Position numbers and translations under genes: made by a program. This document shows positions 1-64,000 of a DNA stretch of 64,000 nucleotides, piece after piece. This DNA comes from Octopus vulgaris (Eukaryota): assembly GCA_951406725.2 (NCBI GenBank), contig OX597842.1, positions 17,298,001-17,362,000 on the forward strand, written 5' to 3'. The notes beneath the pieces are model-generated. The model did not search any database and had not been told where the DNA came from. It saw only the letters and a list, made by a program, of their open reading frames with translations. The first letter of the stretch is position 1. Every line of letters starts with the position of its first letter.

Positions 1-197
1 CATATGAGGTAGTGGAGTCCATCAACTGACAAACTAAGATTTGGTTGTTCCAGACGGCTGTAAGGTTGTGAGAGGGAGGAGTAAATTGAAGGAAGCAATA
101 AAGATTTTCTAATTGTAGAAATGGTGTAAAGGGGGTTTCAGAAGTCCATAAAAGGAATTCATGTTGAAGACAGAGTCATTCTTGTTGCTTATTTTGA

Positions 198-318
<121 letters not shown>

Positions 319-329
319 TATATAGAAGG

Positions 330-380
330 AGCTTCTACAAGACTAGAACTGTTTCATTCAAGAGAAATCATCAGGAAGCT
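330..380 (-). ncRNA. Type I hammerhead ribozyme (inverted pLTR copy)
   Basis: Reverse complement of the 5585-5635 motif, with one substitution giving a G-U pair in stem III. Confidence 0.7.
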
Positions 381-529
381 AGTTAACAAGAATTGTGTTT
401 TCTATATAATAAATTAATTTTACTCTGCTATCTATTGAGTACCTTATTTACTGTGGTTAACCCCGAATCAACCCGGGACCTACATATCCTAGCACACCCC
501 AGTGCCCTTATAACCATCACCAAGAAAAA

Positions 530-2057
530 ATGCTGACAAGAATCGACCTCGACACTTCCCTGAAGAACATTACTATCCCACCAAGGAAACAGTACCAAAA
601 AGCCCTTATTAGACGGACTGATGAGTTCATCAAAAGAATTCGATGGAGATCGTTCTTCTTCGACCATCCTGATGTAGCATCTACCAATAATGATAAGTAC
701 GGCTTCAAATCAAATAAGGCCCCTCCTACCAACAGCCTACTTGAACCGTTTGAAGAAGACCTCTTCCTCATGATAAAAAACATCAAATTCAGGAGAGTCA
801 ACCTACTTTCCAAACGGAACTGAATGAGAAACTTTCGAAAATGAAAAGCTCCCCGCACCTCCATGTCCCTTCGGACAAGACAAAAAATATTTACGCGGTG
901 ACTCCAGATACCTACAACAGACTAGCTGATAACGCCATCACAGCTAAGTACAAGAAAGTAGACGACACAGCGCTAACTGAAACCAACTTAGCCGGGAAAG
1001 AGATTGCCACCTCCCTTAAAATCGATGACCGAACTGAACCCTGAGGGTGAAGTCCCCACACTTCACCCTGAAAGACCACAAAGACCATTTCGAAAATAAA
1101 CCGTCGGTCCGACTGATTAACCCAACCAAGTCTGACATCGGATCCGTCAGCAAGAAGATCCTGGACAGGATTTTACCAAAAATGCGTGAAGCTTCACCCC
1201 TTCCACTCTGGAATAGGACCTCCGAGGCTATAACCTGGTTCCGGGATTTACCTGACAAAAGCAACACCCGATTCTTACAACTGGATATCGAGGATTACTA
1301 CGCCTCCATATCGGAGAGCTTGCTGATCGACGCGATTAACTTCGCTAGGAGGTCCACCACCATCACCGAGGCCGAGCAAGATGTGATCCTCCCCTTCAAC
1401 CGTGAGGTCGCTACACCTGTAGCTAAAATCTTCTTCACTCTCCTACAGAAACACTTCCCCACCCAACATAAGTACTACACTATCCTAAATAAGAACACCA
1501 TTAGACTCTCCTACTCTACCACGCCCAATCTAGCCAGGAACCTAGCCAACAACAATGTGAAAAAACTTAATATATCTACTTTTTCCGAGGCCCATCCAAC
1601 ATCCGATAGCAATTGCAACTGCCCTGATAAAACCACTTGCCCCCTCAACAACAACTGCCTACAGAGGGACCTCGTATATACATGCGAGGTAAGATCAGGC
1701 CCTGATGATAAAAGAAAATCCTACATCGGAATGACGTCAAACAGCTTTAAGACCCGCTGGTACGCCCACACACACTCGTTCCGGCGACCGGATAAATCCA
1801 ACCAAACCACCCTCGCCGCCCACATCTGGTACCTTAAAAGGAACTCCATCCCCTTCAAGACCAAGTGGAAACTACTACAGAAGGCGCGTTCGTACACAGG
1901 AGGCCATACCTGCTGTGACCTTTGCATTTCGGAGAGCCTAGAGATCTTGTTCGCCAAAGGCCCTCTCCTTAACAAGATCTCAGAACACTCCCCAAATTGC
2001 ATGCATAAGACTTATGCAAACTACAAGAACTATAGACCTACCCGGCAACCAGATTGA
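530..2057 (+). pseudogene. Penelope/Naiad RT-GIY-YIG polyprotein, frameshifted, RT core deleted
   Basis: N-terminus SLKNITIP..FIKRIRWRSFFF; TLKDHK..RLINPTKSDIG; LDIEDYY; linker CNCxxxxxCPLxxxC; GIY-YIG LVY..SYIGMT..FKTRW; CDLCISE, CMH. Spread over three reading frames. The jump from EQDVIL to PFNREV removes the YxDD region. Confidence 0.85.
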
Positions 2058-2139
2058 TGACACCCCACCCACAAAACCCCCCAATCCCACCGTTCCCCTA
2101 GCACCCCCGATTACCTTTTCTCCTAAGACCTTTCACATA

Positions 2140-5372
<3,233 letters not shown>

Positions 5373-5584
5373 GTGAGAATCTCCTTATTTACCTAAAACT
5401 CTATTCTTCTATTTATTTTTTTATTCTTTTATTTTATTTATTCTTTTATCTAATTTACCACTGACTCCTTGACCACTCCCCTAAGTATGATATTTTTGCG
5501 CTATGCCTACCTCCAAAAAGTCCCCCACCAGCACCCCTTTAAACCTGCCTAAATGTATAAATGCGAACACAATTCTTGTTAACT

Positions 5585-5635
5585 AGCTTCCTGATGATTT
5601 CTCTTGAATGAAACAGTTCTAGTCCTGTAGAAGCT
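5585..5635 (+). ncRNA. Type I hammerhead ribozyme in Penelope pLTR
   Basis: AGCTTC-CTGATGA-tTTCtcttGAAt-GAAA-CAG..CTG-TA-GAAGCT: 6-bp stem I, canonical core, GUA cleavage site after 5629. Confidence 0.8.
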
Positions 5636-5718
5636 CCTTCTATATAATAAATTAATTTTACTCTGCTATGTATTGAGTACCTTATTTACTGTGGTTAACC
5701 CCGAATCAACCCGGGACC

Positions 5719-5834
<116 letters not shown>

Positions 5835-6052
5835 ACCATAGGCTGAAACAGCTGTAAGGAGTGATTTTAATGATTTTAATAATTTATATTATTATTTTTA
5901 TAATTTGTATTCTTATTTTATATGTATTGAATTATAATGTATATATGTATGCTATTAAAGTTCTTATTTTTGTTGAATGAATAAATAATCCAACATTCTA
6001 ATATTCGAAAGTTGATGAACAAACTAAATTTGTTTCTCCATTTTCTTATTTG

Positions 6053-6100
<48 letters not shown>

Positions 6101-7419
6101 ATAATATTAGTGAGTAAATCCAAACTTACAGGGAAAAATTAGTTTTAGGATTAAATCTAATTTTACAGTATAAATATATATATTAAATTAGAGATAAAAC
6201 CACTATTAGACAAATCAAACAGTGAAAAACATAAACCAATACATAGAAATAAAATTAATTAATAAAATATATAAAATATAAAATTCAAAATTTAAATTAT
6301 ACATATTTGTGTGTGTACGTGCGTGTGTACGTGTGCGTGCGTGTGTGAGTGAGTGTGCGTATGTCGCTCTCTCTCTTTCTTTCCATATATTTAGCCCCTT
6401 GTGGGTAGTAAAGAAATAGGTACTAATAATATATTAAGATTGGTTCGACTCATGTCTTCTATAAATTCTATACATGGTTCTTGTTAAAAGAAACAATCTT
6501 AATCATGATCATTTTTTCCTTACTTCAATGACGCCGGTGACATGTATTAAAGGTCCCCTTGTAGAACTATACTGATAAAGAAGTATAGAACTATATTATC
6601 GCCCTCAAATTTTAGAAACAAACAATCATAGCTTTTCCTTTTAATATTTAATTGCATGAGATTGAAACCATGAAATTCCTCGAATTGAGGTCTCTCAATT
6701 ACGCTTAATTAAAATATAGTTTGTTTTTAGAAAAACATATAAGTATTTGCAAACAGGTCTTCCTTTCGTCGTAAACCGGTGATTACCGTGCGTTGACAAG
6801 AGCAAATTACCTCGAAACTGCAGTCCGTGCGTATCGCTTAGGTTTACGAGAGGGGGTGACCTCTCTTTGCAAATATCATAAGGGCACAGAGAGTGTGCCT
6901 GAAGCCAACTGGAGACGATGATCTCCTGGGGCTAAAAGCTACAGTAACACCCACCCTTAGTGGTTAGCCATATTGATATGGCTAGTATACTTTACGTTAA
7001 AATAAATTAATTATACTTAAATCCAATTTTTTGTCTTATGTTCTTTTTTTAATGCAAATTTTTATTGCATGGGACTAAAACTAGGAAATTCCTCATGCTT
7101 TCTTCTATCCTTAAAACTAAAATAAATATATTTTGCTTTTGAAATAAAAGTTATTTAGATTTAAACTTGATTGGTCGCATTGTTTACTCTCTATAACGTT
7201 GCTACACATTTTGATCTAAACTTTTTTTACTGGACCAAATCTCAATTATTTTAAGCCAAAATGTAGCTAGGAACAAGACTTCTTCAGAAATTTTAGCAAT
7301 TTTTACTTTGGTTCAGAACTGAATTAGCAACAAGCTCTGAAAGATGCTGCTTCTGAGTAAATTGCAGTCTTAAGAATATTATTCAACTAATACCATAGTT
7401 GAATGATATATATAGAGAT

Positions 7420-7807
<388 letters not shown>

Positions 7808-7996
7808 GAAGGAAAATTGCGATAGGCTAAATCCAGACGAATACTACAGTTAGCATTTCATGCGTGAAACCTAGCGAATATAATGTCCGTATTGATTAAA
7901 TATGGTAGGCGATTAGTACAAACTGTAAATCGAAAGTTATTCACCAATTGCTATGTTGGTATATTAATCACAGATTATGCAAGCATTTAGATACTG

Positions 7997-8170
7997 GCAC
8001 TCCGTCGGTTACGACGACGAGATTTCCACTTGATCTGATCATTGGAACAGCCTGCTTGTTAAATTAACGTGAAAGTGGCTGAGCACTCAAACAGACACGT
8101 GTACCCTTAACGTAGTTATCAGGGAGATTCAGCGTGACACAGAGTGTGGCAAGGCTGGCCCCTTTGAATA
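7997..8170 (-). mobile_element. SINE fragment (family D)
   Basis: Shares GCACTCCGTCGGTT..GTGGCTGAGCACTC..GGCTGGCCC with the fuller copy at 38151-38475. Confidence 0.7.
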
Positions 8171-8379
8171 AAACAATTAAAAAGAAGCAATAAATAACAA
8201 AGGAGATGAGGAAAGCTTCTAACAATGCAGAGCTGAAGGTTGAATAGCTTCTATATATTTCGAGTGCAAAGCCCATATTCAGGAGTGTCGAAGAAACGCG
8301 TGTAGATCCTATCGCTTGGATAGCCAGATTGGCAGTCACTCCTCATATGATCTAGAATCTGCTCCTTTTCACTCAATGG

Positions 8380-8862
8380 TCAACCTGTAATGACATGCAT
8401 AAGATCTGGTCATCAAATCTAAGTAGAGACTTCAAACGTGAAATCTTCAAAGCCACAGTCGAACCAGTTCTACTATATGGCTGGACGGTATCGAAGAAGC
8501 TTGAGAGGCGGTTGGATGGAACCTACACTCGCCTCCTCATGAGAGCTCAAAATCTCTCATGGAAGCGTCATCCAACCAAAATGCAAATATATGGGAAACT
8601 ACCACCTATATCATCTCTTGTGAAAGGTAGGAGAGTCCAGTTTGCTGGACATTGTTGTAGAGCTGAAAACGAGGCAATTTCTTCTCTTCTCCTTTGGAAG
8701 CCATCTGTTTGCGATACCAGAGGGCGCACACTCTCCTACCCTGATGTAATCTCCAGGGATACAAGCATCCAGCAACAGAACCTCCGTAATGCTATGATGG
8801 ACCGTGAAGTCTGGCGTAACATAGTAAATTCCATTGGCTCGACCACGGTCGAACAATGATGA
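8380..8862 (+). mobile_element. RTE-like LINE 3' fragment (RT C-terminus)
   Basis: FKATVEPVLLYG..RRLDGTYTRLLMRA..FAGHC..AMMDREVWR, ending in a TGA-repeat tail. Confidence 0.8.
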
Positions 8863-8925
8863 TTGGTGCCTAACTCAGACAGACCGCCTCGGGTATTCGT
8901 GTACACCACCTTGAGCAGTCACGGA

Positions 8926-9410
8926 AGCTCCACGCGGCTCCGGCAGAAGGTAATGGCGAACTGTGGAGGCACATGGCTTAGTGGTTAGAGCAGCGGACTC
9001 GCGGTCGAGGGATCGCGGGTTCGAATCTCAGACCAGGCGGTGTGTGTGTTTATGAGCAAAACACCTAAGCTCCACGCGGCTCCGGCAGAAGGTAATGGCG
9101 AACTGTGGAGGCACATGGCCTAGTGGTTAGAGCAGCGGACTCGCGGTCGAGGGATCGCGGGTTCGAATCTCAGACCGGGCGGTGTGTGTGTTTATGAGCA
9201 AAACACCTCAGGTCCACGCGGCTCCAGCAGAAGGTAATGGCGAAACTTCTGCTGACTCTTTCGCCACAACTTTCTCTCACTCTTTCTTCCTGCATTTTAC
9301 AGCTCACCTGCGACCAACCGGCGTACCGTCCAGATGGGGAACCTATACGCCAAGGAAACCGGGAAACCGGCCCTTATGAGCCAGACATGGCTCGAGAAGG
9401 AACAGACAGA
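8926..9410 (+). mobile_element. tRNA-derived SINE (family C) with tandemly repeated head
   Basis: A-box TGGCTTAGTGG and B-box GGTTCGAATC repeated with ~140-bp period. Related copies at 15620-15840, 24468-24525, 39028-39335 and 50163-50398. Confidence 0.85.
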
Positions 9411-9848
9411 CAGAAGGAAGACCGCTAAGACCAGGCCACCTCAGTTATTTGGAGAGACTATTTCAAGTAAGAATCGATTTCGGACATTCACGATATACCA
9501 CAGCTAGCCTTCAACAAGACACAACGCGATTCTCTTTTCTCGGTCGATAATTATTTTATCAGCATTTTTCTCTTGTAAACAGCCAACACAAGTAGACCAT
9601 GTCCAGCAATAATTATGTTATAAGATCTTTTGTTCGTGATTTCGCTTCATTTATTATTGACGCAGCCAGTCAGGCCACAATGCGATGGTCACACTCGAAT
9701 TACCACGCACAAGCAACATCGCGTGACATGTACGTATAATCAGTCAATGAAATAATAACGCCACCATTGATTGATTATTCATACACGACATCCATTTTTG
9801 TATAATACACACGCACATATGCATATGTGAAATAAAATTGAATAACGT

Positions 9849-9947
<99 letters not shown>

Positions 9948-10020
9948 CACATACACTCACACACAACACACACACAAACACACGTATATGTATATATATA
10001 TATATGTATATATATATATG

Positions 10021-10068
<48 letters not shown>

Positions 10069-10127
10069 CATATACATATATATATATACATATATATATA
10101 CATATATATACATATATATATACATGC

Positions 10128-10169
<42 letters not shown>

Positions 10170-10174
10170 ATATA

Positions 10175-10205
<31 letters not shown>

Positions 10206-10552
10206 GACACATACACACACACACACAAGCGCACACATCACAAACACACACACACATACACACACACATACACACACATACACACAAAGGTATCAGAACA
10301 CACACACGCACATGAACGCGTAGTCATAGACGCACTCTTTCCCCCCTCTCTCCTACAACAGAACCAACTGCACTACACACACACACACATACACACACAC
10401 CCGGACGCACTCACACACACACATACATACGCACACACACACACGCACTCTGTCTCTTCCTTTCTCTCTTTCCTCTTCTCTCGTACATTCACACTCATAT
10501 TCATGTTACAGAAATATTGAACCTAAAATTCCTTATCTGCATCTCCCACAGC

Positions 10553-11640
10553 GGATTAAGTCGATTACATTTACAACAGTGCGTAACTGGTACTTATTTA
10601 ATCGACCCCGAAAGGATGAAAGGCAAAATCGACCTCGGCTGAATTTGAACTCAGAACGTAGCGCAGACGAAACACTTATTTCTTTACTACCCACAAGGGG
10701 CTAAACACAGAGAGGAGAAACAAGGACAGACAAACGGATTAAGTCGATTATATCGACCCCAGTGCGTAACTGGTACTTAATTTATCGACCCCGAAAGGAT
10801 GAAAGACAAAGTCGACCTCGGCGGAATTTGAACTCAGAACGTAATGGCAGGCGAAATACCTATTTCTTTACTACCCACAAGGGGCTAAACACAGAGAGGA
10901 GAAACAAGGACAGACAAACGGATTAAGTCGATTATGTCGACCCCAGTGCGTAAATGGTACTTATTTAATCGACCCCAAAAGGGTGAAAGGCAAAGTCGAC
11001 CTCGGCGGAATTTGAACTCCAAACGTAGCAGCAGGCGAAATACCTATTTCTTTACTAACCACAAGGGGCTAAACACAGGGAAGACAAACAAGGACAGACA
11101 AATGGATTAAGTCAATTACATCGACCCCAGTTTGTAACTGGTATTTATATAATTGACCCCGAAAGAATGAAAGGCAAAGTCGACCTCGGTGGAATTTAAA
11201 CTCAGAACGTAACGGCAGACGAAATGCCTATTTCTTTACTACCCACAAGGGGCTACACACAGAGAGGACAAACAAGGACAGACAAACGGATTATGTCGAT
11301 TATATCGACCCCAGTGCGTAAATGGTATTTATTTAATCGACCCCGAAAGGATGAAAGACAAAGTCGACCTCGGCGGAATTTGAACTCAGAACGTAGCGGC
11401 AGTCGAAATACCTATTTCTTTACTACCCACAAGGGGCTAAACACAGAGGGAACAAACAAGGACAGACAAACGGATTAAGTCGATTATTTCGACCCCTGTG
11501 CGTAACTGGTACTTATTTAATCCACCCCGAAAGGATGAACGGCGAAGTCGACCTCGGCGGAATTTGAACTCAGGACGTAGCGGCAGACGAAATACCTATT
11601 TCTTTACTTCCCACAAGGGGCAGACGAAATACCGTTAAGT
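10553..11640 (-). mobile_element. Tandem array of six ~184-bp SINE units (family A)
   Basis: GGATTAAGTCGATT recurs at ~10553, 10736, 10920, 11104, 11288 and 11472. The central CCTTTCATCCTTTCGGGGTCGATAAA..AGTACC resembles the MetaSINE domain. Confidence 0.85.
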
Positions 11641-12049
11641 ATGTTTCCCGGCGATAATAGTTCCGCCTGATCGCCACCTTGATAATAGCAAATTCGTAAT
11701 AGTTATATTCATGTACTGCATATCCTAAACTTTCTCCTTAGATAAAGATTCCAAAGGAATCGAACGGCGCCAATGTCAATAGCAACCACTTCATGACTAT
11801 CTCCGTGAAGTTATTTACCATCGACATGTCCGTATCTCCTTCGATACGCGCCACTGATTCGAATGTATTGATATATAGCACAATATCTCAAATTGCAATA
11901 GAGACATAATACTGAAATACTGTAAGAGATAAGAGATTACTCTTGGGTCGCATTAGGCAAGAAGCTGGGAATTTTTTTTGACCCATGACACTGCATGGAC
12001 CTTTGCTTTTGTATTTGACGCCTGTTGCTTTAAGTATTTTATTTCGATT

Positions 12050-12365
12050 TCATGTATATATGTATGTATAAGCCAATGAGAGAGACCTCTACATGGTAGC
12101 TAGACCTGGTAGAAATAGCAGCCAAATCTCCCTAAAAACACCCTGCTCTCTTATTTATGTATATATGTATGTATGAGCCAATGAGGGAAACCTCTACATG
12201 GTAGCTAGACCTGGTAGAAATAGCAGCCAAATCTCCCTCAAATCACACCCTACTCTCTTATCTATGTATATATGTATGTATAAGCCAATGAGGGGGACCT
12301 CTACATGGTAGCTAGACCTGGTAGAAATAGCAACTAAATCTCCATAAAAACACCCTACTGTCTTA
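12050..12365 (+). repeat. Three ~110-bp tandem repeats
   Basis: AGCCAATGAG..CCTCTACATGGTAGCTAGACCTGGTAGAAATAGCA..CACCCT occurs three times. Confidence 0.85.
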
Positions 12366-12715
12366 ATCCGACAATTCTGCCTATTATGTAGTTTTAATGA
12401 GAAACTGTAACTAAAGATTAAGATTATTAACCCCAAAATTCTACGCGTTTTAATAGCAATCAATTTTTTCTCTTTTTTGCCTTTCTCGCAGTTTTTCATG
12501 TCAGATGTAAAGGTGACAGAGAGGAGAGCGAGAGAGGTAGATAGATAGATGTTTGTATGTACGTATATATGTGTGTATGTTCGTCTCCCACCACCGCCTG
12601 ACAACTGCTGTTGGTGTGTTTACATCCCGATAACAGTGGTTCGGCTAAAGAAACCAATAGAATATATTCTAGGCTTTAAAATTATATATAAAAAGGAAAG
12701 TACTCTGTGTGGGTG

Positions 12716-12798
<83 letters not shown>

Positions 12799-13093
12799 TC
12801 AAGATACACAAATACTTTACAATGTATCGGAGTACCTATTTTTTAATTTTTGTATATATTTATTATTATTTTTTTGCAAAGAACAATGTAATTTTCTTTT
12901 TTCCCCCTCCTCACATTTAAAAAATTTTTTTTCTTTTTTTTTCTTTACAATTCTTGAAAAGTCACATTATGACGAAAACCAGTTTGAATTATTATATATA
13001 TATTTTATCAATTTTTCAAAAACGTTTTCCATACACCCATTTTCATTAAAATTTTCTTTCAATTTAGCATCCTGCCTTTTTACAATTTTTCCT

Positions 13094-13152
<59 letters not shown>

Positions 13153-13254
13153 TATAGTTAATCCAAACAAGAAAGCACAAAAAAACACAACAACGCGAGG
13201 ACGTGGAACAAATATAGCATTATTGGACGCTCAGGAAAGAAGGAAAGCAGGAGG

Positions 13255-13289
13255 GTTTAACGTTTCGAGCGGAGCTCTTCGTCGGAAAC
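13255..13289 (-). ncRNA. Minimal hammerhead ribozyme, CCGACGA core variant
   Basis: GTTT-CCGACGA-a-GAGCtccGCTC-GAAA-CG-TT-AAAC with palindromic stem III (dimer-type). Confidence 0.6.
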
Positions 13290-13757
13290 ATAGGAGAAGG
13301 AAAGATCCAGAGAAGGGAAGACAGAGGAAAAAAATCGCCAACGGTACACACGAGGTCACATTTTGAAAGATCGGAAGGAAAAGGGCGAAGAAAGATGTTT
13401 TCAAAGACAGGAGTGTAGTATTGTCAAAGACAGGAGAATGGTAGAAGAGGAATGTGTGTGTAAGTGTGGATATGTGCGTGGCGGAGGTCTGCGTGTGCGT
13501 GTGTGTGTGTATGTGTGCAATGAAGACACGTGTGTGTGTGTGTGTGTGTGTGCGTGTGTGTGTATGTTTGTGTGGTTGTGGCTGTAAACAAAGTGTGTTT
13601 GTAGGGCTAGTAGAAGAAGGAGTGGTGCCTTATATATATATACATATATATATATATAGTTAATCCAAACAAGAAAGCACATAAAAAACACAACAACGCG
13701 AGGACGTGGAACAAATATAGTATTATTGGACGCTCAGGAAAGAAAGAAAGAATGAGG

Positions 13758-13792
13758 GTTTAACGTTTCGAGCGGAGCTCTTCGTCGGAAAC
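13758..13792 (-). ncRNA. Minimal hammerhead ribozyme, CCGACGA core variant (second copy)
   Basis: Identical motif 503 nt from the first copy. Confidence 0.6.
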
Positions 13793-13867
13793 ATAGGAGA
13801 AGGAAAGATCCAGAGAAGGGAAGACAGAGGGAAAAAAATCGCCAACGGTACACACGAGGTCACATTT

Positions 13868-13929
<62 letters not shown>

Positions 13930-14089
13930 GTATGTATATATATGTGTGTATGTGTGTGTGTATGTATACATACACACGCACACACACATGACGGAAAGAA
14001 ACAAACCATGAGCGATAAAATTTATATCCTAATTAAAGTTTAAAATGAAGGAATGAGTTAAGGGAAATCACTCTAAAATAAGAGGAATC

Positions 14090-14516
14090 GAATCTTTTCT
14101 GTTTGAACGGCAGTTTTTTCTAGCAGTGTCATATGAAATTGTCACCCATAATTATGACCCTAGTATCAATCTATTGCATTTCAATCTGTTTTAGGGTTAG
14201 AGTTAGGGTTAAGGTTAGGGGTGAGAGGAAGGGTATCTTTTTTCTTCAGAAATGTAAATAAACCCAATCTGTTTGTTAAACGAGGGACATATTCATACGG
14301 CACAGAATGTTTTCACCTCAGTAGACGTCATTGATTAGTTGAAATTGCAGAAATCGAAGAAAAAAAACAACAAATATCTTACACGCTATAGAATTTTCTC
14401 AATAAAGCCAAGAGAAAAAGAATTTTTATAAACACATTCTACCAGAATACGAAGTTTAAAAGTGTTTAGTTACGTGGAAATTATTTAAAAAACTGCCGTT
14501 CAAACCGAAAAGATCC
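14090..14516 (+). mobile_element. MITE with ~28-bp TIRs and internal TTAGGG repeats
   Basis: TIR GGATCTTTTCGGTTTGAACGGCAGTTTT. Other copies at 48997-49421, 55239-55660 and 57482-57891, partial at 29030-29112. Confidence 0.85.
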
Positions 14517-14645
14517 CAACTCACAAGGCTTTGGTCGGCCCGAAGCTACAGTAGAAGACACTTTCCCAAGGTACCACGCAGTGGGACTGAACCCGGAACC
14601 ATGTAGTTCGTAAGCAAGCTACTTACCACACAGCCATTCCTACGC

Positions 14646-14681
<36 letters not shown>

Positions 14682-15247
14682 CTTCTACTTTGTTACTTGT
14701 TTCAGTCATTTGTGCGTGGTCATGCTGGAGCACCGACTTTTACTTGAAAAAACAGACCCCTGGACTTATTCTTTGTAAGCGTGGTGCTTATTCTATTGAT
14801 TTCTTCTACTTTGAGCAGTCACACTAGGAAGACCGCTAAGACCAGACCACCTCGATTACTCGGACAGGCTACTTCGAGCAAGAAACGATTTCGGACACTC
14901 ACGCTATACCACAGCTAGCCTTTCTACAAGACACAGCACGATTCTCTCTTGACGGACGGCAAAAATATCATCAACATTTTGTCTTTTGTAAACAATCAAT
15001 ACAATCGACAATGTCCAGCAATGAATAGGTTACAAGATATATTGTTCGTGATATCGCTTCATATATTATACACGAAGCCAATAAGGCCACAGCACGATGG
15101 TCACGCTCAATACACCACGCATACGCTAACTCACTACATTGGACTTACATGAAACATCACGAGACATGTACGCATAATCAATCCATGAAATAATAAACCA
15201 GTCATTGATTTATTATGCATACACAGCATTTCATTTTGTAATATAAA

Positions 15248-15285
15248 CTGTCCGACGAACGGGAACGTGAAACTCAGAGTAACAG
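15248..15285 (+). ncRNA. Minimal hammerhead ribozyme, CCGACGA core variant
   Basis: CTGT-CCGACGA-ACG-GGAA-CGT-GAAA-CTCaGAG-TA-ACAG: all three stems pair, GNRA loop II, GUA site. Confidence 0.7.
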
Positions 15286-15319
15286 GTTTTGTTGAATTTT
15301 CTGCTGCTTTTAAATAAAG

Positions 15320-15394
<75 letters not shown>

Positions 15395-15396
15395 TA

Positions 15397-15460
<64 letters not shown>

Positions 15461-15534
15461 AATAAGAAAAATATCTATATTTAAAGATCGATATTATCAA
15501 ATGGCCAGCATGGGAAAAATACCGTAATTATTAC

Positions 15535-15624
<90 letters not shown>

Positions 15625-16084
15625 AGGCGCAATGGCCCAGTGTTTAGGGCAGCGAACTCGCGGTCGTAGGATTTATTGAGCGAAAACATCTAAAGCTCCA
15701 CGATGCTCCAGCAGTGGGTGGTGGCGAGCCCTACAGTACTTTTTCGCCGCAACTTTCCCTCACTCTTTCTTCTGTTGGCCTATTCGCTTAGCCGGCGGGG
15801 TGGCGTCGTTCGGAGGCTAAAACAATGCGAAGCGCATTGTGACTGAATCGAGTAAAAGAGTAAGGCCTGCTTTGCTTCGTGCCACGAAACCACAATGATA
15901 GGGTTTCCATTTAGAGGAGCAGCATTTTTCCAACCATGCCTTCATGCATGCACGATGTTGGCCCCGATGTTGTAGTCGACATGCTCAAATCTTTGAGCTG
16001 AGGAGAAGCAGGACTGACGCCAGGTCCTGTGTTCTGATGTTTTGTTTTCCTATATGTCTTTTCTTCTTTCTTCGCCCTTTTCAA

Positions 16085-17030
16085 CCCTAGCCAGGCTCAT
16101 GGGCCCGGTTTCCCGGTTTCTATGGCGTATGTGTTCCCCCCAGCTGGACGGGACGCCAGTCCATCGCAGCATTACTCAAGTAACAGGAAGAGAGAGTGAG
16201 AGAAAGTTGTGGCGAAAGAGTACAACAGGGGTTGCTACCACCCCCTGCCGGAGCTTCGTGGAGCTTTTAGGTGTTTTCGCTCAATAAACACACACAACGC
16301 TCGGTCTGGGAATCGAAACCGCGATCCTCTGACCGCGATTCCGCTGCCCTAACCACTGGGCCATTGTGCCTCCACAAACAAATGCGCCCTTTTAAAGCAT
16401 AGCCAGGCTCATGGGCCCCGTTTCCTGGTTTCTATGGCGTATGTGTTCCCCCCCAGCTGGACGGGACGCCAGTCCATCGCAGCATTACTCAAGTAACAGG
16501 AAGAGAGAGTGAGAGAAAGTTGTGGCGAAAGAGTACAACAGGGGTTGCTACCACCCCCTGCCGGAGCTTCGTGGAGCTTTTAGGTGTTTTCGCTCAATAA
16601 ACACACACAAAGCTCGGTCTAGGAATCGAAACTGCGATCCTCTGACCGCGAGTCCGCTGCCCCAACCACTGGGCCAGTGCACTTCCACACACAAATGCGC
16701 TCTTTTAAAGCATAGCCAGGCTCATGGGCCCCGTTTCCCGGTTTCTATGGCGTGTGTGTTCCCCCCAGCTGGACGGGACGCCAGTCCATCGCAGCGTTAC
16801 TCAAGAAACAGGAAGAGAGAGTGAGAGAAAGTTGTGGCGAAAGAGTACAACAGGGGTCGCCACCACCCCTTGCCGGAGCCTCGTGGAGCTTTTAGGTGTT
16901 TTCGCTCAATAAACACACACAAAGCTCGGTCTAGGAATCGAAACTGCGATCCTCTGACCGCGAGTCCGCTGCCCCAACCACTGGGCCAGTGCACCTCCAC
17001 ACACAAATGCGCTCTTTTAAAGCCTAGCTA
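16085..17030 (-). mobile_element. Three tandem ~312-bp tRNA-SINE copies (family C-related, V-domain-like body)
   Basis: TAGCCAGGCTCATGGG at ~16088, 16400 and 16713; GCGATGGACTGGCGTCCCGTCCAG on the minus strand. Confidence 0.85.
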
Positions 17031-17929
17031 CGACGCTCACGTGTTAAGAGAATATTAAGAATGAATAATTATAAAAGCTGATTGATTTAAAATAAGTTAC
17101 AAGTTCAAACAAGAAATATCCGGTGACTCTTTGAAACGTTGAGACATAAACCAAATAAATAATTTTATTCAACTTTTGGCACAAGGCCAGCAATTTCAGT
17201 GGGGGTTTAAGTCGATTACATCGATACTAGTGTTCAAGTGGTGCTTATTTTATCGACCCCGATAAGATAAAAGATAAAGCTGACCGTGAGGTAATTTGAA
17301 TTCAGAACGTGTAGGCAGATGTAATGCCGCTGACAATTTTGCACGTGCGCGGCAACGATTCAGACAGCACGTCGCTTTACAAAAGGGAAATATTGATAAC
17401 TAGCTTCTGTTTGTGAAAAGAAAACTAGAGGTTAATCAACAGATAATATTGATTGATTTGTTATAAGTAAATATTTTTTTAATTTTCTCAAAAGGTAATA
17501 TAGTATGAATATTTTACGCGCTTAAATAACCATAGTTTACATAAGTAAAAAGAAGACAGACGTATACTTATATATTCATTTATACACACACACACATACA
17601 CATACACACACATATATCTTGTACTCTTGTACTTGTTTCAGTCGATGTCAAATCTGGCATTAACAGTGAATATAATCTTGGCCAAATCCGAACTCACAAC
17701 GCTGGATTACACTAAATATTGAAAGAATTTTGTTTCCTAATTCAAAGGGGAATTCGTAGCATTCATTCCTTTCTAGGGGAACATTATCAACGTTTACTTT
17801 AAATCGAAATACAATCCAAAGCATGGCTTCATTTCAATAAGATTTGGATTCTCGTCCTGTACTCATTGACCACAGTTTTTTCGAGGGCATTAAGTGTAAT
17901 TTATCTAGTGCATAAATAAAAATTTAAAG

Positions 17930-18501
17930 CTATCGATATATTGCCAAGTTAAAATAACATCGTTTCGCTCACCATGCATACAAACGCAGTCGACTTCTTT
18001 CAAGCGGTTTATTTGCTAAGATCGATGGATAGAAACAGTTGCTGTTGATAAGCTAACAAAGCTACGGTTGAAACTGATAATTTACTTACATTCTTAAGAG
18101 CAAAGCATTCTGGAGAGAAAGACAAACCTGGAATTTAAGAACTTATTTAACGAAAAGTGAAATTACCTGGTGACGACTTCTGGTGTAAGAGGTAAAGAAA
18201 TTTCAAGTTGGCCTTCGATTTTATAAGAGTGGAAGAACTCGGGAGAGATTGTTTTAAAGACATCATCTATTAAAAGCCAATGCAAAAGGAAATAAACTGT
18301 GAAATATCCTGAATTTATTCTTAAATTATCAGAACGAAGAGAATAGGAATAAATAAAAGAAAGCTTGTTTATCGAGACTAGGAAAAGGGGACGTTAAAAG
18401 GCAGAAGCTTATTGTTTGCAGTGGGACACGTTTGGTTGGTCGGTTTTGCAACTAAAAGTGAAGTTTACTTAACAACCCTGTAACAGTCATGAATCTGAAA
18501 G
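17930..18501 (+). other. Orphan or alternative promoter plus first exon of the PAN gene family (ATG 18489, MNLKG, donor AG|GTAAGT)
   Basis: Homologous to 22810-23339 and 55905-56720. No PAN exon was found before the next first exon. The TATA position is degenerate (ATACAAAC). Confidence 0.6.
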
Positions 18502-19794
18502 GTAAGTGAATTAATAATATTAAGAATGAAAAGAGAGATAATTACTGAAATTGTTTTTATAATTCTATGATATAAAATACTGTAGCTGACTTGTGCTTTT
18601 ATTACACTCGGTTTACCATTTTCATTTTCCACTTCCGATGAGAACGCAAAGGACGGAGATGGATTTGTAGAAATCATGGATCGACTGATCAACTATCCTT
18701 TCTACTCTGTCTTGAAACTTAACGTTATGATTTCGAATTTTGCTGTGATTTAGGATTTAATGTAGATAGACAGATTTAAAATAAAGAAATAGATATGAAA
18801 ATAGGGTAATAAGTCTTAGGATAGTGATTAGCGAGCTGTTGAATATTAAAATAAATAACATTGGGCAAATGTTTTCTTGTCTGGTGCCTGGAATATTTCA
18901 AGGAATACCAAATGATTTTGTCTGCTAAATTCAAAACTTACTCCAGTTTTTCTTTATCAGGTCTGGTTTTCTGACTAGACCTGATAGAGCAAGTATTTTA
19001 TTCTTACAAGAGGCATATAATATGAATCAGTAAAGAGAGATTATTACTAAAATTGTTTTTATAATTCTATAATCTAGAATACTGTAGATGACTTGTGCTT
19101 TCGTTACATTCGGTTTACAGTTATTATTTCTCATTTCCACAGAGAACGGAAAGGACATGGATGGATTTGTAGAAATCATGAATCGACTGATAAAATATCT
19201 TTAGTATTGAGTCACGTCTCTTTACATTCTCTTTAGAATCCCACCGTGGCGGATATTGTGCTTCGTCTGCGTGTCTCGTATGTTCCTTAAGTCCATAAAA
19301 GAAATCATTTATAGACAAAGAGCTGTGAATGAGAGAATCAATGAACCTCTCTCGAATTAAAATGTCACTATCTAATCTCGATTCGACTTTCACTTTCGTT
19401 TTCAACGAAATGAGAAAACAAAGCTTAAGTAACATCGAATCAATCATATATCTTTGCTTAAGAAAAATCCTGATTTTCTACCAGTGTTAAAATAGTAAAG
19501 TTTCAGATAATGAGTAATATTTAAGGATATAAAGGTTAGGATTCCTGGCTGTAATTCAGGAGCCACGGTTTCCATTCCCGTCACAGAAATGGTACTGATT
19601 TTAGGTGCAGGTGTTCCTGTACAGTAAGAATTTGATTTCCAACCACATAGTTCCGGGTTCTGTCCCACAGCGTGGCACCAGCGGTAGGGGCAATTTAGTT
19701 TAAATCTGAGCCGACAAAACCCTTGTGAATGTATGTATGATTGACGAAAACTGAAAGAATCCCGTCCCAGACACACGCGCACCCACATCTATCC

Positions 19795-19825
<31 letters not shown>

Positions 19826-19988
19826 CATCTATCTATCTATCTATCTATCTATCCATCTACCTACCTACCTACCTACCTACCTACCTATCTATCTATCTAT
19901 CTACCTACGTACGTACCTATCTATCTATCTATCTATCTATCCGTCTGTCTGTCTGTCTATATGTCTATCTGTCTGTCTCCGTCTGTAC

Positions 19989-20037
<49 letters not shown>

Positions 20038-20040
<3 letters not shown>

Positions 20041-20210
20041 CTGTGTGGTGACTAGCTTGCTTACCTACCACATGGTTCCGGGTTCAGTCCCACTGCATGG
20101 CACCTTGGGCAAGTATCTTCTACTATAGCCTCGAGCCGACCAAAGCCTCGTGAGTGGATTTGGTAGAAGAAAACTGAAAGAAACCCGTCGTATATATGTA
20201 TATATATATA

Positions 20211-20251
<41 letters not shown>

Positions 20252-20450
20252 CCCCCCAACATTGCTTCACAACCGATGCTGGTGTGTTTACCTCCCCGTA
20301 ACTTAGCGGTTTGGCAAAAGAGACCGATGGAATAAGTATTAGGCTTACAAAGAATAAGTCCTAAGGTCGATTTGCTCGACTAAAGGCTGTGCTCCAGCAT
20401 GGCCGCAGTCAAATTACGGAAACAAGTAAAATAGTAAAAGCGTAAAAGAG
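20038..20450 (+). mobile_element. tRNA-derived SINE (family B, internal microsatellite, GTAAAAGA tail)
   Basis: GGCTGTGTGGT..GGTTCAGTCCC..CCTTGGGCAAGT. Further copies at 21922-22500, 26856-27273, 45484-45970, 46700-47080, 47212-47483, 51780-52040 and 58260-58450. Confidence 0.85.
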
Positions 20451-20993
20451 TAATAAAATAATGTACGGCATACATTATTATATTACACAAGCAGTATCGC
20501 CCGGCGTTGCTCGGGTTTGTTTCTACCTGCTCGAATTAGAATGTTTGAAAAGTAAATCTTTTGCATTATGTAGCTTGTTATTCTCTTCAAGTGAAAATTT
20601 TTCTGGTTGAAATACACCGAAAAGTGGCGACACAGCAGTGAAAAAATCGTAAAAAATAGGGATTTTCATAGAAAAATGCACCTTTTTTATATAAATAATT
20701 TTTGTGTTAACATGGTCCGATTTGGATTTTTTCTTGTACGGAAGGAAGAGCAAGCCTTCTTCTATCATACTTTCAATTTTGGTCACCTTGCGGCGCAGGG
20801 TCTCGTAGGAGATAGTATTAGTTCAAGGCTACCAAACCTGCCGCACACAGACAACTTCAGCTTTATATAGAGAGAGATAACACACACACATTAATACACA
20901 TACATACACACACACACATGTATATATGTATGGATATATGTATGTATATATGTACATCTGTCCACTTCTTGCCATATTTTTATCCTTCACTTC

Positions 20994-21033
<40 letters not shown>

Positions 21034-22830
21034 GCACGCACGCATGCACTCATACAAACACACACACACCTTCTTAGCTTACAATTTCTTTCTTTCAACA
21101 ATTGACAACTGAAGTACGCTCGACAACGAATACTAACAAAAGTTAGCGACAGATCTCTGTTTCCTTTTTTTTTTTTTTTTGAGGATTGGTTTAAGCATCA
21201 ATAAGAGAAAGTAGCAGAATGTGTGATGTTGAATAAGATTTGCAGAATGAGGATATGATAGTGGTATACACTTGCAAAGAGAAAGTAGGAGAAAGTGTGG
21301 TAATAACAGGAGTAAAGCATTTGAAATGAGAGAGGAAAATCGTAAAATATTGAGTTTTCTCGAATTTTTGCTTAATTGGGGGTGAAATTGAAAAAAATGC
21401 ATATGCCATGACCCAATCGAATCTACTTCGAAAAATCATAGGTAAATTCCAATTGAAGAAATTCTATATTGTACAATTGTATTAAAAAGAAACATAGTCA
21501 CAGGCAGAGAAAATCTAACTTTTATCATAAGAGATACAAAGGAGGGGGACTAATCTCTGAACAGTTGCTCAAAATATAATCTCCTCTAAATATTTATCAT
21601 ACGAGACGCTTCACCGTTTATAAAAATCGTTTGGATAATGTGGTTCTTATAACACACGGTCTGAAAACGGTATGATAATGGCTGCAATTCTCTGACTAAG
21701 AAAGAACTACTCAATCGAGGATCAATGAAACCTGTGGCTAAACAACAGCAACCTTCAATGTCAAATTCCCGAGCTGCCTTCCGTTAAGAGGTCATACACT
21801 TCTCTGAAACTGCTGACTCTACCCCAAATCCTTTCTCATTTGTCCTTCATTCCAAAAATATTTTAGACTTTTAATTCTACTTTATTTGTTATTCATGATT
21901 ATTATTTTTTAACGAGTTTTTATACTTGTTTCAGTCATTTGACTGCGGCCATGCTGGAGCACCGCCTTTAATCGAGCAACTCGACCCCGGGACTTATTCT
22001 TTTTGTAAGCCCAGTACTTATTCTATCGGATCTCGTTTGCCGAACCGCTAAGTAACGGGGACATAAACACACCAGCATCGGTTGTCAAGCAACGCTAGGG
22101 GGACAAACAAAGACACACAAACACACACACGCATGTATATATATATACGACGGGCGTTTTTCAGTTTCCGTCTACCAAATCCACTCACAAGGCTTTTGTC
22201 GGTCCGAGGCTATAGTAGAAGACACTTGCCCAAGGTGTCACGCAGTGGGACTGAACCCGGAACCATGTGGTTGGTAAACATGCTTCTTACCACACAGCCA
22301 CTCCTGCACCTATATATATATATATATATATATATATACGACGGGCTTCTTTCAGTTTCCGTCTACCAAATTCACTCACAAGGCTTTTGTCGGTCCGAGG
22401 CTATAGTAGAAGACACTTGCCCCAGGTATCACGCAGTGGGACTGAACACGGAACCATGTGGTTGGTAAACAAGCTACTTACCATACAGCCACTCCTGCGC
22501 CAATATGTGTAAAGTTTGTAGGATACGTCAATGTGAATCAACTTTAATATTTTATTAGCAGCTTTATCGATCGAAGGTCAATTTATCGATCGAAGGTCAA
22601 TTTAGTACTAACAGTGAAGTTTGTTAGTTAACATCCATACTTTTCTCGAAAGACATTATGAATATCCGCTTGACATCGAAATACAAACATGAACAAGCCT
22701 TCATTAATTCAAGGTCTTAAATCTCTGCTTGTTATGATTGACCGCACTTCATCCAATAACATTAAATATGATATATCCAGGTCAAAAGGCAAAACAAATT
22801 AATCGAAAGCTATCGATATATTGCTAACCT

Positions 22831-22838
22831 TATAAATA
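22831..22838 (+). promoter_or_regulatory. Candidate TATA box of gene A
   Basis: TATAAATA, conserved with its downstream context in the paralogous copy at 55912-55919; preceded by a conserved GCTATCGATATATTG motif. Confidence 0.5.
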
Positions 22839-23326
22839 CAGGCAGCTTGTTTCAAGAGGTATTGTTGCGGAGACGGGTCAATAGAAGCGGTCATTGATTG
22901 GAAAAGTAACGAAGCTGAGAGTGAACCTGATAATTTATAAATAATCGTGAAAGCAAAGTATTTTGGAAAGAAAGCAACGACAATATAAGACTCCAAGTTT
23001 GCGAACGTATTTGAGAAAAGCGAAATAACCTGCGGGCAAATTCTAGAGTCAAAGGGAACGAAGGTTCAAGTTGTACATCTTTCTTAATAAGAGAGTAAAT
23101 AATCTGAAGATATTGTTTTAAGGACATATCATCTTCTTGAAGCTTGAACTGTGAAATATCCTAAGTTTATTCTTAAATTGTCGGAACGAAGAGAATAGAA
23201 AGGAATAAAAGAAATCCTGTTTATCGAAACTGGAAAAAAAGAAATATTAAAAGGCAGAAGATATTGTTTCCAGTGAGATATGTCCGGTTTAAAAGGGAAG
23301 TTTACTTAACAAACTCTGTAACAGTC

Positions 23327-23339
23327 ATGTACCTTAAAG
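23327..23339 (+). CDS. Gene A coding exon 1 (MYLKG)
   Basis: ATG TAC CTT AAA G|GTAAGT joins in frame to GA ATG GAA of exon 2. The ATG, CTN AAA G and donor are conserved in 4 copies. Confidence 0.65.
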
Positions 23340-23409
23340 GTAAGTGAATTAATGATATTAAGAATGAAAAGAGAGATAATTACTAAATTTGTTTTCATAA
23401 TTCTATGAT

Positions 23410-24350
23410 ATGCTTACGATTCTAGCAGCTCTTGATAAACTTTCTTCACTATTTCCTATAAAGGAGTCTATGTCTACTCGAGCAAACTGCACGCAGCCTT
23501 CTGCTTATATTAACCCTCTTTCGTACTTTCTAGGTATGTATAATCTTGCTATTCTTGCCCTTGGGTCGAGTCCTCCATTCATATTGAATTCCTTCCTAGT
23601 TCTTCTGTCTACCTTTGCTAATTCAGTTATCCCCAATCTACAAATGCTGCTGAGTATCTAAGTAATGATACGACCCGAGTATTTACGGCCTTCGCTAGAT
23701 TCGAACCATTTACTTTGATTTCATTAGCTTCCTCACCCTTCTGATGTACTCCTTCTCAATATTCGTTTTCATTTCTGTAGATAGTACTCTGGCAGATTCT
23801 AATACGTCTAGATACTTATAACTCTCTCCTCCTTTCTATGATTTTTATGTCTGGCCATCTGTTAAATGGATGCCTTCGCTGTTGACAACCTTTCTCCTTC
23901 TCATGGCTAATATTACACAAGGCGGCGAGCTGGCAGAAACGTTATAGCACGTCGGGCGAAATGCGTAGCCGTATTTCGTCTGCCGTTACGTTCTGAGTTC
24001 AAATTCCGCCGAGGTCGACTTTGCCTTTCATCCTTTCGGAGTTGATAAATTAAGTACCAGTTTTGCACTGGGGTCATTGTAATCGACTTAATCCGTTTGT
24101 CTGTCCTTGTTTGTCTCCTCTGTGTTTAGCCCCTTGTGGGTAGTAAAGAAATATAATATTGCACACATATCTACGCCAAATTCCATGGCTGTATCTTTGC
24201 TGAAGAGTCTTACAGTCTGTATTAAGGAATCAATCTCTTTTTCATTCGTAGTAAAAAATGCTTCAGATCATCCTTGTAGAGCAAATGGTTAACTGTTCCC
24301 TTACTATTTCTCAAATTATACTCTGCCTTTGCTTTTCTTAATACTAAACT
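23410..24350 (-). mobile_element. R4/Dong-like LINE RT fragment, interrupted by a family A SINE (23921-24150)
   Basis: The minus strand reads NHLLYKDDLK..EIDSLIQTVRLFSKDTAMEFG. Confidence 0.75.
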
Positions 24351-24605
24351 GAGGAAGTGGGTAGCGACATTTCTTCCGGCTCTACGTTAGGAGTTCAAAC
24401 CCCGCTGAGGTCGTAGGCGACCCGTACACCAGGTACATTCACACAGTTTATTCTGTATAAAGCCACGGTCTGGTGGTTAGAGCAGCGGACTCGCGGTCGA
24501 GGGATCGCGGGTTCGAATCTCAGACAAATAGAGAAAGAGACAGAGAGAGATAAATAGACAGAAACGAATGTATGCTGTATACTTGTATGCTTGGATATTT
24601 TTCAG

Positions 24606-24935
24606 GAATGGAAACATCAATTCAATGTCATTTGATTCTCCTGTTGCTGCCAGCTTTGACGCTTGTAGTTTTCGTGACTCCGACGACTGGAGAGTCAGCG
24701 AACAGAAATGGTTTATTCAGAAAAATCTCTTCTTCAAAATGCATAAGTGACCAGAGAATAACAACTGCAAAAACGGTGTCTGCAATAGAATGTTCGAGTT
24801 GGTGCATGTCACAAGACGAATGCCAGTATTTTAGCTATTGTAAAGGTACATGTCATATACATGGATTGTGGTACGACAAAGAAATCGAAGATTATGATTG
24901 CAACTGTTCATTGTATATTTCGTTCCCAGAAAACG
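24606..24935 (+). CDS. Gene A exon 2: signal peptide plus PAN/Apple domain
   Basis: METSIQCHLILLLLPALTLVVFVT; ECSSWCMSQDECQYFSYCKGTC is the PAN signature; TTTTCAG acceptor, G|GTATGT donor. Confidence 0.9.
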
Positions 24936-25457
24936 GTATGTAAATCAGCATTTTCTTGCATAATGTTCTGATTTTGATATATTTTAATCAATAAGAGGGC
25001 GACGGGCTGGCAGAATCGTCAGCACGCCGGGCGAAATGCGTAGCCGTATTTCGTCTGCCGTTACGTTCTGAGTTCAAATTCCCCTGAGGTCGACATTGCC
25101 TTTCATCCTTTCGGGGTCAATAAATTAATTACCAGTTACGCACTGGGGTCGATATAATCGACTTAATCCATTTGTCTGTCCTTGTTTGTCCTCTCCGGAA
25201 AGTGAATACTTTACGGCTGTTTTCAATGATGAGTTTTTAAAATTTATTCTGCGACAGACTGACAGTTGTTCTAGCATTTGTACAAAATGAAAGTGAAAGT
25301 AAGTGTAAATATTACCCTGAGAAACAAAAGGGACATTTTTTCGTTTTTTACCAGTTTGTCCAACACATTCATGTAACTCGTTCCTGCCATTTAAGGGCTA
25401 ACATCTTGTCTATACATTTAAATCTAAATTGTTGATTTCTATTTATTGCTGATTCAG

Positions 25458-25549
25458 GTACAAACTGGCAGAGAATGTTTAAAATGACCGAAAACTCATT
25501 TACAAGGAGTCTTATTTATTTATACTGTGACAAATTTCCTATGGAAAAG
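25458..25549 (+). CDS. Gene A exon 3
   Basis: TNWQRMFKMTENSFTRSLIYLYCDKFPMEK; same 92-nt length as gene B exon 43679-43770. Confidence 0.85.
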
Positions 25550-25823
25550 GTAATGAACTTTTGAAATTTCAAAATTTTCTGCATTTAATAAACGTAGGAG
25601 TGGCTGTGTGGGTAGTAGCTTGCTTACGAACCACATGGTTTTGGGTTCAGTCCCACTGTGTGGCACCTTGGGCAAGTGTCTTCTACTATAGCCTTGGGCC
25701 ACTCCTACACCTATGTTGATAGTTCTTCTTCTTCTTCTTCTTCTTCTTCTTCTTCTTCTTCTTCTTCTTCTTCTTCTTCTTCTTCTTCTTCTTCTCTTAA
25801 TTATTATTATTATTATGATTATG

Positions 25824-25862
<39 letters not shown>

Positions 25863-27061
25863 GAGTGAGAGAGCAGTGCATGTCATCAAAGTGGCACTGG
25901 GGTAAAATATATAAAGCCCAGTATACCCATCATGACTACCTGTCTGATAAGGGTACATCATGCACATGCATCACAACCATATGTGTGCGACATGGTGACC
26001 TCATATCAAGATAAACAGCACATCACCTTGCAGGTGGGGCTCAGTTAGGATTTTCTTCTGGTCGAGTAACCCATCCCGCTCAAAAGGTCCCTGAATAAGG
26101 GTTGTTTAAGGATGTTGAACGAAACACCCATGTTTCCAGAGGTGAATTATTCAATCCCCAAATAATCCCTCTCAACACATGGCTATGATGCTCCCTCAAG
26201 ACTGTCACAATGACTAGAGGGTTAGTTTAGTGGCTTTTAGTTACAGATCTTCACTTTCTGAGTTCAAGTTCCGTCGAGGTTACCTTTGATTTACATCATT
26301 CTAGGGACGATAAAATAACATGACAAACGTCATCAGATCGTAGTGAGAGGATTTCATAGACGTCAACATAACTAAGTGTGTTTGGAGATTGAATCGGTGT
26401 CTTGACCAGGAATACTTTTAGGTTTCAAAGGAGACTGAACAAATAAATCAGAATATCGAATGATTCGTTCTTGTCATCAGTACGTTGGTGTAAGAAGACC
26501 GCAAGAGTTGAAAGGGATTGTGAGCATGGGAACTAATAAAAAAGCGATTTAAGGAGGAATTTGAAGAGAGATTGGACAGCAGATGAAGTTGGATCGATGA
26601 GGAATAAATATTTTGAAGTAGAACAACATGGGGTTTTAACTGCTAAGATTGAAATAAGAATGGTGAGTGTTTATAAGTGTAGGTGTATAGGGTTGAGTAA
26701 ACATGAGTTGGAGGAAGACGGAGAGAGATTATGAGAAGGTTCTGCGTCGGGAAGCAAAACTGTTTGTCTTAAAGTTTGAAAGGAAGAGGTGGAAGGAAGA
26801 AGTTTAGGTCGAAATTTGCGAATATGTAGATACTCTCTCTCTCTCTCTCTCTCTTGTACTCTTTTACTTGTTTCAGTCATTTGACTGCGGCCATGCTGGA
26901 GGAGCACCTTTAGTCGAGCAAATAAACCTCGAACTTATTCTTTGTAAGCCCAATACTTATTCTATCGGTCTCTTTTTGCCGAACCGCTAAGTGACAGGAA
27001 AATAAACACACCAACATCGATGGTGGGGGGGACAAACACAGACACACAAACATATACACAC

Positions 27062-27114
<53 letters not shown>

Positions 27115-28022
27115 CGGCAGGCTTCTTTCAGTTTCCGTCTACCAAATCCACTCACAAGGCATTGGTCGGCCCGAGGCTATAGCAGAAGACGCTTGCCCAA
27201 GGTGCCACGCGGTGGGACTGAACCCGGAACCGTTTGGTTGGTAAGCAAGCTACTCGCCACACAGCCACTCCTGCGGGACGGTAAAAATAATGCTGTTCCC
27301 TCGAGACGAACTTGAGAACAGGGTATAAAGTTACACTCCATCAGGGCCAAAAGAACATAATGGACATACCTACATGCGTACCTACCCCCAACACCTACAA
27401 TCCTTCTGACATCCGCTCCCTACGTCCGTTCATCTCAGAGTCTTGATCAAGAAAGGGGTTGTTTAAAAGCCCCGTTTCTTGACGTCATCTCACTTCTCTT
27501 TTACTTCAGGTTCAGATGTTTCCCTTCATTTCTCCACAGGACATCAATGTGACATTGATGTGGGATTGATTCTTGCTATTTTTACCTTTTGTTTTTGTTT
27601 TTCTTCTGATTTTGTCAGGGTCTTCTACTTCCCACAAATGCAACGAAACTTTTGCAAAGACTCCGAAATCATAACTCATTGGCCCTTAATCCGATTCTCT
27701 GTCTTATAAGTTACCCATCTTTTCCTCCTAAACCCAAAATCTCTCTCTCCCTCTCTCTTAGCTTTGCCCTTCTAACGCTCTATTGCATTTTGCTTCTTCT
27801 TCTCTCTCTCCTCCTCCTCCTCCTCCTCCTATCTCTTGTCTTCTCTAGTCTTTTTCTCTTGTACTCAAAGTCTTACTCTTTCCCCCACTGTCCTCTCTAT
27901 CTCCTTCTCGCCCTCCTACTCTCTCCTTATATCACATCCTAGTCTCCTTTCTCTTCCTACAATTCTGTCCTCCCTCACTCTCTCATATTCGTTACTGATA
28001 CGAGTTTATGTTCCATTTCCAG

Positions 28023-28168
28023 AAGGAATTTCGGTTGACAATAGGAATTGATCATATTATAACTTTCAATGGAACATGGATGAATTCTACATCGTGGCTG
28101 CATAATGAGAAAATCTTTTTTAATTCATATCCGGATTGGAAAAATCTGAAATTTACTTTCAATAAGAA
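28023..28168 (+). CDS. Gene A exon 4
   Basis: KEFRLTIGIDHIITFNGTWMNSTSWLHNEKIFF..; TFNGT..NSTSW and donor GAA|GTATAAAC shared with gene B. Confidence 0.85.
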
Positions 28169-28257
28169 GTATAAACAAACTCCTTATTCATAATTAACAC
28201 CTTCAACTAATTGTTCCATAAGTAATTCTTTTGAACACTTTCACTGTGTGTATATAA

Positions 28258-28495
28258 TTTAATTCAATTTTTATTGACTCAAAGAGCAAAAGCAAGGCCA
28301 TGTAGGGGGACAGGGAGTTATGTACAGGGAGGGTGGTCATACAAAGAGTTCAGGTCATTTCTGGTCAAGAGAGACTTTGAACCGAGCGGTCGTCGGCATC
28401 TTCATTATCTCGTCCGACAGCTTATTCCACGGATCCACAACCCGGACGGAAAAAGCCCCTCTCCTTCGATTGAGATGAAATCGTCGTAGATAGAG

Positions 28496-28553
<58 letters not shown>

Positions 28554-28830
28554 CAATTCAATTCAATTCAATTTTTATTGGCTCAAAAAGTGAAAGCAAG
28601 GTCATGTAGGGGGACAGGGAGTTATGTACAGGAAGGGTGGTCATACAAAGAGTTCAGGTCATTTCTGGTCAAGAGAGACTTTGAACCGAGTTGTCGTCGG
28701 CATCTTCACTATCTCGTCCGGCAGCTTATTCCACGGATCCGCAACCCGGGCGGAGAAAGCCCCTCTCCTTCGATTGAGATGAAATCGTCATAGATAGAAG
28801 TTTTCGGAGTGACCCCGCAGCCCACGCTAA
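28258..28830 (-). mobile_element. Duplicated LINE-like 3' end with AATAAA and (AATTG)n tail
   Basis: 28258-28493 and 28551-28797 are near-identical and separated by (TA)n. Confidence 0.6.
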
Positions 28831-29130
28831 CTTTACAGATATACTTTATATCCCATTGTTGTATAATATTATAATTCCATAATAATAATCATTTCTTCCA
28901 TGGGTAGAACGTCTGATAGTTTGTTGGGGGCGGGTGAGATTAGTCGATTTCATCAGTAACAGTAACAACTGGTAATTATTTCAACGATCCGCGAAATATG
29001 TAAAAGACAAAATCGACTTCGGCAATATAGATCGATACTAGGGTCATAATTATGGGTGACAATTTCATATGACGCCGCTAGAAAAAAACTGCCGTTCAAA
29101 CCGAAAAGATCCTAAATTGTATATAAAACA

Positions 29131-29434
29131 CTAGCAGTATCGTCCGGCGTTGCTCGGGTTTGTAAGAGAAATAACTATATAAGCATTTTTAGAGAGTTAC
29201 TTCCCTTATATAAACCGAGCAAAAAATGCATTAAAAATGGGAAAAAATTATGGTAATTTTTTTTTAAATCGTAGACGCATCGTAGACACGCGCTAATACG
29301 CAGAGAAACTCGATATGAATCACAACTATAAGATACCCGCTTTTGGTTAAACTGCACCGTAAAATGTGGGAGTAGTAAGGAATTTAAACCAGCGGAGACA
29401 GAGTCTGACACAACTTCATTTTTATATATAAAGA
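29131..29434 (-). mobile_element. Non-autonomous Helitron-like element
   Basis: The minus strand begins A|TC and ends with a GC-rich hairpin plus CTAG|T. Related copies at 20489-20872 and 30225-30478. Confidence 0.65.
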
Positions 29435-29566
29435 TTAATATCAGAGATGAAATTATATATTCATTGATTTAATTAAACAGAACCGATTATTGTAAATAAA
29501 GTCGTAAAAATGTTTTCTTTATGTTTAAGTTTATTAAATTAATCAATTGTAATATATTAGTTTCAG

Positions 29567-29673
29567 TTACCCGTACTTTAGCGCCGAGTTTGATAATAAT
29601 TGGACGTTAGAAGCCTATAGAGAAAGTGGAAACGTCGAAAAGTACGATATTCCTATGGAAGATCCATCTGGTA
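29567..29673 (+). CDS. Gene A exon 5
   Basis: YPYFSAEFDNNWTLEAYRESGNVEKYDIPMEDPSG; TTTCAG acceptor, GTAAGT donor; 107 nt as in gene B. Confidence 0.85.
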
Positions 29674-29933
29674 GTAAGTAAAATATATCTTCTTACCTTG
29701 AATGCAAGTGATTGTATAATTCCCTCTGTGTGTATTTGTGTGTTTGTGTTTGCGTGCGCGCGAACACCGGTTGTTTTCAAAAAGCATTGTCTCATACATG
29801 AATACATAATCCATAAATATTTTAGAGTGGTTCTATACTGTCAACTTAACGTGACAGTACTGTAAGGGAATTACACCACCGCTGTTTAGCACTAGGAAGC
29901 ATGTCGATGCTTCCTAGGGTTAAACAGATAAAC

Positions 29934-30027
<94 letters not shown>

Positions 30028-30475
30028 CTTAATCTTTCTTTCCATCTCTTTCCATATTCTTCAAGTGGCGATTAGAATTCGTTTCGGAGGCGAGGCAAGT
30101 TAACGGTACTAATGAGCAAAAATAACTACGAAATATCGATATCTGTTGTACACGTTCACTTTCGGAACAGTTTCGTTTCGCTTAGTTTTCAAGTATACAG
30201 TGTCTTTTAATATTATATATCTTTAAATGGATTTAGAGAGCTACTTCCCTTATATAAACCGAGCAAAAATGCATTAAAAATGCGAAAAAAAGATGGTAAA
30301 TTTTTCTTATCATCGTAGACTCATCGTAGACGCGCGCTAATACCCAGAAGGGCTCGATATGAATCACGACTATAAGATACCCGCTTTTGGTTAAACTGCA
30401 CCGCAAAATGTGGGAGTAGTTAGGAATCTAAATCGGAGGAGACAGACTCTCACACAACTTCAGTTTTATATATAA

Positions 30476-30532
<57 letters not shown>

Positions 30533-30662
30533 CATATTTAAATATAGATAGGTTGATAGATAGATAGCTAATACATAGATAGAGAGTGAGAGAGAGATAT
30601 GTGTGTGGGTATTGAGTTAATTTAATAAATTTTTAACAAATCTATCCTTTCGTATTTTTCAG

Positions 30663-30712
30663 ATGTGGCATGGCGTTACTCACAACTGGTCTTCTCAGTA
30701 CTTTTAAAATAG
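30663..30712 (+). CDS. Gene A exon 6 (terminal)
   Basis: VAWRYSQLVFSVLLK*; 50 nt as in gene B; homologous 3' flank. Confidence 0.8.
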
Positions 30713-30974
30713 AATACATATACAATTCCAGAAATTACATATTTTTACATACATACATAAATACATACATACATACATACATACATACATACATACATAC
30801 ATACATACATGCATACATACATACATATGTAAGTACATACATATCGATACACATGCATATTTTTACATACATACATACATACATAAATACATACATATGT
30901 AAGTACATACATAACCATATTCATGTAGATAGATAGATACAGAGAGACGGAGAGAGAGAATTAGATAGAAAGAT

Positions 30975-31056
<82 letters not shown>

Positions 31057-31148
31057 TAGACAGGCAGAAAAACATACAGAGAGTTTTGAAAGAGAGAGAG
31101 GTAGACAAATATATATATATATATATATGTCGAGAGAGAGAGATGTGC

Positions 31149-31213
<65 letters not shown>

Positions 31214-31309
31214 TGTTTGTATATATATATATACATATATCTATAGAAATATCTATATATATATATAAATATATATAGATATATGTATATATATATATAT
31301 GTATATAGA

Positions 31310-31489
<180 letters not shown>

Positions 31490-32409
31490 AAAACAGCAGT
31501 AGTGAGATGGAACGTAAAAACTTCTTGCACATACAGAGCAGAGTCGAAGGTCAATCTGTGCCAAGTGACATCACAGTATGCTTTAGCTTCGTTACTATGG
31601 CAACAGTCCGGGTACTTATTGATCACACACGTATATTACAAGTACATATTTTTTATGTGATATAGTAAGGAGAATTTTTTAATACGGTGAGACTTCAATA
31701 AGTGACCTCTCTGTTGCAGTATTTTTAACCAATCACTGTTAACTCTCAGGCGCATTCGACAAAATCTTAAAGAGGGCACTTCAGTCTATTTTAGAATATG
31801 AAAAAGATATCTTGCTAAATTTTTTATTTCAGAGATCATACTTCATTAGTATATATCGTTGTTTAACTCGTAAATGCAAGATATTTCACCCCACCGCCAC
31901 CCAAATCCATACACACACGCACACACACATTCACATGTTTTTCTGTCATGTATTTAATATGCTTTCTGTGGTGCACGAATGGGAAACACTCCGCGACGCA
32001 CGAATTTAATATATTCGAATGAAATATTTCCGAATTGAATATCTCAAAGGGTAACTATTCTTTCTGGTTACTTTACTCTTCTACTCCTTTCTCTGTAACC
32101 CAGTTATTCTTTTTATTGTTGTAAAATAAAACATTTTTATCTTAGAAAAAAGGTTCGTCTGTCATATTTCTAAAATAATTCCCCTTCTTCTTTATATCAA
32201 CTTCAACATATAACATTTATAAATTTTTTTACCGCAAAAATAATCGAAAGAACCTGCTTGTCGGTTCGCTGTATGGGTAGGCAATCAGTTTTTTTTTTTA
32301 TCCCAAAATTGATAGTAATGGTCGATTTGTAACAAAGAATGTCTACCGTGTAGAAATTTGTATAATTTTTTACCGCAAAAATAATCGAAAGAACCTGCTT
32401 CTCTATCTC

Positions 32410-32650
32410 CCTATACTTTCTTCCGCTACTACCAGCGAACGTGAAGCTTGAACTACTGGCTTCATATTTCCTTCTTTATACTTGTGTAGCATGACAGCTC
32501 CTATTCTATAACCCGAAGCAATCGAAGCTTCGACTATGTCCATTTCAGGATCGAAATACGTTGGTGACAAATCAGAAATTAGTATTTTTTATCTTTTCAA
32601 ACGCATCTTGATACTTTGCTGACGAATTCCATTTTGCTTTTTTTCCCTAC
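32410..32650 (-). mobile_element. Gypsy LTR-retrotransposon RT-connection/RNase H fragment
   Basis: YQDAFEKIK../YFDPEMDIVEASIASGYRIGAVMLHKYKEGNMKPVVQASRSL. Confidence 0.75.
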
Positions 32651-32782
32651 AAAGTGTAGTTTGTCACGTGCAATTTTTGCTGTTTTTCTTGACATAGGTT
32701 TCTTAATTTCTACCAGGTGTAGGTGTTAAAGATTGAAATGTCCCTACCGTATCCAGCTGTAATTTAATATCCACTCCGTTTA

Positions 32783-33585
32783 TGGCGGAGAGCTGGCAGA
32801 AACGTTAGCACGCTGGGCGAAATGCGTAGCCGTATTTCGCCTGCCTCTACATTCTGAGTTCAAATTCCGCCGAGGTCGACTTTGCCTTTCATCCTTTCGA
32901 GGTCGATTAAATAAGTACCGTTACAAAATAAAATACCATGAAATATACAGGGATCGATATAATTGACTCTTACCTACCCACAAATATGTAATCCTGTATC
33001 AATGCAATTAATCAATATTATTATCAAAGTTGACCTCGGCGGAATTTGAACTCAGAACGTAGCGACGCGCGAAATACAGTTAAACATTTCGACGGGCGTG
33101 CTAACAATTCTGCCAGCCCGCCGCCTTGACCTTCATGATAATAATAATGCTTTCTACGATAGGCACAAGGTCTGAAATTTTGTGGGTGGGGCCCAGTCGA
33201 TTAGTACGCTACTGGTACTTAATTTAATGACCCATCCCCCGAAAGGATGAAAGGCAAAGTCGACATTGGCGGAATTTTAACTCAGAACGTAAAGACAGAC
33301 GACATACCGCTAAGTATTTCGCATGGCGTGCTAACGATTCTACCAGCTCGCTAACTTATCCTTCATAATAATAATAATCTTTTTCTACTATAGGCACAAG
33401 GCCTGAAATTTGGTAGACGGGGGATAGTCGATTACTTTGACCCCAATATTCAACTGGCTCTTATTTTATTGACCCCGAAAGAATAAACGGTCAATTCGAC
33501 CTCGGCGGAATTTGAACTCACAACGTAGCGACAGATGAAATATCGCAAAGAATTTTTCCCGGCGTGCTAACGATTCAACCAGCTC
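32783..33585 (+). mobile_element. Cluster of family A SINE copies in both orientations
   Basis: GAGCTGGCAGAA..GAGTTCAAATTCCGCCGAGGTCGAC motifs. Confidence 0.8.
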
Positions 33586-34265
33586 ACACAGAGAGAGGGT
33601 CGGGTGAATTGTTGTATAGATCACAAATCTTAAAATGTTTGTAGAAGTTCTTTTAAGCGTTGGTTCGGTCAGTTGCCAAATAAGATTCCTTGCGGTGGAT
33701 TCACCCCTTTAACATTAATGTTGTGTGTTGTAGTTGATAGAGAGAAGAGAAGTGTTTCAGAAATATGACAGACGAGGCTTTTTCTCAGATGAAAATGTTT
33801 TATTTAACAACACTAAAATAAATAACTGAGTCACAGAGGAAAAATTACAACAGCAAAGAAACAACATAGAATAATCACTCTTTGAATATTACATTCGGAA
33901 AGCAAATACATAAACTTGATTTTGTGTGCAACAGAATATTTCAGAAAATATATTAAGCATAAGAAGAGAAAAAAAGATGCGAATGTGTGTATGTATATAT
34001 ATATGATAAATATTTTGCATTTCCGAGTTGAACAATGGTATATGCTAATGAAAAAGATAAACTCTGAAATAAAAAAATTAACGCAGGTTTTTATATTGTA
34101 AAATGTGCCAGATTGTTAGCATTGTGGTCAGTTAAAAACGCTACAACGGACAGGTCAATTCTTAGATTTCTTACATTACAATGTACCAAAATATTTCGAT
34201 TCAAATCCGATAATGTAAAGTCAACAACAACGATCGTGTAGAATATGTCTAACAAAAGGTTCTGC

Positions 34266-34267
<2 letters not shown>

Positions 34268-34340
<73 letters not shown>

Positions 34341-34359
34341 GTAATAATAATTATTATTA

Positions 34360-34432
<73 letters not shown>

Positions 34433-34658
34433 CATTATTATTATTATTATCATCATCATTATTATTATAATTAGTATTATTATTATTATTATTATTATTA
34501 TAATTATTATTATTATTATTGTTATTATTATTGTTATTGTTATTGTTATTATTATTATTATTATTATCATTATTATCATTATCATCATTATTATTATTAT
34601 CTTTATTATCATTATTATCATTATTATTATCATCATTATTATTATTATCATCATTATT

Positions 34659-34690
<32 letters not shown>

Positions 34691-34728
34691 CATTATTATC
34701 ATTTTTATTATTATCATCATCATCATCA

Positions 34729-34762
<34 letters not shown>
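34268..34762. repeat. (AAT)n switching to (ATT/ATC)n
   Basis: Read directly. Confidence 0.95.
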
Positions 34763-34766
<4 letters not shown>

Positions 34767-34842
34767 GTATGTATATATATTAGACAGAATGAAATAACAA
34801 ATCCAAGACCGTGAGGATTTTTCAGGACATTTATCATGAAAT

Positions 34843-34892
34843 AGGCTTACAGCTGTTTCTGGGATATCATGGATATTCCTTCATCAGAGACT
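34843..34892 (-). ncRNA. Minimal hammerhead ribozyme
   Basis: AGTCT-CTGATGA-aGGaATATCcatGATATcCCa-GAAA-CAGCTG-TA-AGcCT; one stem I mismatch. Confidence 0.65.
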
Positions 34893-36257
34893 GTGTGAGA
34901 AAATATTTGAGTTCGAATTATTGTGCAGAAGATAGGGATTATAGTGGGAAATAAGAGAATGAAAATAGAAATAAGATATATAAAGATATTGTAGCTGCAG
35001 CTTCATTATTCGAGGAAAATGGTGTACAGAAGTGGTTAAAAAGTTTCCTGTACATGGTGTGTAAGTTGCAGTAGCAGTTCATGTTTAGTCATTTCAAAGC
35101 AATTAGACGTGGAATTAATGTTGCTCTTTCGAAAGTGTTTTGTGGTGTGAATGAAAATTTGAGAATGTATTGGAAGTGTTTATGGATAGATGGAGGGAGG
35201 AAGGAAGTGTGTGATTAGAAAGAGAGTGGAGATAGGTCAAATGTAAAGCAGGAAGGGAAAATGAGAGGAAGAAAGAAAGAAAGAAAGAAAAAGGGAGAGA
35301 GACAAAAACACAGAATGAAAGAAAGAAAAATGTACGTATGTATGTGTATATATACATATAAATAGAAAACCTCTTTTGTCTCCATTCAACTGAATATCCT
35401 TCCCCACCTTCTAGCAGTTCAAAATAACTTAAAGAATATTCTTCACTCAGAAGATAAATTCTATTACCATAATGTTCTTATAATTCTAATCAACATCTCT
35501 GTCTATATATCTACCCTCTCTATAATGTTATCAATTCATATGAAAATATGTTTTAATGGAAAACCTCTATAAATGGCTGATGATTGCTCAACATTTTAAA
35601 ACTGTTGTAATACTTACAATGTTTAATAAAATGATGTAGCGTGAAACGATCGTACCACATTACCGAAAATATTCTTGTTGCTTATTTTGATTATAATCAC
35701 CCCCATGGATTTATATGGATAACACCATACAAAATTCTAGAGCATCTAACTTAAGTACCATATTCATTTGAATCTAAATGTTGCTGAACATATATATATA
35801 TATACTTTCATACACATACATATCCCAAACAACCGTACACACACACACACACACACACACACCTTCCTACATGTCCAGATTCAGATAAGGTTCCACTTCT
35901 ATACTTTCACACAGACACCCATGCCTCTTCCCTTATTAACTCCCTCCTCATTGAACTGCATTTCATCCGCTTCCTAGCACTTTGTCCGTTTTCTCTCTCT
36001 TTCTCTCTCTCTCTGTCTCTCTTTCTTTTTCTCTCTTTCTCTCTCATCGTTTATTCTTGTTTCTAACTCCTATAGGCTTTTCCTTTCCTTCTGATGAAGG
36101 ACTCACCTCTGAAATCTTGAGTTTCTCTCTTGCATAAAAGCATTAAGCTAACAGCGTATCTGTTGAACGCTGTCCTGTCTATGATGTCTTTTATTATTAT
36201 TCAAAGCATTTACACGGTACATCAATTTCTGTCTGTCCGTGTGTATGTGTATATGTA

Positions 36258-36292
<35 letters not shown>

Positions 36293-36547
36293 ATGTATGT
36301 ATGTATGTATGCATGTATGTATGTATTTATATTGTACGTACATGTGTATGTATGTATGTATGTATGTATGTATGTATATTGTATGTTGTACGTACATATG
36401 TATGTATGTGTGTATGTATGTATGTATGTATGTATGTGTGTATGTATGTATGTATGTATGTATGTATGTATGTATGTATGTATGTATGTATGTATATTGT
36501 ACGTACATATGTATGTATGTGTGTATGTATGTATGTATGTATGTATG

Positions 36548-36578
<31 letters not shown>

Positions 36579-36608
36579 GAATATACAGTTTCTGGAATAA
36601 TATATATT

Positions 36609-36658
36609 CTACTTTAAAGTCACTGAGACCCTCAGGAGTTCAAAAGTAAATCTGAGAT
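36609..36658 (-). CDS. Gene B exon 6 (terminal)
   Basis: LRFTFELLRVSVTLK*; TTTTTACAG acceptor. Confidence 0.8.
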
Positions 36659-36730
36659 CTGTAAAAAAATAAAGTTAGAAATTAATGAATTTGACTCTAA
36701 ATTTTTCAATAATCATCACTCACTCACACA

Positions 36731-36785
<55 letters not shown>

Positions 36786-37056
36786 CCTTATAAAATGCAA
36801 TGTTTGTTTTACTTTGACCGCTGAAAACACTATATAAAACTAATGTTTCAGATTTTTTGTATCATTGAAATTAATTTGGCCATTCCGCAAATAAATGTGC
36901 ACCTATTCTCCTATAACGGAACGGCAGGAGTTGGGCGAGTTGCTGATGTATTGGATCCGATTTCTAGCAATCCACGGTCTATCTTTTGCACCGTAATGCT
37001 TTTTACAGACTGAGAAAATACTCCACCTGTCATTGAATACACATCCAACATTCTCA

Positions 37057-37142
<86 letters not shown>

Positions 37143-37402
37143 TGGTTCAGCAAAAAAAAATTACTTTACCACACACCGAACTTTTAGAAATAGCAGCCAA
37201 AGAATTTAGCTATTTCTCCTAAGCTAAATTCTTTGGCTGCTGTTTCTAAAAATTCGGTGTGTGGTAAAGTAACATTTTTTTTCTGAACCCTAATGATATA
37301 AAGTAATGTTAAAATATATCGTAAATGGTCCTTTTACATACTGAACACTGCTTGGTAAAATTATTAATTACTAATTAACTAATTATACCCTTATTATTAT
37401 TG

Positions 37403-37456
<54 letters not shown>

Positions 37457-37712
37457 AATGAGGTAATCAGACCGGATGTTTCATATTTATAGATATTTAT
37501 AGATATTACATTTTTTACATATATATCTATCATATCATTCAGATCATATCATTCGGATTATTAGCGCTTTCTGCCAATCCAGTGGGGTTTTCAAATCAAA
37601 TCAATTCCTTTGTGGGGAATTTGAACATTTTATAGAGTTTCGTAGTAGTGGGGAGGAATAAGACAGTATAAGAGGGTGAGGACGAAGTGAGACAGAGAAA
37701 ACATGTGTGTAT

Positions 37713-37808
<96 letters not shown>

Positions 37809-38560
37809 TTGTATCTGAGAGGGAAGAAGTATTTCCGTTGGCCTGCTGGACCCCCTATGGTTTTCTAAGAATTTTGACTCTCTGTCCATTCTGGTGTCAC
37901 TGAGTGTGTGTTGTGGGTAGGCTGGCCGGACAAATGTCATTTGGGGTCATACTTTCTATGATCGTTTTGTGGAGGTGTGTGTGTGTCTCTGTGTGTCCGT
38001 GTGTGTGTGTCTCTGTATCCAAAGTTCATCACTATTTAAAAGATTTATGTTTATGAGACAATGCTTCTTGAAAACCCACTGCTGCGAGCGCACGCACACA
38101 CACACAGGAACAAACATACATACACACATACATAGTATAATAGTAATAGGAGCACTCCGTCGGTTGCGACGATGAGGTTCCCAGCTGATACGATCAACGG
38201 AACAGCTTGCTCGTGATATTAACGTGCAAGTGGCTGAGCACTCCGCAGACACGTGTACCCTTAATGTAGTTCTCGGGGAGATTCAGCATGACACAGAGTG
38301 TGAAAAGGCTGGCCCATTCAAATACAAGTACTACTCATTTTTGCCAGCTGAGTGGACTGGAGTAACATGAAATAGAGTGTCTTGCTCAAGGACACAACGC
38401 GCCGCCGGGAATTGAACTCACGACCTTACGATCATGAGCCGAATGCTCCTAACCACTAGGCCACGCGCCTTCACACATACACACACACACAAACACACAT
38501 ATACACATATAGGGTTATACAATTATTTGCATTGAAATCAAGAGGATATATTTTACTTAC

Positions 38561-38667
38561 AACCGCCATCATCTTCCTGAAAAATAACGTAATTTTCATT
38601 ATTTCCACTTTCTCTTTTCGCTATTATCCTATCCCCGTTAACAAACTCGATGAGGAAGTTCGGGTAA
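38561..38667 (-). CDS. Gene B exon 5
   Basis: YPNFLIEFVNGDRIIAKRESGNNENYVIFQEDDGG. Confidence 0.85.
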
Positions 38668-39458
38668 CTGAAACTAAAATATTATAATTGATAAATTTAA
38701 TAAACTTAATCACAAAGAAAACTTTTACGACTGTATTTACTATAATCAGTTCTGTTTAATCAAATGAATGAGTTTATCATTTCATCTCCGATATTAATGA
38801 AAACAACATCAAAATACTGCGACCTCAACGAGGGCAATAAGGCACCTATTCATCTTCAATTAACATAAGTTTTTTTAATTTTAAAACCTTATATCATCTC
38901 TGATATGTGTTTCATAACCAATTTGTTACTCGTTATAAAGAAAGAGATACAATGTAAGAGGAGAAAGTTCATGGACCAATAGTTTATGCCATAAATAATT
39001 ACCAGTTTGATAACGGTACCGATGCAGTGTGGGTGCACATTGCCTAGTGGTTAGAGCAGCGGACGTCGCGGTGGAGGGATCGCGGGTTCGAATCTCAGAC
39101 CGGACGGTGTTTGTGTTTATGAGCGAAACACCCAAGCTCCACGCGGCTCCGGCAGAAGGTAATGGCGAAAAGTCTGCTGATTCTTTCGCCACAACTTTCT
39201 TTCTCTCTCTCTTTCCTCCTGCATCTTGCAGCTCACCTGCGACGAACCGGCGTCCCGTCCAGGTGGGGAACCTATACACCAAGGAAACCGGGAAACTGGC
39301 CCTTATGAGCCAGGCTTGGCTCGAGAAGGAACAAGCAACAACCGATGCAATTGACTAAACCCCCTCCTCCGTACCTAACAAACTGTCAGATATTCTGCCT
39401 ATGGTAGAAAGGAATATTATTATGGAATTATAATATTATACAACAATGGGATATAAAG

Positions 39459-39495
<37 letters not shown>

Positions 39496-39497
<2 letters not shown>

Positions 39498-40052
39498 ACT
39501 CTTTTACTCTTTTACTTGTTTCAGTCATTTGACTGTGGCCATGCTGGAGCATCGCCTTTAGTCGAGCAAATCGAGCCCAGGACTTATTCTATCAGTTTCT
39601 TTTGCCGAACCGCTAAGTTATGGGGATGTAAACACACCAGCATCAGTTGTCAAGCGTTGTTGGGGGGACAAACACAGACACACATATATATGCATATATA
39701 CAACAGGCTTCTTCCAGTTTTCGTCCATCAAATTCACTCACAAGCCTTTGGTTAGCCTCAGGCTATAGTAGAAGACTCTTGCCCAAGGTGCCACGCAGTG
39801 GGACCGAACCCGGAACAATGTGGTTGGTAAGCAAGCTACTTACCACACAGCCACTCCTGCACCTATATATATATATATATATATATATATACGATGGGCT
39901 TCTTTCGGTTTCTGTCTATCAAATCCACTCACAAGGCTTTGGTCGGCCCTGGGCTATAGTAGAAGACACTTGCAAAAGGTGCCACGCAGAGAGACTGAAC
40001 CCGGAACCATGTGGTTGGTAAGCAAGCTACTTACCACACAGCCACTCCTGCA

Positions 40053-40087
<35 letters not shown>

Positions 40088-40622
40088 GATGGGCTTCTTT
40101 CGGTTTCCGTCTACCAAATCCACTCACAAGGCTTTGGTCGACCCTGGGCTATAGTAGAAGACACTTGCAAAAGGTGCTACGCAGAGAGACTGAACCCGGA
40201 ACCATGTGGTTGGTAAGCAAGCTACTTACCACACAGCCACTCCTGCACCTATATATATATATATATATATACGATGGTCTTCTTTCGGTTTCCGTCTACA
40301 AAATCCACTCACAAGCCTTTGGTCGGCCCTAGGCTATAGTAGAAGAATCTTGCCCAAGGTGCCACGCAGTGAGACTGAACCCGGAACCATGTGGTTGGTA
40401 AGCAAGCTACTTACCACAAAGCCACTCCTGCACATATATATATATATATATATACATATATAAACGATGGGCTTCTTTCGGTTTCCGTCTACCAAATCCA
40501 CTCACAAGGCTTTGGTCGGCGCTAGGCTATAGTAGAAGACACTTGCCCAAGGTGCCACGCAGTGAGACGAAATCCGGAACCATGTAGTTGGTAAGCAAGC
40601 TACTTACCACAAAGCCACTCCT
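39496..40622 (-). mobile_element. Family B SINE with five tandem head units separated by (TA)n
   Basis: CCACTCCTGCACCTATATA junction is repeated; single tail at 39496-39690. Confidence 0.85.
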
Positions 40623-40727
40623 ATCTGTATACTTTCCTCTTATATATACACCGTGAAAGTGTTTAAAAGAGCTATTATGGAACAATTAGTCGTAGGTGTT
40701 AATTATGTGTAAGAAAATCGTTTATAC

Positions 40728-40870
40728 TTCTCATGCAGAGTTAATTTATGTACGTTCCAATTCGATGGCTGAACAAGGATTTTATCTTTCTGGGACCATG
40801 ATGTAGAATTCGTCCCTGTTCCATTGAAAGTTAACGTACTAAAATATGTTTTTCGTAACTGAACTCGAAC
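40728..40870 (-). CDS. Gene B exon 4
   Basis: VRVQLRKTYFSTLTFNGTGTNSTSWSQKDKILVQPSNWNVHKLTLHE. Confidence 0.85.
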
Positions 40871-42258
40871 CTGGAAATAGAATGTAAACTCGGAGTTGTA
40901 ATGAATCTGAGAGTGAGGGAGGACTGAGTAGTAGGAAGAGAAAGGAGACTAGGATGTGATGTAAGGAGAGAGTAGGAGGGCGAGAATGAGATGGAGAGAA
41001 TAATGGGGGAGGGAATGAGACATTGGGTGCAGGAGAATAAGGACCGGAGAATACAGAAAATAGGAGGAAGAGAAGGGGAGGGAGAGAGAGACAGACAGAC
41101 AGAGAGAAGGAAGGAAAATGAGAAGACGAAATGCTATGTCGCGTTAAATGTGCAAAATTAAGACAGAAAGTGATTGGGTTTGAGAGGAAAACGTGGCTGA
41201 CTTACGAGACAGAGAATCAGACTACTAACTAATGAGTCATGATTTCGGAGTCTTTCTAAAAGTTTTGTTGCATCTATAGGAACTAGAAAACCCTGACAAA
41301 ATCAGGATAATACAAAAACAAAAACAGCAAGAATCGATCCCACATCAAAGACATATCGATGTTCTGTGGAGGAATCAAGGGAGATATCAGGAACGGAAGT
41401 AAAGGAGTTGTGACATCACCTCAAGAAAGGGGCTTTTGATCTGCCTCTTCCTTGGTCAAGACTCTTAGGTGGAGAGGATGCCAGAGGGACAGTAGCTTCT
41501 GACCAAATGCTGGGGTAGTGTATAGGTTTGTCCAACAAGTTCTTTTGACTCTGGTAGAGTGTAGCTTTTCTGTAGTTCGTCTCGAATTAAAAGCATTTTT
41601 ACTGTCCCATCTACAAATTCGTGAATTTCATCCTTCCACCTCTTCCTTTAAAATGCAAGACAAATATTTTTCCTCGCTGACACAGAACCTTCTCATAATC
41701 TCTCCCCTTCTTTCTCCACCTCATGTCTACTCAACCCTATATTCCTACACTTATAACAACTCACCATTCTTATTTCGATCTTAGCAGTTAAAACTCTTTG
41801 CTATTCTACTTCAAAATATTTATTCCTCATTGATCCAATTCAGGTGTTAATTCATCGCTTTCCAAACTCCTCCTTAAACCCCCTTTTCTTCTTAGTTATA
41901 ATGCTCATAATCCCTTTTAACCTTCGGGCTCTTCTTACACCAAAGCACCGATGATGAGATTGAACCATTCCACATTCTGATCCATTTGTACCAGTCTCTT
42001 TCGTAACCTTGAAGTATTCCTCTTAAACACACTGATTCAATATCGAGACACTCTCGGTTATGTTGCTGTCTATGAAATCCCGCGTCTCTACGATCTGATG
42101 ACGTTTGTCACATTATGCTATCGTTCCTTGAAGGATGAAAGGCAAAGTCGACTTCGGCGGAAATTGAACTCGGAAAATAAAGATCCGGAATTAAATACTA
42201 CAAGCATTGTGTTCTACGTTCTAATTATTCCGATTCTTTTATAATAATAATAATAATG

Positions 42259-42576
42259 AGAAGAAGAAGAAGAAGAAGAAGAAGAAGAAGAAGAAGAAGA
42301 AGAAGAAGAAGAAGAAGAAGAAGAAGAAGAAGGAGAAGAAGAAGAAGAATTGGAAGAAGAAGAAGAAGAAGAAGAAGAAGAAGAAGAAGAAGAAGAAGAA
42401 GAATTGGAAGAAGAAGAAGAAGAAGAAGAATTGGAAGAAGAAGAAGAAGAAGAAGAAGAAGAAGAAGAAGAAGAAGAAGAAGAAAAGAAGAAGAAGAAGA
42501 AGAAGAAGAAGAAGAAGATGAATGAAGAAGAAGAAGAAGAAGAAGAAGAAGAAGAAGAAGAAGAAGAAGAAGAAGA
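42259..42576. repeat. (GAA)n tract
   Basis: Read directly. Confidence 0.95.
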
Positions 42577-42599
42577 GAGGATCGCTGTGCAAAGGATGA

Positions 42600-43325
42600 C
42601 TGCCTGCAGCAAGGTCGCACCCCTGCATGGATGTCAAGCGAGCGAACGCTGCTAATGTGTCAAGGACCCCTTGAAAGGGAACTTGCAAACATCAGGTAAG
42701 TAACAATCTATTACCTAAAGAACAGAAAGGATGCAGGAACCAAAGTAGGGCAACAAAAGATCACCTATTAGATGATAAAATGATAATTAGAAATTGCAGA
42801 GGTAGATGATTGGCAGGAGTGAATGTAGCATGGTTAGATTAGAAAAAAGCGTATGACATGGTACCACACAGTTAGACAAGTAAAACAAGGAGCAGGTTTG
42901 AAATAGCAAAAAAAAAAGCATGGAGAAAGTGCTAAATGAAAGTATGGAACATTGGAATACTGAAATGATCGGAGAAAAACAAAAACCTGGAAAGGTGAAC
43001 ATCAGACGTGGAATATTTCAAGGTGATAGCTTATCTCCGTTACTATTCGAATTGGCCATGAAAAGTGAAAATTGCTTACGATTTGGTTAAAGGAAATGGT
43101 CAGATAAATCATCTCCTTTTCATGGACCATACAAAAGTTTATGCGAAAAATGAGAAACAGTTTGAAAATCTTGTAAATATTATCCGAATTTTCTCAAATG
43201 ACGTTGCTATGGAATTTGGGATAGAAAAGTGCGCTATATTGAAAGTAAAACGAGGAACATTTGAAAGAAGCCAGGGAATTGAAATGCCAAATGGGCAAAC
43301 AATGGGAGCAGTTGAGAAGGCCGGA
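42600..43325 (+). mobile_element. R4/Dong-like LINE RT fragment
   Basis: [49 protein letters not shown]. Confidence 0.8.
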
Positions 43326-43678
43326 CCTTAGTCCCCAAATCTCGCTAGTGAAACAGAAAAAAAAAGGAGAAATAAATACGAGAGGAATAGGTTTCTATGC
43401 GTCGTGTATATTTTATAGCAACACTCTTGCCACAAAATGAAAACGCTGCACAATATTCCATTGAAATTTCGAAGGAAAATTAGTTTGGATCTAGTTCTAT
43501 CGTGAAACCCCGCCAAAGAAACTTGCTAACACAAAAAGATAGATTTTAAAATGAAACAAACATCAGAAACTGAAATTAAACGTTTAAAAGAAAACACTAG
43601 TAATTATTGTAAAACAGCAACAAATATGTAGATTGGTTATTCAATGAGAATCATCTCGAAATTCTAAAAATTCATTAC

Positions 43679-43770
43679 CTTTTCAATAGGCATGTCTTCC
43701 CAGTACAAATAAATAGGGCTTTTCTTAAATGAGTTTGGGGTCATCTCAAATACTTTCTGCCAGCTTTTAC
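43679..43770 (-). CDS. Gene B exon 3
   Basis: KSWQKVFEMTPNSFKKSPIYLYWEDMPIEK. Confidence 0.85.
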
Positions 43771-44329
43771 CTAAGTATACAAACAAGATGTTAACCCTTA
43801 AACGGCGGAAAAGTTTTGCAGGAATGTCTGTGACAAACGGACAATAATCGAAAAAATCTCTTTTTCATACGGCTAATTTTTATATTTATTTTCATTAAAT
43901 TAAGCACAAAAACTAAAATAATTGTTTGTCTTAAACAAATGGAGAAGGATCGGTGCACTTTTTCCATCCAGAGCTAGTTAAAGCATTATTTATTTTTTTT
44001 CTATTATCTAAAATATCGTTTTCAACATCATCTGATTCATTTGATGATGAAAGAAAATCAGAAAAACACTTCATCATCGCTGTTTAAATCATCTATTTAC
44101 GACTGGATTTCTCCCATTGATAAGGGCCGCTTACGCTTAGGCGCATTTAATTTAGAAGACGCTCGGGCCTCGACTGATGACGATCATATCTGTGTAAACT
44201 TTTTGTGACACCAATAGGATTTGAAAGAAAAAGGAGGTGCATTCTAGAAGTTTCGAGGATTTTTCAGGAAAGACATTTATTTATTTCAAAGAAAGCTGAG
44301 TGAACCGGTCCGATTCCTTGTTCGACATC

Positions 44330-44995
44330 TCGCTCAGGATTGTGTTTGGTGTAAAGCACATTTCTAAGGATATGTAAAGTGATTAACTCGTTCCAGTGGT
44401 GTGCCCGAAATTATTATGTTAAAGTCCAGAAGGGCAGATTTCGGGATTGATTAGGGGAAGAACTGAGATTTCTTAGAATTTACAGTGAGCTCAAAACGTT
44501 GATACGCAATGGTGAAATAACTGACAGATTTTTGCAGTTCTAAGCTTGAGTGACCGAATGACCACGTTGCCATCGACGAAGTGAAGTTCTGAGATTCGCT
44601 TGGAACTGGAAAGATTCTTTGACCGAAACCTCACCAAGCTGAAGAGTCTTTCATCAAAACGATATCTGATGTCCTTTCCCAGCTGATCCGAGGCAAGTTT
44701 ATAGATCATTGCAGCAAGGTATAAGGAGAAAAGCATAGTAGCGGGTACGCAAACTTGTTTCAATCCAGATGTAATTGGGAATTCTTCTGAGAGTCCATCA
44801 CGAGAAAGGAAACGCCCAGTCATGCCATCGTATGATCAGAGAGAAGACGAAATTGATCAAGGGCCGTCCATATGGCTGGTCTTGGTACTCTATCAAAAAC
44901 CTTTTGCAGATCATAAAGATAAGGAAAATGCGGTTTTGTTGTTGTCGATACTTGTTTTGGAATTGTCTGACGCAGATCGTGTCTACGTATGAGTA
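44330..44995 (-). mobile_element. RTE-like LINE RT fragment
   Basis: DLQKVFDRVPR..FPITSGLKQVCVPATMLF..ISELHFVD. Confidence 0.7.
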
Positions 44996-45010
44996 TAGCT
45001 TCCTTAATTC

Positions 45011-45240
45011 TTAAATTACCCACATTTCTTTCACTGGCTCAATTGTGACTGTTATGCTTTTGTCGGTGTTCCGGCATCTGTCTAGATGTTTTCTGAAGGA
45101 GGTGGCTCTCGTGTTAAGATGTTCTATGATGCGGACGTGTAACGGTTTTGTTGTGCTACCAACATAGAGCTTATTGCATTTGTTACATTGTATTCTATAC
45201 ACAACATTTACCCGTTGACATGAATCTATGTCACGGATGG
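45011..45240 (-). mobile_element. Penelope GIY-YIG fragment
   Basis: CQRVNVVYRIQCNKCNKLYVGSTTKPLHVRIIEH. Confidence 0.8.
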
Positions 45241-45646
45241 GACGGTTTGTTAGTTTGCATTGATTGTTGTCCCTTGTTCGTTTCTTTGCGAGCATACATA
45301 CATAAAACATACAAATCTGCGCATAGATACATACATACATAACATACATACAAACTTACAAACAAAAATACCCTGTCGTTGATGTTGCAATTCCAGTGAA
45401 GGAGCCTTGATTTAGGTTAGAAACCGGTTCGTTCTCTATTCGCAAGAAATCCTGAAATAAACTGAATAACAATAAACATACATAGCCGCAGGAGTGGCTG
45501 TGTGGTAAGTAGCTTGCTTACACACCACATGGTTCCGGGTTCAGTCCCACTGCGTGGCACCTTGGGTAAGCGTTTTCTACTATAACCTCGGTCCGACCAA
45601 AGCCTTGTGTGTGGATTTGGTAGATGGAAACTGAAAGAAGCCCGTC

Positions 45647-45704
<58 letters not shown>

Positions 45705-45717
45705 GTGTATGTATATA

Positions 45718-45772
<55 letters not shown>

Positions 45773-46044
45773 ATGTTTGTGTGTTTTTGTTCGTCCCCCT
45801 AACATCACTCGACAACCGATACTGGTGTGTTTATGTCACCCGTAACTTAGGAGTTCGGCAAAAGAGCCCGATAGAATAAGTACTAGGCTTACAAAGAATA
45901 AGTCCTGTGATCGATTTGCTCGACTAAAGGCGGTGCTCCAGCATGGCCACAGTCAAATGACCGAAACAAATAATAGAATGATAGAATGCCTATATACATA
46001 AATGTGTGTGTGTGCGTGTGTGTGTGCGTGTGTGTGTGCGTGTG

Positions 46045-46137
<93 letters not shown>

Positions 46138-46216
46138 TTGTAAAACAATTGGGATAATGGTGAAAATATATTACTGAAATTAGAAAAAATATGCCAGAAA
46201 ATTGTGATTTACATAC

Positions 46217-46549
46217 TGTTTCCGGAGAGTAAAATATACGATAAACATGTGCAATCCTGATCTTTAATTTCTTCGTTGTAAAGCGATCGATGCATATAAC
46301 ACGGGCCATTACAATAGCTAAAATATTGGCACTCATCGCGTGAAAGACACAGACTTGCACATTCCATACGAGATGACGCGGTTTTTGTAGTTTTATTCTG
46401 ATCAATTAAGCATTTTGATGTCGTGGTTTTTTTGAAGAGACCTTCTCTATTCGTTGGTTCTCCGGCAGTTACAAGAGTCACGAAAAGCAAAAGTGTCAAA
46501 GCTGGTAGCAGAAGAGGAATCGAATGGTACTGAATTGTTGTCTCCATTC
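46217..46549 (-). CDS. Gene B exon 2: signal peptide plus PAN/Apple domain
   Basis: METTIQYHSIPLLLPALTLLLFVTL; ECASLCLSRDECQYFSYCNGPC; all mature-domain cysteines match gene A. Confidence 0.9.
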
Positions 46550-47732
46550 CTGAAAAATATATTTTATATATTTTGTAAATTATATTAATTATTTTTATAT
46601 TTTGGTTTATGTTTTTCACTGTTTGATTTGCCTAATAGTGGTTTTATCTCTAATATAATTTAATATATATATGTATATATATACACATATATATTCTCTC
46701 TTTTACTCGTTTACTTGTTTCGTTCATTTGACTCCCTTTAGTCGAGCAAATCGATCCCGGGATCTATTCTCTGTAAGCCCAGAACTTATTCTATCGATCT
46801 CTTTTGCCGAACCGCAAAGTTGCGGGGACATACACACACACGCATCGGTTGTCAAAAAATACTAGGGGGGCAAACACAGACACACGCACACACATACATA
46901 TACATATATAGACATATATACGCCAGGCTTCTTTCAGTTTCCGTCTACCAAATCCACTCAGAAGGCATTGGTCGGCTCGGGGTTATAGCAGAAGACACTT
47001 GCCCAGGTGCAACGTAGTGGGCCTGAACCCAGAACCATGTGGTTGGTTAGCAAGCTAATTACCACAGAGCCACTCCTGCGCCTATATATATACATTTATA
47101 CATATACATACATATATACATATGTATATATATAGAGAGAGAGAGGGTGAGAGACATACAGACATACAGACAAAAATATACACACACAACAGACAACACA
47201 CACATATATATAGGCGTAGGAGTGGCTGTGTGGTAAGTAGCTTGTTTACCAACCACATATATGCGTTTGTGTGTTTGTGTGTCTGTGTTTGTCCCCCTAG
47301 CATTGCTTGACAACCGATGCTGGTGTGTTTACGTCTCCGTCACTTAGCAGTTTGGCAAAGAGACCGATAGAATAAGTACTGGGCTTACAAAAGTATAAGT
47401 CCCGGTGTCGAGTTGCTCGATTAAAGGCGGTGCTCCAGCATGGCCGCAGTCATACGACTGAAACAAGTAAAAGAGTAAAAGAGTATATACAACCATCTGG
47501 AATATGTGTATGTGGTTTTATTTCAAATATATTATCGCAAATATTAGAGGTGTGGGTTCGAGTCCCATGCGTACGGAAAAAAACTTACTTTTTTCCGTCG
47601 TGGTCTTATATGCCCCAGAATTAGACAATTTTCTTTAATCGATACACGGTGATCGTCCATAAGCTTTTTAAGCTTATAAATATATTCATTATTATTTGCA
47701 GAATTGTCACTCGTCGCCGCTTTTCTATTTAA

Positions 47733-47774
<42 letters not shown>

Positions 47775-48180
47775 TTAGATAAAACTTAGATATGTTTCGA
47801 CCAAAGATTGGTTCAGGTCATGTCTAACTTAATAGCATCACCTGATAGGATTATCTAAATCCTGTGTAAGTCAAGTTTTGTTTATGGTCCATTCAAGTAG
47901 TGAGTTTTTGTTGGGTGAGTTGTATCCAATTATGGGTGCCTTATCTGGTATTCCTTGAAGGAATCTTTTCAGACTCCGTTTAAAGTTGATGGGATCCGTT
48001 TACTCTTTGATCTCTTTCGGAACAATGTTAAATAGGGCAGGGCCTGTTGAGGAAAAGAAATTATGTTGCAGTGTACATGTATGCTGTGATCTTGAATTGG
48101 GCAGGGGACGTATGGTCCGTGGTCCCAATCTTGGATGAACCTTGAAGCTAATATATATATATATATACACATATATATGT

Positions 48181-48212
<32 letters not shown>

Positions 48213-48996
48213 GTGTGTGTGTGTAAATATGAATGCAGAGGCTGAATAAAGATGGATTGTTTGTGACTTCGGTCGAAAAAGGCGAACCGTTAACCGTCTC
48301 TATTCTATCTTCTGTTTAGTAATAAAATAATAAACAAGTCTTTACTAATTATTTTTCCTTGATATAAACTGATTTATTACAAAATTTAATTAAAAACCTA
48401 TCTTTGGGATGGTATGGTTCATGAAGTAGTTTTGTTTCAATAATTAAAAGCTAATTAGTTTATCATCCGGAAAAAATAGTCATTTAAGCGTGTAAAATCA
48501 TTATGTGACAATGGCGGTTTAGAAGAAATGATATAAGCTTATGATAAATCAATCAGCATTAATTATCTATTGATTAGTCTTTCGTTTATGCTTCGGAATG
48601 AGCAACAAGAAGTCATTGTGAATACTACCATTTTATTAGCTCAAATGTAATCGATCAGTTTATACCGAAACTCCTCAAAAAACTTTCTCGGACATTTCTT
48701 GTTTGGACTTGTTATTTTTTGAAGTCCATCAGTTTTCTTCTTTCATTTATTCCCCGTTTGTTTATTAAATAATCTTTACTTTTGCTTTTATCAATGATCC
48801 GTGTTATGTGTTCTATTATTGATCGCTGGACGATAGGTGCTCTTTTATCGTGTGTACATGTAGATATATATTTATTTGGACTTTTTGGTATATGTTTAGT
48901 AGTTTGCCGATTAAAGCACTTTCACCGTTTAGGCTGTCTGATGTCATCACAGATCTACATCAGGAATTCTGTAGTGTTCTTTGAATTTATTACGGA

Positions 48997-49421
48997 GGAT
49001 CATTTCGGTTTGAACGGCAGTTTTTCTAGCGGTGTCATATGAAATTGTCACCCATAATTATGACCCTAGTATCGATCTATTGCATTTCAATCTGTTTTAG
49101 GGTTAGGGTTAGTTAGGGTTAGGGGTGAGGGAAAGGTATCTCTGTTTCTTCACAAATGTAAATAAACCCAATCTGTTTCTTAAACGAGGGAAATATTCAT
49201 ACGGCTCACACTACTTTTTAACTCAATAGACGTCACTGATTGGATGAAATTGCAGAAATTGAAGAAAAAAACAACAAATATCTTACAAACAATAGAATTT
49301 TCTCAATAAAGCCAAGAGAAAAAGATGTTTTATAAACACATTCTACCAGTATACGAAGTTTAAATGTGCTTAGTTACGTGGAAATTATTTTAAAAAACTG
49401 CCGTTCAAACAGAAAAGATTC
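48997..49421 (+). mobile_element. TTAGGG-containing MITE in gene B intron 1
   Basis: Same TIRs as 14090-14516; lies 20 nt from the exon 1 donor. Confidence 0.85.
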
Positions 49422-49441
49422 AATATCATTAATTCACTTAC

Positions 49442-49454
49442 CTTTAAGAATCAT
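49442..49454 (-). CDS. Gene B coding exon 1 (MILKG)
   Basis: ATG ATT CTT AAA G|GTAAGTGAATTAATGATATT, in frame with exon 2; TATA-like CATAAAAATA at ~49912-49903. Confidence 0.65.
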
Positions 49455-50403
49455 GATTGGTGCTGATTTTCCAAGAAAATTTAAATTTTAGTTGAGATTT
49501 AAATAATTTTTTTTGCTTTTTCGTTTTTCCAGTTTTCGATAAACGTGGTCAAATTGTATTTTCTTAAATCCTGGATCTGACAGTTGAATAATAAAATTCG
49601 GAAATTTTCACAGATTTTGTGAAACTAGTTGATTTCTTTTTATACCGGCTTCGAAAATGATGTGTTGTTAAAAGAATGTCCTCAAACTTATTGAAGTTTG
49701 AATTCGCTTTTCTTTCAACTCTTGAAATTGTCGCCAAGTTATTTAAATTTATCTGAAACAAATTCTTCAATTTGATGTCTGGCTTCTTTGTCACTTTTGT
49801 TTGCACTGCTTTTATATCAAAGATTCCAGTCTAGTCATCAGCTTTGCTACTTCCTCATCTCTCAAACAACATTCACAAATAAACCAATCAAATCTAGCCA
49901 CATATTTTTATGCATGTGGTTAACAAAAGTACTTTCAGATATTATAATATATCGATAGATTTCTATTTGATTGATTTTCTTTTAAACTTCATAGATGCTT
50001 TTTTGTTTTACTCAGTGCTGTCGGAAGAGGTGTGGTACAGCCACATACAGTAAGACGTCAAGTTATTGATAAAATGAAGGCGTAACATTTTCTGCATTCT
50101 GGGATGAAGTCACTGCTGCTAATAATCTCCAGTATTCGGACATTGTTAAAATAAAAATAATAAATGCGCCCTTTTAAAGCCTAACCAGGATCATGGGCCC
50201 GGTTTCCCGGTTTCAATGGCGTATGTGTTCCCCAGCTGGACGGGGTGCCAGTCCTTCGCAGCGTTACACATTTTTGCCAGCTGAGTGGAAATGAAGTAGT
50301 TTGCTCAAGAACACAACGCGTCACCCGGTCTAAGAATCGAAACCACAATCTTACGATCATGATGCTGATACCCTAACCACTAAGCCACGCGCCTCCACAC
50401 ACA

Positions 50404-50603
50404 CAAATATTTTTACTTTCGACACATGTTTCGAAAATTCCACTGATACTACTCAAAAGAATAAATGGTATAAAACAATGCAATCTTCTCTTTAGGAAAG
50501 TGAAAAAACGAAACTCAGAGAAGATTGCTTTGTATATACAATTTATTCTTTTGAATAGTATCAGTGGAATTTTCGAAACATGTGTCGAAAGTAAAAATAT
50601 TTG
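50404..50603. repeat. 200-bp palindrome (~87-bp arms, 25-nt spacer), MITE-like
   Basis: 50404-50491 is the reverse complement of 50517-50603 with few mismatches. Confidence 0.85.
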
Positions 50604-50786
50604 ATTTACACCTGCGTTAAACTCCATTTATTTATTTTTATATTATACAAAAAATTCCACGTAAACACGAAGTTTCTACCTTTATAAACAAGGAGTTACA
50701 ACCTCTTTACTTGTGAGATTTTTTGCTTCCCTGGTAACTATTTATTTATTTTTTCCGTTTTAATTGTTAACAAGGTAAAAATACAC

Positions 50787-50843
<57 letters not shown>

Positions 50844-51409
50844 ATATATATATATATATATATATACATGCATATATACAAAGGATATAAGACCACCTTT
50901 CGTCCGACGATCAATAATAAAACACTTAAGACGGATCATCGACAAATTCACAAGTAAAGGTTATTTAATAAGCAAACTAAAGATAAAACTCGTGGATTCA
51001 AAAGAAATAACAAGTCCAAACAAGAAATGTCCGAGAAAGTTTTTTGAGACGTTTCGCTATAAACTGATCGATTAATTTTGAGCTAATAAAATGGTAGTAT
51101 TCACAATGACTTCTGGTTGCTCATTCCGAAGCATAAACGAAAGACTAATCAATAGATAATTAATGCTGATTGATTTATCATAAGCTTATATCATTTCTTC
51201 TAAACCGCCATTGTCACATAATGATTTTACACGCTTAAATGACTAATTTTTCCGGATGATCAGCTAATTAGCTTTTAATTATTGAAACAAAACTACTTCA
51301 TGAACCATACCATCCCAAAGATAGGTTTTTAATTAAATTTTGTAATAAAACAGTTTATATCAAGGAAAAATAATTAGTAAAGACTTGTTTATTATTTTAT
51401 TACTACACA

Positions 51410-51645
51410 GAAGAGAATTAATGCATTCGAGCTTTGGTGTTGGAGAAGACTTTTACGGATTCCATGGACAGCGAGGTTCACCAATGGAGAAGTTCTTTAG
51501 CAGATCAGGCCGAAACTCTCGCTAGAAGCTAGGATCACCAAGCATAGATTGGCATATTTTGGTCATATTGTGCGGAGAAAATACCTGGAGAAGGACATGC
51601 TCGGAATGGTCAGTGGCAAGAGAAGAAGAGGTCGACCAAGAACCA
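51410..51645 (+). mobile_element. RTE (BovB-like) LINE fragment
   Basis: RINAFELWCWRRLLRIPWTARFTNGEVL..YFGHIVRR. Confidence 0.8.
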
Positions 51646-51825
51646 CTACGTCATATGCCCGTGAGAAATAACGGAGTGAATTTCAGGGGTTATAAATCTA
51701 ATATTTTTCTATCCTTCCTTAATACTAGTTCCCATATGCTACTCATATCTGCACTCGGTCTGCTAAGGAGGTTGTTGTGCGTGGATTTGGTAGACGGAAA
51801 CTGAAAGAAACCCGTTGTAAATATG

Positions 51826-51899
<74 letters not shown>

Positions 51900-52039
51900 A
51901 CTCTCCAACATCGCTTGACAACCGATGCTGGTGTGTTTACGTCCCCCTAACTTAGCGGTTCGGCAAAAGAGACCGATAGAATAAGTACTAGGCTTACAGA
52001 GAATAAGTCCTGGGGTCGATTTGCTCCTCGCCTAAAGGC

Positions 52040-52830
52040 GTATTTTCCAGTGGTGTTCTCTGTCTATTATTTTAACTTCATCCCACAGGGGGAGGTGGTC
52101 TCCATTTTTCCATACATGATCAACTATACGCCATTTATAAATATCTCTTCGTGTCACAGCTTTGCGATGTTCGTCTACCCTTATTTTGAGGGGACGGTAT
52201 GTTTCAGCTGGCAGAAAAGGGGGCGAGCTGGCAGAATCGTTAGCACGCCGGGCGAAATGCTTAGCGGTATTTCGTCTGCCGCTACGTTCTGAGTTCAAAT
52301 TCCGACGAGGTCGACTTTGCCTTTCATCCTTTCGGGGTCAATTAAATAAGTACCACTTACGCACTGCCGTCGATTTAATCGACTTAATCCCTTTGTCTGT
52401 CCTTGTTTAGCCCCATGTGAGTAGTAAAGAAATAGGTATTTCTTCTGCCGCTACGTTCTGAGTTCAAATTCCGCCGAGGTCGACTTTGCCTTTCATCCTT
52501 TCGGGGTCGATAAATTAAGTACAAGTTACGCACTGGGGTCGATATAATCGACTTAATCCCTTTGTCTGTCCTTCTTTGTTCTCTCTGTGTTTAGCCCCTT
52601 GTGGGTAGTAAAGAAATAGGTATGTTTCGACTTTGTATAACCTACCACAGCTGCATGGGATGGAATGCACGCTGTCTTTGGTCATGTTCTCTTCTATTGG
52701 TGATATCTCGAAGGAGATATTTGCGAAGCGTTGTATTACTCCTGAATACTGTCCTGGTGTCATATGGGCCGCATATGGTTTGTATATTTTCGGAGAGGCC
52801 TTTCACACAGGGTAGACAGACTGTGGACAG
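52040..52830 (-). mobile_element. Penelope GIY-YIG fragment interrupted by a family A SINE multimer (52221-52621)
   Basis: VHSIPCSCGRLYKVET / YRPLKIRVDEHRKAV..HVWKNGDHLPLWDEVKII. Confidence 0.8.
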
Positions 52831-53070
52831 TCTTTCTATGTCTGCCTTAGGGTGGTGCATTCTATGCATTGTCAACAGTTTTCGTATTTTTCTGTAAAGA
52901 TTACATATTTCAGTAATTGACCAGTTAATGATATTGAAACTGTAAGTCACGGCTGCCATGGCTAAAGTATTGATCGCTTCGATCCTGTTTCTTGCATTCA
53001 GGTCTGTCTTGAGTATTGCCCTTACCCTGCGATAACATTCTCTTCTCATCCTTTCCCTCATCATTGAATG
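52830..53070 (-). mobile_element. R4/Dong-like LINE fragment abutting (TAT/TGT)n
   Basis: ECYRRVRAILKTDLNARNRIEAINTLA..RKLLTMHRMHHPKADIERL. Confidence 0.8.
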
Positions 53071-53258
53071 TTTAATTATTATTATTATTATTATTGTTGT
53101 TGTTGTTGTTGTTATTATTATTATTATTATTGTTGTTGTTGTTATTATTATTATCATTATTATTATCATTATCATCATTATTATTATTATTATTGTTGTT
53201 GTTGTTGTTGTTGTTGTTATTGTTGTTATTATTATTATCATTATTATTATCATTATCA

Positions 53259-53323
<65 letters not shown>

Positions 53324-53800
53324 CCTACATTATATCGGTACAGCTCGGTACAACCTTAAGAACTGCTATTACCAGTTGGTATCATTAGGCTTTATCATAG
53401 AATAGGAGTTTTATATGCATATTCAAAAACGTTTTCCGTTAACGAAATTAAACTATATATATATATATATATATATATGTATGAGGATGAAAAGGAACAC
53501 ACGAGTTGATATATATGAAAAAAGAAGTCAACGACCTCGAACCTACAAGTTTAAACAAGAGAGACAGAGAAAGGCAGAGACAAGGAAAATGCCACTTATA
53601 TTTGAACACTATACAAATATTCTTTTAAAAAAATGGTTGGATACTGTCAATCTAACACGAATGTGACAGTAGGGGTCACATCACCGCTGTTTAGCCCTAG
53701 GAAGCATCGACGCCTCCTGATGGCTTTGACACATTTTTCCTATGTCCTTATATACATTTATGAAGGGGAGACAAATACCCCCAGTCGCCTGGGCTGCATC

Positions 53801-53841
53801 TAGGGACACGTGTTTCAGGATGATTGTCCTTCGTCGGCCTA
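53801..53841 (-). ncRNA. Minimal hammerhead ribozyme, CCGACGA core variant
   Basis: TAGG-CCGACGA-AGGAcaatcaTCCT-GAAA-CACGTG-TC-CCTA: perfect stems, GUC site. Confidence 0.75.
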
Positions 53842-53969
53842 ACTTTTCTTTTAATTTTTCTAAATTTAATTATTTAATCGTTACAATTGAAAAAGGTCTC
53901 AAATGACTGGAACCGGTACTAAAAGGTTCTTTATAAAATTATTTTAGCATTTTCTATCTTGACTTGTTT

Positions 53970-54017
<48 letters not shown>

Positions 54018-54019
54018 AC

Positions 54020-54823
54020 TTCAATTCACGATGGAATATAGTCATCAACAACTTCCCTTCCTCGACATCCTCATTAAGAAATCTAACAACGTAATAGAAA
54101 CAGATATATACTATAAGCCTACGGAGTCCAAGCAATATCTACCGTTCAACTCATCCCACCCTAGACACACCAGAATGAATATCCCCTTCAACCTACCAAA
54201 AAGGATATGTACTATAATTTCTAATGCAAACACCAGAGACACACGACTACATGAACTAAAGGATACACTCATCACCAGGCACTACCCACCTTCCCTAATT
54301 GACATATGCTTTCTAACGTGCCCTTCAACTCAACATCCAGGAACTCAGACATCCCAAATTAAAGAAAGATTTACAACCAAAAGCCCTACCATACCTCGCC
54401 ACACATAACCCTCTCAACAATGAAGCCTTCGACACCATCCTCCAAAACACACCCCTGCTAAAAAAGGATCACAGAATGAACTTAATCCTCCAAACACACA
54501 CCCCCATAAAAAGAAAGAGACAGCCCAAATCTATGAAAAGTCTCCTAACACAGAAGCCGTCAGTAAAAAGAAGTGTAAGACCCAACTGTGGGATATGGTT
54601 CAGTTTAATTGAGGGATCAGAGTTTTCCTTCAAACAGGGACAACGTTTCACAGTGAAAAGCGACTTCATATGTGCTTCGGAGAACCTGATATACACACTA
54701 ACCTGCTCTGGGTGTCAAGAGCAATACATAGGCCAAACAAAAAACAGTCTACGTAAAAGAATGGCTCTGCACAGATCCCAGATCAAAACTCTGTACCGAT
54801 CCCAGATCAAAAAGGCCTGGTGA
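54020..54823 (+). mobile_element. Penelope RT C-terminus plus GIY-YIG, frameshifted
   Basis: FTMEYS..LPFLDILI..TDIYYKPTESKQYL..SSHP; NLIYTLTCSGCQEQYIGQT. Confidence 0.85.
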
Positions 54824-55238
54824 TCCCATAAAATCTGTGGAACATATGTCTTCGATAGGTCCCCATGTATAGAGAATAGATCAATAGATAATTTGTGCGC
54901 TGAAAAAACATTAACAAAGCCATGAGTTTTGGCTAGTCTCAAAGTTCCAACTTCTGGCTGATGAGACACAACATGTATAAACTCCGTTGCCTCCGAGCTC
55001 CGCCTGTCAATGATACAAGTGTGTTGAACGTCCTGTTGTCGTAAAAATAAAAAGTTATTCTAATCAGAGAATATGCTACAGCTCCCAGCATATTTTGTAT
55101 CTGAACCCGCCTAGATGTGTTAAGAATAAATTGACACATGCAAGATGCAGTCCTGAAGTTTCCAAACTTTTCAGGGAGGCATTTATTGGCTTTATAGAAT
55201 TACAAAACTCTAATTTCCTCCAAAGTAGGACCCTCTCA

Positions 55239-55660
55239 GGATCTTTTCGCTTTGAACGACAGTTTTTAACATAATTTCCACGTAACTAAACACTTTTAAA
55301 CTTCGTATACTGGTAGGATGTGTTTATAAAACATCTTTTTCTCTTGGCTTTATTGAGAAAATTCTATAGTTTGTAAGATATTTGTTGTTTTTTTTCTTCA
55401 ATTTCTGCAATTTCAACCAATCAATCACATCTATTGAGGTAAATAACATTCTGTGCCGTATGAATATGTCCCTCGTTTAAGAAACAGATTGGGTTTATTT
55501 ACATTTGGTAAGAAAAAAAGATACGCTTCCCCTACCCCTAACCCTAACCCTAACCCTAAAAGAGATTGAAATGCAATAGATCGATACTAGGGTCATAATT
55601 ATGGGTGACAATTTCATATGACACCGCTAGAAAAAACCACCGTTCAAACCGAAAAGATCC
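55239..55660 (-). mobile_element. TTAGGG-containing MITE
   Basis: Same TIRs; (CCCTAA)n inside. Confidence 0.85.
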
Positions 55661-55904
55661 CAAATAAATACTGTAAAGAAGAGATAATTTATAACATTCA
55701 TGCCTACCTCGGACATTATCAATACTTATTTGAAACCAAAACACAAACAAAAACACGCCTACGTTTCACAAAAATATTAACTTGTAATCATTGATCGTAT
55801 TTCTTTGGAGAGCGTTAAGCGTAATTTGTTCAGTGCAAAATAAACAATAAACGAATTGTAGGCTATCATTATATTGCGATGTTAAAACAGAATTCTTTTG
55901 TTTA

Positions 55905-56720
55905 GCAGGCATATAAATACAGGCGTTTTGTTTGTAGTGGTTTATTTGCAAAGATCGATGGAGAGAAGCGGTAATTGATTGAAAAAACTGACAAATCTGT
56001 GGGTGAAACATAATTTACTTGTAATCTTACAAGCAAAGTATTTTGAAAAGTAAGACACCACAATACAAGACACTAAGTTTAGGAACGTGCTTAAGAAAAA
56101 GTGAAATAACCTGACGACAGCTCCTGGAATTCGAGGGAACGAAAGTTCAAGTTGTACATCTATCTTAATAAGAGAGTAAAAAATCTGAAGATATTGTTTT
56201 AAGGACATATCATCTTCTTGAAGCTTGAACTGTGAAATATCCTAAGTTTATTCTTAAATTGTCGGAACGAAGAGAATAGAAAGGAATAAAAGAAATCCTT
56301 TTTATTGAAATTAGAAAACAAAATATTAAAAGGCAGAAGACCCCGAGTTTAAGAACGTGTTTAAGAAAAAGTAAAATAACCTGGCGACAGCTTCTGGAGT
56401 TAGAAGGAAAGAAAGTTTTAAGTTGCACACGTATCTTTATAAAGGTGGAAAAGATCTGGTGAGATTACTTTAAGGGCTTATCATCTTCTCGAAGCCAATA
56501 CAAAAAGAAATCAACTGTGAAATATCCTGAATTTATTCTTAAATTATCAGAACGAAGAGAACAGAAATAAATAAAAGAAATCCTGTTTATTGGAACTAGA
56601 AAAAAGAAACACTAAAAGGCAGACGATTCTGATTCCAGTGGGACCCGTCCGGTTGGTCGATTTTGCAACTAAAAGGGAAGGTTTACTTAACAAACTCTGT
56701 AACAGTCATGAACCTGAAAG
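55905..56720 (+). other. Promoter plus first exon (ATG 56708, MNLKG) of a probable third paralog with no body in the window
   Basis: TATAAATA at 55912; homologous to 22830-23339 and 18100-18501; donor AG|GTAAGT. Confidence 0.65.
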
Positions 56721-56752
56721 GTAAGTGAATTAATGATATTAAGAATGAAAAA

Positions 56753-57355
56753 GGCGGCGAGCTGGCAGAATCGTTAGCACACCGGGCGAAATGCTTAGCG
56801 GTATTTCGTCTGCCGTTACATTCTGAGTTCAAACTTCGCCGAGGTCGACTTTGCCTTTCATCCTTTCGGGGTCGATAAATTAAGTACCAGTTACGCACTG
56901 GAGTCGATATAATCGACTTAATCCCTTTGTCTGTCCTTGTTTGTCCCCTCTGTGTTTAGCCCCTTGTGCGTGTAAAGAAATAGGTATTTCGTCTGCCGCA
57001 ACGTTCTGAGTTCAAATTCCGCCGAGGTCGACTTTGCCTTTCATCCTTTCGGGGTCGATAAATTAATTACCATTTACGCACTGGGGTAGATGTAATCGAC
57101 TTAATCCCTTTGTCTGTCCTTGTTTGTCCTCTCTGTGTTTAGCCCCTTGTGGGTAGTAAAGAAATAGGTATTTCGTCTGCCGCTACGTTCTGAGTTCAAA
57201 TTCCGCCGAGGTCGACTTGGTCTTTCATCCTTTCGGGGTCGATTAAATAAGTACCAGTTACGTACTGGAGTCGATATAATCGACTTAATCCGTTTGTCTG
57301 TCCTTGTTTGTCCCTTCTGTGTTTAGCCCCTTGTCGGTAGTAAAGAAATAGGTAC
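56753..57355 (+). mobile_element. Family A SINE trimer with a single 12-bp TSD
   Basis: TAAGAATGAAAA at 56740-56751 and 57356-57367. Confidence 0.9.
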
Positions 57356-57481
57356 TAAGAATGAAAAGAGAGATAATTACTAAAATTGTGGATTTGGAGA
57401 AATCTTGGATCGACTGATAAAATAACTTTAGTTTTCAGTCGCGTACCTTTACACTTTCATTTCGAAAGCAGAGTTTGCCGT

Positions 57482-57891
57482 GGATCTTTTAGGTTTGAAC
57501 GGCAGTTTTTTAATATAATTTCCACGTAACTAAACACTTTTAAACTTCGTATACTGGTAGAATGTGTTTATAAAATATCTTTTTCCCTTGGCTTTATTGA
57601 GAAAATTCTATAGTTTGTAAGATATTTGTTGTTGTTTTCTTCAATGTCTGCAATTTCAACCAATCAATGACGTCCATTGAGGTAAAAGAAACATTCTGTG
57701 CCGTATGAAAATGTCCCTCGTTTAAGAAACAGATTGGGTTTCTTTACATTTCTGAAGAAAAAAGATACCCTTCCCCTAACCCTAACTCTAAAGCAGATTG
57801 AAATGCAATAGATCGATTCTATGGTCATAATTATGGGTGACAATTTCATATGACACCGCTAGAAAAACTGCCGTTCAAACCGAAAAGATCC
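57482..57891 (-). mobile_element. MITE with 8-bp TSD
   Basis: TTTGCCGT at 57474-57481 and 57892-57899. Confidence 0.9.
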
Positions 57892-58653
57892 TTTGCCGTT
57901 CATTAGTGTCTCTTATGTGTCTTATGTCAATAACAGAAATCGTTATTAGACAGAACAGAGAATGCGAGAATCAGTGAATCTCTCTCTCGAACTAAAATAC
58001 CATCATTTAGTCTTTACTCGACTTTCCCTTACCGTATTTAACGAAATGACTGAAATAAAATGCTCAAATAATATCCAGGAGATGAATCCGATGGATTGTA
58101 TATTTTTTACTTAAGAAAAATCTTGAATTTCTACACATGTAAGAAATTGTTATTTCTTGTAGTTGAGTAATATTTAAGAATCTTGTAGTTAGGATGTCTA
58201 GTTTTTAATAAGGCAGTCTGGGTTCGATTCCAGGCATTGGAAAGGCGCTATTTTTTATGTGCAGGCGTGGCTGTGTGGTAAGAAGTTTGCTTCCTAACCA
58301 TATGGTTCCGGGTTCAGTCTTACTGCGTGGCACTTTGGGGCAAGTGTCTTCAAAAAGCCCGCAGACGACTAAAGCCTCGAGTTGATTTGGCAGACAGAAT
58401 CTGAAACAGGAGACCTGTCGTCTACACAGACAGACATACAGACAGACACACACACACACATACACACACACACACAAGTACACATGCACATATATACGAG
58501 GGGGTGCTGAAAAGCTCCTGGCTTTAAGGGTGTCGCGAAAGGCCTGGCTAGAGGCCCACCCTTTTGAGTTCTTTTACAGGGCTTAGAAAAACTGAAGGAC
58601 TGCCGCACTAAGTTTTTTGAATCTAAGAGGGGAATATATTAAATAAAGCCATA

Positions 58654-58757
<104 letters not shown>

Positions 58758-58775
58758 AGGGAGGATAGATAGATA

Positions 58776-58824
<49 letters not shown>

Positions 58825-59767
58825 GGCGGAGGAACTCTTGAGAGTCAACGTCCATCCAATAAATGTCTTAAGGCTGTATCATGCGCGGGGACATAGAAAT
58901 AATCGGACTGAATACCCGATTGCGCGGTTAAACCATTGGGAGTGAAGGACACTCCTAGCCTTTGTTAGGGTATCCTTCGAGGAGAAGGTAACTCAGGTAA
59001 CTGGGATAACTCCGACATAAAACCTGCGGCTCAGTGGTTACTGATGATGTTGACTTTTTCTTCTTATCGGATTATGGCTGCTGTTGCTTAGTGAGTGGGA
59101 TTGACTCAGTGCACAGCCTTTCCTCACTTCAAACAAAAATCTTCTTGCACAGGCATTGCACGATAACAACATTGATTAAGCTTCGTGCAATGCCCATACT
59201 CGATAACGAGGGGGCAGCCACCATATATATATATATATATTAGAAGGTTTGGAGATGATGTACAGGTATTTTATATTAGAAGAAATGAGGTACTCAGAAA
59301 ATCGGATGGTTTATATTTACAGATATTTATTTGTATATTACATTTTTTATACATCATATAACTTATAACATGTATTAGCGCTTTCTCCCATTCTAGTGGG
59401 GTTTTCAAATGAAACTCGTTATTTAAATCGTTATTAATTTAAATTAACGATCTTATATATATATATAAGATCGTTAATTTAAATTAAATAACGATCTTAT
59501 CAAGTGGCCAGCATGGAAATAAAAACCTTCAAACATAATAATTATTATATTAAAATTGTAATTTAGGGTATCTACGAGATACCGCCATGCTGAAAATAGT
59601 AGCCAGGATCTGACTCTAAAACCACCTTAAGTGATCATATAGCAACACGAAGAGAAGAGAAAAAGACAAAATAAAACTACTGTCCCTGTGCTATATGAAC
59701 ACCTAATGTGGTTTTATAGTCAGATCCTGGCTATTTTCTGCATGGCGGTTCTCGTAGATACCCTAAG

Positions 59768-60086
<319 letters not shown>

Positions 60087-60284
60087 GCTAACAGTCGTCA
60101 ACCAAGAATCACTACTGTTGCTCCCATCGGAACACGAGGTAAAATCTATAATGAACTCCTGCACTACAGTAAGGAACGACTTACACCTTGTAATATATTT
60201 TTTACCTTTTCAAGAACATGGATTCTATTGAATGTATGAAACAATTATGAACTATTCCATTATACTCTTTATTATAAAAAATTC

Positions 60285-60327
60285 TTTTTGATAAGGTTCG
60301 TTATTTCAAGAACCGAAACATGTAAAA
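60285..60327 (+). ncRNA. Hammerhead-like motif with U3-A8 core
   Basis: TTT-TTGATAA-GGTTC..GAACC-GAAA-CATG-TA-AAA; weak stem I. Confidence 0.5.
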
Positions 60328-60371
60328 ATTAAAATTTATCTAATATAGTGGCATTTTCAAACTTCTTTTTT

Positions 60372-60447
<76 letters not shown>

Positions 60448-60478
60448 CATATATATATATACATATATATATACATAA

Positions 60479-60525
<47 letters not shown>

Positions 60526-60672
60526 AAATAGAAAGATGAATAATCTTGTAGTAGATTAATCAAAAGTTTAACCGATACCTTAGTAGCAAAAATCACAGCA
60601 GTAAAACAGCACGGTTGGAGGTACAACCATATGGTGTTGCAACCGTGCGTTGGTGCGGATAATTGAAATTAG

Positions 60673-60999
60673 AACATTATTGGTGAATTGAAGAAATGGA
60701 GCTGAACGCAGATTGAACAGAAATCGTTTTATTTCATTTTACACGTGTTTCGAAAGGCACAAATTCCAAAATCCGATGGAATAATGGGACCATATTGTGT
60801 CTTTCTCTTCAGGAAGAAAATAGGAAATCCGTTGGAAAACGGATTTCCAACGGATTTCTATTTTCTTCCTGAAGAGAAAGACACAATATGGTCCCATTAT
60901 TCCATCGGATTTTGGTAATTTGTGCCTTTCGAAACACGTGTAGAATAAATAAAACGATTCAATCTGCGTTCATCCATTTCTTCATTCACCAATAATGTT
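60673..60999. repeat. ~327-bp palindrome carrying two divergently oriented hammerheads
   Basis: Arms meet at a 5-nt loop (60839-60843). Plus-strand motif at 60866-60945: TTC-CTGAAGA-GAAAGaCACAA..TTGTGcCTTTC-GAAA-CACGTG-TA-GAA. Mirror copy at ~60738-60816. Confidence 0.85.
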
Positions 61000-61019
61000 A
61001 TATATATATATATATATGT

Positions 61020-61107
<88 letters not shown>

Positions 61108-61132
61108 ATACTATATATATATATATATATGT

Positions 61133-61232
<100 letters not shown>

Positions 61233-61237
61233 CATAC

Positions 61238-61269
<32 letters not shown>

Positions 61270-61271
<2 letters not shown>

Positions 61272-62278
61272 AAGGTAGAAAAGTCGAAAGAAGTAAATTG
61301 GTGGGGTTATGCGGTGCAGGCTTTGGTTCACATAACCATGCCAGACCTGTATAACATCCCAGAGGAGTTGGTGTTCCCCGACGAGACACGTCTCAGAATC
61401 GTGGTGGAGGGGAGACCCCCAGTGTGTTACAGATGCAAAATTAGATGCCACATGAAGGATATGTGTCCGCTAAGAGAAGTACAAGAGAAAACGATAACAC
61501 TGGAGGCTTTGACAGAGGAGTTACAGAAGGCGAATGTAGAAGAGGAAATCGTGACTACAGATAATGTGGAAAGTGGTGACTAGATGGTGAAGGAGAAAGA
61601 AAAGGAAAGAACAGAAGAAAAAGAGGATAGAAAGAGAATGCGGGTGGAATCACCAACCAAAGCACAAAAAAAAAAAAGAAAAAAGCTAAAAGGAGGTCTA
61701 CCGACAAGATAGAGAATTGAACGCACGAAGAGAAAGATACAGAAACGAAAGTGAGTGAAGTTTCAAATTGTCAGGTAACGGAAGAATGGGATAGAAGGGT
61801 GGAAGAACAGCTGAATATATGTAAGGAAGGAGGAAAACCAAAAGGAAGAAATCTTAAAGCTATAATATTGTACAAGAAGGACAAGGAAATTGAGAAAAAG
61901 TTGGCAAATATGAAAAGTTTAACTAGAGTGAAGTTGAACCCGAAGATATTTGGTGACCAAGTGAAGGCGGCGATTGTAGAAAGAGACAGTAACGAAACTG
62001 AAAAATGTGTATACAGCTGTATGTCTAATGCATTACATACGGTATGACAGTTTGCCAGGTATTACAGAACAGGAGAAGTTACTCGAGTACATTACAGATG
62101 AACGCCCTGAATAACATAATTGTAATTGTAAATGAAACTGCGAGCCATTCCATTTAATTCATTACAAATAATTCATTGTCATACCATCCTTTTTGATTTT
62201 TTTTTATTATATGTACCCCATGTCCTGTATTGTTAAGTCCCCTCTTAATTCGGGCCATTGTGCCTATAATAAAGATTT
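61270..62278 (+). mobile_element. Decayed LINE ORF1-like (gag zinc knuckle) element
   Basis: [23 protein letters not shown] fits CX2CX4HX4C; K/E-rich tail; ends near AATAAA. Confidence 0.65.
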
Positions 62279-62295
62279 AAGCGACGCCTGCTGGG

Positions 62296-62339
62296 TCTGG
62301 CATTGATAAAGGGCAAATACCCTGAAACATGTCTACAGA
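62296..62339 (+). ncRNA. Hammerhead-like motif with U3-A8 core
   Basis: TCTGgcA-TTGATAA-AGGGcaaataCCCT-GAAA-CATG-TC-TACAGA; GUC site, imperfect stem I. Confidence 0.55.
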
Positions 62340-62816
62340 TGTCTGGCCAGCAAGGGGAAGCGGATGACCTCCCCTGTTCGAAGATTATAATGGACACAGG
62401 TTCGTGTGTCATATAGCTCGATAGAGGCGATGGCCTCTTGGAGCTAATCAACGGCAGCTTTAGTCTTATATTTATGGACTGCCATATTAGCTTGGCGATA
62501 ACTGTTAATAATACGCAAATTTATATATATTTTCATATATGCAGTAGTTAAAATCTTGCGAGAAGTAGGGAGGGGTTATTTTTGTTCAGTTACGTAATCT
62601 AATTGGTCATCAATTGTTTTGAATGGCTTTGCCTCAGTTATGATTGGTTAATTGATAACCGATATTTTAATAATTACTAGTATCTTTATATATTATATAT
62701 GTAAAGCATTCTATGTTATACATGTATATATATTGTTGTTATTGTCATTTTAGTAAATAAATAAATTGTCTATAAGTTGATGAATACTGCCTATTGATCC
62801 CCTCCATTTTCTTTTG

Positions 62817-62906
<90 letters not shown>

Positions 62907-63137
62907 TAAATATATATGTTCATAAGTGTATATATATATATATACATATATATATTAGAAAGTTTGGAGATGATATACAGGTATTTTATATTAGAAGAAA
63001 TGAGGTACTCAGAAATTCGGATGGTTTTATATTTACAGATATTTATTTGTATATTACATGTTTTTATACATCATATAACTTATATCATATATATATTAGC
63101 GGTTTCGTCCTTTCTGGTAGATTTTTCAAATTGCGTC

Positions 63138-64000
63138 CAGGGTTGGACAAATAATGGCTACACCATAAATTTCAAACAAATTAATTTTAATATGTGGTAG
63201 GACCGTCTTTGGCAGTAATTAAAGCTTGAATTCTACGAGGTATGGACTTGTACAAAGTTTGAATTGTTTCCAAAGGAATTTTTATCCATTTTTCACCTAA
63301 AACAGTCTCCAGTTCTTGTAGTGATGATGGTGGAGGATATCGACTCCGTACTTGTTTTTCTAAAATGCTCCATAAATGTTCAATAATATTGAGATCTGGG
63401 GGACTGTGGTGGCCAGATAACATGTTCAACTTCACTAGAATATTCCTCGTGCCATTCAGTAATAACTTTAGCAGTGTGAGTTGGTGCATTATCATCTTGA
63501 AAGATTGCGTTTCCCTCCGGAAACAGTTCCGCAAACACAGGATGAATTTGATCAAATAAAATGCTTAAATGGTCTTGACTATTAATTCTGCCATGAAGGG
63601 AAACCATTGGGCTGGTAGATTTCCAAGATGTAGTTCCCCAGATCGTCACAGATCTTCCTCCATGTTTAACAGTTGGAAGAAGGTAGTCTGGGTCAGATGC
63701 TTCTTTTGGCTGTCTCCACATGTATACTAGGCCGGTGGTCGGAGATAAGGTAAAGAATGACTCGTCCGAGAAAATAACATGTTTTCATTGCTCTAGGGAC
63801 CATTTCTGTAGGTTTTTACACAACTCTAAACGCTTTGCAATATTTGTTTTTGAAAGTGGTGGTTTTCAGATTGCAGCCCTCCCGTGAAATACGGCCTTGT
63901 GCAGCTCCCGGCAAACAGTTTTTGTGGAAACTGGGTTCTCAAGGTAGTCGTTAAGCTCTGCAGCAATTTTCGGAACTGTACTTTTGTGATCCTTTCTAAC
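63138..64000 (-). mobile_element. Tc1 transposon, frameshifted DDE transposase, runs off the window
   Basis: VIFSDES..PTVKHGG..FQDDNAPTH..SPDLNIIEHLW; TIR-like CAGGGTTGGACAAATAATGG at 63138. Confidence 0.9.

Follow-up and report, generated by a model that had tools for sequence, protein, structure and literature searches.

Within a stretch of 64,000 nucleotides of the Octopus vulgaris genome (G000:C29:17298001-17362000, in the following called the window), the predicted promoter and the first exon of a gene are enclosed by two long inverted repeats. This arrangement raises the question whether recombination between the arms can turn the promoter away from its gene, as the initial annotation had proposed, or whether the inverted repeat has another origin. 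Coordinates given without a prefix are window positions. All structural evidence comes from one assembly. The surrounding region C29:16.93-18.10 Mb was analysed as a whole; its 1.17 Mb contain 200 N, none of which fall in the window or in the regions A, B and C described below.

The inverted arms and the gene they enclose

The basic geometry was confirmed: inverted arms of ~0.5 kb bracket ~2 kb that hold a TATA-like box, an ATG and a splice donor (Table 1). Left and right arm align with 90.5% identity over 576 columns (E=0). The description of near-identical outer parts of ~420 bp and more diverged inner parts was equally accurate: the outer 413 nt of the arms are 97% complementary, at a distance of 2281 nt from each other, whereas the inner part of ~145 bp reaches ~81% identity, with 27 of 142 positions in 48706-48860 differing in addition to a 12-bp indel. 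The longest perfect tract shared by the two arms measures 130 bp. No direct duplication of 4-12 bp, as expected of a target-site duplication, was found at the outer arm ends. The outer end of the right arm adjoins an unrelated repeat fragment that we take to be LINE-like; this outer flank had no Pfam match. A search with Rfam over 47500-52000 returned 13 matches, all of them far under the gathering scores and located on microsatellite or hairpin repeats, and none in the arms. Roughly 0.9 kb of the enclosed spacer consists of ordinary repeats, namely a MITE, a hairpin element and a further repeat which is presumably SINE-like.

Table 1. Position, strand and description of the features discussed in the text (window positions unless prefixed).
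Feature	Position	Strand	Description
Diverged arm copy	17073..17533	-	nhmmer E 1e-14; 1.2 kb upstream of first exon 18449-18521, the usual place in the family
Exon 5	38561..38667	-	37-65% aa identity with paralogs
Left arm of large inverted duplication	40622..49399	+	partner C29:17362722-17374208, past the window end; 90-97% by block
Exon 4	40728..40870	-	strongly diverged between paralogs
Exon 3	43679..43770	-	window gene
Exon 2	46217..46549	-	signal-peptide-like stretch and PAN/apple-like domain below Pfam cut-off; second in-frame ATG 46547
Left arm, type L	48308..48875	+	copy of family-wide conserved non-coding element, inside intron 1 of X-type gene body
MITE E	48997..49422	+	426 bp, terminal inverted repeats; X-intron flank left, Y-intron flank right
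Exon 1a and predicted promoter	49442..49816	-	TATAAAAG 49816-49809, ATG 49454, donor GTAAGT 49441
SINE-like repeat (presumed)	50160-50400		spacer
Hairpin repeat, 200 bp	50404..50603	.	18 matches of at least 80 bp in the 1.17-Mb cluster
Right arm, type R	50852..51414	-	second copy of family-wide element; 1.7 kb upstream of exon 1a
Exon 1b and promoter	56400..56720	+	usual X-type first exon, ATG 56708; head to head with exon 1a
Intact E copy	57481..57891	-	perfect 8-bp target duplication

The window gene was traced to exon 5. Exons 1-5 have canonical GT/AG ends and together comprise 229 codons with no stop; exon 1, whose promoter is predicted from the TATA box and the donor, encodes the peptide MILKG and joins exon 2 in frame. 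Against Pfam PAN_1 exon 2 scores 16.5-19.4 bits (cut-off 21.4), and its nearest neighbours in the Atlas (0.95 and 0.93) are mollusc clusters, 42-48% of whose members carry PAN_1. We found one longer homologue of exon 2, an uncharacterised protein listed under Octopus sinensis with 96% identity. Contigs from five of eight runs guessed to be RNA lie on exon 2, some of them extending into introns; none reaches the arms or the unique part of exon 1a, and among the rows examined none joins exon 1 to exon 2. These contigs are uninformative on expression either way. On the opposite side of the spacer exon 1b feeds a second gene body with its exon 2 at C29:17368023, and the right arm is located ~5.6 kb upstream of this exon in the orientation usual for the family.

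Close to the left arm we noticed a non-repeat stretch (47500-47735) that is 93-99% conserved in the four genes bearing an L-type arm and contains a minus-strand GTAAGT ~1 kb from the arm. It matches these four genes only and no exon-1 type, and is possibly a remnant or an alternative first exon.

The arm as an element of a gene cluster

A protein search with exon 2 gave 65 matches, most of them within C29 16.9-18.5 Mb or C8 78.1-78.9 Mb. In the cluster at C29:16.93-18.10 Mb we counted 32 exon-2 starts and 53 exon-1 donors, which occur on either strand; 20 bodies are close to that of the window gene (X-type, exon 2 at least 90% identical). Compared with this value among X types, exon 4 is ~70-80% identical between paralogs in nucleotides (full-length matches) and exon 5 37-65% in amino acids, which makes the C-terminal part of the family (exons 4 and 5) a candidate for diversifying selection. 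In three X genes the ATG of exon 1 is changed to AAG (C29:18054115-18054163, 17935672-17935744, 17859918-17859990); here translation could begin from the in-frame ATG that opens exon 2. Some genes are preceded by tandem cassettes of promoter and exon 1, up to 7 ahead of a single exon 2 (C29:17070890-17099537, 17387844-17409291 and window 18449-24940), and such arrays may provide several alternative promoters per gene. Dispersed repeats of 184, 312 and 195 bp form head-to-tail arrays at 10552-11621, 16073-17028, 39684-40622 and 56800-57354.

The arms had been thought to match nothing else in the window. This was wrong, as a diverged copy is present in the usual place ahead of another first exon (Table 1). 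The proposed search with the arm likewise showed that it is not unique to the locus: all of at least 15 matches fall in the C29 and C8 gene clusters. A profile derived from 10 copies, themselves certain to match, identified 33 arm-like loci in C29:16.93-18.10 Mb at E<1e-10; weaker matches, mostly microsatellite, were discarded. Upstream of an exon 1, and no more than 8 kb from it, 19 of the 33 loci share one orientation, 17 of them at a distance of 1.0-2.9 kb; 6 have the other orientation and 8 are farther off. The usual orientation was also present in all three C8 stretches examined. Between C29 and C8 the arm is conserved at 67-73% and the promoter itself at 67%. Because the conservation of the arm between the chromosomes resembles that of the promoter, we infer from sequence that the element may be cis-regulatory. 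Other inverted pairs of the element are located between head-to-head genes at C29:17991421-17994234 (93%) and 16963077-16978673 (96%).

Seven copies are closely related to the arms of the window gene: the left arm, the right arm and a third copy (C29:17363237-17363804) at locus A, two at locus B (18.05-18.06 Mb) and two at locus C (17.93 Mb). A 98% copy of the arm lies 1.4 kb past the window end. Along locus B an X body (minus) is followed by arm L, MITE E, exon 1b (minus), arm R, exon 1a (plus), a partial E and, ~530 bp further on, a Y-type exon 2 with 39% identity, which is single copy in the assembly. The two arms of locus B are direct repeats, both on the plus strand and 10 kb apart. Locus C has a B-like order that is cut at the inner end of arm R, and its arms are again direct, both on the minus strand. 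At the cut a truncated exon 2 of another gene type (C29:17928806-17929162) adjoins the inner end of arm R, marking a further rearrangement junction. The B-like order recurs in the right half of locus A, where 14 kb separate the right arm from the third copy, its direct repeat. An X body behind exon 1a is found solely at the left of locus A.

Sequence exchange between the arms

The uneven similarity of the arms had been taken as a trace of recent exchange between them, and this reading was borne out. Among the seven close copies, 7 sites in 48343-48616 unite the three arms of locus A against those of B and C, whereas 32 columns in 48725-48862 and one at 48316 separate L from R arms; 28 informative columns fit neither the split by locus nor that by arm type. 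Sites of the two classes occupy separate stretches (runs test, p=2e-5, 7 and 22 events), and in AU tests on the seven copies each segment rejects the tree of the other (p=4.5e-6 and 1.7e-4, i.e. below 2e-4 each way). Since the outer tree, which groups the arms by locus, conflicts with the inner tree, which groups them by arm type, the alignment supports a recent non-allelic sequence exchange over the outer ~410 bp.

Such an exchange needs no inversion, because the direct arms of loci B and C are homogenised over the matching stretch. The arms of locus B differ at 10 of 317 outer and 29 of 144 inner positions, those of locus C at 8 of 317 and 27 of 144. Within locus A the right arm differs from the inverted left arm at 6 of 318 positions and from the direct copy 14 kb off at 4 of 318. 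In all seven copies the outer flank and the inner type are in phase, i.e. the flanks of the exchanged tract are in parental phase. A single crossover between inverted arms would join the flank of an L arm to the inner end of an R arm; as this is seen in none of the seven, the assembly holds no flipped copy. Flanks in phase are also compatible with an even number of flips.

Further sites bear on the order of events and on the partners of the exchange. The two L copies of locus A share two changes missing from the right arm, a weak hint that the conversion may be older than the inverted arrangement. Site 48678 suggests the opposite: here the left arm carries the R-type allele, which fits an exchange between the inverted arms. 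In the two other inverted pairs of the cluster, the similarity between partners does not exceed that to distant paralogs (93.4 vs 94.8% and 96.0 vs 97.3%). This absence of pair-specific homogenisation indicates that locus A is somewhat special and not the rule. Furthermore, a 754-bp contig from one run (49429-50175, covering exon 1a) is a mosaic in which alleles of locus A stand beside 14 listed changes, 7 of them alleles of locus B and 7 of other kinds. The region thus varies between animals, and an exchange within the population is plausible.

The left arm is itself contained in a larger palindrome, in which arms of ~9 kb surround a 15-kb spacer holding exons 1a and 1b head to head. Mismatches between the large arms amount to 0.5-3.5% in intron 1 and exon 2, to 4-6% in introns 2-3 and to 14-25% around exon 4, the large repeat being most alike close to its centre. 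Most of the intron-1/exon-2 blocks differ by 0.5-2.2%, the MITE by 3.5%, and perfect tracts reach up to 205 bp. Around exons 4 and 5 the window gene is old and differs from its palindrome partner, so that a simple one-step duplication does not account for the whole body.

We weighed whether homologous recombination between inverted repeats occasionally re-inverts part of the locus, resulting in a germline flip-flop polymorphism. The large palindrome would be the likelier substrate and would swap promoters between bodies differing in exons 4-5; the 0.4-kb arms would be a weaker one. The small divergence and the perfect tracts of the intron-1/exon-2 blocks are in line with this idea, as are the mosaic exon-1a contig and the locus-specific homogenisation of the arms. 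Against it stand the direct arms, which are homogenised as well, and the lack of a flipped copy among the seven. In addition, the perfect tract shared by the small arms, 130 bp, is probably on the short side for homologous recombination to be efficient. In the account of the Saccharomyces flip/flop repeats, inverted paralogous repeats cluster by locus as a result of concerted evolution, as they do here, and this accompanies true re-inversion (PMC9731477). The yeast repeats of that account are 4 kb long, nearly identical and documented in both orientations, unlike the octopus arms with 0.4 kb, 97% and one known orientation (PMC9731477). Taken together we consider a flip-flop polymorphism unlikely. 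The same low expectation applies to a natural promoter-swapping cassette, in which two nearly identical gene starts would face away from the spacer with its two head-to-head promoters, recombination of the palindrome would re-invert the 15-kb spacer or the 2-kb piece, each promoter would alternately drive a different hypervariable C-terminal half, and both orientations would segregate among octopuses.

The MITE junction of the window gene

The arms are likely inverted at this locus because the window gene is a chimera. Directly seen in the sequences are the copy map, the orientations, the hybrid flanks of the MITE and the split phylogeny. The exon 1a region shares 96% identity with the Y-type gene at its 5' end (C29:18062675-18063407), and among the X-type exon-2 copies the 1b type is the nearest exon 1 in 19 of 20 (one 75 kb off), with 1a found in the window gene only. 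Homology changes from the X body to the Y 5' end inside MITE E (overlap 49275-49399), an element with 3338 first-look candidates genome-wide. Intact copies of E carry 8-bp target duplications, for which reason we take the element to be hAT-like. At the junction copy (48997-49422) 5 of the 8 target-site positions mismatch between the two flanks. A target duplication was seen in 3 of 9 parsed copies, 11 of 20 having been left unparsed by our script, and its lack at the junction is weak evidence taken alone. According to the work on the Galileo inversions of Drosophila buzzatii, a chimeric element with mismatched flanks is a signature of ectopic recombination (PMC2775673). The octopus junction element resembles the Galileo copies in that its two flanks come from different insertions, and differs from them in comprising one junction, a 426-bp MITE and a promoter-swapped gene in a cluster instead of a chromosomal inversion (PMC2775673).

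The reciprocal junction (exon 1b, E, Y body) is absent from the assembly, since there is one copy of the Y exon 2, placed behind exon 1a. This absence fits a deletion-fusion or an inverted duplication better than a plain inversion. In locus A (57481-64000 and L036) we also observed two direct E copies around 6.8 kb, where loci B and C have one hybrid E; the sequences are consistent with a deletion between two E copies at B and C.

From these observations we propose the following course of events. An old tandem duplication of a cassette consisting of exon 1 and its upstream element would have generated the arms L and R as direct repeats, a state that persists at loci B and C, and likewise for the right arm relative to C29:17363237-17363804. 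Ectopic recombination between two MITE copies, via deletion-fusion or inverted duplication, would have put the L-bearing intron beside exon 1a. The Y-type promoter and first exon would thereby have been fused to an X-type body and the arms turned to face each other. The outer parts of the arms were likely homogenised through gene conversion with no net crossover, and the enclosed 2 kb would be a passenger and not a switch. In our judgement it is very probable that a conserved upstream element was duplicated in tandem, converted, and its copies brought face to face by MITE-mediated gene fusion. The inverted repeat is real, and its cause is most likely ordinary cluster dynamics.

Alternatively, a misjoin of the assembly within this high-copy MITE could have produced both the chimera and the inverted repeat. 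In favour of such an artefact, the repeat that holds the junction has thousands of copies, there is one copy of the Y body, and neither the junction nor an arm is bridged in the short-read runs examined. These runs comprised contigs of X1 and X2 as well as 31 placed reads of X21, of whose raw reads 3 in 100 were sampled. However, the repeat measures only 426 bp in a contig of 34.6 Mb, and both sides differ from every other copy, the left body by 0.5-6% from its partner and exon 1a by 3% from locus B. Contigs free of differences moreover cover the inner part of the left arm in two runs and that of the right arm in one, one of these runs possibly being the source of the assembly. A misjoin is accordingly very unlikely.

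The phase-variable promoter of the initial annotation found no support, given that none of the seven copies is flipped, direct arms are homogenised too and the arms are a family-wide element. A programmed or somatic promoter inversion with the arms as recombination sites would draw on the geometry alone, inverted arms around TATA box, ATG and donor, and on the finding that a flipped exon 1a would face the second X body with an in-frame acceptor. This geometry occurs at one of the 20 X-type genes, and there the MITE junction accounts for it. With a length of 560 bp and 33 loci in the cluster, the arms are family elements and not short recombinase sites, and no recombinase-like ORF was noticed in 36-56 kb when ORFs were read by eye. 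The bacterial invertible promoters Hin and Fim are enzyme-mediated, use short sites and are present in both orientations. The octopus locus is similar to them in that a predicted promoter is enclosed by inverted repeats, but its arms are long family elements and one orientation is seen. We regard a programmed switch as extremely improbable. We give just as little credence to a foldback or MITE-like transposon that captured exon 1, the other origin suggested at the outset: long inverted arms do surround unrelated sequence, but the outer ends lack a 4-12 bp duplication, the at least 15 arm matches are confined to the two gene clusters, left-arm homology continues into the outer flank in one C8 paralog, and the arms are direct at loci B and C.

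The conversion also invites comparison with the palindromes of mammalian sex chromosomes, whose arms are likewise homogenised, by gene conversion from one arm to the other (PMC8981503). Compared with those palindromes (>99%), the octopus repeat is much smaller and less uniform (90-99%), and its conversion is patchy and also affects direct copies (PMC8981503). Among the titles found in the openly accessible literature, none dealt with this locus, an octopus PAN-domain cluster or an animal invertible promoter.

The product of the fusion would be an X-type protein driven by a Y-type promoter. A promoter-swapping flip-flop in an animal gene family would, if true, matter much more, as a directly testable route to expression diversity. 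On the reading preferred here, the MITE-mediated fusion, the locus provides a clean and datable case of a MITE-joined promoter swap with patchy gene conversion in a fast-evolving octopus gene cluster, and the arm is a candidate for a family-wide regulatory element.
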